Source: Vezdaea acicularis (taxonomy: Eukaryota). Taken from it: a stretch of 64,000 nucleotides of DNA. The notes below the pieces were generated by a model, which worked only from the letters and a program-made list of their open reading frames with translations, had not been told where the DNA came from and ran no database searches. Made by a program: the position numbers and the translations under genes. Below, in pieces: positions 1 to 64,000 of the stretch; within the stretch, counting starts at the first letter, position 1, and the number at the start of each line of letters is the position of its first letter. The stretch lies in assembly GCA_026025075.1 (NCBI GenBank), contig JAPEUI010000008.1, positions 1 to 64,000 of the forward strand, read 5' to 3'.

Positions 1-1400
1 CCCCGGGCAGCTGGCTTCGCTCCGGGCTCGCTGGGGCGCTCCCACAAGCGCTTGAAGCGCTCCAAGCCTGGGGCGGCCGGCTTTGCTCCGGGCTTGCTGG
101 GGTGCTGCAGCAAGCGCTGCTTCAAGCACTTGAAGCCCAAAGCAATCGGCTGTGCCCTGGGCTCGCTGGGGCGCTTTCAAGAGTGCTTGAAGTGCTTTAA
201 GCGCTTCAAGCTCCAGGCAGCCAGCTTCTCATTGAGTTTGCTAGAGCGCTCCTATGAGCGCTTCAAGCGTTTGAAACGCTTAAAGCGCAATGCTATTCAC
301 GCTCAAATTGCCGATTTTGAGCTTTTTGCACTGCTAAAAAAATATTTTTAATTATTGAATAGAATATTTTAGTATTTTAATATTATTAATTCCTAAATTA
401 ATTAATCTAATATTAAAAGTAAAAATAATTGATAAAAATAGTTAAAATCTTGTTAGATATTGATGAAAATAATTAATAGAAAAACATTGGTACGATTTTA
501 TCAAGAATTTTTTTGGAGCAATAAAACAATTTATATTTGAAAATAACTAATACTAACATTTTTGAAAAATTCCTTGCAATTTGATATTTAAAAAATAATT
601 AAAACATGAATCAATTAGATTTAATAGATGCGTTCATTTATTTTATCCGCGACACCTAAAACTTTATGCAGTTCATATTGATACATATTGTATCATAATT
701 AATTTAATATTTTTAGAATAGTTGAAGCAATTAAAATATTAAGTATAAGCAAAACCGCAATTGCGTAAAGATTTAAAATTTTTGATTTAATAAACATATT
801 ACAAAAATGAATGTATTAAATTTTAGGCATTTAAAGCACTTAAAATGCTTGTAGAAACGCTCCAGCTAGTTCAAAGCGGAGCCAGCCGCCCCAGGCTTAA
901 GCGCTTCAAGTGCTTAAAATAGAGCTCTAGTAAGCCCAGAGCAGAGCCGGCCGCTCTGGACTTTAAGTGCTTTAAATGCTTAAAGCAGAACCCCCAGCAA
1001 GCCTAGAGCGAAACCAGCTGCCTGGCGATTTGAGCGCTTCAAGCGCTTCAAACGCTCGCGGAAGCGCCCTAGCAAGCCCAGGGCAAAGCCGGCCGCCCTT
1101 GGCTTGGAGCGCTTTAAGCGCTTCAAGTAGCGCCCCAGCGAGCCCGGAGCAAAGCCAGCTGCCTGGGGCTTTGAGCGCTTCAAGCGCTTGAAGTAGTGCC
1201 CCAGCGAGCCCGGAGCGAAGCCAGCTGCCTGGGGCTTTGAGCGCTTTAAGCGCTTCAAGTAGCGCCCCAGCGAGCCCGGAGCGAAGCCAGCTGCCCGGGG
1301 CTTTGAGCGCTTCAAGCGCTTGCGGGAGCGCCCCAGCGACCCCGGGGTGAAGCCGGCTGCCTCAGGCTTCGAGCGCTTGAAGCGCAGGCAAGCCGGTAGC
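1..1400. repeat. Foldback-like structure: two oppositely oriented arrays of GC-rich ~66-bp tandem units around an AT-rich core; left arm truncated by the window edge
   Basis: 1-40 (ccccgggcagctggcttcgctccgggctcgctggggcgct) is the exact reverse complement of 1261-1300. Units in the right arm repeat every 66 bp (1130, 1196, 1262). 300-850 is extremely AT-rich, and units degenerate toward it, as expected from RIP-like decay. Confidence 0.8.
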
Positions 1401-2553
1401 TAATAGCTCGCTAACGGCTCATGCCTTTACGAATAGGCGGTCGAAGGGCTACCATCCACCTATTCGTAAAGGCACTCGCTTACGAAAAACCGCATGCCAA
1501 GGGTGCTTGCCGTAGCAAAGGTCACGGGAAGGCGGGTTCATGACACCAGATTGATCATTTGAGTGGTGAGTGACTAAAAGGTGGAAAAAGAGTGAAAGAT
1601 TGCTAGGCGCTAATGATGTTCTGAAGCGGAATGGCCGGTAGCCACAGCCCATGATTCTCTTCTGAGGTAATTGACTCTCGAGCTTCTAAAATTAAAGTTT
1701 TTGTGCCAGCAACGACGCCGGGCTCCATTTTGGGATGCCTAGGGGGGAAGTCTTAATTTTCTTTTGTTTGCTTTAAACCAGGACCATCTTGAAAGATGGG
1801 ATGCCCCTCTTTCTTTGCCAGCCATGATATGACTTATGAGAATTAATGTGCAGATTGGCTTCTGTGGTCGTGAGCGGACCTTTGCTGGCGCGATTTTGCC
1901 ATCGTAAGCTGGGATATGGCCATTTCTACAGGTACATCATACTGCAGCTACTTCATGCTATAGCTCGAGCTATCAACGTAAAACGCCACCAAGTGTTCTG
2001 GACATCTCAGGAATGCAAGGTTTTAAGCACGATCTTGCGGCTTTTTATCGAGTCTGGAAGTGTTTTTCGTGTTGGAAATTTTTTTTTCATATTAAATATT
2101 ACGGCAATTGTCTCGACACGTGGCACCCTCACTGTCCTGTGCACCTTAAGCTGAACTGCTGGATCGGGCGAGGCGCGACAAGGCCCAGCTCACCACCCTA
2201 TTTTCCCCCAAGGCTGCCCGGCGCTGCAGTAGACCTGAGCTCCGCGGTTACGCATAAACCTGCAGCTCGTTCCCTCATCATTGGTAGACCCTTCCCCTGC
2301 ACCGGCTGAGCTGAAACGCCAGCCCGCGCATTTGGCCAATTGCAAATGCGAAAGGGGTTCGCCTGGAGCGTCTGGTTTTCCTTGGGGCCTAGGTTGGTTA
2401 TTTATACACCTACCGCTCGTTTCTGTTCATCGTGTAGTAGATACGTTCGTTATGGTTCATTTTCAAGCCTGATGAAGGCCGCCGTGTCCTTTCCTGTCAT
2501 AGACTTTCGTATGACATCTTGCCATTTATCTCTGTTTGCTCTATTCTTAAATC

Positions 2554-5500
2554 ATGCCACGTCGTCTACTTAATATTTTGGGGAAGAAATCCAACGAGAA
2601 GGCTAAACAGGTTGCCGGAACAGAAGACGCTGAAGATGCGATCAATCAGCCCCCCGATAATACCGCATTCGGCTTGGACGTATGGGTCCCGGGCATTGAT
2701 CCGATAGTTGAGTATGTATCATTTTTTCTTTCTACAGTTCAATTTACCTGGCCTGTGCCGCCTTTGCTATATAAGTTATTTGCAATACCTAATGGCCGCG
2801 TTACGATTCTAGTATCATCGCAATACATGGCCTCAACGGGCATCGAGAAAAGACCTGGACAGCCAAGAATAATGTGAATTGGCTACGGGATTCGAATATG
2901 CTCTCGGCCACCATACCGAATGCCAGAATAATGAGCTGGGGCTACGATGCCAATACGCACAGTACGAAGGAATTGTCAGCAATGTACCTTTATGATCATG
3001 CGCAGAGGCTGGTGTCAGAGCTAAGTTTGTATAGACGAATGGATAAGGCAAATCATTCCACTCATATTATTGGATCTATACATTGAGTCTGAAACTGACT
3101 TTCGTAGACCGACACACGGCCTATTATCTTTGTTGCGCATAGTCTGGGAGGTATTGTTCTCAAAAGTGTCTGTACATCCTTTCTTAATCGAGGCATAAGC
3201 CCTAATAATAAGATCAGGCGCTACTTCATTCCGACTCCGCGCGACCAAACCATCTCTATTATCACAAATCTATCAAAACATCTACGTATGGCATATTGTT
3301 TATGGGAACCCCTCATCAGGGGGGTCAGGGCGTACCGTTGGGCAAGATGCTTGTTAATGTGGCCTCTATCTTTGTCAAGACTAACCAAAACCTCTTAAAT
3401 ATCCTCGAAAGGGATTCTGAAGCCCTGCAACAGCAACTTGGTCAATATGCCTCAATTAGTGGCGATTTCGAGACGAAGTTTGCTTTCGAGACCAAGGCCA
3501 CGCCTCTAGCTTTAGGTCAGGCTATGGTCGTTGTCCCAAAAGCCTCAGCCGTTGTCCCAGGCCAGGTAGATGCTGAGCCAATTGCTGTCATGGACAATCA
3601 CATCAACATGGTTAAGTTCTCGTCACCAAATAATGAGTACAACACGATAGCTGGCCATCTTAAACTAATGGCTGAAGAGGCCCCTATTAAAGTGCGGAAG
3701 AACTGGTCGACCGAGGGAAATATGGAAGCTGGTAAGTGACATTGGAATGATCTAAATATATCACCGGCTGTGTCAGCGTATTTTATTGTAATTTCAAAAT
3801 TTTGAATCCCTGTTCGAGTATGGTAGCTACTATTATCTTGAATATACTCCAATATTTGGATGGCTCGGAAAGCTGATTTCGTGCTGTAGCCCGTATTGGG
3901 AACCCTAAGTTGAACTTTGATGTTACCTTTGACTTGACGGGTATACCGAAGACCGGCACCTTCATTGGGCGCAAGTCAGACTTGAACTTGATTGAAGAAA
4001 ACTTGAAGCCTAGCGAAGTGTCAGACCGTCGTAAGATCTGCGTGATCCATGGATTAGGAGGCATGGGCAAGACTCAATTGGCCATTGAATACGCTAGGTT
4101 ACACAAGGCCATGTATACTTCTTTCTTCTGGCTTGATGGGAAGACCGAGGAGTCCTTGATTCAGAGCATTTTGCAGATAGCTCCACGTTTTCCAAAGGGC
4201 CAGATACCAGACCTAGATATTCAAGAGATCAAGAGCTTGGAAGAATCGAAGAAGATAGCGCAAGAAGTATTACAGTGGTTTGCTCTCAAAGGAAACACCC
4301 AATGGCTTTTGGTATTTGATAATATCGACAAGACATCTTATGGAGAAGAAGCGTCTGATCAGAGTACTGGCTCTCTGCCATCTTACGATATCACACAATA
4401 TTTTCCAAGAGGGGATACGGGCTCTATCATTGTTACTACACGCCTTCAGCGCCTTACATCTCTTGGTAGCGACGTTCATTTACGAAAGCTTGATCTTTCA
4501 GATGCTATTTTGATTCTTGAAAAGCATGCAAGACGAAGTCTGAAGCGCCCGGGCATTCAAAAACCTCTGAAACACGAGTTCGAGATTGAAGTGTGGGATC
4601 CAGGTTAGTTTTGTTTCATGTTCTTTGCAAAAGCAGTTGATGAGACTTTGTGTTTATATCTTTCTAGAGCTGACATCATCTCAGATGCAATTGAGCTGGC
4701 CAACCGACTCGAATGTCTTCCCCTGGCTTTGGTACTTGCAGGCTCTTACCTTTATAAAACAACAATTGCCAAGTATCTCGATTTGTATAGAAAATCCTGG
4801 AAAGAGCTCCATAGTGCAATAAAGAATCCGGAAGATTATCAACGAACTATTATAACAACTTGGCAAATCTCATTCGATGAGCTGAAGCGCAAAGATGAAG
4901 GAGCCGCAAAACTGCTGCAGTTATGGGGTTATCTTGACAACAAAGAGCTTTGGTTTGAGCTGTTATCATGGGGAGAATCTCGCAAAGTAGCTCCAGGCTG
5001 GCTTCAAAAAATTACGGCTTCTGAGATCAGCTTCTTTAAAACGATTGATAGTCTTTTGGAGTACTCGCTGGTTGAAGTAAATGATAAAAGCGAGAGCTAT
5101 TCAATGCACACAGTGGTTCATGACTGGATGCAGGCATCGATCAACAAGCAGAAAGATGAAGATCTTTTATATATAGCGATAACTACTATTGGCCTTGAAG
5201 TTCCAAGAGATAATGAAAGAGATTCTGGGGCTATGCAACGTCGGCTTTTGCCACATGTCATTCGATGTTCACAGTACTGGGGTCAAGTTAGTGAAGCTCA
5301 AAACAGCATAGACAAAAAGGTCTATCTTAGTAGTCTTAACAACCTCGGGAACCTGTACAGGGGTCAGGGCCGGCTGGCGGAGGCGGATGCGATGTACGAG
5401 CGGGCGCTGGCAGGGCTGGAGAAGGCGGTTGGGGCAGAGCACAGGTCGACGCTGGACACGGTCAACAACCTCGGGATCCTGTACTGGAATCAGGGCCGGC

Positions 5501-6792
5501 TAGCGGAGGCGGAGGCAATGTACGAGCGGGCGCTGGCAGGGTATGAGAAGGCGGTCGGGGCGGAGCACATGTCGACGCTGAACACGGTCAACAACCTCGG
5601 GCTGCTGTACAGGCATCAGGGCCGGCTGGGGGAAGCGGAGGCGATGTACGAGCGGGCGCTGGCGGGGCAGGAGAAGACGGTCGGGGCGGAACACATGTCG
5701 ACGCTGAACACGGTCAACAACCTCGGGATCCTGTACAGGCATCAGGGCCGGCTGGGGGAAGCGGAGGCGATGTACGAGCGGGCGCTGGCAGGGTATGAGA
5801 AGGTGGTCGGGGAGCAGCACATGTCGACGCTGAACACGGTCAACAACCTCGGGCTGCTGTACTCAGATCAGGGCCGGCCGGGGGAGGCGGAGGCGATGTA
5901 CGAGCGGGCGCTGGCAGGGCTGGAGAAGGCGGTTGGGGCAGAGCACATGTCGACGCTGGGCACGGTCAACAACCTCGGGATCCTGTACCGGGATCAGGGC
6001 CGGCTGGGGGAGGCGGAGGCGATGTTCAAGCAGGCGTTGGCAGGGCTGGAGAAGGCAGTTGGGGCAGAGCACAAGTCGACGCTAGACACGGTCAACAACC
6101 TCGGGACCCTGTATCAGAACCAGGGCCGGCTGGGGGAGGCGGAGGCAATGTTCAAGCAGGCACTGGCAGGGAAGGAGAAGGCCTGCGGTCTAGATCACAT
6201 ATCCACGCTCGAGACAGTCAACAACCTCGGGGTCCTGCACTGGAATCAGGGCCGGCTGGGGGAGGCGGAGGCGATGTACAAGCGGGCGCTGGCAGGGCTG
6301 GAGAAGGCCTGCAGTCCAGATCACACATCCACGCTCAGGACAGTCAACAACCTCGGGGTCCTATACAAGAATCAGGGCCGGCTGGGGGAGGCGGAGGCGA
6401 TGTACGAGCGGGCGCTGGCAGGGCTGGAGAAGGCGCTCGGGGCGGAGCACATGTCGACGCTGGACACGGTCCACAACCTCGGGGTCCTGTACTCAGATCA
6501 GGGCCGACTGAGGGAGGCGGAGGCGATGTACGAGCGGGCTCTGGCAGGGAAAGAGAAGTCGGTTGGGGCAGAGAACAGGTCGACGCTGGAAACGGTCAAC
6601 AACCTCGGGGTCCTATACGAGAATCAGGGCCGGCTGGCGGAGGCGGAGGCGATGTACAAGCGGGCACTGGCAGGGCTAGAGAAAGCGGTCGGAGAGGATC
6701 ACACGTCGACGCTTAGGACGGCCGAAAATCTCAGAAAGTTGTACGAAAAGCAAGGTAGAATCACGGAGGCAGAGGCTATACACCAGCGGTGA
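2554..6792 (+). CDS. NLR-like protein: SesB-like alpha/beta hydrolase - NB-ARC - TPR (11 well-conserved 42-aa repeats plus a degenerate one); about 5 introns
   Basis: Spliced reading gives IIAIHGLNG, nucleophile elbow FVAHSLGG, FMGTPHQG and NHINMVKF. Walker A GLGGMGKT, Walker B WLLVFDNID, IIVTTR and LPLAL are present. 126-bp TPR units span 5338-6790. Introns at about 2711-2811, 3048-3107, 3167-3217, 3732-3889 and 4603-4685. Confidence 0.92.
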
Positions 6793-7733
6793 TTTATATT
6801 CTGGAAGTTGTATCAGTGGTGCGAACGTATCAACCACAACCCCCTAATATTCCCGAAAGATCTACATCCCGTATTTGACCTTGTGGCCGGTGAAGAATTC
6901 TCCTCAGGGGGTTCACTAAAGTCTTGGATCGGCGTTTCCTGATCTCTTTCCTATAAGGCAGCTTGAGACATCGGCGGACCCTTGAATACACCACCCCCGA
7001 CATTTTCTCGCAGCGGTAGCATCATCATCACCATCGTCGTGGAGAGGAGCCGACGGCTGGGATATGCCCGTACGGAAGCGGGGGCTGGGAGATGTGGCAT
7101 GGGAAGAAGGTAGCCCGACGAGAGTTCTTCGGAGATTTGGTAGTGGTAAAGCATCGCATTGCGCTATGAGTTCAGACTTGTGGGAGTGTGGTCGAGCGGA
7201 CATGTGATGAGAGAAAAGGGGGAAAAGGGGTTGAGGATGCATTGGATAGGGGTATAGGGCTAAGGGCTGCGGAGGAAGGGTTACGGAGGTAGAGAGACTA
7301 GCTTGGGGCAGAGCTAGAGTGTACGACGTAGGAATGTGATGTGGTGATTTGCTATGCGGACAAGTAGTGAGAAATATAAGGCGCGGTGGCTGTGGATGTA
7401 TGGAGGGTTTGTGTGGGGGGAGGCAGTGGCTAGGACTTGGTGTGATGGAATGAGCATTTTCACGGGAGGTCTTAGGAAGGCAAGGGAAGAGTTGCGGGAG
7501 CAGGTGGGCATATTGCGTGGTATAAGCATGATCGCAGCCTCACGTTCATCGCATGCTTCTTCGAAGTCAACTAGGTTCTAGAAGCATCAGGAACGCCAAT
7601 CCATCCGCGGTTCCCATCGACCCGACACAGATCCTCGAGGTATCAAGCCTGAAAGGAGATTAACACACGGACATCTACTAGCTCATCACGCGAAACCCCC
7701 TTCCCCGCAACAGCAAGAAGCCCTTCCCCAGCG

Positions 7734-8748
7734 CTAGACCTCCACCTTCGATTCATCTAGAGGGAGCGCGTCCCTCCGCAGCTCGGGAAACTTACTCGTG
7801 ACGAGCTCCAGCAACGCCTCGTATAGGACCTGATACCCGGTGGGGCCGAGATGCAAGCCATCCGTGAAGTCATCTCGCGTGAAGGAGATGGCGCCTTTCA
7901 TGCCACTGCTGGGAAGTAACTCGGGATCTCCCTCCTCCTCCGCCGCCGCCGCCGCCGCCGCCGCCGCTGCTGCTGCCGTTGTTGGCGAGTTCTTCCGCCT
8001 CGCATGAGCGATCATGGCGCCGAAGAAGTCGAGACCGACGACGCGGTCGGATGAGGCCGCGTAGCTTCGGGCGATTTCCATGATTTTCTCGGCGTACTCC
8101 TTTTTTCGCAGGTAGTTTGCGAAGTTGAAGTAGTCGTCTTTGGAGGGGGGAAGGTTGATGGGCGGGGGGGTGATGAGGATGATCTTCGTCGTGGAGGTCC
8201 GCGGGTTCGAGAGTAGTTCGTCGACGCAGGAGCGGATGTTCTTCTCGAAATCGGGTAAGGAGACGTGAGGGGGCCAATGCGGGGCGCAGGCGTCGTTGGT
8301 GCCGAGGAAGATGGTGATGAAGAGAGGGGCAGGTCTGGAAGATTTCTCGACGCCATCGAGGATTTGTTGGAAGGGCCTCTTGATTTGATTGGTATTGTAG
8401 CTGTTCTAGATATTAGAGAATGGTGGTCATTGAAGTGTGTCATTGGTCAAGATGCTCCTTTTTGTGCGTACCCTGCGTATCCTGTAGTAGACAAGTATAA
8501 GCCTTGGCGCAGAAATTTGATACAGAGAACTAGTCTCAGGAGATGGCGCTACACGGGGTATCTCCATGCTGATGAAATGGCTCCCTGACTGCCGACTCAC
8601 CTTTATTGATCACATCAGCACGATTCTCATAATATTTTTCCAGCTGGGCTCCGAATCCGTTATCACTCAGGTCAAAGCCCCATTCCGTTAGTGAGTCGCC
8701 AAGGAGAATGATTTGAGGCAGGCTGGACGCCTCCGGCCCATGCTCCAT
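7734..8748 (-). CDS. SGNH/GDSL hydrolase (IAH1-like esterase), 3 exons including a 10-nt micro-exon
   Basis: Block I IILLGDSLTEWGF; block II KG-YAG-YNT restored by micro-exon 8472-8481; block III TIFLGTNDAC; block V FTDGLHL. A poly-Ala tract is encoded by a GCN microsatellite at ~7940-7978. Confidence 0.85.
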
Positions 8749-9535
8749 CTTTCCTGGAGCTGACTGAAGCAGGGTACGGATTCACGACACGATGTTTTGA
8801 GCAGACGTTGGCATCAACGTGGTCAGAGCGCAGTCGAGGGTTGCACGGATATACAAGTGGGCCGTGCATACGAGATAGGGCGAAAAGGCTTAGGTGAGGC
8901 GAGGTAAGGCAAGGTGAAACTCTGGGGTAGCACTCGTACAATCGCAAGTCTAGAACTAGATAAAGAAGCTCTCTTTAGGATTTACAGAGATTTATTCGTC
9001 ATCGTTGGGGCGTGTAGAATCCACGATGACAGCTGCTGCCTAGAATTGTGCGGGACTCGCCGGTGTGCAGCGATGATAGTTTCGCTGTAATTTAGGAACT
9101 CCTCGTGAAGCCTTTCCGGTTTTACTACAGCAGGTCTACAGCACGCAAGGAGGACATGCAGGAAGATTTCCTGACGACCTTTCCGCACGACTTTCACTTT
9201 CATGTTGAATGGATGTGATTCTCGCTAGACACCGCAATGTCGCCGCATGGCGGGGCAGCCAAACACCCCCTGTTACGCAGCAAGAATGAGCATAACTCAA
9301 CTAATTTAGTTTATACCATGTTTAAATTGATACGAGAAGTATAGTAATATGTAGAGAACTATTTCCGCTAGTTTGACGCATCCAGCTAGCTTATGTAATG
9401 CCAAAGTTGCGATTTCTAACCATTCCCCCCTGCCCCTTTAATCTACTCAAGATCTCCTTATACGACGAGTATTCATGCGCAAAGGGACTGCAAACGTGCA
9501 TTCTGGGTTACTAGTATTCTCTTCTAGTGACTTAC

Positions 9536-9894
9536 TGTAAGGGAGGGCACGATGTCTGCCCTGAATCCAAGAGTGTGGCAGACAGAGTGACGCCTACGTC
9601 CTGACTGTGTCGCTACTACGTGTTACGTAGTCAGCAGACGTAGAGGGTCGACTACGGTAGCTAGCGGTATAGATATAGAGCAATTAGATGGGTGAATATA
9701 GCTATATATATGATACATCCAAGGACTAGCTACTGCTCAAAGACTATTTGATGCCGAGTTCCTAGCGGGCCCGGTTTGATATATAAAAGAGGGGCTCGCT
9801 GACTAAGCGCCTCCTGACCGCCGGCTTGCCCTAAGCAAGGGCAACCGCCTGAGGTGCGCCAGTGCGTCATGGGTGGAGGACGCAGCGTCTTACA
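9536..9894. mobile_element. Possible solo LTR (~359 bp)
   Basis: Starts TGTAAG and ends CTTACA (6-bp terminal inverted repeat, TG..CA). Internal TATAAAAG and TpA-rich composition. No target-site duplication visible. Confidence 0.4.
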
Positions 9895-10280
9895 GATGTT
9901 ATGGCAGCGGGTTTGGTTGGAGGGATAGGATTATTGGTCGTTTTAAACGTCCGTTGAGAGGTAGCCTCTAGTTCAACGAGCCTGCTTTGTGTTTTGGTAG
10001 AAGTTCTTGGGTTTGGGGGCCATTCTTACTGTTGACGTGTGCTTCAAATTTTCACGTGTGTAAATTGCAATTCGTGTAGAGCGTGATGCATTAACCATCT
10101 AACATTTTTTAATCCTTACTTAGCTAGGTGACTGATGTTCATGCCACCAGCCCAACGGCAACTTTATTTGTTCGTGCGTTGACCATTGCTCTCCCAAAGC
10201 CGCTCTCTACCTTATTTGATTATAAATGTATTCATCTGTTCTCATCAAACCAGATCAGTAAACTCCGCAACGATACCACC

Positions 10281-10971
10281 TTATATGGATAGCGAAGTGG
10301 CCAACGTACCTCCAAAATACGCCCCCGTGTTGCTGTCATACGTCGTCTTATAGTCCAGGCTACATTGCCAGAACGCGTTGCTGAACTCATGGGTGACCAT
10401 AAACTGCACACAGCGATATCGCCCGTCACAGAGGTTCGCGCAATATGCGATCGCGCAATCCCGGTTTGCCGATGCGGCATCGCAAGGTGTGTTGACCTCT
10501 TCCAAGCGGTATACGGAGAAGTAAACATACGGCTGGCCACCGCATGTGTAGTTTACAAAGGTATACGTGTGCGGATTGGTGCTTGTAGACGTGATGGTTG
10601 GGCTGGCGGGACCGCCTTGGGAGATATAGTAAGTTGGAAGAAAATCAAAGAGGATGTCACAGAAAAAGGTACGAACATGTAAAGGAAGCGCTGGTTGAAG
10701 AGCTGGTCGAGGTCGACGTGGTCGCTGTTTGCGGCCCGATGACACAGGAGCAGGCACTAGATAGACGAGTGGCGGTCTGGCATTGCGAGGGGATAAAAGC
10801 CGGGTAACCGGTCGAAACTGTCGCAACAGCAGTGGTGAAGGTGGCGCAGAAGGAAGAGGCGGGCGTTGGTGTATTTTCGAAATTACGGTAACAGTCGTCA
10901 TGGTTGCAAGTTGCTGCCCAAATAGGAGAGAGGAGAAGGAAAAGACTAAGCAGAGATAGATTTGATATCAT
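10281..10971 (-). CDS. Small secreted cysteine-rich protein
   Basis: Hydrophobic signal peptide MISNLSLLSLFLLLSPIWA, CNHDDC...FC...SSACSC fungal extracellular motif and Ser/Thr linker. An intron at ~10617-10676 leads to a second Cys-rich domain. The 3' end is uncertain. Confidence 0.72.
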
Positions 10972-11790
10972 GTTGGCTCGATGAGGTTTGGATTTTGACA
11001 GTGAAGAGAAGCTAGCACAAAGATAGTGCTTTGCAAGTTACAGATTTTTCAGAGAGTCACCGAGTGACAAAGAGTGTGGGGCGCGAGAAAGAAATACTCC
11101 GGCAAGATATGAGCGCAGAAAATGCCTTGAGGGTCTGAGTCTTCATCATCTGGTGTGTAACCGCATGAATCCACAGCTTAATGACTAAATCAGGAAAGGC
11201 GAAGATGGTGGCTTGAATTTAGAGAACGACTTGCATGGTGGGCTTGAATCCTGCTTGAATAAGCCTATCAGAACTAACCAATCAAAGGTTCTTATTCCAT
11301 GATCTATGGACGGACGCAATTATATTAACCTCGTCCCTAGATCGAATCGACGCAAGCATCAGTGGTTCTGCTATAAGTTCTCGGTAATCCAGATGTTTAC
11401 AGGGTACCCTAAGATGAAATACAGAGGCTTCGTTGAGGGAGTACGTGAGTTTTACCCCACCATGCGTTGCTCCATTTTCCAGCACAAGCCATTTCAATTC
11501 TTCCTCAGCACGAGAATATCGGCATGGAGTGGTTATTTCTTATTCGAAGAAGGGGAGTCCAACCGGAACCGGCAATATTGTGGCTTATTGTCATTGCTCG
11601 TTTATGCAGCCGAGTTTATGCACGGGCGGTGATAGAAGGTAGAAAGAGCGATGGAGGGGTAACTGCGGAGAAAGGTCGCAAGTGCAACGTCAACAGGACC
11701 GGGGGAGGGGCGCCCGACGCGAGGCTTCTTCCCCGATTGGGCGACTGTTAAAAAACGGGATCGAGCAGCCTGCAAGTGAGAGCCCATCCG

Positions 11791-11863
11791 GTGCCTTCGA
11801 GTGTGTGGCATTTAGCTATAGGGGAGCCTTCGCTCATGCGCCATCAATTTTGACCACAGCTTC
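11791..11863 (+). repeat. Single copy of the dispersed 46-bp unit plus the ATGCGCCATCAATTTTG(T/A)CCACAGCTT end motif
   Basis: gtgccttcgagtgtgtggcatttagctataggggagcc...atgcgccatcaattttgaccacagctt matches 23797-23868 and 32232-32303. It lies ~145 bp upstream of the NACHT-WD40 ATG. Confidence 0.8.
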
Positions 11864-12006
11864 AGGCTTAGCATTAGCATCACCTGGTATAACGCGCCAT
11901 GAATCTAATGTCAACAGTTGTATGCAAACATCGTGGAGTGTGGATTATACAGCTAAATTATAACAATTGCGACCTGACGTCTGGTTAAGGTGCCGCCTTT
12001 ACCGGA

Positions 12007-15000
12007 ATGGCCGAAGCGCTAGCAATCGTCAGCCTAGTCGCCGCTATCGCCCAGTTTGTCGCCTTGGGGGGCAAGGTACTGGATCGTCTTAATGATTTTA
12101 GGCAGAGCGTTGAAGATCTACCAAAGACCTTTCGCAATATCGCTCGCCAGCTGCCGCTATTGATTGATACTCTCAAACGAACGCAAAGTCAGGCCGATTC
12201 TGGCTGTTTGAGCGAAGAGACTGCTAGGGCTCTCAACCCAATAGTCGAAGGATCTCTAGCCAATGTCAAGCAGCTAGGGGATATACTAGCTAAAGCGCTA
12301 CCTTTGGAGAAGGATTCGACCTGGAGGAGACGTATTAAGGCTCTTGCTAGTCTTGCGCATGACAAAACCATCGAGCAGATTTCTTCCGAGCTTGGTTCAA
12401 ATGTGGGCGTGTTGACATACTACCAGGCCACAACTAATTCGGAGTTCGCCAGTTTTACGCCGGATAAGAACTTGACTACGTTTGATAAAGAAAAAGACTA
12501 CCAATGCTTGTGCGATTTGCGATTGACTGATCCTCGGGATGACAAAATTAGGATTGAGCGGAGTAAAGATGATCTGCTCAAAGATTCATACACGTGGATC
12601 CTTGAAGATCCAGCTTATGAAGATTGGAGCCAAAATGACGGTACACAGTTGCTTTGGATTAAAGGTGATCCTGGCAAAGGCAAGACAATGTTGATGATAG
12701 GTCTCATTAACGAGCTATCAAAGCAATTAGAATCGACAGCTGGCTCGAGCATACTATCCTACTTCTTCTGTCAGGGCACTGAGCCTAATCTCAACAATGC
12801 AGTATCCGCTCTCAGGGGCCTGATCTACCTGCTGGTTGTTCAACATAAGACCCTTATCCGACATGTGCGGAAGAGGTACGACAGTTCAGGAAGACCTTTA
12901 TTTGAAGATTCCAACGCATTGTTTGCTTTATCGACAATACTCTCAGATATATTGCATGACTCCAGTCTTACAAGGGTTTATTTAATGATAGATGCTCTTG
13001 ATGAATGCAATTCTGAGCTATCTCATCTCTGTGACCTAATCGCTCGCAATTCTTCCGAACCTTCTAAGGTTAAGTGGCTTGTATCAAGCCGTAATAAGCC
13101 TGAAATACAAGAAAGGCTGAGATCAGGTTGTTCTCGTGGTAGAATCAGCCTCGAATTGAATCCAGTTCACGTTTCACGCGCAGTCAATGCTTTCATCGAC
13201 TTCAAAGTCTCTAAACTAACAGAATTAAAGGCATACAAAACCAAACTTCGCGATGAGATCAGAAACTATCTCTATTCGAAGGCGGAGGGGACCTTTCTCT
13301 GGGTGGCTCTGGTCTGCAAAGCGCTTCAAGGGGTGCAGGGTCGAAAGACACTCTCTACTCTGGAAAGTTTTCCATCTGGCTTAGAGCCGTTTTACGAGCA
13401 AATGATGAAACAAATCCGCGATCTCAAAGATGGCGATGACGTTAAATCATGCATGCGGATTCTTTCCTCAGTCACGCTGGCATATCGTCCTCTTCATCTA
13501 AAAGAGTTGATTATTGTTGCCGACCTCCAAGAAGAGCCTGATGATGTCGAGTCGTTGAACGAGTTGATAGATCTGTGTGGTTCGTTCCTTACTGTCCGTG
13601 AAGAGACCGTTTACTTTATTCATCAGTCAGCTAGAGATTTCTTAAGCGCTAGCAAAGTTTCACAAGTATTTCTTTCAGGCCAAGGAGAGGAGCATTGCAA
13701 GATTACAATGCGATCTTTAAAGGCCATGTCTAATACTCTAAGAAGAGATATTTGCAACCTACGAATGCCGGGTACCCTCATAGATGAGTTAGACGACGTC
13801 AATCAAGGCCCTTTAAACCAAATTCGGTACGCATGCTGTTATTGGGTCAACCATCTTCGTGACGCCAGACATCTTCCGCCGAAACAAATCGGCATCTGCG
13901 ATAGCGGAGAGGTCCATGAATTTCTCCAGAAGCATTTCCTCCATTGGCTTGAGGCCCTAAGTCTTATGGGAAATATGTCCGAGGGGGTCATTATGGTAAG
14001 AACTTTAGAGTCAATACTTGTTGTAAGTGTTTCTGTGAATCTATACCATAGCCTTCCTCACTAAGTTATCGAAGCCTGAACCTAAAGTAGCGCCGCTATT
14101 ACTCGCTCTGCTTCGTGATGCAAAACGTTTTATCCTTTACCATAGGTTGATCATCGAAAAGGCACCGCTCCAAGCATACGTTTCTGCTCTTATGTTCAGT
14201 CCGAAAGAGAGTTTGATAAGGGAACAATTTTCTAGTGAAGCGCCATCGTGGGTCAAGATCTGCTCAAGGATGGAGCAGAATTGGAGTCCATGCGTTCAGA
14301 CACTCGAAGGCCACTCTGGTATGGTCATGGCGGTCACATTCTCGCCGGACGGACGGCGGCTTGCATCTGCTTCGGACGACAAGACAGTGCGGCTATGGGA
14401 CGCAGAGACAGGAGCTCTTCAGCAGACACTCGAGGGCCACTCTGGTTGGGTCAGTGCGGTCGCGTTCTCGCCGGACGGACGACGGCTTGCATCTGCTTTG
14501 TGGGACAAGACGGTGCGGCTCTGGGATGCGGAGACGGGAGCTCTTCAGCAGACGCTCGAGGGCCACTCTAGTTGGGTCAGGGCGGTTGCGTTCTCGTCGG
14601 ATGGACGGCGGCTTGCATCTGCTTCGGACGACAAGACAGTGCGGCTATGGGACGCAGAGACAGGAGCTCTTCAGCAGACACTCGAGGGCCACTCTAATTG
14701 GGTTAATGGGGTCACGTTCTCGCCGGACGGACGGCGGCTTGCATCTGCTTCGGAGGACAAGACGGTGCGGCTCTGGGATGCGGAGACGGGAGCTCTTCAG
14801 CAGATGCTCGAGGGCCACTCTGGTTGGGTCAGGGCGGTCGCGTTCTCGTCAGACGGACGGCGGCTTGCATCTGCTTCGTGGGACAGGACAGTGCGGCTCT
14901 GGAATGCAGAGACGGGAGCTCTTCAGCAGACGCTCGAGGGCCACTCTGATTGGGTCATGGCGGTCACGTTCTCGCCGGATGGACAGCGGCTTGCATCTGC

Positions 15001-16210
15001 TTCGAGAGACAAGACAGTGCGGCTCTGGGATGCGGAGACGGGAACTCTTCAGCAGACGCTCGAGGGCCACTCTAGTTGGGTCAGGGCGGTTGCGTTCTCG
15101 TCGGATGGACGGCGGCTTGCATCTGCTTCGGACGACAAGACAGTGCGGCTCTGGGATGCGGAGCCGGGAGCTCTTCAGCAGACGCTCGAGGGCCATTCTA
15201 ATGGGGTCCGGGCGGTCACGTTCTCGCCGGACGGACGGCGGCTTGCATCTGCTTCATCGGACAAGACAGTGCGGCTCTGGGATGCGGAGACGGGAGCTCT
15301 TCAGCAGACACTCGAGGGCCACTCTTACTGGGTTGAGGCAGTTGTGTTCTCGTCGGACGGACGACGGCTTGCATCTGCTTCGTGGGACAAGACAGTGCGG
15401 CTCTGGGATGCGGAGACGGGAGCTCTTCAGCAGACGCTCGAGGACCACTCTAACTGGGCTTATGCAGTTGTGTTCTCGCCGGACAGACGGCGGCTTGCAT
15501 CTGCTTCACAGGACAAGATAGTGCGGCTCTGGAATGCGGAGACGAGAGCTCTTCATTCGACGCTCGAGGGCCACTCTAGTTCGGTCCATGGGGTCACTTT
15601 CTCGCCGGACGGACGGCGGCTTGCATCTGCTTCACAGGACAAGACAGTGCGGCTCTGGGATGCGGAGACGGGAGCTCTTCAGCAGAAACTCAAGGGTCAC
15701 TCTCGTTCGGTCATGGCGGTCACGTTCTCGTCGGACGGACGGCGGCTTGCATCTGCTTCACAGGACAAGACAGTGCGGCTCTGGGATGCGGAGACGGGAG
15801 CTCTTCAGCAGACACTCGAGGGCCATTTTGACTGGGTTGAGGCAGTTGTGTTCTCGCCGGACGGACGGCGGCTTGCATCTGCTTCGGGAGACAAGACAGT
15901 GCGGCTCTGGGATGCGGAAACGGGAACTTGTCAACAAACAATGAAGGACTGTTATAACTTCGTTTTAGGCTCTTCCGGTCTAAAGACTCTCTTTTCAATT
16001 TCCAATCAGGGTAAGGTCTGGTCTTCATACACTCTAGATAATTACCAGAACAATTGGGTAATCTGGCAAGGCTGTAAAGTTCTATGGCTTCCTCCAGAAT
16101 ATAGACCTACTCGCGCAAGGTTCCAGAATAACATCCTTGCAATGGGACACTCATCAGGTCGAGTTATTGTGATCACCTTTAGTTTAGACGATAGCCCGTT
16201 CAAAAAGTAA
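12007..16210 (+). CDS. NLR-like NWD protein: helical N-terminal domain (SesA/NACHT_N-like) - NACHT - 13 highly conserved WD40 repeats (HET-E-like architecture without a HET domain)
   Basis: N-terminus MAEALAIVSLVAAIAQFV; Walker A WIKGDPGKGKT; Walker B LMIDALDEC; KWLVSSR, GTFLWV and FIHQSA motifs. One intron at ~14023-14090. 126-bp GH...WD repeats span 14300-15930. Confidence 0.93.
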
Positions 16211-16632
16211 GTTTGCATCTTCAAAGCTGTAGCAAAGGGACTCATGAATGTTTAGCTGTACACCCTCTCTGCTACCTAGTTCACCGTCTAAGTAATAAGC
16301 GCATTTCAGCCTGACTGCGCTGGAAGAGCGCTCGGTCACCGGAGAGCTGCAGTGCGGGATCGTAAGTGTTGTACATTTGCAAAATCGTGCCTCCCACATT
16401 AATCATACCCTAAGTACGGCGATCAACGAATTCATTCGTAATAAACTTAGCTCACAGATTACCTGGGGAGGTCTTCGATGTATCAGTTGAACAAATACCT
16501 CAGTGAGTGCAGGTAGTTCCTGATTCCTGGGAGTTATACCATATATTGGCGGTCTCGTAAATGTACCACACTTACGACCCCCTACTATCGGATAGGAAGT
16601 GGGTTGAGTAGTAAAGAAAACCTCAAAATCTA

Positions 16633-17826
16633 CAGTGCCATGTCATAAATGTTCGTCCGATTTAAGCGAAAAATGGTCGTCGCGACCCCAATCAATTAAT
16701 ACTTCGTATACCAGCCATCTGCCTCAATTACCGCGTTAATCCTTCATGGCATGCTATCTAATAGGTTCTGAAAGGAATCCTCCGGAATCTGCTCCCAAGA
16801 TTTAGGTAGAACTGAGCCCAAAACTTCCCTAATCTGCCCAGATCCTTTTGCGCGTGATAGTCGGCCCTCGTCAATCTCATGCATCCCATTTTTGAGCGGA
16901 AACCATTGATGTTCAATGGGATTTAGGTTAGGGGAATATGGAGGCCAATCTAATACCTTAATTCCCATATTTTCAAGCCATTGAGTGACTTGTCCAAAGG
17001 TATGAATTGGAGCATTATCATGCATAAATATCGTGTCTTCGTCTAGTAGAGTTGGAAGTTGAGTTTGTAGAAGGTCCAGATAGATTTTGCCAGTGATTCC
17101 ACCTTTTGCACTATTTGAATCCCCTTCCATTACCACTAACTCAGATCTCCTTTCACCGGAAAATGCTGCCCAGACCATCACTGAAATTCTCCCATTTGGA
17201 TTTGAATGTGTTATAGCGTAGGGCTTCCATTTGTCTTCTGGGGGGTCGAAGTACCCAAACTTGATCCATTCCAGACCCTCGTTGTACTGAACACTCATCA
17301 CTAAATGCCACCTTTGAGCAATCTTTAATTGTCCAATCTCTTCTTGCTAAACACCATTGAAGTCTTCTTTGGGCTCGAAGAGTATCAAGAGGAGGTCTCT
17401 TGGCAGCTTTCCATTTGCGCTGGCCTTCTGCAAAAATCCGACGTTTAAAGGAGCTGAGACTAAGCTGTGGACAGATCTGAGCATTGGCAAACCGATAAAT
17501 GGCTGTAGGCATAGCCTTAAACTGTTCAATTATTCCTTGGTCCTGTTCTTTGGTTGTTTTTCAAGGTCGGCCTTGTCGCGTCCGGGACTTGAACAGGCTT
17601 CGACCCATGCCTTCAGCGGCCCAGATACTCTGACAGGTGGTCTTAGGTACCCCTGTCTCACTTGAAATATCCCCAAAGCTCTTGCCTCCTGCCCTCAATC
17701 CACATATAAAAGCCCTCACGGTCGGGTCGTGCTCGCGGCGCTTTGGGATCGTTCTGATCGGTGGCATGTTTTTGGTGTGTCGCAAAAATTCACGAAAATC
17801 GGACGAACACTTATGACATGGCACTG
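16633..17826 (-). mobile_element. Tc1/mariner (IS630-Tc1) DNA transposon, 1194 bp, with a decayed transposase
   Basis: TIRs cagtgccatgtcataaatgttcgtccgattt and aaatcggacgaacacttatgacatggcactg; TA duplication at 16631-16632 and 17827-17828. HTH segment, FSDE, HDNAPIH and WPPYSPNLNPIE are split across frames with stops (e.g. MP*RINAVIEADGWYTKY). Confidence 0.95.
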
Positions 17827-18128
17827 TACTAGCCCGGCAAACTACGGCGGATTCTTACCAGCCATCTTTTGGCGTATACCCGAATTTGGGTTTTGAATCA
17901 AGATACGGGAGACAGCGGCTGACTGATTGCTTGCAGGGATCTGCGATTTAGGGACCATGTATCTCGGGAAATGTTCCTTGTAGTGACTCGAGGAAGATTA
18001 CCATTCCCGCCCCCCAACTCAAAATCTTCATCCTGCCCAGTGCGTATGCGGCAGTCGTCATAGAGAGATTTGAGAAACTTGAATGCTGGATGGATGGAGA
18101 TTTCTCCGAGAAGCACTAAGCACGTTCG

Positions 18129-18717
18129 AAGCGGTTGACGAAATTGATGGCGCTTAAGCAAGTGATGGGCATTTTTTACCCATCGGTATATTTATATGGG
18201 GATTGATGATAAATATTCTTAGTATGAGCTCAATAGTGCTGCTTCGGGTTCAGCCAGCAGCTTGGCAGAACGTTTTGTGCCTTCGAGCTTGTAGTGTTCG
18301 GCCATGGGGGAACTTCTTTTTTGTGCCTTCGATTAAGTAGCTTTTAGTTATGGGGGATCTTCCACTTATTGCCTTTGATTAAATAGCTTTAATTATGGGG
18401 GAACTTTCATGATATATCTTCGATCAAGTAGCTTTTAAATATGGGGGGACTCCCATTTATTGCCTTCAATTAAGTAGCTTTTAGCTATGGGGGAACTCCC
18501 GTTTGATACCTTCAATCAAGTAGCGTTTAGCTACGGGAAACTCCTGTTTAATGCCTTTGATTAAGTAGCTTTTAGCTACGGGGGAACTCCCGTTTATTGT
18601 TTTTGATTAAGTAGCTTTTAGCTATGGAAGAACTCCCGTTTTGTGCCTTTGATCAAGTAGCGTTTAGCTACGGGGGAACCCCCATTTAATGTGCCATCAA
18701 ATTTTGTCCGCAGCTTT
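18129..18717. repeat. Inverted-repeat-bounded unit containing ~9 tandem 46-bp repeats with a GGGGAAC(T/C)CCC mini-hairpin
   Basis: Left end aagcggttgacgaaattgatggcgc and right end gtgccatcaaattttgtccgcagctt are inverted. Units start at about 18278, 18324, 18370 and continue to ~18644. Confidence 0.85.
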
Positions 18718-19021
18718 GAGTATACATTAGGTCTCGCTCATTGCATAACAAGGTTGCATAGGGGAATGTTGGTGTTGAGGCTGAAAATGCTACTCAAAAC
18801 TAGACCGTCGCAATTGGTCAGTATAAATAGACCCATGTCCTGCGGTGGCAGCCTTGTGGAGGCACATCAACATCGTTTCTGAGGATCACGCAATGTCAAT
18901 AACGCCAGTTCACCGGAGCTTTCTGCCTTAAGACATCATTTTGGCTCCATTTAACCCTTGCACTAGATCCACAAACGCGACCCTTGCCACTTAATGCGGG
19001 GAGAGTCTACCATTTTTCAAG

Positions 19022-19318
19022 ATGCCTGGCAAAGATCTTTGTCTCCTGTCCCTCGACGGTGGCGGTGTGCGAGGATTGTCGTCACTTGCAATCCTTAAGA
19101 GACTTATGGAGACTATTAATCCGGAGGCACCACCAAAGCCTTGCGAATACTTTGATATGATTGGGGGAACAAGCACTGGTGGATTGATGGCTATAATGCT
19201 TGGTCGTCTGAAGATGGACATTGACAAATGCATCGAAGCCTACGTGGCACTGTTTGATCGAGTTTTCAAGACGAAACGGCACCGCGTCAAGTTAAATGGG
19301 CAAGTGCAAGGGCGTTTT
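19022..19318 (+). pseudogene. 5' fragment of the duplicated patatin-NB-ARC-TPR gene
   Basis: Near-identical to 32611-32908 (DGGGVRG, GTSTG). Similarity stops abruptly after ...GQVQGRF. Confidence 0.9.
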
Positions 19319-19377
19319 TTTAGCAGCAATTTATTGGTTAAGTCAAGGCCGTTTCTTCTAGAAGTGATAATCTTTCA

Positions 19378-20732
19378 TTATAGGTCGGCCAAAATAACGT
19401 TGCCGACCTTGTTTAATTGTCTTAATTTTACATAAGCAATATCCTCAGCACACTGGCAAGACTTGTTAGCAATGGCTTTGACTTGTAAATCTTCATCCTC
19501 GATATCATATTCGTGAATTACACGACATTTCATGCAACGAGGTGTGGGTTCAAACCAATTTCGTTGTTTAGCGTGTATAATTGGCGCAAAATGAGACTGT
19601 GCACACTCTCTTGCGTAAGTGAATGGCGCCCACTTTTTGCGATTTACCAGCGGGAGAACAAAAGGTACCTGATTAGGTGCCATTGGCGTGGGTTTGCGGC
19701 CAGCATACTCCTCAATCAAACGAACCGTTACCAGGCTCTGAAAATTGGCAAGTGCTATGCCAGTTGCGTTTCGAGTGTATCCAACTGCTTGGTATCGTCT
19801 TTCTGGTGTTGTAAGGTTCGTATCAGATTGATTACAAAAACGAGCTTTTAACTCTTCGTCATAATGATTTGAACCTTGTATAAACCGACGTTGCCGTAAT
19901 GCTGTAAAGTTCGTTGTCAAGGCTGGTACATTGACGTATCCCATATACATAACTGTGGAACCAATAATTAGACTTCTTTCCGGAAGAGTTGACTGAGTAA
20001 CAAAAATGCAATTAGAAAACCCATCGTGATTATCAGGATTATAATTAGCTGGGAAATGATTTGCTATGGCGATCTGTCGTAAATTTGCCTGAACGGCATC
20101 TGATAAATATCAAGTAAGTATATGCCTAAATCTTGTCCTGAATTGCTAAGGAATCAAGAAAGAACGTTCTTACCTGGATTTTTGATACGATCAGCTGCAT
20201 TGTGTACCATGAGGTATATTTGAACTACCAATTCTAATGGTGGTTCCGCCGGTATCATTTGCACCCGTGTAATGTCGTCATTAATGCTATTAACACCTTG
20301 TTCTAGCCAAGTCTTTGGTAAACTTGCAAGTACACTGAAGAAGTTGCCGAGGTTTCGCAAAAATGTAATCCAGTCCGGGCCCTCTGTTTGAGCTACCGAA
20401 TTCACTTCAGTCTGTTTGGATATCCATGATGAGTAGTGCGACATAGCACCATAAAAGTATAACATAATCCATGTTAGGCGGCTGGCTGAATTCACGACTT
20501 CGGAAATAAAAAACGATTGATATTTGGGATCTTGATAAAGATTATAGACAGAAGCCATCATCTTGGTTAAGTTATCTGTTAGGCTTGCATATTTTAAGAC
20601 TCGGCTGTTGATAAGCGCCCTATCTTTAGGTAAAAGACTGAGATCATAAGCTTTCCATGAAGCGACAGAGCCAACTGCCGCCCCCAGTGGTACTAATCTC
20701 TGGGAAATAAATGCGGCCAGTGTGGCTTCCAT
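19378..20732 (-). CDS. Module gene A1: unknown ~426-aa protein with C-terminal PRCMKCRVI...CQCAE (putative permuted zinc-deaminase-like domain)
   Basis: ORFs 20154-20732 and 19378-19950 join in frame through a GT-AG intron at 20100-20173 (...KNP/DAVQANLRQ...GFSNCIFVTQ...IIGSTVMYMG). Homologous to 24077-25196. The deaminase label is inference. Confidence 0.75.
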
Positions 20733-21064
20733 TTGATAGCTTTTCGGAAAAAAAGCTTGAATGATAGAAAAACTTTGGTCTTCAAGCTATTTGTTGCTCA
20801 CTCAACAGAAGATTTGCCTGCAGCATTAAGGTACGTCAACAGCTCAGCTCTAGACATGCTCACAGCTAAAACTCGGCTCCGGCCCTGCCATTTAGGGCTT
20901 TGACAGTGGCGCTTGCATGAAATGATAAATTGGATCATTTCACGGCCTTAACATCAGCATCAGGTTTGCACGTTAGTTGTGAACACCTGTGCAATATACA
21001 GAACCAGTCACTGCATAGAATTCTTGGGAGAAACCTTCCAGACCAAATTCTATATTACGAAGAA

Positions 21065-22115
21065 ATGGAGAAAATCAGCGTTACTCAAAGCCTTTTGGCT
21101 GATTTAAGTGAGTCAGAGGACCATTGCAACGCGTGGTCTTTTTAAGTCGTTGAACATGACTGACGTTTATTTAGGCTATAGCAATCTCCTTCAAACAGTC
21201 CAGTTACCCACTCAGAAAGCCCTGCAGCAATTGCAGCAGATTCAGCAAAAGATCGACACACTACCTAAATCTAGCAAGCCTATACAACCAGGGATGCAGC
21301 CCTCGAAGTTCTTAAAAGCCCTTGCTGAACTCAATACTGCAAATCCAGATACTCTTCAAGACTTTCTAAATGCGACCCAAGTCTGGCCCTCAGCCAATTT
21401 ACCCAAACCCATTCCTATAGGAACGCATGACAGTATACAATATTTTATCAAAGTTTCTGACAAAACTGTTCATCAAGATTCTAGCTCCGCTGCGATCCCG
21501 ACTCGTGAAGTTTTCTACGGGATCTTCACCTACGAGACACTAAGTATTTTGAGAAGTCAATCTACAACGACTCACCTTGATTATGACTCGCTAGCCAAAA
21601 ATGCGGATGATTCTTATGAGAGTTTTGTTTCTGAGGCAGAAAGAGTCCCGTTAGGCCAAACTATAATCACAGACCTCAAGTACGGGTTTGGCATTGGGAG
21701 GCTCTATCACAAAACATCAAAAGCAGCCGATATGGAGGACACTGGCTTCTACGTAATATGCAACGCTGTCGATAAGAGTATTTGGATTGCCTTTGATTTT
21801 GAGCCTTATGGCGAAACAGGCGATATCAACCTTATACAGCCAGAGTACGGTGATCCCTATGGAACGCTGCCTCTGGACACGCAGAAAATGGTGATAGGGG
21901 TTATGAGACTCTTCACAAAGGAGTGGACAGCGAGGAAACCCCTGTCTTTAGATGACGGAGATCCGTTTTGTAACGGGGCGGGCATTCCACTAACATGCAA
22001 GCTAGTGGCAAAATCAGCATTTGTAGCAGATGTGCTTAATGCCATCAAGGCTGGCAGGGCTAAAGATACATTAAGCAGGTCCTCATGGTCATTCAAAGGA
22101 CCTAAAGCCTCCTAG
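21065..22115 (+). CDS. Module gene B1: unknown ~327-aa protein, divergently transcribed partner of A1
   Basis: ATG at 21065 (MEKISVTQSLLADL). Intron 21108-21174 (gtgagt...ctgac...tag) rejoins ORF 21108-22115 in frame. Shares motifs with 26708-27709. Confidence 0.75.
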
Positions 22116-22133
22116 TACTTAACTCTTAGATGT

Positions 22134-23151
22134 GCGAGCACCGAAGGGGTACGAGAAGGCCAGGGGTTCAGATCACCCACCTGCGCTCAACAGGGTCAAC
22201 AACCTAGGCGTTCTGTATAAGGGTGAAGGCAAGCTGGCGGAAGCTGGGGTCATGTACCAGCGAGCATTGAAGGGGAGGGAGAAGGCCTTGGGTCCAGATC
22301 ACACATACACGCTCAACACAGTCAGCAACCTAGGCTTTCTTTACAGCAACCAAGGCAAGCTGGCGGAGGCTGAGGCCATGTTCCAGCGAGCATTGAAGGG
22401 TTACGAGAAGGCCTGAGGTCCCAATCACACATCCACGCTTGACACAGTCAGCAACCTAGGCGACTTGTACCGCAACCAATGCAAGCTGGCGAAGGCTGAA
22501 GCTATGTACCAGCGAGCATTAAAAGAATATGAGAAGGCCTGGGGTCCAGATCACACATCCGCGCTTGATACAGTCAACAACCTAGGCGTTCTATACAAGG
22601 CTCAAGGCAAGCGGGCGGAGGCTGAGGCCATGTACAGGCGAGCATTGAAGGCGAAGGAGAAGGTCTGGGGTGCAGGACACACATCTACACTTGACACAGT
22701 CAACAACCTAGGCAACCTGTACAGCGAGCAAGGCAAGCTGACGGAGGCTGAAGCCATGTATCGGCTAGCATTGAAGGGGTTCGAGAAGGCCTGGGGTCCA
22801 GATCACACATCCACGCTCAACACAGTCAACAACCTAGGCATCATGTACGGCAAGCAAGGCAAGCTGGCGAAGGCTGAGGCCATGTACCAGCGAGCATTGA
22901 AGGGTTGCGAGAAGGCCTGGGGTCCAGATCACACATCCACGCTCAACACCATCAACGACCTAGGCAATCTGTACATGTCTCAAGGCAAGCTGGCGGAGGC
23001 CGAGGCCATGTTTCAGCGAGCACTTAAGGGTTACGCAGATGCCCGAGGTCTTGCTCATCCGAGAACAGAGTTAATCAATAGAAAACTGCAAGCGCTACTG
23101 GAGAAAAAGAAAAGGCGAAAGCAAGATATTATCCGCAAATTTCTTTTTTAA
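22134..23151 (+). pseudogene. Orphaned TPR 3' fragment of the duplicated patatin NLR (7 repeats)
   Basis: Same repeat family and C-terminus (YADARGLAHP.TELINR.LQ...KKK) as 34371-36398. It has no start, an internal TGG>TGA at 22414-22416, and begins 19 bp after the B1 stop. Confidence 0.9.
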
Positions 23152-23597
23152 CAAATGGAAGCAATGGTCGAGTCTGAGAGATGGGGTTATGAGCCCAAAT
23201 TATGTTTACTTAAGAAGATACTCTACGAATGAGGGAAATCATGATAAGCAAAGCTTTTTATATAGAGCTTCCGGACCACGCTAATCTGATGAAATCTCAT
23301 GACGTCCGATCTCGCATTTCGGTCTTTTGAGAAGGCCTTCTATCGATTCCAAGCTTCATATCCAATTGCTGAACCAATTCAGGGTTGCCCGAAGCTATGG
23401 CAGCCAGGACAAGTTATGACGCGAAGGTGCTCTGAACAACACGGTTGGTTTAAAGTCGCAGCAGACGGGAAGGGAATCTACCGATGAATATGAGGAGGAC
23501 ATTCCCACGCCTGAGCTGCCCATCAAAAGATACTGACGCCGGCGTGAGCTTGTACCGCGGCAGAAATTTCCGAACCTCAGCCGCACTGTCTTCAGCA

Positions 23598-23868
23598 CGA
23601 TGCGGTGGACAAGATTGATGCCGTAGAGGCGAATAGTGGGCTTGTTTACCCATGGGCGCGCGTTACTTTCAGCAGTTCCGATATCGTTGGCAATCAATGA
23701 TGAACATTCTCAGTGTTGGCTCAATAGTACTACTCCTCGCTCTTGTTGGATTATTATACTCCGGGTTATATCTGCGGCCTGGCAGGGCCGATTTGTACCT
23801 TCGAGTGTAAAGCATTTAGCTACGGGGGAACCCCCGTTTAATGCGCCATCAGTTTTGTCCACAGCTTT
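23598..23868. repeat. Another copy of the inverted-repeat-bounded unit, with one 46-bp repeat
   Basis: gcggtggacaagattgatgccg...gctcaatag...ccttcgagtgtaaagcatttagctacgggggaacccccgtttaatgcgccatcagttttgtccacagcttt, colinear with 31991-32303. Confidence 0.8.
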
Positions 23869-24076
23869 GAAAGTAGACTAGTGGAGGATCAAATCAAAAT
23901 ATCACATTGGGGTGAAGACTAGACTACGAGATACTACTGAACCAAAAGAAGGTAAGAAGAACCATCGTCTCATCACTTAAAACCCACCAATCTCTCTCCG
24001 ATATGTGCGAAAAAAATAACGAAAAATCTTGAAGCATTGTAGACGAGTTGGATACCCTCCTGCTTTCCTGCTTTTC

Positions 24077-25196
24077 TCAACCGTGAGAAGTAGCCACACA
24101 CATAGGGTGGGCAACGGCCTCGGCACAGGAGAAAGTTGGGTATATTTGCTCGGTGTAGTTGTCTGGTTCGGCAACGCAAGAGTACCTGAAGATGACCCGG
24201 CAGCGTCGACAGCGGGTGCGAGGCGTCATTTCGGGGATGGCGTAGGACATGGCTCGATCATTGAGATGATTATAAGTAATCGGAGGCCCCAAGGCTGGGG
24301 GTAGAGCTGCAATTCGGGTCCATTCTGCCTGCAAGCGGCCATCGGCGCCGGCATACAATCCATTACGATAGGCCACTCCAAGGGGCCGTACGTCGCGTGC
24401 AAGTCGGTTGGTCAAACTGGTCAACTGAGTCCGATATATATCTGTCATGCGAGAGTTTTGTCGTGCGTCTTTTGCCCATTGGTCAAGATCCGTAAATGCA
24501 CCCCATTTGCTGTCCGACATTGGTGCAATCCACCTGTTGTTGGCAGTAGGAGGACGAACGGCCTGACCTTGGCAGAGAAACACACACTTTGCTATCCCAA
24601 TATTGGCCCAACGTACGCGGCCAGCTTGACGGAAAAAGGCATTGTTGAGTGCAGCAATAGCATTGGCTATCAAGAGATGTTAGAGCTTGCAATCAGAAGA
24701 TAGTAAGAGAAGTGATGAATGGTTTACCATGTGTGGCTGGGTTCCGGACCCTCAAGATCGTTTGAAACAGTAGTTCCAGGGGCGCTTGAGCAGCAATATT
24801 GGGAATTCCGGGATTACCAGCCCTCCATCCTGACCAGATATTGCTGCGGTGAGGAATCAAGGGAACGTAACCAGCTTGGTTGGCCATTGCTTGGGCAATT
24901 TGCCCGAGTTGGTTGATCTTGTTCATAAATAGTCTTTTAGCTTGAGCGCCTTGAAGGCCCCAATTGCATAGTTCCGCGACGCCTCGGAAGGCGTCTGAGA
25001 CGAGCCATAAGATCACATTAATCAGGTCCTTTGAAGACTGCTGGACTAGTAGACGGTCCACATCACCGCGTTTGAGTGTTCTTAGCATCACAATGGCCAC
25101 ATCTATAAACTTTTCAGTCACCTTGACTGCCCGGTGTGTCGGCACATTGTTGTTGAAAAATTGGGCCGAGTGCAAGGGACGATTCGGATCTGCCAT
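24077..25196 (-). CDS. Module gene A2: unknown ~352-aa protein with C-terminal PRTRCRRCRVI...FSCAE (putative permuted zinc-deaminase-like domain)
   Basis: ORFs 24693-25196 and 24077-24673 join in frame via intron 24667-24727 (gtaaac...ctaac...tag). Motifs PLELLFQ, GIAKCVFLCQ, RCRRCRVI and CAE parallel A1. Confidence 0.78.
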
Positions 25197-26707
25197 GATG
25201 CGCGTGATAGTGATAGTAGTGGAAGTGAGATTGAATAAATTTCTAATTCAATTCCTTATCAGATGAACGCTTTGTATTCCTTATCCACGAGCTTACCGTT
25301 TAGATTCTTACGACTTTGTGCTACTTTGGAGGCCTGGCTGAGATTCTCTGGATTAGGATCAGACTGGTCTTGCGTATGTTATATCTCTTAATAGCAATGA
25401 CTTATCTGAAAGGGTGATTAAAAAACTTCTTCCGTGTCGTAGATCTTTATAGTTTTGCGGACGTGGCACCGAGTAGCCAAGAGCTTTCTGTTCAAGATAA
25501 TGCTCCCCTAAGAAATACTTCCATCTCACTCGCCGGAGCATACAACACCCCAGTCTCAATGCACACGATTGTTTCAGCTGAGGCTTGAAGGCTCCCTTCG
25601 ATCCACTTACAGTTCTCCGATGCGCAGTCCTGGAGGGTTGCAACTGGCTTCCATGATTACTTCTGTCAAGGCAGTCATGTCAGCTGAAAAATAAGAGAAG
25701 CTGATGATAGCTGTTGCATGTGCAGCTGGTACACAATATGAAGAGATCAATAATGAAAGGTTACTTCTTCTAGAAGAAGCTGCCTCGACTTAACCAATGG
25801 ATTGCTGCTGAAAACGCCAGCGAGAGATACCAAACTTCACACCCGCGCGTGACGAGGGCCATTGTTCTTCAAAGGGAGTTAATGGGAGCATCCATACAGT
25901 TGTGGCTTCATGTAGGGTAGTATCTGCTTCCACTTGAATGAAACCGTAATGGTCTCGGATGAATGGAAGGCCTCTTCAAGATTGAAGCCTCATTCATTAA
26001 ATCAGCCAATCCCTTCCCGCATAGAAGTGAACTTGTTGTTTTTTCAGCTGATCCATGGCCTACGTAGATTCCTGCAAGGTAACGTTGATATAAACATGAG
26101 GGAAAGCGGCTTGCGTCTCGTATTCCATGTGCATCAAAACGCGGGGCAGCGGCCGGTTTCAACCTGCTTCCAAGAGTCCATCTCCAATCGAATCCTGACC
26201 AACCATTCTATTTGGGCTTGTGTACAATTATGACCGTTCCGGTGTCACCGCTAGTTACCTTGATTGTAGGTACTGCCATGATCCATTTTGCTACTAGATG
26301 CGGTCGGTGTGCCACTTTATCTCGAGGTCGGTGAAGCCATTTGTTGCAATGTTCAGGGTTACATCCGGACCTCGATGCCCCAAGGTTCCGACGCCACACA
26401 CGCTCAAGGGAGGGATTGGTCTTGCTCCTTATTGGATATTTTCTTTGGGGCATGAGCTGGACCCGGGAAGTGTGCAAGCGTTTTGGGACAGATGCTTGAT
26501 CCCTAGAAGTTCGAAGACGCAGCTCGAATTTTGAAAGTGGCAGGCTTTCACGGGTCCTAAAGCGTCCGTTTGGAATGCTGCCGCCTTTTCCTATATAACC
26601 GGAGTCCTCAGATTTCTCCTCACAAGATGCTTAAAATTGCGCATAGATATTCGACATCTCATCATAGTATCTAACCTACCTTGCGAGAACAGAAACCGTA
26701 ATTCAAG

Positions 26708-27709
26708 ATGGGTCAACCGGCCTCCCCGGACAATATCACTGCAGAAATGGAAAACAAGTTTCGCGGTATTCAGGGAAAAATAAGCACGTTAACCGGTAAG
26801 CATAAGGGCGCCGCTCCCTTTCCCCTTTTCCCTTCCCCAGCAACACCAAACACTTGTGCTCATCATCTTCCAGATGAGGACATCCAGCTAGAACTCGACC
26901 GACCCCCTAAGACTGACACGGACACATTTTACATGTGGCTGGTTGATGCTGAAGGCGAGAGGTTGGAGAAGGAGGTGTTTCGCGAACCGCCCACCCTTGC
27001 CGAGTCATCGGCCAGCATTAAAGGAACCGATTTCAAAGATCCCTCTTCCATTCTGAACCTGTACTCCAATACGCAAGGCTTCGGCGTACCGTTGCCATTG
27101 CGTATTGGGAAGTACAGCGCCGACAGGGAATACCACTGCTCAGTTGATTTCGAGTCCAGCCTTCTTCCGATTGATTTCCCGTCCGATACGCAGAAGGTTG
27201 ACACCGGCCTCACGTACCTGAAATCTGAACCGCCCAATCCGGCTCTCCCAACCTTTGTCTATCAGCTAGGCCGCCTCTTGCACGCAGAAACACCCACAGC
27301 CGAGGAGACCAAGTTGGAAGACTCGTGCTTTGTGTTTGCCATCGATGTCGATCGGACTGCTTGGGCAATCTGGAATCCAGCCAGCGTCGAGGGAACTTGG
27401 GAAGAAGAGCCAAAGCCCGTCCGCCCAATCAACGGGGTCTTCCCCGGATTTGAGAAGAATCCCTGTGCCGCCGTCCCGCTTGGAACCGTCAATGAGCTTC
27501 TTCCCGTCGGTGACGGATCATCGTCAAAAGTCATCCAGATTGACCCCAAGACCTTCGTGGAGGCTAAAGAAAAATCTACTCTGAAATTTGGTGAAGTAAC
27601 TGAAGCCGCTTGGGCGACGCTCAGTAAGGTTTCAACCAAATTCAGCAATGCTGCCGGCCTCATCAATCCAGCAACGACAGCAGCGTTGCAGGTACCCAAA
27701 GCGAAATGA
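26708..27709 (+). CDS. Module gene B2: unknown ~307-333-aa protein, divergently transcribed partner of A2
   Basis: 333-codon ORF with upstream TATATAA (~26592) and a probable in-frame intron at 26796-26873. VPLPLRIG, FPSDTQKVDTGLT, LGRLLH and LEDSCFVFAIDVDRTAWAIWN align with B1. Confidence 0.78.
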   Translation: MGQPASPDNITAEMENKFRGIQGKISTLTGKHKGAAPFPLFPSPATPNTCAHHLPDEDIQLELDRPPKTDTDTFYMWLVDAEGERLEKEVFREPPTLAESSASIKGTDFKDPSSILNLYSNTQGFGVPLPLRIGKYSADREYHCSVDFESSLLPIDFPSDTQKVDTGLTYLKSEPPNPALPTFVYQLGRLLHAETPTAEETKLEDSCFVFAIDVDRTAWAIWNPASVEGTWEEEPKPVRPINGVFPGFEKNPCAAVPLGTVNELLPVGDGSSSKVIQIDPKTFVEAKEKSTLKFGEVTEAAWATLSKVSTKFSNAAGLINPATTAALQVPKAK

Positions 27710-28011
27710 TCATCCGGCACCAGACAATTATGAGGTAGGTAGGGCTTGAGCCTAGGTGTCTAGAGTAGGTGGAGGAAGTCTTGCTTGGAGTGAGATCGGT
27801 CTTTGTGTCAAGGGAAAGGGGCTTGGAAGGTTACAGTAAATTGAAGTCTGCGGAATGCTTGACGGGGAAAGGGTATCTCTCAGATAGTTGTCAAATTGAT
27901 TCGATCAGCTTTCCCAATCGTTAAACTAATCTTTTTGTCTCTAACGTCTGAAGCCTCGTACAGCAACGATAAGAAATCAGTCTTCGTGATCACATTGTAG
28001 TTCAGGCTGCA

Positions 28012-28094
28012 CGGGACTGCTGAAAGTAACGCATGCCGATGGGTACTCATGTCCACCATTCGCTTATGCGCCATCAATTTTGTTCCCCACTTCG
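28012..28094. repeat. 83-bp inverted copy of 23598-23680
   Basis: Ungapped alignment to the reverse complement of 23598-23680; manual count about 65/83 identities. Confidence 0.8.
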
Positions 28095-28683
28095 CACCGT
28101 GCCGTGCGTGCCTAGTTTGGCCTTGGGAGTTGCCCGAACGGCACTAAGAATTTTTCCGCTCAGCCCGCGGCGCTTTCCGGTGCTTAGCGGAAAGTATATC
28201 GGTCTGCACACCACTAGAATTGAGCCAGTGCCCGTCAGGCTTCTTCATGAAGACTTCAGTGTGATGATTATGAAATCGTTCCAAATCTGTTGACAGTATC
28301 AGAAGTCAGAAGAGCATGCGATGTAGGTTCCTCTGCCAAGACGGAAATCTACTATAGTGCTTTCCCATTTTCCTATATGGCAGGTATCACGTGATGCATG
28401 TTTGGCACAGACCGCCCCTGCAGGCTAAGTCGCGGATTGAACAGATTTGTGAGAGCATTTTAACTGATAATTTCAAAAACGCGGAAAGAAATTTGCCATA
28501 AAAATAATCCAACGTGCTCTTTGACATAAAAATCTTCAGTCTAATATAGAGACACTATTGTATTGAAAATCGTTCACCAAGCTATATGCGTATGATGATG
28601 TAGGTGGAGGCGGCTGTTGTAATAAGGTACTTACGCCAAATTGCAGTAGGGTTGGTAAGGCGCTCACAATCTGAAGACGGTTT

Positions 28684-30441
28684 TTAGCCGAGCCAACCCT
28701 TGAGCTTAGACCAAGTACTACTAACTCCAGACCACACGTAATCTACGACAGACTTCCCAGCCTTTTCTGCCATCATGCGAACCTCTTGAAGCTGCTGTTT
28801 GAGATCTTTCATTTCAGCTTCGCGAGAAAGCTCGAGTGCTTTTGCATCTGCCTCGGCTTTATGAAGCTTAGCTTCAAGCTCTTTTTGCTGATCTTCATTA
28901 ATCTTCCTCATGATCTCACTATGAGTTCGATCTTTCTCTGCAAGCTTGTCTTCAAGCTCCCTTCTCCATTTTGCTTCCAGTAACAAAATTTCTTGGTTAA
29001 TAGCTGCTCCTGCAGCGGTCTGCACAAGAGACTTTTTCTCATCCACAATCTCTCTTTGAATTTCGAGAACAATCTCTGGATTGCCAAGAGCGTGGCTCAA
29101 TACGCGCAATGCTGAGTCTTGAGTGTTGTTATGGCGTTCCATTTTTGCTCCATATTGAAGAGGCACTTTCCAAAAGTCTTCACGAAGCTCTTTCTCTCTC
29201 TCTCTTCCAATTTCCTCGTCCTGGAGGGCATCCCATTTGGTTGTTACGAGAACAACGTTGGCTAGCGCGTCGGTACCGCATAGTTTGAGCATCATATCAA
29301 GATTCTTAACCGCAGAGCCTTTCATTCTAGCTTCTGTAATCTCACGTAGGTATATAATACCAGTGAGTTTCACCCCTAAAGTATAACTTGACTATATGTC
29401 AGTATGATAATCACAAGAATGACGACAGAATCCTTACTTAAACTCCATCCAGTTAGCAATTCGTCTGAGTACCTCCGTGTCACTGAGATTTGTATCATCA
29501 AAACCTGGTGTATCGACTAATTTGATGATGTGAGACTTGTAGTGAAAATCGGTCTCATCGACATCTGCAGTGCATGATCTAGAGCCATGTCCAACATTCA
29601 TGACTCGAGAACCGCTGACACAGTTGATAAACTATCACTGAAGATTATCTCATGCCCGGACAACAATCCTGGGAATTGTCTTACACTGCTTTTTCCAGCG
29701 CCCGTTGGCCCCATAATGCTAAACTCGATGTTAGCATAGATTTTGAGAGAGTTCTATACAATCTTGCAATTACTAACCCAATAAGGTTCCTATATACTGG
29801 AGGCGCCTCAACGGGAGGAGGGACCCTTGTGCGGGCTGGCTTACGACGAAGAGTGCTCGTACCGTAACATTGGGGTTGCGTGCGGCGATCTCGAGGCATC
29901 TCTCGCGCAGGGTTAATTGATTTGGTCCTCCCATCGTCTATTGAAGTGTTAGATTTGGTAAGTTGAAGTGAGAATCGGATACGTTGCCACCGTCATGCCA
30001 CGCTGGTAAATCCTCTACTCTCAGATCTTCGAACTCCTCCTCAACATAGCGGGAAGGGCGTTTGCCGGATTCTTCGGAAACCTTAAAATTTTCCTCTCGT
30101 TTATGAGTATTAAGTATTTCAAATGACAAATCATCAGCATAATCCATGTCACTGTTTGTTTTCCGGAGATTATTTCGAGCTTTTGAGGGATCAAAACTCA
30201 ATGCAGCTAAGTCGACCTCTACTGCATCCTCGTCGTCGTTTGAATCGGCCAACTCAGTGTTGCCTCTAGAGATTCGACTACTAGAAACTGGTGAGATCTC
30301 TTCCTTATCTGAGGGCTCCGCGACTCTATCAGGATGATGGCTAGTTCGGCGACGCATGAATAATGGATTAGATTGCATTTCGTCCAGAAGTTCAGGCGGA
30401 GGGGAGGATGGAGAAGTAGCGGAATCTTTGTAGGCAGTCAT
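28684..30441 (-). CDS. Fungal P-loop GTPase (G-domain / MMR_HSR1-AIG1-like) with disordered N-terminus and C-terminal coiled coil; several introns
   Basis: Spliced minus strand gives IMGPTGAGKS (G1, ~29687-29717), VGHGSRSCT (G2), LVDTPGFDDT (G3), GIIYL and VVLVTTKWD (G4). Linkage of the 5' exon (29938-30447 ORF) is less certain. Confidence 0.82.
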
Positions 30442-31990
30442 AGTCACAACAACGTCAAAGATTTAACCTTATGCCTTCAACAGTTTGCGTGAGATAGGGC
30501 GTCCTCAATTTAAGGAAAAGCTGGTGTTTATGATTGAGGGTGAAATGTGGGCTCTTAGTCTAATGGGTTCTCAGCCTTGTCGATTCTCAGCCTCGTGGGT
30601 TTTCAGCCTCATCGGTTCTCAGTCTTGTAAACCATCCAATGATGATTCCGGACCGGATGCTCTCTTCATATTGGCATGCTCTATCTAATTTCATTAGATA
30701 ATTTGACTGGGCCAGATCAGGCAGTGCAAGATACCGGGGCAATCCCGCAATGGAAGTAGGCCGGAGTCACTTGGAGTCGACCAACAGGATCTTATCAACG
30801 AAGCCACAGCGGGTTGGCCTCTGAAAGATTGCTTGTTGCAGACCATTGCAACATCAACCTTGCATGCCAACCAAAACCAGCTCACCTAGAAATGAGGCGC
30901 ATTAATCGGTTGGGTGATAGCTAATGCCACTACAAAATATTCTATTACATGACAGTAGACGGTTTTTTGCCCTCAGTAGGTAACGATTGACCAACCAGGC
31001 TGATCAGCTTCATCCGGGTGCTGCAGCCACCTTCACAATTCAGCCTGACCTCTCAAACTAACCAATCGTTTTGCTTTGCGTACCTACACGACTCTTAGCA
31101 CAATGCAGAGGAGCTGGCACGCGCAGTATGAGAGAATGAATGGGAGCCGAATAAACAGAGGAAATACTTTGAGACCTTTATCCGTTCTCTTATCTATAGC
31201 GTCAACTCTTCTCGTTCCTTTCATTAAATTGTATGCACAGTGAAGCAGTCTCGTAGTTCGGCGTACGCAGCTACTCCGTAAGCATTCAGGATCGAGATAC
31301 TAGGGCGGCAGGTCGACTCCAAATCGGAATAACAACGGGAGCAGTGCTCGAGGCAAGCTTTCCCATTCCTCCCGTAGGGTCACCACCACCACCTGACAGT
31401 CTGATAGAAACCGCTTTCAGGTATGGCATATACTTGGTACAGGGGGGGGTTACATTCGCAAAATTGTGCCTCTTACATTTATCATGTCCTAGGCACTGCG
31501 ATCAACGACTCCATTCATAAGAAACCTAGCTCACTGGTTACCTGGGGAGGTCTTCAATAGATCAGTTCAACAATAGCCTCATCGAGTGCATGCGGTTCTT
31601 GATTCCTGGGTGTTATACCATATATGTACAACACTTACGAACCCCCACTGTAAGAAGTGGGATGAGCAGTAAAGAAAACCTCAAAATCTGCTAGCCTAGC
31701 GCACCACAGCAGATTTTCACCGCCCATCTTTTGGCGTATATCCGAATTCTGGTTTCGAATCAAGATACGGGAGACAGCGGCTGGCTGATCGCTTGCAGGG
31801 ATCTGCGATTTTGGAACTGTGTATCTCGGGAAATGTTCCCTGTAGTGACTCGAAAAAGATTACCCTTCCCGCCCCTCGACTCAAAATCTTCATCCTGCCC
31901 AGTGCGTATGCGGTAGCCGTCATAGAGAGATTTGAGAAACCTGACCGCTGGGTGGATGGAGATATCTCCGAGAAGCACTGAGCACGTTTG

Positions 31991-32303
31991 AAGCGGTTGA
32001 CGAAATCGATGGCGCATAAGCGAGCGATGGGCATTTTTACCCATCGGTGTATTTGTATGGGAATCCATGGTAATTATTGTTAGTATGAGCTCAATAGCAC
32101 TGCCCCGGGTTTAGCCTGCGGCTTGGCAGAGCCGTTTTATGCCTTCGAGTTTGTAGCGTTTAGCTATGGGGGAACTCCCGTTTTGTGCCTTCAATTAAGT
32201 AGCGTTTGGCTACGGGGGAACTCCCGCTTTGTGCCTTCGATCAACTAGCGTTTAGCTACGGGGGAACTCCCGTTTAATGCGCCATCAATTTTGTCCACAG
32301 CTT
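31991..32303. repeat. Inverted-repeat-bounded unit with three tandem 46-bp repeats, upstream of the intact patatin NLR
   Basis: aagcggttgacgaaatcgatggcgcat ... atgcgccatcaattttgtccacagctt; units at about 32140, 32186 and 32232. Confidence 0.85.
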
Positions 32304-32610
32304 TGAGTATACGTTAGGTCTCGCTCGTTGCATAACGAGGTTGCGTAAGGGAATGTTGGTATTAAGGCTGAAAACGCTACTCAAAACCAGACCGTCTTCA
32401 TTGGTCAGTATAAATGGACCCGTGTCCTGCAGTGGCAGCCTTGTAGAGGCACCATTAACATCGTTTCTGAGGATCACGCAATGTCGGTAACGCCAGTTCA
32501 ACAGAGCTTTCTGCCTCAAGACATCATTTTGGCTCCATTTAGGTCTTGCACTAAGTACAGGAATGCGACCCTCGCCACTTTTATAGGGGGAAATTCTGCC
32601 ATTCTTCAAG

Positions 32611-35600
32611 ATGCCTGGCAAAGATCTTTGTCTCTTGTCCCTTGACGGGGGCGGGGTGCGAGGATTGTCGTCACTTGCAATCCTTAAGAGACTTATGGAG
32701 ACTATTAATCCGGAAGCACCACCAAAGCCTTGCGAATATTTTGATATGATCGGGGGAACAAGTACTGGTGGATTGATGGCTATAATGCTAGGTCGTCTGG
32801 AGATGGACATTGACAAATGCATCGAAGCCTACGTGGCGCTGTTCGATCGAGTTTTCAAGAAGATACGGCACCGCGTTAAGTTGAATGGGCAAGTGCAAGG
32901 TCGTTTTGATACAGAGGAGCTAGAAAGGGCGATTAAAGAAATAGTAGGGAAGAGGGACCAAGCGGGCCAAGAGGCACTTCTGAAATATTCAGAAAATCAA
33001 AAGTGCAAGGTGTAGGTTTTCTGGAGACTGAATTTGCAAATACACCAGTAATGATGCTGACAACACCAAGTTTTGTATGTGCCATGAGCAAGGAAACGGC
33101 AGACACAGTACTTTTCACATCGTATCCATCTCGTGGATCATCCGACATGTACAACAAGACTCAAATCTGGGAAGCAGCTCGAGCTACATCTGCAGCATCA
33201 TCTTTCTTTGATCCTATCAAGATTGGTTTATTCGAAGAAGAGTTTGTGGATGGCGCCGTTGGAGTCAACAATCCAGTGGCACAGCTTTGGAACGAGGCCA
33301 AATTTATTTGGTCAGATGAGCCTCTGGAGGGCAACATCAAGTGCCTGGTTTCTATCGGTACCGGTGTTCCATCGCTAACTCCTTATGGATCAAGTCTTCT
33401 TGAAATTGCGGAAACCCTCAAACAGATTGCCACGGAGACAGAAAAGACTGCAGAATCCTTTCACCGAACGCATTCGGACCTTGACGACGGTAACCGCTAT
33501 TTTCGATTCAATGTTCAGCACGGACTTGAGAGCATTGGCTTGGAAGATGCAGCGCAGAAGAATAGGATCATGGCTGCCACGAGTCGTTATGTGGCCTTAG
33601 AAAGTGTCATGAGGCAGATGAAGCTTTGCGGAAACAATCTGGCTACAAGAGAATGTGGGTCAATTTTTGCTTGATATTTATCATCTTGTTAAATTTTTAA
33701 ATAGATAACGGACCTTACAAAATACCCTTTAGCATGAAAGGCTTGCCAATTGTGTCTAGATTCGTAGCTCGTGACGAAGAGCTAGACCATATTAAATTAT
33801 GCTTGATGCCTAAACCAACCCGCAATACGCGCCGCAAGATATATGTCTTACATGGACTTGGAGGTATAGGGAAAACCCAGCTGGCTGTTGAGTATGCTCG
33901 ACAACAACAGAAGATCTACAGCTCCATCTTTTGGCTCAACGGCAGCAGTAGGGACGAGGTTAGACAAAGCTTTGCAGAAATTGCACGACAGCTACCACGC
34001 GGCCAAATCCCAGACTCTAGCAGAATTACGACCAAGGTGTCAGGCGAAAAGCTTGATGCAATAATCAACAACGTGCTCGATTGGTTCAATATATCTACAA
34101 ACGATCGGTGGCTTCTCATATTTGACAATGTTGATCGAGATCACTCCACTGAGATAGGCGATCCTCTCGCGTTTAATTTTGAAGACTATTTTCCAGGCGC
34201 CGATCATGGTTCCATCTTGATTACAAGTCGACTGCGTCAGTTAGGGCAGTATGGCACAGCTTCAAAAAAATTGACGAGAATGAATGCACAGCAAGGGAAA
34301 GAAGTCTTGGAGCAAAGGATAGGAAGATCGCTTGAAGGTGATGAACATGAAAAACTCATTGTAAGTCGATATGCTGACAACGGAAGGCCTTGAGAAGATT
34401 GTTGAGCTTGTTGGCGGTCTACCTCTTGCACTAGCCCATGCTGGGTCATTCATGCAAGCAACAACTACGAAAGTTGACAAATACATTGAATTCTATCAAG
34501 AATGGGATACGATCTTCAACTGCAGGAGTGCCTTATTAAGAGACTATCCCAATCGCAGCATCTTGACTACGTGGACTCTGTCATATAGTCATGTCGAAAG
34601 CAAGGACTCAGATGCTGCAAAGATGCTTGATCTTTTTGCACATCTTAACCATTCAGATATTTGGTATGAGCTCTTTCCACATGCTCTTGAGGATGAGATT
34701 ATTTCAAAGGAGATGACGCTTGATTGGTTTCGACAATGCGTCAGCAAGGAGATCAATTTCACCCAGAAGATACAAACGCTCCTAGATTATTCCTTAATAG
34801 AGACACGACTGGACACTTTCTCATATACAGTACATCCGGTTGTACATGAGTGGTGCTTCCGTTCAAACACCAAAAACGATGACGAGATCGTTCCTTTAGC
34901 AATCATTACAGTCGGCTTAGCTTGCTCTTCAATCGATACCTCGACTGATTGGCTATATCGAGAACGCCTGGTTCAGCACTGTGATGAGATTTGCTTTTGG
35001 ACTGAAAATAAAATTGAGAACTTGCAAAGTCTTAAGCATTGGATGCATTCTCTAAATAGTTCTTATCATAGCGTCGCATACTTTTTGTTTGATCAAGGCA
35101 AGCTACGGGAGGCTGAGGCCATGTACCAGCGAGCATTGAAGGGGTATGAGAAGGCCTGCGGTCCAGATCACACATCCACGCTCGACACAGTCAATAACCT
35201 AGGCAGCCTGTACAATGCTCAAGGCAAGCTGGTGGAGGCTGAAACCATGTACCAGCGAGCATTGAAGGGATACGAGAAGGCCTGGGATTCAGATCACACA
35301 TCCACGCTCGACACAGTCAACAACCTAGGCGCTCTGTACGAGGCTCAAGGTAGGCTGGTGGAGGCTAAGGCCATGTACCAGCGAGCATTGAAGGGGAAGG
35401 AGAAGGCCTGCGGTCCAGATCACACATCCACGCTCTCCACGGTCAACAACCTAGGCATTCTGTACAAGGTTCAGGGCAAGCTGGCGGAGGCTGAAGCCAT
35501 GTACCGGCGAGCATTGAAGGGGAAGGAGAAGGCCTGGGGTCCAGATCACACATCCACGCTCGACACAGTCAACAACCTAGGCATTCTGTACAAGGCTCAA

Positions 35601-36398
35601 GGCAAGCTGGTGGAGGCTAAGGCCATGTACCAGCGAGCATTGAAGGGATACGAGAAGGCCTGGGGTCCAGATCACACATCTACGCTCGACACAGTCAACA
35701 ATCTAGGCGCTCTGTACGAGGCTCAAGGTAGTCTGGTGGAGGCTAAGGCCATGTACCAGCGAGCATTGAAGGGGAAGGAGAAGGCCTGGGGTCCAGATCA
35801 CACATCCACGCTCAACACAGTCAACAATCTAGGCGGCCTGTACAAAGCTCAAGGCAAGCTGATGGATGCTGAAACCATGTACCGGCGAGCATTGAAGGGG
35901 TACGAGAAGGCCTGGGGTCCAGATCACACATCCACGCTCAACACAGTCAACAACCTAGGCAGCCTGTACAAGGCACAAGGCAAGCTGACGAAGGCTGAAA
36001 TCATGTACCAGCGAGCATTGAAGGGGAAGGAGAAGGCCTGGGGTCCAGATCACACATCCACGCTCGACACAGTCAACAACCTAGGCAACCTGTACAAGGC
36101 TCAAGGCAAGCTGGCGAAGGCTGAGGCCATGTACCAGCGAGCATTGAAGGGGTATGAGAAGGCCTGGGGTCAAGATCACACATCCACGCTCTCCACGGTC
36201 AACAACCTAGGCGCTCTGTACGAGGCTCAAGGCAAACTGGCGGAGGCTGAGGCCATGTACCAGCGAGCATTGATGGGTTACGCAGATGCCCGAGGTCTTG
36301 CACATCCGACAACAGAGTTAATTAATAGAAATCTGCAAGAATTACAGGAGAAAAAGAAAGGGCGAAAGCGAGATATTATCCACAAACTTCTCTTCTAA
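32611..36398 (+). CDS. NLR-like protein: patatin-like phospholipase - NB-ARC - TPR (PLP-1/vic2-type architecture); 3 introns
   Basis: DGGGVRG, GTSTG, ARATSAA and FVDGA patatin motifs; GLGGIGKT, WLLIFDNVD, ILITSR and GLPLAL; nine NNLG-type 42-aa TPR units. Introns at about 33012-33070, 33658-33704 and 34338-34387. Confidence 0.93.
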
Positions 36399-36673
36399 CG
36401 AAGTTAAGCAATGGCTGAGTTTGTGAGAGATGGGGTTTATGAGCCCAAATTATGTTTAATTAAGATAATTCACGAATGAGGGAATTGATGATAAGCAAGG
36501 CTTTTTGTGTGGAGCTTCCGCACCACGCTAATCTAATGAAATCTTATGACGCCCAATCTCGCATTTCAGTCTTTTGGGAAGGCCTTCTATCGATTCCAAG
36601 CTTCATATCCAATTGCTGAACCAATTCAGGGTTGCCCGAAGCTATGGCAGCCGTGACGACTTATGACGCGAAG

Positions 36674-36964
36674 ACGCTTTTAGCTATAAGGGAACCCCCG
36701 TTTAACGCGCCATCAATTTTGTCCAGGACCGTTTTGTACCTTCGTGTGTAAAGCATTGAGCCATGGGGGAACACCCATTTAATGCACCATCAATTTTGTC
36801 TAGGACCGTTTTGTACCTTCGTGTGTGAAGCATTGAGCCATGGGGGAACCCCCATTTAATGCACCATCAATTTTTTTCCAGGACCGTTTTGTACCTTCGA
36901 GTGTAGAGCATTGAGCCATGGGGGAACCCCCATTTCATGCACCATCAATTTTGTCCACCGCTTC
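36674..36964 (+). repeat. Tandem array (~3.6 x 77 bp) of the same hairpin plus end motif
   Basis: aggaccgttttgtaccttcg recurs at 36725, 36802 and 36880; each unit ends ...ggggaac(a/c)cccattt(a/c)atgcaccatcaatttt... Confidence 0.88.
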
Positions 36965-38047
36965 GAGCCATAATTGGCTCGGTCCTCAGGCTTTATATAG
37001 GCACTGAGTGCAATGCCGATCAAGAGGGGACCGGATGTAAAGAGATCGTTGAGCGTTAGACGTTCGAGGGTTACTATGAAACTTAACCCCCACTTCTGGT
37101 TCCACGGGTACTCTCAACTGAGCAGAGGAGCCTCTTGCTCGTATTCAAACAGATATATCTTCATCGTCCAATGCATGAAACGAATTATAAAAGGGGCGGC
37201 CCAAGGCGTGACAAGTGACTTGCTGACTCATCTCGAACTTGCTTCACTACCGATAGAAGGTCATTCGCAATGCGTAGAGGTATCGAAACTGACCACAACT
37301 CTCAAGGTCATTATCATCAAGTTACGCATAAGTTCTTCTTTCTCTCCTTTCCTATGGCCCAGTCACCAGAACGGGCTCTATATCAAGTTAGCGGCGGGAG
37401 GGCCGCCGACGCTCCACTGGGTCTGGCGCTGCCCCTAAGCAGCACCGGATCTCGGGTCCCGGTGCGGGCGACGACGCTGAGTGGTGGGATGGCTAAGCGA
37501 TGCCGCGCCAACGCGGCAAGACGCACGCCGGACGGCTCTCGGCTGCCGCGACCCGCCCTGGTGGGAGCGAAATCTTTTAGGGCGCAGCAGGGCAGGGCAG
37601 GGCATGGCAGGGCCTGGCGGTGTGTGATGTGTGACGGGCACTCCGATCACATCCCTCAAATCTCCTTCCGTCGTGCAACGGCATCGCACTGAAAAACCCC
37701 TTCTCCTCTTACGACCCTATTCTTGGATCGACCCCTCATCGCTCCTCATCTGCATTCCTGCGCGAGAGCGGCTGCACAGATCGCCATGCGGCTTCGCTTC
37801 ATTGTCTGCGTTTGACTTCTCTCCTCCTGCCTCCGCAGGTTTTGTTTACACGGCCCTTGCCGGAGTCCGAGCTCTGTGCGACAAACTCTGCGGGAACAAC
37901 CCTTCGTTGCGAACCTCATCTCCGCTACGTTGATCGTTACGCTCTTCCCAATGTTTGAAATAATCATCGCTCCAAAAAGCCTTCCTTTCACCTTCGCCTG
38001 AAGCTGCGACCATTCAAATCAAGCGGGCGATCTCGTGCCCTTCAGCC

Positions 38048-40971
38048 ATGGACTCAAGCAACGATGCTCGGATTTCGAGCTCACTCCGGCCTTCAGGCAA
38101 CATGGAACAGACTGCAGCTGCCCATCTGACCCCGCAAACCCAAATCGCGGAGAGGCCAGCCGAGAAGGGCGTCACTCCATCGTCAACGTTCCTGCGCGAT
38201 CGCCTGCGGGAACAGAAAGCACAGAGCCAGAGAGTCAACAAAACGTATGATCGTGGTAGGCGACGATCGACTAGGCAGACCGACGATCTCCTAGGCGCAG
38301 ATGGGAAGGACACGACTTTGGCCCGCCAGGTTCAGAGCTCTCCCGTTGGGGGACCGTTCCATTCTGATGGTATTGATCCGAAACGCCGTACCACTGGAAT
38401 AGGCACGGCGAATGGCTCAGCTGCCAGTCGAAGTATGGGGGCTCGCGAAACAGAAGAGGTACGGTTCTGCACCTTTTGCTCTCACCCCCGTAGGATGTTC
38501 ATCTCACACGACCACAGTACATATCTTCTCTCAAGAAAAAGGTCTTTGACCTGCAGCTAGAACTTTTCCACCGCCGAGAACGCACCACCATTCTCGAAGC
38601 GCAGCTAGAGAAATTTGAGGATTTGGAAATTCAGAACGCGGAGCTTCAGGAAATCAATGAACAGCTCTTACTTGAGCTTGAGAAAAGAGACAAGGCAGTT
38701 GAGGAGGCCGTTGGGATCATCTGCGATCTAGAAGAAAAAGTTGAGGTTCTGGAAGAGTGGGACGATAAACGAGAAGCAACGCCCCTCATCCACTCACCTC
38801 GAACTGACGGCCCACCTCATGATGATGCGCCTCGGCCTCTGTCCTCTTCATCCCCTTCAACAGCCGCAGAGAAGCAGGAGCCGAAGACACCACATTCAAA
38901 GCAAAGTGAATCGCAAGTCAATCCGATGGGAGCGAACAAGTCAAATAAGCCAGGCCGACCGAGCATTTCCAACACACCATCCCGTACGCCGTCGTTTCTG
39001 ACATCAGATAAGGGTAGCGCTGGGGCTCTTCGAAGTTTATATCTCGCAGGAGAGAATCACAGCCGGGGAGGATTTGGTCCATTTGGTCTTTCTCGTCGCA
39101 ACAGCATGCTGAGCAGAGAAGATGGTTTCGGCAGCCCGGAGTCATTGGCCGACGGATTAGATTCACCACGCCTTAGTATTTTGAGTGAGGGAGACTTTCT
39201 AAGCATTTATGGTGATACGACCCGATTAGACCTCGATGGAAATACACAAAATCTGGTCTCACAAGAAACATCCCAAACTCAAGCACCAGAGCAGAAAGCC
39301 AGAGAAGAGCGGGTGGAGCGAGAGAGAAAGCAGACGAGAGCCGAGAGGCTACAGCAGTGGATGGACGAACGTGGGACCCCCTCCAAAGTACCTAGAGCAC
39401 CATCTTCCGGTGCAATAGATGCTGAGAAATACCTGTCAATCGGTAATGTCTTACAAGGCAGACTCCCGCCTCCCAAGGAAGATCTTGCCAAGGATAGCCC
39501 ACGGAAAGAGATGGAAGCCTTTATGAGCCGGAGACAGGAACCAAAGTCACAGCCAAGCGCCCCTTTCACATCTGGATCGCCGCTAGGTGCGCATCCTCTT
39601 CCTCTTAGGCCAGCCAGTCCAAGTCCAGTTGGCCAAAACGCTTCGAACAACTCTTCGTCTAGTATCATTGCTGAGAGGAGTCTCTTGGACAGTACGCCTG
39701 CTCCAGTCAAGAGTTTTGCTGCATTGCGGCCGGACATTCGACCACACAGTGCCGGCGGTGAAACCGCTCGGAGCACAAATGATTCTTTTAACCACTACGA
39801 TTCGGCGTTCGACTACGCCGACTCCGATGGTGAGCTAGATTCAATGCTTGCCGGCCATGATGAGCACGATTACGACAATGACCAGATCAATCTTGGAAAC
39901 CCGTCGTTCTTTTCCGCCATCTCACCCAGTGCAGCAAGAATCTTGGGCAATGTCGCGCCAAGCAAATCGCACTTTAGGAGTCCAGCCTACCGTGGAGATA
40001 TGATGTTTAATGGTGAAGTGGTTGACGAAGCAGCTCTCACAAGAAGCCATGCAAGCCCCACTGGGCTCAACCACGACCGACAACATTCCGTGCAGTTTGA
40101 CTTTGATATATTAGCTCACCCTGGCCTGTCTAGAAGTGAACTCTGTCCCACATCTCCTTGCGACGATCGACGAAGCAGAAGTAGCAAGACGGCAACTCCA
40201 ACTAAATCTAGTGTCCTGTACCATAGTCGGAGCGAGGAGTCCAACGGTGATCGATATCTCGATCACAATCCATCAACCCCGCCCTCGAAGCCTGCAACGA
40301 CGAAAGGCGTCACCTTCAAAGCGGAGCCTGAATTTCCCCAGTCTTCCTCCCGCTTTCGAGTCCCTAAGCTCTTGCTCACGCCGTCCCCAACAAAGAAAAG
40401 TCTCAAGGACCGAATCTTCAGACGATCAGCCACCGTGGAAAGCTCACCTGCAGAGCCATCTTCTCCCATCATTCGCAACACGGCTTCCTATTCCGCTCGC
40501 GCCCAACGCCCTCACGGTGCTCTCGTGCGATCAAACACCGCCAACGACATTCAGCTTGCAGCCGCCATTCGTCATCGGCCCGGCACAGCTAGCAGTGTAG
40601 AAGGAAGGAGCCGCCATCAACTCCGCGGTCAGAGCTCTGGCAGCACGTGGGAAGGCAGCAGTGGCGGCGACGGTATGTGGACGCCGACGACGGAACGCGG
40701 CGAAAGCATGACTAGCGAAGACGTGCACAGCGAAGTCGAGCGCGACCGCCTCTCTCGATCCGACACTATCGTCCCCGAGAAGTACCACAGCGCGACTGGC
40801 GGCAGCAACAGCATATCATCCCACTCGAATGCCTACAGCGGCGGTGGGTACGAAAGCGCGGCGGAGGAAGGCCGGGCCATGAAGAGTCGTCGATGGAGCG
40901 TCAGCCGGAGCGGAGGGAAGGATAGGCTGGAGAAACGGCGAACCCCGGGTGGCAGGAGTGCGGAGGCATGA
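38048..40971 (+). CDS. Centrosomin N-terminal motif 1 (Cnn_1N) domain protein with long Ser/Pro-rich tail
   Basis: Across intron ~38459-38517 it reads MGARETEE/YISSLKKKVFDLQLELFHRRER, followed by a coiled coil (LQEINEQLLLELEKRDKAVEEAV). Confidence 0.72.
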
Positions 40972-41989
40972 TTTTGATCGGCGTTGGTCACTGCTTTTCT
41001 GCTAGATGCATGGACCGCAAGGTCGGACCTGGGTGTCTTTGGGGGATAGGGGGCATCGTGCGGTGGGTGGCTTTTTTCGTCGCCCTTCGGGGTTGGCATT
41101 CCAGCGAGCGATCATCCGTAGCCCATTTTATGCTACATATGGCAATGCGGTGAAAGATATCGCACACCACTTCTTCTTGAGCCTCAATTGACTCTTGCGT
41201 CGGTGGCTTCGTATGCCTATGCACCAGCTCTGCAACCTTAAAAGGTCCGCTGCACGCCCCCCACCCTCTTCCCCCACGGTCCTCCCTCGTCTGCGGCTGC
41301 CACATCCGACCTCTCGCCAAGCCCACCCGCCAAGCGCAACGTCAGTGCTCCATTGGCCACCCACCAGCGCCAGCCAGCACCAGCACGCCAACCCCTCGCC
41401 AGCGGGCCTTCAAACCGAAAAAAGGTGGCAGTGCTCCCCGGCACAGCCGACGACAGTTTCGAAGTTCTTCCACCACCAACACGGCATCATCATCCTCCCC
41501 TTCTCTGTTCTTCCTGCTCCTCCCTCCTCGTACTAGTATTTGAGTACCCTGACACTTTTGAGGCAAGGCTCAACGAAGCTCGTTACAGCTTCTGACGGAC
41601 GGAAAGGCGCAGTGTCGTGGTGTACGATTGCGCGACGCCTATAAAGAGACGGGTTGTTAGACGGAAGCTTTCGCGTGACGTCTACACACGTACTCTTTGG
41701 TCAGCCTTGCTTTCACGTCGGAATCAAGATTTCTTTTAACGACCACGACGATAGACGGACGGACGCACGCGACGAGGAAGGATAGATTTGTTGTACGACA
41801 GACATCTGATTGATTGTTCGCTCTTGCAACGACGGGAATTCATTTTTGAGCTTACTTGGTGCTGTAGTCTACGTCACGAAGACTCTGCGCGAACATCGTG
41901 TTTGAGGTGATCGGTGCATCTCGACGACTGTGGGAAGAGATTCAAGAAAATCGAAGTGAAGTGGATTGAAGGAAAGTCGAGCTACAGCA

Positions 41990-42656
41990 ATGGCGATTCT
42001 TCTCCCAAGGCAATATTACTACAGTAATGAGTGAGTCTATCCCCATCCCCAGTCGCCTCAGCATCGACCCATCTTTCATCCTCACTTCACACCTTCCAAC
42101 CTTTCATCTCCCAAAAACGGAAACATTGCGAGTCAAAGGCCTCCAGAAGCCACTTCGGAACACACATACTCAATTTCTTAAAACAAATCACTGACCCTAC
42201 CCTCCCCCCCACAGCTGCTACTACAGCAACTACAACTGCTCCTCGAACTGGTCCCGCTGGGGCCGCTGGGTCGCCCTCGCCGGCATCCTCATCTTCTTCT
42301 TCCTCCTCTTCTTCATCTGCGCCTCCATCACCAACCGCCGTCGCCGTCGCCGCGGCATGCAGCCCTACCGCGGCACCGGCTGGGTCCCCTACAGCGGCGC
42401 CCAGCCCGCCACCGGCTACGCCAACCAACACCAGCAAACCCCCTACTATGGGAATACTCAGCCCACCGCCCCCGTCGGTCAGGACCCCCAGTATAATCAT
42501 CATAATGAAAATGCGGGGTATTATGGCGGTCAGCAGAATGGTGTCGAGCTTCAGAGCCCGTATGGTGCGGGCCAGGAGGGTCCCCCACAGTATGGCGGCT
42601 ATGCCCCTCCGACTGGGCCGCCGCCTGTGCATCAGAAAGATGGCATTATACGGTAG
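41990..42656 (+). CDS. RCR-family (chitin synthesis regulation, Congo-red resistance) membrane protein
   Basis: MAILLPRQYYYSN / intron ~42031-42214 / CYYSNYNCSSNWSRWGRWVALAGILIFFF...RRRRRRGMQPYRGTGW, then a Pro/Tyr/Gln-rich tail. Confidence 0.8.
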
Positions 42657-43002
42657 ACGCGGGTGGTTTATTTCTTTGTGACGGCCAGAGATTGCGGAGA
42701 GGCGTGGCTCGAAGGCCTTGGAAAATGGTGTGGCCGGACAGAGTATGACCCGTCATGGCTAGAGTGTCTGGACCGGAAGGCGCTTTTCTGGATCTTAATC
42801 TTTCTTAACCTTTATACTTGCTTACGGCTCGAGGATCTCATGTACCTGCTTAAAAAGGATTCTATTGATGCACAATATACAGTATCCCTAATGACCAGCT
42901 TCCGCACTTCGTGGAAAACCCAGATCATGCAAAACTACCAACCACCCCACCACCCCTATCCCTCCCTCCTACCCCCTCACCCATTCCTTTTCCCCTCCAT
43001 CC

Positions 43003-44307
43003 TCAAAACCGTCCCCGCCCAGGCGTCAACGCACTAGGCGGCCTCCCCCTTCCCCCTTGTCCTGCACCACCCGGTTCACTAGCCGGTAACTCCTGATACA
43101 CCGGACTTTGATAAGCCGGAGCGTCGTTATTGTTCGCGGGGGAGAACGCGCGGTAGGAACCTATTGCTTGCGGGGAGGGAGTGGGAGCGGGACGCTCGTA
43201 GGGGGAGTCGATGGGGTGGGATTGGGATTGGAAGGGCATGGGTGGGGGCGAGGAGGGCGAGCGGGATGAGAAGTTTGGGTAGGCGGGTCCTCCCGCTGCT
43301 GCTGCCGCGGCATTGTGGTTGTGATTGTTGTATGAGCCCAAGGGAGGAGAAACCTGTCCGAAACCCGTGTCGTGCTCGTGATAAGAGCCCAATGGAGGCG
43401 AGACCTGTGGGGAGCTCTGGTAGTCGTATTCGAGTGGTTGGTTAGGGTGGGCTACTGAGGGTGAGTTGTCGTACGGGCGTGCGGCGTCGCCGCCGTAGCC
43501 GCGAGTGTCGGAGTAGGGCATCCCTTGGGGAGGACGCGGGGAACGGGCTTGTCCGCGGCTGTAGGTGTTGTCGAGGAAGGGGCTTTCGTCTCCTCTTGGC
43601 CCGGGGCCGGGCGAGCGGCCGTAGGGAGAGCGTCCGCCGTACCCGCCGCCGCCTACGGGGCTGAAGCCGTCCTCGTCGAGAGCGCTGCCGTTCATTGCGG
43701 GGTCTGTGGGTCGACGCCGGGGGCGCTCGCGGTAGGGACTAGCGGGCCCGCCGCGGTAGGAGGTTGTGGGTGAGGCGTCGGAGAGCATTGGCCGTCTTTG
43801 CGAGGGTTGCGTGGGTTTCAGGGGGGCCATCTCGAGGTCTTCCTTGTGTTCTGGGGCGGGGGAGTCGTCGACGATCTTCTTGGTGACGGCGGAGTCCATG
43901 GAGGGCATGGCGGGGAGGGCATCGGGATCTTTCTTAGTGGAGGCGTCGAAGGTTGCGAATTGCGGTGTTTGCGATTGGTACGAGGGCGGGGCGGGAGGAG
44001 CGCGGTAGCCGCCTTCTGGTGCGGCGGGGGTCGGAGGGGGCTCGTCGAGGTGCTTGTGTCCTGGTTTCTTGCGCCGTTTGCAGCATGCGCAGCAGGCGTT
44101 GCAGCAGGAGATGCCGCAGCAGCAGCATTGGATCATGCACCATAGCAGACTGAGGACGATGATGGCGCCGATGATACACCCGATTATGGCGGGCCATTTG
44201 CAGTAGCTTTTCTGTTGGCACTTTTGCCAGCTGGTGAAGGTCTCGGGGGCGTTTTGGACTCCGCTGACGGTGCTCGCGATGTCGCGGCGCCAGTATGTCG
44301 TGGCCAT
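43003..44307 (-). CDS. Fungal 'fibroin-3-related' single-pass membrane protein
   Basis: RRDI...TFTSWQKCQQKSYCKWPAIIG, a TM helix, a poly-Cys cluster, QFATFD and DALPAMPS motifs. Confidence 0.72.
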   Translation of the reverse strand: MATTYWRRDIASTVSGVQNAPETFTSWQKCQQKSYCKWPAIIGCIIGAIIVLSLLWCMIQCCCCGISCCNACCACCKRRKKPGHKHLDEPPPTPAAPEGGYRAPPAPPSYQSQTPQFATFDASTKKDPDALPAMPSMDSAVTKKIVDDSPAPEHKEDLEMAPLKPTQPSQRRPMLSDASPTTSYRGGPASPYRERPRRRPTDPAMNGSALDEDGFSPVGGGGYGGRSPYGRSPGPGPRGDESPFLDNTYSRGQARSPRPPQGMPYSDTRGYGGDAARPYDNSPSVAHPNQPLEYDYQSSPQVSPPLGSYHEHDTGFGQVSPPLGSYNNHNHNAAAAAAGGPAYPNFSSRSPSSPPPMPFQSQSHPIDSPYERPAPTPSPQAIGSYRAFSPANNNDAPAYQSPVYQELPASEPGGAGQGGRGRPPSALTPGRGRF

Positions 44308-45864
44308 GATGAGTAAGTGGGAAAATTGAAAATCAAAGTGTGCATCTGCCAGGTCCAGCCTGGTGAAGATAGAATTCGAGCGTCGTAACACCGTGGCACG
44401 GTGTTGTTCTACGTGTCCGAGAATATTGCGAGGTTTATGAAGCAGAGGGATGTAACTCAGGGGGTGAACAAGTCGCGCTCTTCGAGGGCATGAGAGGCGT
44501 GTCTCAGTCGGCAAAAGAATGGAAAACTTGTTCAGTCAAGAATGAATGATGGACCTAGATGACGGGTCAGGTCGTCCACGACTTGCAAGGAAAGGACGTC
44601 GTGACGAAGAAACCCCCTCTCGAGGGCCGAACTAATGTCTTGGAGTCGCAACGGCGGCGATCAGGGGGTTTGGCAAGGCACCACATGGGCCCAAACCCGA
44701 TGCGGCGTAGCCTCGTTTTAAGCGGCCTTGTGGCTGGCCGCGGAAAGCTGGCATGTGGTTGGCTCGTCGGTTTTATTTACCAACGGAATGGACGGAACGA
44801 GCAGAGCATGTTTGATCTTTGTAATTATGAGTGTAGAACATACTGGAGGAATGAGAGACGATGTGCGGTCTCTAAGGGATATGCTACCTCAAAATAGAGC
44901 TGGTAGGAGACGGGTGATGCAGGAGCGCCTCACAGCGGAATCCGCAATGTGCGCAACTATCACCGCGACGTGATATCATCTACCTCGTTCATACTATTCA
45001 ATCTATTGGACATTCTCTCTCCTCAGTTTATCATGTAATCACAAAAGGTGATTCGCCTTCATATCAGCCGTGAAGTCCAAATCCTGTGCACATCAAATTT
45101 AGCAGTCTAGACTCCAAACTAGTTGTCCAACCTCACTATGATCAAATTCAAGCTACTTCTACAATGAAATGCCAAGAACGTGTCGTGGGATCTGTAAGGT
45201 CTCTTGGAGAAGAACCACGACGTCGTCGTACGCCCTATTACATGGACTGGTTCACTTTGCGGGCGATGCTGAGTAGCATTCGCTTAGGTAAGGGTGTCGA
45301 TTCGCAAAGTAAACATGCCCAGCGACTGGCCCATGACCGCGAAGTCTGACTCGAGCGTAGGCACACAGCACACATTGCATGTCACAACCACATCACGGCC
45401 GCATCTGACTCAGTTATTGTTCCCTCTCGAGCATCTCACAAGGCTTCGCGGACTGTCCTATGCCACGACTGTGACGCTTCCTTTAAAGCCCTCGTTTATC
45501 CTCGCTTGCTGCTGTCAGGCTGCCGGGCGACAACTCAAGGCGTCTAATTAGCACGATTAAGCCTTGCGAGATTCGATCGATCGACTGATAGCACGGTCGC
45601 GAACCTCATCCCACCCCCAAGTCACTTATATAGCATTCAGTTCTCCTCCGCTGTCAACTACCGGTCACGAACTGTGGCAGTATCGATCGATATTTGCCGG
45701 CTTGGTCCGCACACGAAAATACTGATCTTGGGACGTTTGCACAGCCGAGGAGACTGTTTGGTCGATCGAAACTTCTGCTTTAACATCGCTGCAGCCTTTG
45801 TTATCATCTGCCCATTCATGATCTCGCTTCTACGCATCTGAGGCGACTGGCACATGGTTGAGCT

Positions 45865-48760
45865 ATGCTCTCAGAGTCAGGCAAAGATGTAATATCTTCC
45901 TACCTCGATCAAATGTCGCAATTTCAGCCAGAGGATTCTCAATCGCCTTCCCAGGCCGCATATCGTGTAGACGAGGGATACTCAGAGGAAACGAAGAGTC
46001 ATGCAGGGAGTGAATCGGCCTCGAGATCGGAAACGCTACCACATGAGGTTGGGGAGAGGTACCTTGAAGTGCAAATTCCCAACTGGATACTAGGCTTGGC
46101 GGAGCCAGACCGGAGCGGTATGTCTTCCCCTCCATGCCTACTCTCCAGAGTCTTATGCTTATTTTTTTGACTCCCAAACAGAACTAGCATATGCCATATT
46201 GCGCTCGTTACGCACGTCATCAATCGCTACAATCGTTGATCGTCTAAACCCGCTCCTTCACCTGGATCCAGTGACTCATTTACCCGTCGAATTGGTTCTT
46301 CAGATCTTCTCCTTCCTAGACCCTCAGACACTCCTAAAGGCTTCGACGATATCAAAGTCCTGGAGAGAGCGGGCTCTCGACTCGCGACTATGGAGAGGTT
46401 TATACAGAGGGGAGGGGTGGATGGCGGAACTTGGCGAGCTTCGAAATTTTGAGACTCAGCTTGCCAAGTACACCCTCAAGGATAAGGCTGATGAAAAGAG
46501 GCCTCGTTCGAGAGGAGAGGACGAACTGATCCTACAAAATAAAAAGACAAGAACGCGGGTAACTCGCGCTACGAGAGCACGTCGTAAGGGCCAAGATCGC
46601 TCCGATGGGACTCCAAAATGGAAAGATCAGAACCCTGCTGTAGAAGCAGACACACGAATGGATACCGACGCGCATGAAGACGCCGTTATGCAAGACGCTG
46701 ATGATCCTGTGACGGAGCCATCAACAAGGACTGCCACCCCTGGCATAAGCGTTTTCGGCAACGGAGCGTCATTCACATCTCAAGAAGGTATATCCACAGA
46801 CGAGGACGAGATGTATCCATCTCCACCCCAATCCAGCCATCCAACAGCAGGAGCCCCTGACGAATCCGATCCGAATGCCGCGAACGACTTCGCTAGCCAC
46901 TTTTCTGCGCAAGCATCTATAATGGCTCCTTCCACGGCCGGTACTCCTAGGATAAACTGGCAGTACCTGTACAAACAACGGCGAAAACTGGAGAGTAATT
47001 GGAATGCTGGACGGTTCGTCAACTTCCAATTGCCACATCGCGATTTCACGTGGGAGGGACATAGGGAGTGCATCTACACTATCCAATACTCGGGAAACTA
47101 TTTGGTCAGTGGAAGCAGAGATAGGACCCTCCGAATATGGGATCTCAAAACAAAACGGCTTGTCCGTAAGCCATTAGTCGGGCACAAGGGCTCGGTCCTG
47201 TGTCTGCAGTTTGACGCAAGCGAGGATGAAGATATAATTATCTCTGGAAGTAGTGACTCAGACGTTATCCTTTGGAGATTTTCAACCGGGGAAATGATAC
47301 AAAAGATTGAGCATGCGCATCGAGAGTCGGTGCTGAACCTCCGATTCGACAAGAGGTACCTCGTTACCTGCTCGAAAGACAAGACGATCAAGGTCTGGAG
47401 CCGCCATGAATTAAGTGCAGGACACCCTGACTTCCCGAAACCATCTTCCCCATGGGGAGCGGAGCCGTTCAAATTTTCCCCAAAGGTCATTGACGTCGCG
47501 ACCGGAGGCACAAGCGCTCCGTCATTGCCGCCTTACACGAGGTTGATGACTTTGACAGGCCATGGGGCAGCGGTCAATGCTATTCAAATGCATGAGAACC
47601 AGATCGTATCAGCATCTGGGGACCGCCACATAAGGGTCTGGGATGTTTCCAGTGGCGACTGTATCCAGATGATTCAAGCACATCAGAAGGGCATCGCTTG
47701 CGTCCAATTTGACGGGCGGAGGATAGTGAGTGGGAGCAGCGACAACTCTGTTCGCATATTCGATCGTAAGACAGGAATTGAAGTAGCCTGGCTAGTCGGA
47801 CATAATCACCTTGTCCGTACCGTGCAGGCTGGTTTTGGGGATCTGCCGTGGGGAGCAGAGGATGACCTCGCCGAGGCACGAGCCATCGATCAGAATTTCT
47901 TTGCCTCTGGCCGGGATACTAGCGACTCTACTCTAAAGGCCAATCGCGAACATCGTTGGCTCCGTAATGCAGGTTCAAAGAAGCCGGGAGATGTAATTGC
48001 GATCGGTGCAGCTATTCCACCTGGGGGTGGCGGTAGCAAATGGGCTAAGATAGTTTCTGGCTCTTACGATGAAACAATTATCATCTGGAAGCGAGACTCT
48101 GAAGGCAAATGGGTACCAGGCCACCAACTTAAACAAGAAGACGCTGCACGAAGGGCAGGCGGATCTGCCGCCGAGTATTTCGCAAAGTTATCGGGAACAA
48201 CGAATCTACTTGCGACTCCAGGCGCACCCACTACAGGCACCAATCAGCCTACGCCTGTTTTTCCTACGAATTCCACAAATGGAATGCCGAACGCACCAGG
48301 GGCAGCCCCATGGCATATGGCAACGCAGAATCAGGATCAGACTTTTGCTCAGCAGCAGCAACAGCCGCCTCTAAATTTGAACCAAGCCACCGGCAACCCT
48401 GTGCCACCATCAGATTCGCAATTGGTGCAGCCGCCTCCGCAAGCCTCAGCAACAGCACCAACTGGTGCGCCTTTACCACCCGCGACAAATCTCGCCCCCA
48501 ATGGACACGTCAATCCCAACAACATGGCCGAAGTTGCTCGACACCTGATCGTTTCCAATCTTGCACAGATCCATGGCGGTGGCACGCCAGAGGGTATCCG
48601 CGCAGCTGCGGACAGCATGCGCAACCCACGCGTATTCAAGCTGCAATTCGACGCGCGGAGAATCATCTGCTGCTCGCAAGACCCGCGAATCGTCGGCTGG
48701 GACTTTGCGAACGGCGATGTTGAAGTGGAAGAGGCGTCGCGCTTCTTCACCAATTCTTGA
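45865..48760 (+). CDS. fwd-1: F-box/WD40 SCF substrate receptor (FWD-1 / beta-TrCP-like)
   Basis: DEGYSE N-terminal motif; intron ~46118-46180; F-box LPVELVLQIFSFLD; WD40s (GHRECIYTIQY, LVSGSRDRT, IVSASGDR); C-terminal RVFKLQFDARRIICCSQ. Confidence 0.8.
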
Positions 48761-50241
48761 TCTCCTGACCGACGAGTTCTCTTTGAGACAACGATTTTCC
48801 TATTGTTCATTCTGCCGACGGCGACGGAACCGGATCTTCGGCTTGCTTCCTTGCGTCTATCGGGCTCATATCGCATTTCAGGGAGTGTAGTGGGTTAACA
48901 GCAATTCAGGGTGAGGCCAGGGGAGGTGGGGGCTGCATGGCACAGGATCTAGCTATCGTTTGCAATTAGGCCACTTGTTCTTCGGTGTTCACGCATTTTT
49001 AATGAGGTGTGCAAGAGCACGACAGGGATAGCTTTCTGTGGTGTTTGGGTCTCTATCAATATAATGAGCTTTTTGGATTGAGTGAGTCCGCGTCCCTTGC
49101 TGGTTAAGTTTTCGTTTGCTCGCAATTTACGCGATTTCAGTACGCACCTTGATGGCGCAACAAACAACAGCTTATCTTGCCCTCGCTGCTCTGCTGTCGC
49201 GCCCTGCTCTTGCCCTTTTCTCTTGATTCGTCTTGGATTCCTCTTCCTTTGCGTATACGGCCGTCTTCACGCTCCTCCAGCCCTCACGTTTTCAATCAAC
49301 GGCGCATATCTCCTCGCCCTCTTCTGTATTCCTTATGAGCCAATCCCATCCCCTATATCCTTATATCCCTCCTTCCTCCCTATCCCTGGCCATGCCCACC
49401 CGACCCACCACCCCGCCCCATCCCCGACGCCGGTCCCATCTCTACTCACGCTGCCTCACTTGCTACAACGATCAATTCAACGCACAACGCTTCTAAGTCC
49501 GGTGGTTCGAGCAAGTATTCCCGCCCCCTTTTCCTTTATGCTCTATTCATTTCAAACTTTTTGAACTAATTTCTATGACTGGCAGAAGTCTTCCTCCGCA
49601 ATTACGTGATAATGCGCTTTATCGCCTTGCGTTTCGGAATGCTAGGGAGGAGTTTAGGCGGGAGAGTGGGGAGGACGGGAGGAGGCGGAGGGTTGAGATT
49701 TTGGGGGCGTTTTATGGGGGATGATGTTGAGATATGGGTGCTGTCTGTGAGGGGGAGTTGGGTGGGGTGCTAGTCGCCTGTCGGGGGGTTCGGATGCTGA
49801 AGGGGAGAGGGGTTTATACATGGTGTCAGGGCGGCATGGAGGGGTATCAAGACAGACTTCGACAGGATGTACTGATGGCTGTGCGTCTCAACTTCTGCAA
49901 ACGACAACGGGACTTAGGATCCCGATGAATGAAAGAGTTATGTGATCTCCTCGCGCGCTGCCAGTGTATGGAAAGTCTAGGTTCTGGGGATGGGGGATGG
50001 AAAAGTGTTTGCACATCTTGGGCGTAAGATAATCTCAAATTCTAGGCCAATGCGACAACGACTCTGGCTTTGACTCAACGGATCAAGTCTTTGGTTTAGC
50101 AACTGACTTTAAATAGCTTGGCCATTGTAGAATAGTAAGGCACGAACATTTCTCGACGACAAACTCTTCCACCCCTTTAACTACAAGTCCTTGACGTCAA
50201 CTTCCTAACATATGATACGACCCGCCTTTCTGCCCCAGTAA

Positions 50242-52113
50242 TTACAGCTCCAGCACTCCTAAATTCATCTTTTCCCCCTCCTCCCACACATGTCCATCAT
50301 CTACATCGCAACATGCCCTAGAGATATACGTGACATTACACGGGCAGCCCCATCTTGTCCCCAGCTCATCTCTCTTCCCCAAACCATAGTCCATCCCCAA
50401 GCCCCTGCTCAGCGCGCCTGGAACTGTCCTCATACTCGGCAGCTTCCACGTCCTACTCGCACCCAGAAATGCCGAAGACAGACAGTACGCTTTCGGGCTG
50501 ACGGGATCGAAGACGCGGACGCCTGGAGGCGGGTCCTCGCTGACCATACACTTACACTCCTCGCCTGTCACCGCAGATGCGATAGCTCCCTTGCGGCGCC
50601 CGGTACAGTCGCTATCACTGAGACAGCCTGTCCCGCAGCTTACGGCTTTATTTGGCGCCGCCAGCTGGACGTCTGCTTCGAGCAGCGTCGCCTCCACCTC
50701 AGTCCAATTCATATCTGTCCCCTCCGCTTTCTCGGGTTGTGCGGTACACGCCTCCGTTGAGCCGCCTTCAGCGCTACAGGTTTTCTCCCTCTCCAGCCCA
50801 GGATGCGTAAGCGGCGGGATGAGGGTCCTATAGTTGGTAACACCATTTGAGCTGCTCATGGCAATCAGACCCCCATTCGAGACATCAGCGCGTATCCCGC
50901 CCGCCCATGCGATCACTTTATTCGTTCCGAAGTGCGGGTCGTCCTCATCCAGGATCTGGTCTTCCCGGCTCATGCAATTGCACCAGACGGAGCAGTAGAG
51001 CTTGAGGAAGAAGCCTACTGGCTTCCGTACTTTGAAACTCTCCGCGGGGGTGAATTCATCAGTGGTCCATACGAATCTGCGGTGCGGAGCAGTAGGCGCG
51101 GCGGCGCATATCATGCCTGCGGAGGCGTGGCTTGAGAGAGGTTAGACCGTGTTGGTGAGAAGGAGGGGTAGAGAGGCGAGGCGAGACTTTGTCAAAGGGA
51201 TCAAGGGGGAAATTGAAACAACGTACGGGCTTCCTCCAGCTAGGGGCGCCGCGCACAAGTGCAGCAGATTATTATAATCGTCGGCAACCCACGGCTCCGG
51301 AAAGAAAGGGTGAGAAGGCAAAGGACCATCACACGTGATATAGTTATGCGGATTGAGACCCACAGGCTGCATCTCGTGGTTCAGGGGAGATGCCTGGTTA
51401 TCGGTGCCCGCCTGCTGTATGTGCTGCACGTTTAGAGACCGTACTTCCCCTTGCCTCGTTCCCATCCGCAGGTTCTCGGGCGGCCAGGAAACGCCATTGT
51501 TCCAGTCAATCTTGAACGTCTGCCTATTAGGCGTCTGGCCGACAGAGTAGGTCTTGAAAAGGGGCTGCCGTGGCGGGCGTAAGCTATAGCGGGCATCGCA
51601 CCAGCATTGCTGCATGCAGAAGAGCTCGAGGCGGAGAGAGCTCAGCCGGGGGTTGATGCCCGCCAGCTCGGAGGAGTCAAACACGACTTGCTTCAATAGG
51701 CCCGATGTTCCGCTCCCAGGGAAGCACCAACCTCCTATATGGGCGCCTACGCGGCCGCCGTACGCGGGTTTGGCGCATATTTGCTGGATGGAAAGGGTGC
51801 TGGGGTCAAAGGAGAGGTCGAAGGGCCACTCCCATGGCTCGGGCCATTGACCAGTACAAACGATTCGGCCTGCTCTATTGGGCTTATCCTCACGGGAAGG
51901 CCTTCGTGTGGGGTCGAATTGCCAGAATCGCGTGTTGTAAAGATCGGGCTCGAAGGGGTGAGTGGGTTCCTCTGCGGCCCGTCTTCCTGTTCGGCCGAGG
52001 GAGTTACGCACGCGGGCGAAGAAGTTGTCTAAGGCTCTTGTTTGAGCTTCAGCGGGCTGGGTGGCATCAAGGAGGAGTAGGAGAAAAAGAGTGGTAATGG
52101 CATGGGAATACAT
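50242..52113 (-). CDS. Secreted cysteine-rich protein with two internal repeats of an unknown domain
   Basis: Signal peptide MYSHAITTLFLLLLLDATQPAEA; ICAKPAYGG..IGGWC...LELFCMQQCWC and LCAAPLAGG..GMIC...LKLYCSVWCNC; intron starting ~51224; C-terminal KR..CPCNVTYISRACC. Confidence 0.7.
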
Positions 52114-53243
52114 GCTGTTTGACTGAGAACAGAGCAAAGGACATGAAGTCATATCCAAGTCATTGCGTGAAGGTATTACTTACATCCCCGCCGAGATCAA
52201 TCAGATAGCATTGTCGGGAAGTAGTTCCGCTACAGTGAGAGCTGGCGTACAATGCGAGGGGATACGGGGAGGTCTCCCGTGGTCAGGAAATCCCTCGTAC
52301 CCTGCGCAATGCCGCAAGGCGACCATAGCTCTGCTCCAGCACCGTAGAACATCGAGACACAAGACACCTTTGGATCGGCAGATCGAAAGGTGTTATAGGA
52401 ATAAAGTTACTGTTGAAAAATGGTAGTGCGGACTCCTTGGTGTTTCCATCTTTTGCGAAATACGACCATGATACGGCAATCGTCCAAGCCAAACTGTGGG
52501 AAGCCTGCGCTTTCATCTTAGGACATACAATACTGTAAAACGAATATTTCAGGTTATAATGGCACCCTGCCATGGCTTCAATGCTACGCATGCTCGCAGT
52601 AAGCTACATCAAATAGCGTTCCGTCGAAAACACTCGATCGTTCAGGTAATGGGTGCGTAGCAATACTTGGAGGAATGCCGTCCAAAGTCACACTATGGTG
52701 CCTAGCCTTCACGTTGGTTGGGCACTGCATCCGGATAATCCCTTCAATCAACCGAAGCATCTGGATCTTTATATATTCTAATTGAACCTAAATGTCTCAC
52801 CGGACAGGTGCTATGGGCTCGTAGAACATGGCCTGTGGACATTATTCTCTCGCGATGGTGATTCAAGTATAGATCATCACGATCTACATTAAACGCAAGG
52901 CTGCGAGACCACGGAGAATTTGGCCTTGCAACACCAGCAAATATGCCGGTTATCATTGGTCATTTCGGGCAATCATGCGTGCCTCGATAGGCTGATGCTC
53001 AGGCTTCATACCGTCTCAGCCTTGCCGCCTCAGGCAAGGCTGGCAGCTCTATTCTGTACCGAGGAAACATCATGTTGGTTTTAAGACACACAGCATAAAG
53101 CTTTGCATATCTTTCCTCTACTTCTCTTACACCATTGCACCGTTATCGTACGGCAAGTCTTACATTGGACTTGTGTATCTCGTTCGCTCCAACTCTATTG
53201 CAATCCCCAGGTCTCTGTCTACGCTATCTTCTCCCATACGATT

Positions 53244-56200
53244 ATGCCCCGCCGGAAGCAAATATCTTCTATAGATCTGCCGAAGCAGGATCATGGGAGA
53301 CCAGTTCCGGAGTTTTACAATGTGGACAACCCATCGTTGTCCGGTGACGACATCAACTTTAGAAGTAATGGACCAGACGACCGGATTCAGGACATCATCA
53401 ACGTTAGACGTAATGGACCAGACGACCGGATTCAGGACATCATCAACGTTATACGTAATGGACCAGACGACCGGATTCAGGAGCCGTGGAAGAGATTTCC
53501 TCTCCTCGACCCTAGATTTAATGGACCAGACGACCGGATTCAGGATATCATCAACGTTAGACGTAATGGACCAGACGACCGGATTCAGGAGCCGTGGAAG
53601 AGAGATATCCTCAACAGGAGATCCTCCGAGCCCACCGTGATAGCACGGTTGATCGGTGGAAGAAAAGTTAAAGTTACAAGGCTAGGAAGGTATGGAGAGC
53701 CTCTTCAAGAACCATCACCTGCAATCGATTACACAACTCCTAGTCAGTCACCTACAATCGATTATACAACTCCAAGTCAATCACCTACAATCGATCAAAC
53801 AACTCCAAGTCAATCACAAACGCGGGAAGGAAACCTTGGCAACCTCGAATACGTTGAGGTAGATAATGGCAAGCGTAAAGGGGATATCAGTCCTGCTAAT
53901 ATGTCTGTGGAGCTGTTGAAGGCCTTGGAAACAGGGAATGAGCAAATGGTCCGAAGACTGCTCAAGAAAGGGGTAGATGCCAACGCCCAAGGGGGTCATT
54001 ATGGTAACGCGCTACAAATAGCTTCAATTGAAGGGCATCATGAAGCAGTCCAACTGCTGCTGGAGAATGGAGCGGAGATCAACGCTCAGGGGGGTCATTA
54101 TGGGAATGCGCTACAAGCAGCTTCGTCTAGAGGTCATGACCAATTAGTCCGGCTACTGCTTGAGAAGGGGGCGGAGATCAACGCTGAAGGGGGTTATTAT
54201 GGCAGCGCGCTACAAGCAGCTTCGTTTGGAGGGCGGCTTAAAACAGTCCAGTTGCTGCTCAATAAAGGGGCAGATGTCAACGCTCAAGGGGGTCATTGTG
54301 GCAACGCGCTACAAGCAGCTTCACATTGGGGACATTGTGAAGTAATCCGACTGCTGCTGGAGAAGGGAGCTGACATCAATGCTCAAGGAGGTCATTATGG
54401 CAACGCGCTACAAGCAGCTTCATTCAAAGGGCAGCGTAGCGCAGTCCAATTACTGCTGGAGAAGGGAGCAGATATCGACGCTCAAGGGGTTCATCACGGT
54501 AACGCGCTAGAAGCAGCTTCAGTAGGGGGGCATCATGAAGTAGTCCGACTCCTGCTGGAGAAGGGAGCGGAGATCAACGCTCACAAGAGTCGTTATGGGA
54601 ATGCGCTACAAGCAGCTTCGTCTAGAGGTCATGACCAATTAGTCCGGCTACTGCTTGAGAAGGGGGCGGAGATCAACGCTAAAGGGGGTTATTTTGGCAG
54701 CGCGCTAAAAGCAGCGTCACGTAGAGGGCATATTGAATCAGTCTGGCTGCTGCTAAAGAAGGGAGCGGACGTCAATGCTGAAGGGGGTTATTATGGCAGC
54801 GCGCTACAAGCAGCTTCGTCTAGAGGGTATGATAGAGTGTGTCGACTACTGCTGGAGAAGGGAGCGGACGTCAATGCTGAAGGGGGTTATTATGGCAGCG
54901 CGCTACAAGCAGCTTCGTCTGGAGGGTATTACAAAGTGTGTCGACTACTGCTGGAGAAGGGAGCGGACGTCAATGCTGAAGGGGGTTATGGCAGCGCGCT
55001 ACAAGTAGCTTCGTCTGGAGGGTATGATAGAGTGTGTCGACTACTGCTGGAGAAGGGAGCGGACGTCAATGCTGGAGGGGGTTATTATGGCAGCGCGCTA
55101 CAAGCAGCAACGTCTGAAGGGCGTGAGAACGTAGTCCGACTGCTGCGGGAGAAGGGAGCGGAGACCAACCACAGTACACGAAAAGAGCAGACACAAGGTC
55201 TTTACGCCACAGATACCTATATGGGAGGGGCCGGAATAGAGGCGGATAATAAAATCTCTGACGACGCTTCTGACACAATCTTAACATCATTCTTTTCTAA
55301 AGGTGAATTGTCGAATTCATCGCAGACCTCCGTACCTGGTATAATCAATGTGTCGTTTAGCTTGATTACGGATTTACTTATGAACGACACATGTCTTCAT
55401 AATGTTTTTCGTCAAGCACTTTCCTCAAAGCATCTTGATCTTTCAAAGTTTCAGAGTCGTTTGGCTCATCTGCTGAAGTCATACCACATCCGACTGGTTG
55501 ACCAGGCCTCATCCACTGTAGAAAGCAGAGCTGCCGCTTTGTTTCAAAAACGATCACATAGGCGAAGTATAGCGAATGCCATGATAAGGGAGATATCCGG
55601 CCGCCCTGACCGATTATTGGACAGAAGGCTCGAACAAGATCAATCGAAAGAAGACCTTGATCGAGTTAAGGCGAAGAGGGTAGAGGACTTTCTGCGCGAC
55701 CAAATTCGGGGAAATGATATGGTGACCAGGTTACAAAAGACTGTCAACGAGGAAGGCCCGCCCGACTTCGAAGATGATCAAGATAGCATGACTGAGGCCA
55801 GCGAGCAATCAGAAATTGAATACGAAGATGCGCATGAGTATGTTCACATAGACGCGGCGAAAGCGTTTTTGCTGGCTGGGGACCCTTTCAGCCGGTTCAA
55901 AGAAGAATTAGAAGATTCCCTGTTTCCACTCAGGAACAGAAAGATGTGGAATAAGTACAACATCCTTTGGGATAGGGGCGAAGCTGTCCAATTCCTTTTG
56001 CCGGATGAGTCCCCATCGCAAACTTGGCCTGATCGTATAAAGCTCAGACTTGAAGCTAGATCCCCAATTCCTGTGATATGGAAACCTTTTCGAGAGCCGA
56101 AAACCGCGATACGACCTGGATTTATTAGAATCCGATGGATTCAATCAGACGTGCATGTTGACGTGCCTAGCCGCTATGCTAGACAATATCGCATGGCTTG

Positions 56201-57228
56201 CACCACTAAAGAGTGTGCTGATGACGGTGGTACCTTACCTTTCCACGCGGGCGATTTAACGTCCACCGAGGCTTCAGCAATGCCAAGCTTTTGGATAAGT
56301 TTACGACTGAAAAGCCTTTTCGGAAGAAATAGTCAAAATCCGGAAGCAACCCAAAAACAGGTGAGCAGTGTACTACCAGAGGGTAAGCCCAGTGAGCCAA
56401 ATTACCTACATTGGTGCGTCGAGTCGAAGGATAACGATCTTCAAATGCACCCTATATGTACAGAAGAGAAGGAGGGTTTTAACTTTATTCGGGAGTTGAA
56501 AAGAAGCTACCGACTTATACGAGGTTGGAAATGGTACCTGTCCTTGACGACATGTGGAGCAATCAAGCTGACAAAGGTACGGCTAATTCCCTAGTATTTC
56601 ATTCTCGTGAAAGAGGATGATAGAGAATTCTGCTTTAGCAGTTACCTGCTGTTGCCCCTGAATTTACCACGGTTTCTCAATGCCCTGAGTATGGATATAA
56701 TTTCCAAGACGTCTGCTTTGAATACTTTGTCGCAAAGCTAAGTAATCACAGTTCGTGCGTCTTGATGAAGGAGGTTATGACCACGAAAATGAAGTTGCCG
56801 CTATTCCGGACGAGGGTGTCTTGCCGAACCTGTTATTTGAGAAGGACTGGCGCTATCATTTGACCACCCCCGAAAAGGTGCACATCATGCGCGTCGAGAA
56901 GCACCTTAAGAGGTATTATCACCAACCTAAGTGTGCTAATCAGATCAACAATCTCATCAGCCGAATCCCTCAAAAAGTCGGAAAATTGACTGGTAGGACC
57001 CCTGGATACGGATTCCGGGCGATTCAGGGGTGGAGTGTTTACAAATGTTTTGTGATGTTGAGTATACTGCTGACACCAACTACGGCTCTCGCCATCATCT
57101 CGCTGGTGAAGCATCCTTGGGGGTGGAGCGACGCGCTGAGCCCTATGCTCTTAGCTGTTGCTCTCTTCACAGCAATAGTGGTGATTCCTGATCTGTACTC
57201 GGAAAAACGGAAGATGAAGACGGAGTGA
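53244..57228 (+). CDS. Ankyrin-repeat protein (12-13 highly similar repeats) with N-terminal peptide repeats and a C-terminal two-TM region
   Basis: 99-bp units NAQGG.YG.ALQAAS..G...V.LLLEKGA at 53910-55165. Splice donor at ~56577; last exon has two hydrophobic helices. Joining to the 56755-57228 ORF is inferred. Confidence 0.75.
53366..53815 (+). repeat. Coding minisatellites: five copies of aatggaccagacgaccggattcagga (45-bp period, nested duplication) and three 33-bp copies (SPTIDYTTPSQ)
   Basis: Directly visible at 53366-53605 and 53715-53815. Confidence 0.9.
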
Positions 57229-57616
57229 CAGCGGAGAACTTGCTGCATGTGCATGAGGGATTTGTCAATCGTTGAAGGCGTCCCGGTTACCATCGATACA
57301 GTATGAATATTTCCGTATATCAATAAAAACTTCGGCCGAAAGAGCTCAAAGTAATCTCTTGATACGGGTCCAAGTACCAATGATAATATTATTTGTGATC
57401 AGTCGATTTCTCGAATGTCTTTTACAGGCTAGAACCTCACTTCTTCCTATTTCCCAGCATCGACTCCCTTGCGCGCCTAAGTCTTCAAACAGCAATTGAG
57501 ACCCGCGTGGGAAATGATGAACTGACCGGGCTATCCCATCATCATTAGCGCAGGGTCGTGCTTAGAGATATTGAAGAACATGTCACTACCATTCTTCCAT
57601 CTTGTAAAGACGGTGC

Positions 57617-60600
57617 CTAGGACGCAACATACCCTGGCCAGTCCGTCGAGCGGCCTCCTTCTTCCATCCCAGCAAGCCCGTCCCCATCCCGCCATAGCTC
57701 CCAGTCTGCTAGTCCGGTAAGATGTCTCATTGTGGGCCTCCCATGCGGACAATTCCATGGTTTATCAAGCTCGCCCAAGTGAACCACCACCTTCTTCATT
57801 TGCTTTTCGGTCAACGTGTGTCCGACCATGATGGAACTTCGGCAAGCGCGCATGGCGAACATCTTTCGGACTTTGCTGGGCCGAACCACCGCAGAGGAGT
57901 CGGGTGCATCTGCAATGAGCGCTATCAGCTCCTCGAGATCTCGAGTGTCGAATACTACTTGTTTGCTCATGGGAAGAGAGATTAATGTGCATCGACGACC
58001 AACAGGAGCCTCTCCGGTTGTATCGACGGTGACCACAAAGCCGTTTCTTTCGAGAGTGTCAAGATTGTCGATGACTATCTCCTCCTCAATTGCAGTAAGG
58101 TCCAATGTCCGCGGCCTGACAAGTCTCTGGTTCTGTACCACCGTTGATGCCTGAAGCAGTTCAAAATTGTATTTTTCGTCTGATGCATGCTGATCTATGA
58201 TGAAGAGCTCATCCTTCTCACCCACTAATTGTCTATCAGAAGCCGATGAGCGCATTGTCAATATGAATCCAAGGTTGAATTGGCCAATGATTCTCATTTT
58301 GGCGAAATCGTCCTTCGATATAGAGAGGGATAGCTGGTCTTCCACTGAGACGCCGTCGGCGGGCAGACTTGTGTGAGTATTATCAGCAAGTAGTTTCTGA
58401 CAGCTGTTGAGAGTAGCTCTTAAGGTGCGCGTCTGAGCCTGTATCTTCGAAAGGGAAACATTAATCCTTTGGAGCAGGTGAGATGTGCAGTCCTTATGTC
58501 GCGAACCCCCTTTTAATATTGCATCGACTCGTTGTACGTTATTCCGTGGAGGCAGCCCACTTCCAGATTCTGCGTCTTGAATCAATTTGGCTACTTTCGC
58601 ATCTTCGCGAGCTTTCTTCTCGTTTTCGTCAATATATTCGTCGTCAGACTGGTCCCCGCCCCCTTCAGATTGAGGTTCTTCAGCAGCAGAATTCTGCATG
58701 ATTCCAGGCTCTCCTAAAACGTCGCTGCTCTCGTCCGCTTCTTCGATCCCATCCACCGCATCTGAGGAATGTGCAGATTTCAACCTATCAGCTCTTTTTG
58801 ACAACCAGTCTTGAGAATCATCCCGATCTTCGGCAAAATCCACATCCTCGACTTGCGTGCCAGGGGCAGCAAAGCTTTGAAGGCCTTTTCTCACCGTCGC
58901 TTTCCGCAATCGAGATCGATTCACTGCGCTAGTCTTAAAGATTAATCGCGGACCATCGCTATCTTGGCTCCCAGAATATTGGCCGACAGATCCCATACCA
59001 ATAGGAGACGTAACAACTTTGGAGCCTATAGTGATGATTGCAGGTTCTGCTGGTGTCCTCCGAGGCCTCATACGATCAAACGCATTCTGTACTGGGCCTT
59101 GAGATGGCCGTGGCTTATTGGGTGACACCGACTGAATAGCCTCCTCTTCTTCACGTTCGGTGGATGAAGAACGCTCGAGACTTTTAGCTCGGCGAGCCAT
59201 CTGAGAGGCAATTCTCGCATTAAAGTCCAAGACTGGACGCGCGACCGGCTGTCCGTTGGGATCAAGATTTTCGTTTCCCTCCTTAAGATCCTTTAACGGC
59301 TCCTCCGCAGCAACGTTGACTTGATCCACTTCGGCTTCCTTATCAAAATTATAATTAACAGATTGCTTCTCCGTTAGCAGCCCATCCCTCCGAGCTCTTT
59401 TAGGAGGTGGCTGAACCTGGTCATCCGCCTTGTGATCAAGGGGATTCTGAATCAAGCTGACACTACGCTCCTTCTGACCTACCCTGTCGACAGATGAGGA
59501 TCTTCGCCAAGGGGTGGAAGCAGATTCGCGCACAACTGACGCTACGTCTTCGTCCTCAAAGTCACCAAGCTCGTCCTCGCCATCATTCTGGGAAGAAAGT
59601 GAACTATTTGTCGATTTACTATTCAAGGTCATCTCCTTGGTTATGCTGAGCTGCTTGAAAGCTGGGATTTTTGGAGCATGAAGCTGAGAATGAGGAATTG
59701 TCTGATCGTGTGCGTCAAAGAGTTCAATCAACGAGGCCTATCATGTCATGGTATCAGAGTCGTTATAAGGGGTAGAATGACCAGCAGTGCGTACTTTTAG
59801 GGAGTCCAAAAGGGCTGCTTGATCATGGAGTAGAATCGTCCTTTTATCAGGGGACACGTTGACGTCATAAGAATCTTGTGCTTGTCAGCATCGTCCAGTA
59901 CACCGGACACATAATAAACCGTGTGGAAATGAGATTGACTGACTAGTGTCTAATTTCAGATTCGCAAAGATAAAGGGTGCCTGAGACATATTGTAAGACT
60001 TATAAACTTCATTAAATGCTTTCGCGATTTGCGGTAGTCCACAAGGTCTACCGTTCACAAAGAACATTTGTCGATCTGGAGTTTGTCGCCCTTCTCCGAA
60101 CGTTGGACGAGATATGTGACCTTTGATATGAACTTCTCTTGCACTATGGAAAATGCATTAGCTTGAGAGACCATGACTTCAAGAGAGCAAATCGGCACCT
60201 ATCAGCTATTTCGTCGCTCGATTTCTGGCCAGGGGCGTTGCTCGATTCCATATGAAAGTTCAGATCCAAAGGGACAAGTGCATGTATTGTCTTTGCGCCA
60301 AAGACATTAGAGATATTTTCACAAGTCGTGGGATTTGACTTCGTCGAAAACACGACTATCTTCTTTCTGGAGAACGTAAGCATCAAGGCAACAGATTGAG
60401 CTGTAGCGATTTGAGACACATACCCTTTAGAGGGAACATTGCTGACAATAAATTTGACACCTATGCTAATACACGCGTAGGCGTTTAGCACTCCTAAAAC
60501 CTTTCCATACTCCCTTTTGATGTTTTTCTCAAGCTCCCTGCGCCTGACGGGCAAGTTCTTGAACAGGCTTTCCACGACGACCGTTGTGCCCTTCTGGCTG

Positions 60601-61203
60601 GCAACTATTGACTTGTCTCTGAGTTTTCCTAGTGAATCAAATGCGAGCTTGTTCCCCTTTGCGCCGTCTTCGAGGCGAGCAGTGATGATATGGAGATCCG
60701 ACACCGCGCATAACGACGAAAGCGCCTCACCCCGAAAACCAAAGGTATGAAGAGAGGCCAAGTCGGAGTAGGTGGTAAGTTTGGATGTGAAATGCTTAAG
60801 TGCTAAAGCATATCAGATAAGTTGATGCACATGTAAATTACAAAAGCAGGTGCCGGTGACTTACCAACCGTCTCAAAATTTTCTGAGGAGATACCGTCCC
60901 CGTTATCTTGAACCTCAATAGAATCTAGCCCATTATTCTTGAAACGGACCTCTAGAAGAGGTGAATATTTCAGCCAAGGCCTCTATGAAAAGTTTCAGCG
61001 ACAAGCATGGAAAGCCTTACCAACTGAGGTCGCATGCGCATCAAGGCTGTTCTCCACGAGTTCTTTGACCACGGAACATATATCCACGATAACCTGGCCA
61101 GACTGGATTTGATGAACCTAAAGGTACATTCAGTGGTGTGCGGAAGCTAGCATGTGAGAACAGTACGAACGCTCCTGCCTTCTATGGCTTTGATAGTGGC
61201 CAT
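57617..61203 (-). CDS. PMS1: DNA mismatch repair MutL homologue PMS1
   Basis: [70 protein letters not shown], endonuclease motif [19 protein letters not shown] and [13 protein letters not shown]; multiple introns. Confidence 0.96.
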
Positions 61204-61447
61204 AACGGCCGACCAAAAATATTACGGGCAACGCGCTGCGAAACCTCGAGGGACGCGCCGAGACGTGCGACCAGGTCGCGAGATCACGAGGATTACCACT
61301 CCAAAGAACGAATTTTTGAATGCAAGCAAGATCAACAGAGTTTTTAGAAATAGTCATTTACTACGGTAACAGCAAGTGTAATGAAAATGATATCATAGCC
61401 CAATCTCAAACGCCACCTTCAATGCTGCCCCTCCAACGACAATAGGT

Positions 61448-63055
61448 CTAACCAAACCGATCTGGCATTACGACAGGCGCTATGAGAGTCCAAGTATAAA
61501 TGGCATAGCAGACCCAAGCACTGATGATCTTCACCCAACTTGCCCAATAAGTCCGACCAACGGGCGCGAAGTCAAGATCGTCACTGTGATTCGGCTCGAA
61601 GCTTGTCGTAAGGAGGGTCGCTACCCATGTTGTAGCCATGAGGAATATAACGTGGAACAGGGAATAGTTGTATTGCGTTGCGTTCCTTTCGTCGTCTTTT
61701 GATGTTGGTCCATCGTCGCTGTCTTCATCATCACTATCGTCCAGCGCGCTGGCTGGAAGGCTTCCGCTTTCAACGGCATGGCGGAGAGCTTCTGCTCGCA
61801 TCTCCCGGCGACTGTCGGGCTGGTGTGCCACTAATCCGTGCTCATACTCTTCATCTTGGAGCTGAGAATATGCAGCACTTTTCCGAGATCCCATTGCCAC
61901 TCCTTGGGTCGCCGCACGAGTCGTCGTATAAGCAATTGTTAGCATCGTCACAACTGCCCCAATGACGACTGATGCAGTTCTCGTGCCCCTTGCGCGCAAT
62001 AGCGGGTTGCATTGCTTTTCATCTGGCTCCATGGATACCGCTGACATGGTCAGATAGGTACAGTAGACTGCAACCATTGCCGACTGGGCCAGCCCAGCTT
62101 GGGGATTGTATTCTTGGATGGTTGGATGGACCGAGATGAGCGATACTAAGAGAAGGAGAACGAGATTGACCTAGGTTTTAAATTGAATTAGGCCTTGGAC
62201 TAAAGGATGAGTGTGGAGAAGTACTTACCGAAACGGCCGCCTGATTCATAGAGCAACCACTGTGTGCGAAGAAGATGTACATAATGATAGTTAAAACTAT
62301 CGAAATGATATACATGCCCAGTGTCGACCCAATCAGTAGACCTCTCCACGCCCTAGAGTCGTGGAACTCTATCTTTTCGAGACAATACTCGGCCCAGGTG
62401 TGCGCGAGATCGACTAGGAGGATGAGGCCAAGTAACAAGAAGAGCATTGCGCCGAACAGAGCAAATCGAGCACCGAACCCGATATAGAAGCCGTCTGGAA
62501 TGAGGAACGAAAGGACCACAAGGGCGATCCAACCGATGACTTTAGGACCCCAGAAGCCATTTTGTATCGCAGCACGTCCGTCCTTCGAAGACCTAACTCC
62601 AAGCAGGATGAACGCCATTAGAGCATGGAACACCCCTAAAGCCAGATTTATCCGGAGTACGGCAACATAACCATAGCAGTCACCTTCGGGGCAACTGATC
62701 TTCATGTAGTCGAGAGAGAGGTGTTCCAGCTTTTTGATTGCCCACGGCGTAAGCATGATCCAGGATAGCACAGAATTGACGAGGAGGATGAGTGCATAGG
62801 CAATACGAGTTGCAGTGCTTTTGTCTCATGAGCTATCACGACCCACGAAGCTTCAGAACGATGAACATACCTGCTCTGACATTTTCCGCAAGCACTACAC
62901 ACCGCTGAGCAGGTGGCAGCGCCACAACATGATGCGGCGACTGTCCATAGCTATGAGCTAAATTAGGAACTCTCCCATCAAAGGAGAAACTATAGAGTGC
63001 TTACTGTGCCTACGCTTGGAAGCGCAAGTAATGGTAAGGACAACAGTGCACCCAT
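61448..63055 (-). CDS. TMS1: Serinc/TMS1 membrane protein
   Basis: MGALLSLPLLALPS..., SCCGAATC, RAAIQNGFWGPK, LLVDLAHTWAE, QYNYSLFHVIF and WVKIISAWVCY..Y.WTLIAP. Confidence 0.93.
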
Positions 63056-63497
63056 TCCTGTGAAGATTTGGTGTATTTAGATGGTGAAGAATGATGGTTG
63101 CGAGGTCCAAGGCCTAGTTATGCGATTGCGTAGTGTTGCGTCGGCTCAAGCCCAACATCCAGGCGCTAATCCTGAAACGGTAATCTCGACTGAAGGTGCT
63201 GAGCATTCGAGCGGGATACCAACTCTCCGTTTGTTACCTCAGTGTGATAGCGATTGCTACGTCAATTGAATCTTTTAACTTCGAATTTCTTTTCTTTGCA
63301 AGCCTGTATAATCTAGCATCAATTTCCCACAATCGGACAAGTGCCTTTCCCCCAGACAGTCCTTATCATCCCATATGAGATCAAGCCCCAATAATCATAC
63401 GAACTCGAACCTCTCAAGGTGGCCTTTCAAGACAACTTCATTGTCACACCGATGAGCCTCTTCGAACCGCGCTCTCATCTACGGTAATCCATTTTAC

Positions 63498-64000
63498 ATG
63501 GCGCAGGCCAAGTCGGCCGAACGGTCACTCCAGATCGCGCGAGTGGTGTCAGTGGCAGCAGCTACAGTGATATCATTAGCCTGTGGCACCAATGTATGCG
63601 ATTTCTCACCCGTTTCTCATTATAGATTAGAGTTGACAAGATCACAATAGTATGTGTATTCGGCATGGGCACCACAGTTTGCAGAGCGGATGAGGTTATC
63701 GAAAACGGAGAGCAATCTTATTGTAAGCACGACACCTCACGCTGTCTATGACATCAACCAACAACTCTTCAGGGTACGGCCGCCAATTTTGGGATGTACT
63801 CATCTGGCATACCTGTTGGAATTCTAGTCGATGCGAAGGGGCCTCGGATACCAGTGATGATAGGGGCAATCGCGCTGGGCGTAGGATACTTTCCAATATA
63901 CAGAGGTGAAGAGTTCGTAGACCATTCGATATCATGCGGTGGCTAACACTTCGCCTAGCATATGAGAGCGGGCCAGGATCTTTAAATGTTGGGGCGCTCT
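63498..64000 (+). CDS. MCH1-like MFS transporter, 5' part (runs off the window; not in the ORF track because exons are short)
   Basis: ARVVSVAAATVISLACGTN / YVYSAWAPQFAERMRLSKTESNLI / GTAANFGMYSSGIPVGILVDAKGPR, joined by GT-AG introns. Confidence 0.82.

Follow-up and report, generated by a model that had tools for sequence, protein, structure and literature searches.

We have analyzed a window of 64,000 bp from Vezdaea acicularis (the first 64,000 positions of contig JAPEUI010000008.1) that contains two copies of a unit built around an NLR gene, one of them intact and the other interrupted by a block of DNA holding two unrelated genes, referred to here as A1 and B1 (Table 1). The intact gene (exons at 32611-33011, 33071-33654, 33705-34360 and 34407-36398) codes for a protein in which Pfam recognizes Patatin (E 1e-15 and 1e-7), NB-ARC (6e-7) and TPR_10 (5e-99), and also TPR_12, i.e., the complete PLP-1/HET-Z-type domain set (Patatin, NB-ARC and TPR) in a single protein. 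The disrupted copy retains only 99 patatin codons and seven TPR units and is no working member of this type.

Table 1. Coordinates of the two NLR copies, the insert and the neighboring features in the window.
Feature	Position	Strand	Description
Upstream part of unit, copy 1	16372-19021	+	Matches 31451-32610
Tc1/mariner-type element	16631-17828	-	1198 bp; 40-nt TIRs, TA at each outer end, DDE_3 fragment
Patatin exon 1 remnant	19022-19318	+	99 codons; 94.3% nucleotide identity to 32611-32907
~70-bp element, copy at left end of insert	19317-19386	+	3' flank and last codons of A1; palindromic core CTTCTAGAAG
Insert	19319-22133	none	2815 bp; stands where 32908-35380 of the NLR unit would be
A1 exon 2	19378-20099	-	Stop TAA 19378-19380
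A1 intron	20100-20173	-	74 nt, GTAAGA...CAG, phase 1
A1 exon 1	20174-20732	-	ATG 20730-20732
Divergent spacer	20733-21155	none	423 bp
B1	21156-22115	+	319 aa; stop TAG 22113-22115
TPR remnant	22134-23151	+	7.2 units of 126 bp; one in-frame TGA, 22414-22416
Downstream part of unit, copy 1	23152-23870	+	Matches 36399-36963
A2	24077-25196	-	~352 aa; divergent A1 paralogue
~70-bp element, second copy	25745-25815	-	Within the A2-B2 spacer
B2 (putative)	26708-27709	+	333 aa; divergently oriented partner of A2
Intact patatin-NB-ARC-TPR NLR	32611-36398	+	Four exons, 1210 aa, no internal stop

The replaced core of the NLR and its age

A preliminary description of this DNA had claimed that the core of a patatin NLR was replaced, with identity lost at 19318 and regained at 22134 inside a TPR unit, and both blastn within the window and alignments across the junctions bear this out. 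In the blastn comparison, similarity to the intact gene (32611-36398) breaks off after 19318 and restarts at 22134: 18546-19318 matched 32134-32907 (89.2% over 775 columns) and 22134-23426 matched 35381-36673 (85.7% over 1301 columns), with further blocks upstream (17829-18405 with 31691-32268, and 16372-16546 with 31451-31625). The left break falls directly after CGTTTT at 19318, and the right restart is the GCGAGCA at 22134, within a 126-bp TPR unit. A collinear, end-anchored alignment gives 32908-35380 (2473 bp) as the segment lost from copy 1, approximately residues 100-872 of the 1210-aa spliced model, while the most 5' TPR register that matched gives 2221 bp; the loss of at least ~2.2 kb claimed before agrees with this range. 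The stop of A1 lies 59 nt from the left junction and that of B1 18 nt from the right one, practically the ~60 and ~19 bp first described. The insert had also been called more AT-rich, which is true to a modest degree with respect to the window and the replaced segment (GC 0.424 vs. 0.499 and 0.449) but not with respect to the 5' flank, which is equally AT-rich.

The remnants of the receptor show little decay. Compared with the intact copy, the patatin remnant had a dS of 0.235 and a dN of 0.013 (omega 0.057, 99 codons), and the TPR remnant a dS of 0.245 and an omega of 0.61. A patatin read-through ORF of 137 aa is predicted. Had copy 1 been dead since the duplication, ~27 nonsynonymous changes would be expected in the patatin exon, where we found three, and 5.5 stops in the TPR remnant, where there is one, the TGA already noticed in the preliminary description. 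The patatin exon sets the time that copy 1 has been dead at less than 29% of its branch (95% bound). The low patatin omega and the single TPR stop indicate that the disruption is young. Of the sites in the TPR block where one copy has AT and the other GC, 63 have the AT in copy 1 and 59 in copy 2; RIP was rejected as the source of the AT content of the insert or of the stop codon, since the coding blocks are not clearly biased from GC to AT. The upstream part of copy 1 includes a 46-bp tandem array (18304-18691) and a Tc1/mariner-type element with TIRs that are 90% complementary, which is missing from copy 2 (31689/31691).

The two genes of the insert, as first described, are all that it contains, and they point away from each other. 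Spliced A1 has one intron and gives a stop-free protein of 426 aa, in which the sequence around the splice junction (...NP-D-AVQ...) agrees with that of relatives (SPDAVQ, TPDLVQ). The start of B1 at 21156 is backed by the N-termini of its relatives; the ATG at 21066, which implies the spacer of 332 bp given in the preliminary description, begins a 26-codon upstream ORF in another frame than B1, and the start-to-start distance is 423 bp (20733-21155). B1 retains 61 of the 62 columns that are at least 90% conserved in 18 relatives (the relatives themselves miss 0-7), and A1 exon 2 retains 68 of 69 highly conserved columns. By these comparisons both genes look functional. The spacer is presumably a bidirectional promoter, from which A1 and B1 would probably be expressed, and the two probably act together. 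Since the insert ends so near both stops, their native 3' UTRs would have been lost.

The A and B families and a second module

A second module, formed by A2 and a putative B2, was found 2 kb downstream of the insert. A2 (exon 1, 25196-24728; exon 2, 24666-24077) has an intron (24727-24667; GTAAAC..CTAAC..TAG, phase 1) identical in place and phase to that of A1, and it was recovered at E 4.8e-7 by an A-family profile built without it when the 1298 ORFs of the window were searched. The identity between A1 and A2 is ~23%, which marks the modules as ancient paralogues, as opposed to recent copies. There are only hints that B2 is kin to the B family: a B-family profile built without B2 gave no hit to it at E<1, hhalign gave E 0.015 (probability 3%) and BLASTP E 0.006 over 42 aa, and the agreement is limited to position, size and a short GRLxH..ED..F.V..VD..W stretch. 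The search of the window found no more copies of A or B, and no NLR remnants around the second module. The two modules also share an element of ~70 bp, present in inverted copies that are 84% identical, so that the leftmost ~65 bp of the insert are not unique in the window. The 16% difference is about equal to the non-coding divergence between the NLR copies, which argues that the terminal element of the insert was not copied from 25745-25815 at the recent event.

A and B are small families whose named members come mostly from lichen-forming fungi; those of A include Pseudocyphellaria (Peltigerales) and Xylaria (Sordariomycetes), a patchy spread. Comparing the sizes of 32 contigs with A relatives and 50 with B relatives, we found five exact coincidences where 0.12 were expected (the contigs of 4571, 6027, 24241 and 32338 being from ENA on both sides, and that of 1610 from ENA in the case of A and from Logan in that of B). 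In the four pairs with a common source, the identities to A1 exon 2 and B1 go hand in hand (73/71, 70/69, 59/55 and 48/51%). From these data A and B form a conserved linked unit that co-diverges in four to five other assemblies. Among metagenome contigs there were 152 and 91 pattern matches to the A and B alignments, respectively, none of them confirmed by tblastn. A literature search with six locus tags belonging to named relatives found no paper.

Neither A nor B had a match in Pfam, NCBIfam, PADLOC or the PDB. A lone PADLOC match of one B relative (E 0.0059, to a family of unknown function) was disregarded, and against PDB sequence profiles B reached E 0.18 at best and A 0.016, in the case of A with a designed protein. 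The structure model of A is confident and that of B moderate. The A model, made for the relative P0055 (pLDDT 82, pTM 0.87), predicts an N-terminal three-helix bundle followed by a C-terminal alpha/beta domain with four conserved cysteines and a conserved Glu-Asp (C213 in 21/22 sequences, C367 in 27/28, C370 in 26/28, C395 in 25/28, E397 in 25/28 and D398 in 24/28), the CxxC and CAED motifs both standing at helix starts. This arrangement suggests a zinc site and possibly an enzyme. Foldseek found no match to the whole model at E<=1e-3 in the PDB or BFVD; the VIA-wide and PDB VIA searches gave only generic three-helix bundles over residues ~15-138, with best Z values of 8.6 and 8.0 that are sub-threshold for helical bundles. 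The ESM Atlas gave no usable feature match for P0055, for which the Atlas model is poor (pLDDT 0.29). In deaminases the zinc motif has the order [HC]-A-E and then P-C-x-x-C. By motif order and Pfam, A is not a cytidine or nucleotide deaminase-like protein: C-x-K-C precedes C-A-E-D, i.e., the reversed order, and 14 members gave no deaminase Pfam at E<=5. A distant or permuted likeness to deaminases may exist in the C-terminal domain. The B model has a predicted beta-rich core with no recognizable solved relative: Foldseek gave no match for B1 at E<=1e-3, and the VIA-wide search none among 48,161 chains at Z>=5, the best Z overall being 3.5. Its scores with proteins of the immunity-type SUKH fold (Smi1/Knr4, Syd) were level with those of unrelated proteins (3d5p, Z 2.9, rmsd 4.7, 94 aligned; 3ffv, Z 2.6, rmsd 5.4, 102 aligned).

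Origin of the insert

A repeat scan of 19150-22300 gave 72 inverted and 26 direct repeat families. No TIR linking the insert ends was present among the 25 inverted pairs listed of the 72, and no direct repeat flanks 19319 and 22133, where instead 2.2-2.5 kb of target were deleted; the earlier remark that neither TIR nor TSD is visible is thus supported by a scan that did detect, as a positive control, the TIRs of the Tc1/mariner element 2 kb upstream. No transposase or recombinase family was hit by A1 exon 1, A1 exon 2 or B1 (0 in Pfam and 0 in NCBIfam at E<=1). A Class II TIR transposon was rejected on these grounds, i.e., no TIRs, TSD or transposase and a target deletion. Helitrons have a 5'-TC and a 3'-CTRR with a 3' hairpin, insert between A and T and carry Rep/helicase. 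The insert starts with TTTAGC and ends with TTAGATG (on the other strand, CATCTA...GCTAAA) and has no Rep or helicase domain, and is therefore no Helitron by these features. A retrocopy is ruled out because A1 keeps its canonical phase-1 GT..AG intron of 74 nt, and A1 and B1 are on opposite strands. A Starship would measure tens of kb, with a tyrosine-recombinase captain at its 5' end and short direct repeats and TIRs, while the insert itself is 2.8 kb with two domain-less genes and has no captain, direct repeats or TIRs. A Starship enclosing the entire cluster may exist, as the ORFs scanned were a part of those in the rest of the window.

The left junction reads GGGCGTTTT in the disrupted copy. 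The corresponding sequence is GGTCGTTTT in the intact NLR and GGCGTTTT in the terminal element's second copy. The CGTTTT is common to the NLR target and this second copy, and the odd G at 19311 matches the element. The left junction may therefore sit in a CGTTTT microhomology, a reading that requires a 2-nt length difference in the T run and in which the paralogous element copy stands in for the donor. The right junction has no clear microhomology.

We give about even odds (a probability near 0.5) to the reading that break repair, and not transposition, brought in a copy of a conserved locus with two genes. A 5.5-kb unit with a PLP-1/HET-Z-type NLR would have been duplicated inside a fungal NLR cluster, and both copies would have stayed under constraint through most of the time that followed. 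One or more recent breaks in copy 1 would then have led to the deletion of ~2.5 kb (the rest of patatin, the NB-ARC and the first TPRs), and 2.8 kb of another locus, the conserved head-to-head pair A/B, would have been copied into the gap through end joining or template switching at microhomology. The preliminary description had instead proposed that the pair moved as a minimal cassette. The lack of TIR, TSD, transposase or recombinase and the intron kept in A1 speak against this, and so do the ends, too near the stops for native 3' UTRs, and the microhomology-like left join. It had also taken the open frames amid NLR decay as a sign of selection or addiction. The remnants, however, have barely decayed, and the chance of both frames staying open without selection is P 0.03-0.27; in so young an event it would not be surprising, under neutrality, to find both frames open.

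A random fragment would be unlikely to take in two complete genes and no more than 59 and 18 nt beyond them. Such tight ends favor either defined ends, as in a cassette, or trimming at a later stage within limits set by selection. We consider it unlikely that a larger foreign or ectopic insert (e.g., a big element with A/B as cargo) was trimmed later to the two selected genes, the NLR core being lost at insertion or through the same deletions. Both ends lie less than 60 nt from the stops, as selection-limited deletion would leave them, nearly all family-conserved residues are retained in A1 and B1, and the region of copy 1 was hit otherwise too, by the Tc1/mariner element at 16631-17828. However, an insertion plus two or more precise deletions would hardly fit into the short time that a young event allows, no trace of a larger element (TIR, LTR or recombinase fragment) was found in 19319-22133, and the left end is also that of the ~70-bp element and the place of the possible microhomology, which fits a single join.

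A mobile minimal cassette, moved in trans by a recombinase or by homing and kept by toxin-antidote-like addiction, seems to us quite improbable. The co-occurrence and co-divergence of A and B in other assemblies would suit it, but they are equally expected for a vertically inherited, co-regulated pair. Further points in its favor are a second pair of like layout in the same 10 kb, the patchy taxonomic spread and an insert pared down to two genes. Against it stand the absence of terminal repeats, target duplication and recombinase, a 2.5-kb target deletion that is unlike the outcome of transposition, and the identity of only ~23% between A1 and A2. Its most specific form would be a long shot. 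Here lichen-forming and some further ascomycetes would carry A/B as a selfish module not described before, a toxin-antidote-like couple made up of a cysteine-rich zinc enzyme with its partner, which would move as a whole, land preferentially in or beside NLR genes and persist by addiction; the cluster would then contain two generations of it.

NLR repeats are prone to ectopic exchange according to the Podospora study (PMC13449251), and A1/B1 might be the original resident, with NLR flanks derived from the intact copy through two separate events of partial duplication or gene conversion. This is very improbable, as the flanks rebuild one collinear unit in the right order and orientation, include non-coding DNA on both sides (2.6 kb upstream, 0.7 kb downstream) and have equal dS (0.235 and 0.245), which would force the two events to match in age and register. 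Repeat-rich NLR clusters assemble poorly, but an assembly chimera of an intact copy 1 with a separate A1/B1 locus is hardly credible, since two false joins would be needed, neither of them at shared sequence, between copies that differ by 11-15%.

Comparison with known systems and significance

Repaired double-strand breaks can capture ectopic DNA or acquire templated insertions. The locus resembles break-repair capture in the combination of deletion and insertion without target duplication and in the possible 6-nt microhomology at one junction. Templated insertions at repaired breaks are reported to measure mostly 5-34 bp (PMC11724301), and by that standard a 2.8-kb capture with two whole genes is at the extreme end of the range.

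The nwd/NLR pseudogenes of Podospora have stop codons, frameshifts and TE insertions as their usual lesions (PMC13449251). The case described here shares with them the inactivation of an NLR duplicate whose internal repeats are highly similar and whose repeat array has remained nearly open, as well as the association with transposable elements (PMC13449251). It differs in that two intact genes that are not TEs have cleanly taken the place of the effector-to-NB-ARC core, and in remnants without strong RIP-like AT enrichment (63 vs. 59 sites).

SEC-9 is the partner of PLP-1/HET-Z NLRs. Neither A nor B, which have no hit in Pfam, is SNARE-like. The order patatin-NB-ARC-TPR given for the PLP-1/HET-Z allorecognition NLRs (PMC13449251) is that of the intact copy (Patatin, NB-ARC, TPR_10/TPR_12 in Pfam), the likeness being one of domain order; the disrupted copy, in contrast, is without the NB-ARC and most of patatin. 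The Tangerine Starship of lichen fungi is ~85 kb long, with a tyrosine-recombinase captain as first gene, direct repeats of 4-5 bp and TIRs of 10-12 bp (PMC13486527). Common to both are a lichen-fungal setting and the presence of patatin-like and NLR genes in mobile or dynamic DNA, where neighbors move together (PMC13486527). Unlike in Tangerine, captain, direct repeats and TIRs are absent in or at the 2.8-kb insert.

Toxin-antidote systems include the bacterial TA pairs and fungal killers such as Spok and wtf; to our knowledge, the fungal killers are single genes. The A1/B1 insert is like such modules in being compact, with two tightly linked genes intact inside decaying DNA, but unlike them its open frames need no selection as explanation.

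By itself the dead receptor, a tidy and fairly ordinary pseudogene, adds little, NLR pseudogenes being frequent among fungi, and the gene pair A/B is the more interesting part. The locus would be a clean natural case of kilobase-scale gene capture with deletion, datable against the flanking duplicate, and useful for asking how fungal NLR clusters acquire unrelated genes. It also draws attention to two small families that matched nothing in the searched libraries of domains and solved structures, with one definite A/B pair and one probable pair within a single NLR cluster. A/B may turn out to be one more co-regulated accessory gene pair; if, instead, A and B interact, or one is toxic and the other protective, they would be a new fungal two-gene system beside immune receptors.

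Replacement of an NLR core in a duplicated unit

The window is eukaryotic, with short GT..AG introns in its genes, and several fungal NLR genes are clustered in it (see the table). When compared with itself by blastn, it revealed a duplicated unit of ~5.5 kb, one copy of which (copy 2) contains an intact NLR that, spliced with three short introns, gives a stop-free product of 1210 aa. In the other (copy 1), similarity to copy 2 runs as far as 19318 (89% across the final 775 columns) and restarts at 22134 (85.7% over 1301 columns), and between these points lies an insert of 2815 bp with the divergent gene pair A1/B1. Both break points, already placed correctly in the preliminary description, were confirmed in the junction alignments, and its distances from stop codons to junctions (59 and 18 nt) and its TGA at 22414-22416 were also recovered. 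The NLR part absent from copy 1 is 32908-35380 (2473 bp) by collinear alignment, or 2221 bp if the most 5' TPR register is taken. The insert had been called more AT-rich; the direction is right, but the excess is small (GC 0.424 vs 0.449 in the replaced segment). The replacement is, with high probability, a real structural feature, and the event is best regarded as a variation on ordinary NLR pseudogenisation.

Related tandem arrays flank both NLR copies, with a 46-bp unit upstream (8.5 units in copy 1 vs 3.2 in copy 2) and a 77-bp unit downstream. The patatin remnant is open into the insert as a 137-aa ORF (19022-19435; 99 patatin and 38 read-through codons) that overlaps the 3' end of A1 on the opposite strand. 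Elsewhere in the window, the N-terminal ORF at 3212-3739, ahead of the first NLR, lacks a Pfam domain, a long ankyrin-repeat ORF (53085-56594) has very similar internal repeats, and the region 28684-30462, which separates module 2 from the intact NLR, holds minus-strand ORFs of 235 and 174 aa with no above-threshold Pfam family, the first of which looks rich in coiled coil.

Features of the NLR cluster, the insert and module 2
Feature	Position	Strand	Remarks
NB-ARC-TPR gene	3877-6792		126-bp units, internal repeats very similar
SesA-NACHT-WD40 gene	11989-16210		126-bp units, 87-89% identical
Copy 1	16372-23870		Contains disrupted NLR
Tc1/mariner-type element	16631-17828		1198 bp; 40-nt TIRs, 90% complementary; TA at both outer ends
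DDE_3 fragment ORF of this element	16744-17346	minus	
Tandem arrays	18304-18691, 32132-32280, 23783-23870, 36690-36957		
~70-bp element, insert left end	19317-19386		3' flank of A1, begins exactly at left junction
A1 exon 1	20732-20174	minus	
A1 intron	20173-20100	minus	74 nt, phase 1
A1 exon 2	20099-19381	minus	
B1	21156-22112	plus	319 aa
A2	24077-25196	minus	~352 aa
A2 intron	24727-24667	minus	Place and phase as in A1 intron
~70-bp element, other copy	25745-25815		Inverted; in spacer between A2 and B2, ~550 bp upstream of A2
B2	26708-27709	plus	333 aa
Copy 2	31451-36963		Contains intact NLR
Patatin-NB-ARC-TPR gene	32611-36398		Intact NLR, in copy 2
Intact NLR introns	33012-33070, 33655-33704, 34361-34406		Three, short
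MutL, Serinc, F-box/WD40, ankyrin	Right of NLR cluster		Housekeeping-type genes

Origin of the insert

We favour, at a probability of about one half, a scenario in which break repair in copy 1 would have captured an A/B locus copy of ectopic origin; this is suggested by the loss of 2.5 kb of the target, as expected from such repair. Within the window, the insert has a DNA match elsewhere only for its leftmost ~65 bp. This stretch is a ~70-bp element that has CTTCTAGAAG as its palindromic core and whose two copies are 84% identical over 63 nt (E 1.7e-13), no third copy being found in the window by nhmmer; it may represent a dispersed repeat, a regulatory sequence of the modules or repair filler. 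Just past the end of homology the spacer copy reads GGCGTTTT; for comparison, the left junction sequence is GGTCGTTTT in the intact NLR and GGGCGTTTT in the disrupted copy. With a donor like the spacer copy, the left join would fall within the microhomology CGTTTT, and the donor would have supplied the odd G remarked upon earlier. The right junction alignment contains no clear microhomology.

That the insert is trimmed so closely to two complete genes is the main support for either defined cassette ends or later deletions. The preliminary description had A1/B1 moving as a minimal cassette, but a self-moving unit is unsupported, as the insert and its junctions have no terminal inverted repeats, target duplication, transposase or recombinase. 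As a positive control, TIR detection on the Tc1/mariner-type element, 2 kb upstream of the insert, gave the 40-nt TIRs. This element sits upstream of the disrupted NLR, and copy 2 is without it at the matching point (31689/31691). The insert differs in size and content from the kind of Starship described in lichen fungi (PMC13486527); a Helitron does not fit the ends, and a retrocopy is excluded by the A1 intron and the opposed orientation of the genes.

Age of the disruption

Comparison of the two copies gave dS 0.235, dN 0.013 and omega 0.057 for the patatin exon (99 codons) and dS 0.245 and omega 0.61 for the TPR block, matching dS values that fit a single duplication; dS also argues against gene conversion. 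Had copy 1 been dead since the duplication, the patatin remnant should have gained ~27 nonsynonymous changes and the TPR remnant 5.5 stops, vs the 3 and 1 found. The disruption thus falls within the final 29% of the branch leading to copy 1 (95% bound), assuming a remnant free of ongoing selection and no gene conversion. Podospora offers a parallel, as repeats in its NLR pseudogenes can remain open (PMC13449251).

Under neutrality, 1.3 to 3.4 stops are expected in A1 + B1 since the disruption, with a probability of none between 0.27 and 0.03; therefore, the open frames, previously read as a sign of selection or addiction, are by themselves no proof of either. The most conserved positions of the families are retained in A1 (68/69) and B1 (61/62), which fits working genes, or just as well a recent copy of such genes.

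The A and B families as a two-gene module

Spliced A1 encodes 426 aa, with a splice point (...NP-D-AVQ...) that agrees with its relatives (SPDAVQ, TPDLVQ), and the N-termini of several relatives align with that of B1. The start codons lie 423 bp apart, not the 332 bp first described, a figure that came from the ATG at 21066 of a 26-codon upstream ORF (21066-21145) in a frame different from that of B1. Neither gene matched Pfam, NCBIfam, PADLOC or a PDB sequence. For B, 51 of 830 candidate proteins passed E<=1e-3, a count that includes the window's own; for A, 31 representatives in 1.84 billion did so. Almost all named relatives come from lichen-forming ascomycetes: for B, Peltigera leucophlebia (75% identity), Letrouitia sp., Physcia stellaris and Vezdaea aestivalis; for A (2/20 clusters looked up), Pseudocyphellaria aurata and the non-lichen Xylaria telfairii. 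A literature search for six locus tags of relatives found no mention.

AlphaFold modelled B1 (27-row alignment; pLDDT 70.7, pTM 0.66) as three N-terminal helices followed by a beta-rich core, in which two loops are disordered, and a C-terminal helix; Foldseek gave nothing at E<=1e-3 and exhaustive VIA-align no Z>=5 among 48,161 chains. The model of P0055, a full-length A relative, was confident (29-row alignment; pLDDT 82.2, pTM 0.87), and its N-terminal three-helix bundle had generic helical matches only (best Z 8.6, rmsd 3.4, 102 aligned). In the C-terminal alpha/beta domain of A, four Cys (C213 21/22, C367 27/28, C370 26/28, C395 25/28) and a Glu-Asp pair (E397 25/28, D398 24/28) are conserved, and helices start at C-x-K-C and again at C-A-E-D in the model; together these residues suggest a zinc site, possibly catalytic. 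The motifs resemble those of deaminases, but this assignment was dropped, their order being reversed relative to deaminases.

Module 2 (24077-27709), 2 kb downstream, repeats the head-to-head layout of A1/B1 with a 1.5-kb spacer, a higher GC3 (0.51-0.57 vs 0.33-0.45) and no NLR remnants beside it. An A profile made without A2 found it among 1298 ORFs (E 4.8e-7), and its intron agrees with that of A1 in place and phase, so that A2 is a true, distant member of the A family; for B2, sequence gives only a hint of membership in B.

Contig sizes given in the protein records of A relatives (32 lengths) and B relatives (50 lengths) agreed exactly in 5 cases vs 0.12 expected; in four of them the A and B records had identical source labels (4571, 6027, 24241, 32338), whereas in the fifth (1610) the labels differed. 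Identities to A1 exon 2 / B1 in these four pairs were 73/71, 70/69, 59/55 and 48/51%. On the 4.6- and 6.0-kb contigs the two genes would be neighbours, since there is no room for more distance. Shared contigs and identities falling together therefore indicate linkage and co-inheritance of A and B elsewhere. The lasting value of the NLR replacement event is that it directs attention to A/B as a conserved two-gene module that is uncharacterised.

Follow-up and report, generated by a model that had tools for sequence, protein, structure and literature searches.

The window, the whole 64,000-nucleotide stretch of Vezdaea acicularis DNA analysed, carries two head-to-head gene pairs, A1-B1 (pair 1) and A2-B2 (pair 2), which lie 4 kb apart within an NLR island. 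In both pairs A is encoded on the minus strand and B on the plus strand. The genes and the features between and around them are:

19378..20732, minus strand: A1 gene, 426 aa; exon 1 20732-20174, exon 2 20099-19378
20733..21155: A1/B1 shared intergenic region, 423 bp; presumed bidirectional promoter
21156..22115, plus strand: B1 gene, 319 aa; intronless in the favoured model
23598..23680: inverted repeat, left arm, 83 nt, 78% complementary to its partner arm
24077..25196, minus strand: A2 gene, 352 aa; exon 1 25196-24728, exon 2 24666-24077; deep paralogue of A1
25197..26707: A2-B2 intergenic region, 1511 bp; carries an inverted 65-nt copy of the A1 3′ end
26708..27709, plus strand: B2 gene, ORF of 333 aa, 307 aa once the intron is removed; probable deep paralogue of B1
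28012..28094: inverted repeat, right arm, partner of 23598..23680

An earlier note on this DNA had described four open genes, an identical geometry of the two pairs and a location in an NLR island. Inspection of the translations bore out all four genes, every motif quoted for A1/A2 and B1/B2 was found in them, and the geometry and location were confirmed. Two gene models were revised. B1 had been started at 21065, but 21156 is more likely because the upstream start combined with an intron would lose the N-terminal LGY(S/G)NLL conserved in homologues; the ATG at 21065 probably belongs to an upstream ORF or the 5′ UTR. B2 contains a 78-nt phase-1 intron (GTAAGC..CCAG) after residue 29, in agreement with NCBI model P0052.

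The A1 intron spans 20173-20100 (GT..AG, 74 nt) and the A2 intron 24727-24667 (61 nt). Both are phase 1, and the sites proposed as equivalent nearly coincide: they are ~4 codons apart in the hhalign alignment, in a variable linker downstream of the PLELVVQ/PLELLFQ motif. The spacers differ in size (1.5 kb for A2-B2 vs 0.42 kb for A1-B1), and searches of the A2-B2 intergenic region revealed no coding relic resembling A, B or patatin. The coding parts of the two pairs lack DNA similarity, as had been claimed, but a 65-nt piece at 19317-19381, comprising the A1 stop codon and 3′ flank, recurs as an inverted copy at 25750-25814, between A2 and B2.

Replacement of an NLR core by the A1-B1 cassette

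Pair 1 lies inside a duplicated patatin-NB-ARC-TPR NLR gene, whose 2.5-kb core was replaced by an A1-B1 cassette cut nearly to both stop codons. The relevant features are:

17829..19318, plus strand: left flank of the cassette, 85-89% duplicate of 31691-32907 (NLR 5′ flank and first patatin exon)
19319..~22130: A1-B1 cassette, limits set where homology with the intact NLR gene ends
22134..23426, plus strand: right flank of the cassette, 85% duplicate of 35381-36673 (last TPR repeats and 3′ flank)
32587..36398, plus strand: intact patatin-NB-ARC-TPR NLR paralogue, reference for the replaced segment 32908-35380

The cassette ends ~60 nt past the A1 stop and ~12-18 nt past the B1 stop, and the right flank carries an in-frame stop at 22414-22416. 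Because the cassette took the place of the NLR core, the duplicated NLR copy is dead and A1-B1 has been relocated as a unit on at least one occasion. A single 3142-nt contig from run X1 covers 19237-22378 with 5 differences, and contigs from run X5, which belongs to a second study, bridge both cassette junctions at ~96% identity.

Similarity between the two pairs

On profile comparison, A1 and A2 show homology along their entire length. Pairwise BLASTP gave no significant match between them. Full-length hhalign gave 97.8% (E 7.6e-13, 304 columns), which upholds the earlier claim that the A proteins match. The A1-family profile matched A2 exon 2 at 91.5% (E 8.6e-7), and profile against profile gave 96% (E 4.5e-9). 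When the proteins were divided into thirds, 3/3 cognate combinations (E 2.2e-4, 5.4e-4 and 1.5e-10) came ahead of all 6 non-cognate ones (E 0.14-0.78).

The similarity of B1 and B2 is weak yet exceeds chance. BLASTP gave E 0.006, and hhalign of the B1 family against B2 gave E 0.015 and 0.0018 with probabilities of 2.9% and 14.7%; the top probability was 62% for a single segment and 14.7% overall. A B1-family HMM run over 1298 window ORFs ranked B2 first of 1297 non-self ORFs, at E 5.3. The B2 score was reached by 4/3000 shuffles and that of its relative P0053 by 0/3000, P0053 being the one relative that B2 has besides itself in a search restricted to near-query lengths. Mean Smith-Waterman z was 5.5 for B2 and 9.4 for P0053, with shuffles reaching the score in 1/400 and 0/400 cases. 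Three of four cognate segments, with limits chosen after the motifs were seen, were row-best: S3-S3 (E 7.5e-5) and, at the expected motifs, S1-S1 (0.092) and S2-S2 (0.025). S4-S4 (0.25) was not. The claim that the B proteins match therefore stands as similarity beyond chance (shuffles, z, S3-S3), at an overall profile probability of only 14.7%. The type 1 (A1/B1) and type 2 (A2/B2) pairs are very deep paralogues on the A side and probably so on the B side.

Protein families and distribution

A is a soluble protein of ~350-430 aa with three collinear conserved parts and a C-terminal motif of 3-4 cysteines, RCxxCR ... CAE. No hydrophobic window indicating a transmembrane segment was found at a cutoff of 1.6. 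A1 consists of an N-terminal third with no recognised fold, a middle part with HDGFSNCIFVTQS and a C-terminal RCxxCR...SCQCAE motif. In both A families RCxxC, CAE and a fourth Cys show little or no variation. The fourth Cys forms CxC in type 1 and is found ~8 residues further on in type 2. The motif is probably a small zinc knuckle, judging by its likeness to small zinc ribbons and knuckles (CxxC ... CxC or C..C), with RCxxCR, (S)CAE and the fourth Cys near-invariant. Unlike in established zinc ribbons, the metal ligands are predicted, and zinc-ribbon Pfam matches were sub-threshold and present in only 3/25 A2-type members (E 0.021-0.11). B, a protein of ~310-320 aa, combines helices at its N-terminus with a beta-rich domain, which in B1 carries EDTGFYVICNAVDKSIWIAFDFEPYGETGD.

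The earlier note had recognised neither family, and profile, PDB-sequence and fold searches likewise gave no known family. A and B had no match in Pfam, NCBIfam, PADLOC or PDB sequences; the window proteins had no Pfam match at E up to 0.1, and 21 B1-type and 25 A2-type members had no recurrent Pfam family at E up to 10. No HET, NLR, gasdermin, HeLo/SesA or other known incompatibility domain was found in A or B with Pfam, and the window's own SesA domain did not match either (E 0.38-0.52). The best structural Z of a B1 model was 3.8, with no known fold. The A1 exon-2 model was unreliable (pLDDT 50).

Relatives of pair 1 in lichen-forming fungi comprise 51 B1-type and 28 A1-type proteins, the window's own included, with Peltigera, Letrouitia, Physcia, Vezdaea aestivalis, Pseudocyphellaria and Xylographa as named sources; the A1 and B1 searches were, like that for B2, restricted to near-query lengths. 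The A2-type proteins form 25 cluster representatives, the window's own included, none of which is fused to an NLR since all are only 105-435 aa. Type 1 occurs widely among lichen-forming Lecanoromycetes, where purifying selection probably maintains it as a linked pair. On its A side, type 2 shows greater diversity and extends to Xylographa and a Fusarium protein; its B side is rare in databases.

Type-1 linkage elsewhere is probable, as judged from identical contig size and source. An A1-type and a B1-type protein that share source and longest-contig size are probably on one contig. This coincidence, at exact contig size, was seen for 9/28 A1-type matches, one of them the window's own, and for one more by way of a cluster member, so that the non-self matches number 9 (shortest contig 4571 bp). 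As a control, 0/11 contigs of A2-type proteins equalled a B1-type contig in size. Two metagenome scans for pairs elsewhere returned nothing. Over 10 pairs that coincide in this way, one of them from the window, the distance matrix of A was correlated with that of B (Mantel r 0.944, 0/5000 permutations) and mean distances were equal (A 0.39, B 0.375). That A and B diverge together as one unit, as had been proposed, is supported by the two paralogous pairs of the same geometry, the non-self coincidences and the Mantel correlation. The description "fast-diverging" fits pair 1 poorly: its relatives in named genera of lichen fungi, among them Peltigera, Letrouitia and Physcia, are still ~43-75% identical and share long invariant motifs.

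A Mantel correlation of this kind is expected of any two genes with a common phylogeny, for which shared ancestry alone suffices.

Interpretation of the A-B module

On balance we lean towards reading the window as carrying one two-gene module in two ancient, paralogous copies, with divergent transcription of A and B out of the intergenic region that they share. A shared promoter would keep A and B co-expressed in balance, and the two proteins would function jointly, probably in a complex. Bidirectional promoters serve conserved divergent gene pairs such as histone H2A-H2B, GAL1-GAL10 and Aspergillus niiA-niaD. A1-B1 resembles these in its head-to-head arrangement, short shared spacer (423 bp), long-kept linkage and matched divergence rates. 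Unlike them, A-B lies in a repeat-rich NLR region, with one copy inside a broken NLR gene, and joins partners that are both of undescribed families and exist in two deep paralogous versions.

Among the alternatives we give most weight to a poison-antidote or allorecognition pair, which we still consider unlikely. Here A would be harmful alone and B would neutralise its cognate A; loss or mismatch of B would kill the cell, so that pairs would persist and spread. Linked allorecognition gene pairs in fungi include Podospora het-Q1/het-Q2 and het-B Bh/Bp and Neurospora sec-9/plp-1 and cwr-1/cwr-2. Like A-B, they are two tightly linked genes evolving as a unit among NLR or HET-type genes, and the patatin-NB-ARC-TPR architecture of plp-1 is that of the NLR gene disrupted by the A1-B1 cassette. 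This explanation accords with tight and probably conserved linkage, with matched divergence of A and B, and with an NLR island that holds two deeply diverged pair types at a distance of 4 kb. Unlike these pairs, A and B have none of the defining HET, gasdermin, protease, SNARE, NLR or PMO domains, and the type-1 orthologues of named lichen genera are well conserved instead of forming hypervariable haplogroups. In the second-study strain the cassette is likewise present, 96-98.6% identical, and nothing there points to divergent haplotypes. We know of no incompatibility phenotype for A-B.

Poison-antidote and toxin-immunity systems include Spok, wtf, Sk-2 rfk-1/rsk and polymorphic toxins with SUKH immunity proteins. 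The pairs among them are, like A-B, compact units of adjacent partner genes, and A1-B1 moved into the NLR gene as such a unit. Weak VIA-align rows for the B1 model (none above Z 3.8, and within noise by the tool's own note) include 3d5p (Z 3.5), 2icg (2.6) and 3ffv (2.6), which we take to be SUKH-type immunity proteins, and 8bd1, presumably a toxin-immunity entry (these rows Z 2.6-3.5). Spok and wtf, in contrast to A-B, are single genes. At E up to 10, A has no toxin, nuclease, protease, pore-forming or HET domain, and B has no SUKH or other immunity profile (Pfam SUKH in 0/21 members). The earlier suggestion that A is a toxic enzyme found no recognised catalytic family, motif or fold.

It is quite improbable that A-B is a discrete mobile or horizontally moving cassette that settles, by itself or as the cargo of a transferable element, in NLR regions rich in repeats and might be selfish or neutral in function. 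Its borders close to both stop codons within a duplicated NLR would suit such an element, as would the cassette GC of 0.424 (window 0.499) and the A1 GC3 of 0.358, the lowest among 20 window ORFs. The cassette ends, read by eye, have no terminal inverted repeats or target-site duplication, and no transposase or tyrosine recombinase was found adjoining the cassette; the only DDE_3 remnant is 1.5 kb away with its own 40-nt inverted ends. No empty site lacking the cassette was seen in four runs. The closest named B1 relative is from Peltigera (75%), and the Vezdaea aestivalis match reaches only 59% over 42% of the query, a pattern that paralogy could equally yield. The 83-nt inverted-repeat arms bracket pair 2 but belong to a dispersed repeat with further copies at 18120-18189 and 32000-32047. 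A Peltigera pangenome preprint reports Starship-like elements and cites horizontal transfer in lichen fungi.

Least likely of all is that only A was duplicated, with B1 and B2 unrelated, their geometry due to chance and no two-gene module of type 2: the low hhalign probabilities, the HMM E-value of 5.3, the S4-S4 result, the single B2 relative and the long A2-B2 spacer with its foreign debris point that way, but B2 is the top non-self ORF for the B1 HMM, few or no shuffles reach the observed scores, three of four cognate segments are row-best at predicted motifs, and B2 resembles B1 in length as well as in its side and strand with respect to a proven A paralogue.

The two-gene module that we prefer brings together two families, A and B, that are both undescribed. 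In a more far-reaching reading, which we regard as rather unlikely, A-B would be a self-contained transferable cassette of lichen fungi, a eukaryotic counterpart of toxin-immunity or addiction modules built from two families without known relatives, which would insert into and inactivate NLR immune-receptor genes and would have split into at least two non-cross-reacting types accumulating side by side.

Gene models and protein families of the two pairs

Pair 1 (A1 with B1) and pair 2 (A2 with B2) are each arranged head to head, with A on the reverse strand and B on the forward strand. In a translation check, all four proposed frames were open and every motif quoted in the earlier note was found.

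Gene models of both pairs
20732-20174, -, A1 exon 1
20099-19378, -, A1 exon 2, after a 74-nt GT..AG intron
25196-24728, -, A2 exon 1
24666-24077, -, A2 exon 2, after a 61-nt intron
26708-27709, +, B2 gene, with a canonical 78-nt phase-1 intron after residue 29

The spliced gene models give products of 426 aa (A1) and 352 aa (A2). Both A introns are phase 1 and lie 3′ of the PLELVVQ/PLELLFQ motif, about 4 aligned codons apart, at what had been described as an equivalent site. The B1 start had been placed at 21065; 21156 is more likely, because the LGY(S/G)NLL motif, kept about 8 residues from the start of homologues, is lost in the upstream-start model. The window is of fungal origin. An NCBI protein listed under the lichen fungus Vezdaea acicularis matches the B2 frame exactly, except for 26 residues that the NCBI model treats as an intron.

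No DNA similarity was detected between the coding parts of the two pairs, as the earlier note had it, and A1 and A2 do not match significantly by pairwise BLASTP. Their protein match emerged from profile methods. The A1-type family matched A2 exon 2 at a profile probability of 91.5 % (E 8.6e-7), and the regions of the C-terminal cysteine motifs, family against family, at 96 % (E 4.5e-9). With spliced A1 and A2 as masters, the profile alignment is collinear over 304 columns (97.8 %, E 7.6e-13). Cognate thirds gave E values of 2.2e-4, 5.4e-4, and 1.5e-10, and the six non-cognate comparisons 0.14–0.78. Among 1298 window ORFs, A2 is the top non-self match of the A1 HMM (E 0.0045). A1 and A2 are homologous at the level of protein profiles. 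An RCxxCR motif, (S)CAE, and a fourth cysteine are kept in the A families of both types (type 1, that of A1/B1; type 2, that of A2/B2), and these C-terminal cysteines suggest a small zinc knuckle with putative metal binding. The GFSNC/IAKC cysteine is unlikely to be catalytic because it is not invariant in type 2.

The proposed match between B1 and B2 is weak yet consistent. Similarity stands above shuffles, but hhalign probabilities are only 2.9 % and 14.7 % (E 0.015 and 0.0018). BLASTP gave E 0.006. B2 is the top non-self match of the B1-family HMM among the 1298 window ORFs, yet at E 5.3; its score was reached by 4 of 3000 shuffles, and that of P0053, a B2 relative 79 % identical to it, by 0 of 3000. 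Against 21 B1-type proteins, Smith-Waterman scores average 5.5 (B2) and 9.4 (P0053) SD above shuffles. When the B proteins were divided into four segments, S3-S3 matched at E 7.5e-5, in a test that somewhat favors the hypothesis, since segment limits were chosen with the motifs already known. S1-S1 (E 0.092, IQxKIxTL) and S2-S2 (E 0.025, LPxPxxIG) were each the best of their row, S4-S4 (E 0.25) was not, and the 12 non-cognate values were 0.05–0.82. The shared IQxKIxTL was absent from the earlier motif list. B1 and B2 are probably related.

No family was recognized for A or B in Pfam, NCBIfam, PADLOC, PDB sequences, or the ESM Atlas. NCBIfam and PADLOC gave no match below E 0.18, and the best PDB sequence profiles reached only E 0.59 and 0.85. 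In the ESM Atlas, B1 obtained scores of at most 0.81, with caspase-like leads, and P0080, an A homologue, had no usable match. The model of B1 is of fair quality (pLDDT 71, pTM 0.67), with predicted helices at 20–75, a beta-rich body at 86–289, and a helix as last element. It had no match in the PDB at E ≤0.001 using Foldseek, and none at Z ≥5 among 48,161 chains using VIA-align (best Z 3.8). Three weak structural matches of B1 (Z 2.6–3.5) are to proteins that we take to be SUKH immunity proteins and are no more than a lead. At pLDDT 50.2, the model of A1 exon 2 is unusable for fold search. No transmembrane segment was predicted in A or B, no hydrophobic window reaching the 1.6 cutoff, and neither matches the SesA domain encoded in the window. 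Neither these families nor such a gene pair was found described in the portions of the literature on lichen fungi that were available.

The pair 1 cassette and its surroundings

Pair 1 has entered an NLR gene as one unit: the A1-B1 cassette, 2.8 kb from 19319 to about 22130, replaces the 2.47-kb core of a duplicated patatin-NB-ARC-TPR gene, of which both flanks persist.

Flanks of the cassette
17829-19318, left flank, 85–89 % copy of 31691-32907 (NLR 5′ flank and first patatin exon)
22134-23426, right flank, 85 % copy of 35381-36673 (last TPR repeats and 3′ flank)

NLR homology stops about 60 nt beyond the A1 stop and about 12–18 nt beyond the B1 stop. The patatin remnant (18995-19318) still encodes protein 96 % identical to the intact copy. 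Right of B1, the TPR remnant (22123-23151) retains six repeats of 126 nt, shifted in register, and is interrupted by an in-frame stop (22414-22416). A 3142-nt contig of sequencing run X1 spans 19237-22378 with 5 differences. In a second study, run X5 yielded contigs that cross each junction (about 96 % identity). These contigs show that the arrangement is real and that a related strain shares it. X5 divergence is 1.4–2.8 % in coding pieces vs 4–4.4 % in NLR remnants, a crude hint that A1 and B1 may be constrained. GC content is 0.424 in the cassette vs 0.499 in the window, and among 20 ORFs GC3 is lowest in A1. No RIP signature was found, and no terminal repeats or target duplication were seen at the cassette ends. 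Among run contigs there is no empty site, and none joins across the cassette.

Pair 2 starts 206 nt past the repeats closing the NLR copy and lies between the arms of an 83-nt inverted repeat, a dispersed element. Run X5 has no contig over 24218-27826, and the listed joints fall in dispersed repeats. A 65-nt piece at 19317-19381, which holds the last A1 codons, stop, and 3′ flank and ends at the NLR-remnant junction, recurs inverted at 25750-25814 in the A2-B2 spacer (83–85 % identity), with no coding relic around it. A patatin-like or A-like coding relic suspected by eye in this spacer found no support in tblastn and HMM searches. Just right of pair 2, a gene at 28684-29631 (-) carries a GTPase-like motif (VDTPGFDD) in its upstream exon and, after it, a long coiled-coil region; the part tested had no confident Pfam match.

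Several NLR-type genes were found in the window, in agreement with the NLR island proposed earlier.

Other features of the window
3.2-6.8 kb, NLR with TPR repeats, NLR island
12-16.2 kb, SesA-NACHT-WD40 gene, NLR island
32.6-36.4 kb, intact patatin-NB-ARC-TPR gene, NLR island
ankyrin and F-box/WD40 genes, NLR island
18251-18700, 23783-23870, 32105-32306, 36676-36966, and 11791-11862, tandem arrays (46-nt unit and related)
38494-40971, +, long open frame, 825 aa, no Pfam family at E ≤1e-5
43003-44535, -, long open frame, 510 aa, no Pfam family at E ≤1e-5
50242-52179, -, long open frames, 299 and 345 aa, no Pfam family at E ≤1e-5
57617-59737, -, MutL C-terminal domain protein, housekeeping
61448-62825, -, Serinc, housekeeping

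The two housekeeping genes at the right end mark where the NLR-rich stretch ends. Arrays of the 46-nt unit and related arrays spaced at about 77–78 nt flank both NLR copies and are found elsewhere too. Many run contigs diverge at the arrays, which indicates a family spread through the genome. A Tc1/mariner-like remnant (16631-17828) contains a DDE_3 transposase fragment (16744-17346, -) between inverted ends of 40 nt with 90 % complementarity. On the right, the remnant stops at 17828 and directly abuts the NLR segmental duplication, which starts at 17829.

Distribution and linkage in other genomes

Among 830 candidates for B1, 51 proved to be relatives (E ≤0.001), a count that includes the B1 cluster itself; the named members come from Peltigera, Letrouitia, Physcia, and Vezdaea aestivalis. 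A1 exon 2 has 28 among 203 candidates, with Pseudocyphellaria and Xylographa named. Both searches covered near-query lengths, with full-length A models above 420 aa and fused forms outside their scope. For B2, only itself and one other were found. Exhaustive phmmer with A2 exon 2 returned 25 cluster representatives including its own, all 105–435 aa, among them a protein of Fusarium pseudocircinatum and a second one of Xylographa bjoerkii. Both A types therefore occur in Xylographa; their longest recorded contigs differ (76,191 vs 279,903 bases), which marks the types as old paralogues rather than the product of a local duplication. The homologues with named sources comprise Peltigera leucophlebia MMC31_003128, Letrouitia Q9214_002953, Physcia stellaris G7Y79_00001g003260, Vezdaea aestivalis M1814_005847, Pseudocyphellaria aurata MMC07_009665, Xylographa bjoerkii MMC18_007232 and MMC18_001412, and Fusarium pseudocircinatum FPCIR_12711. 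Metagenome scans gave 118 stretches with the B2 pattern and 39 with the B1-family pattern, and no relative among them.

Linkage of A1-type and B1-type genes is probably kept in other genomes, on strong indirect evidence. The longest contig of 9 of the 28 A1-type matches has exactly the size and source of that of one of the 51 B1-type proteins; one is the window's own. A tenth match through a cluster member brings the non-self matches to 9, the shortest contig being 4571 bp. As a control, the longest contigs of 11 A2-type proteins were compared, and none matches any B1-type contig in size. The co-divergence of A and B put forward earlier stands in part: distance matrices of ten A/B pairs correlate (Mantel r 0.944, 0 of 5000 permutations), but this is expected for any two genes with a common phylogeny and shows only that the unit is unbroken. 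Mean distances over the ten pairs are equal, at 0.39 and 0.375. The module exists in two deep versions, and several named lichen genera probably keep its A and B as a linked pair.

Reading of the module

The best reading, held with modest confidence, is that A and B, each of an undescribed family, form an ancient, conserved module of two genes that exists in two deep versions, one having moved into an NLR gene as a unit. A and B are putatively co-expressed, and their products probably cooperate. The earlier proposal that A is toxic and B its antidote is a less likely reading: the linkage of A and B, the mobility of the pair as a unit, and the NLR-rich setting fit it, but the conservation of type 1 is at odds with it, and no toxin or immunity signature was found in A or B in the libraries searched.

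Lichen-forming fungi are poorly annotated, and a module probably conserved as a pair across lichen genera is a good target for new biology in them. The clean replacement of the NLR core provides a dated, checkable example of remodelling in an NLR-rich and repeat-rich region. If the two-gene module is an addiction or recognition module, fungal non-self biology would gain a new two-component system; as an ordinary complex, it would still establish two new families of proteins and, probably, a new zinc-binding motif.
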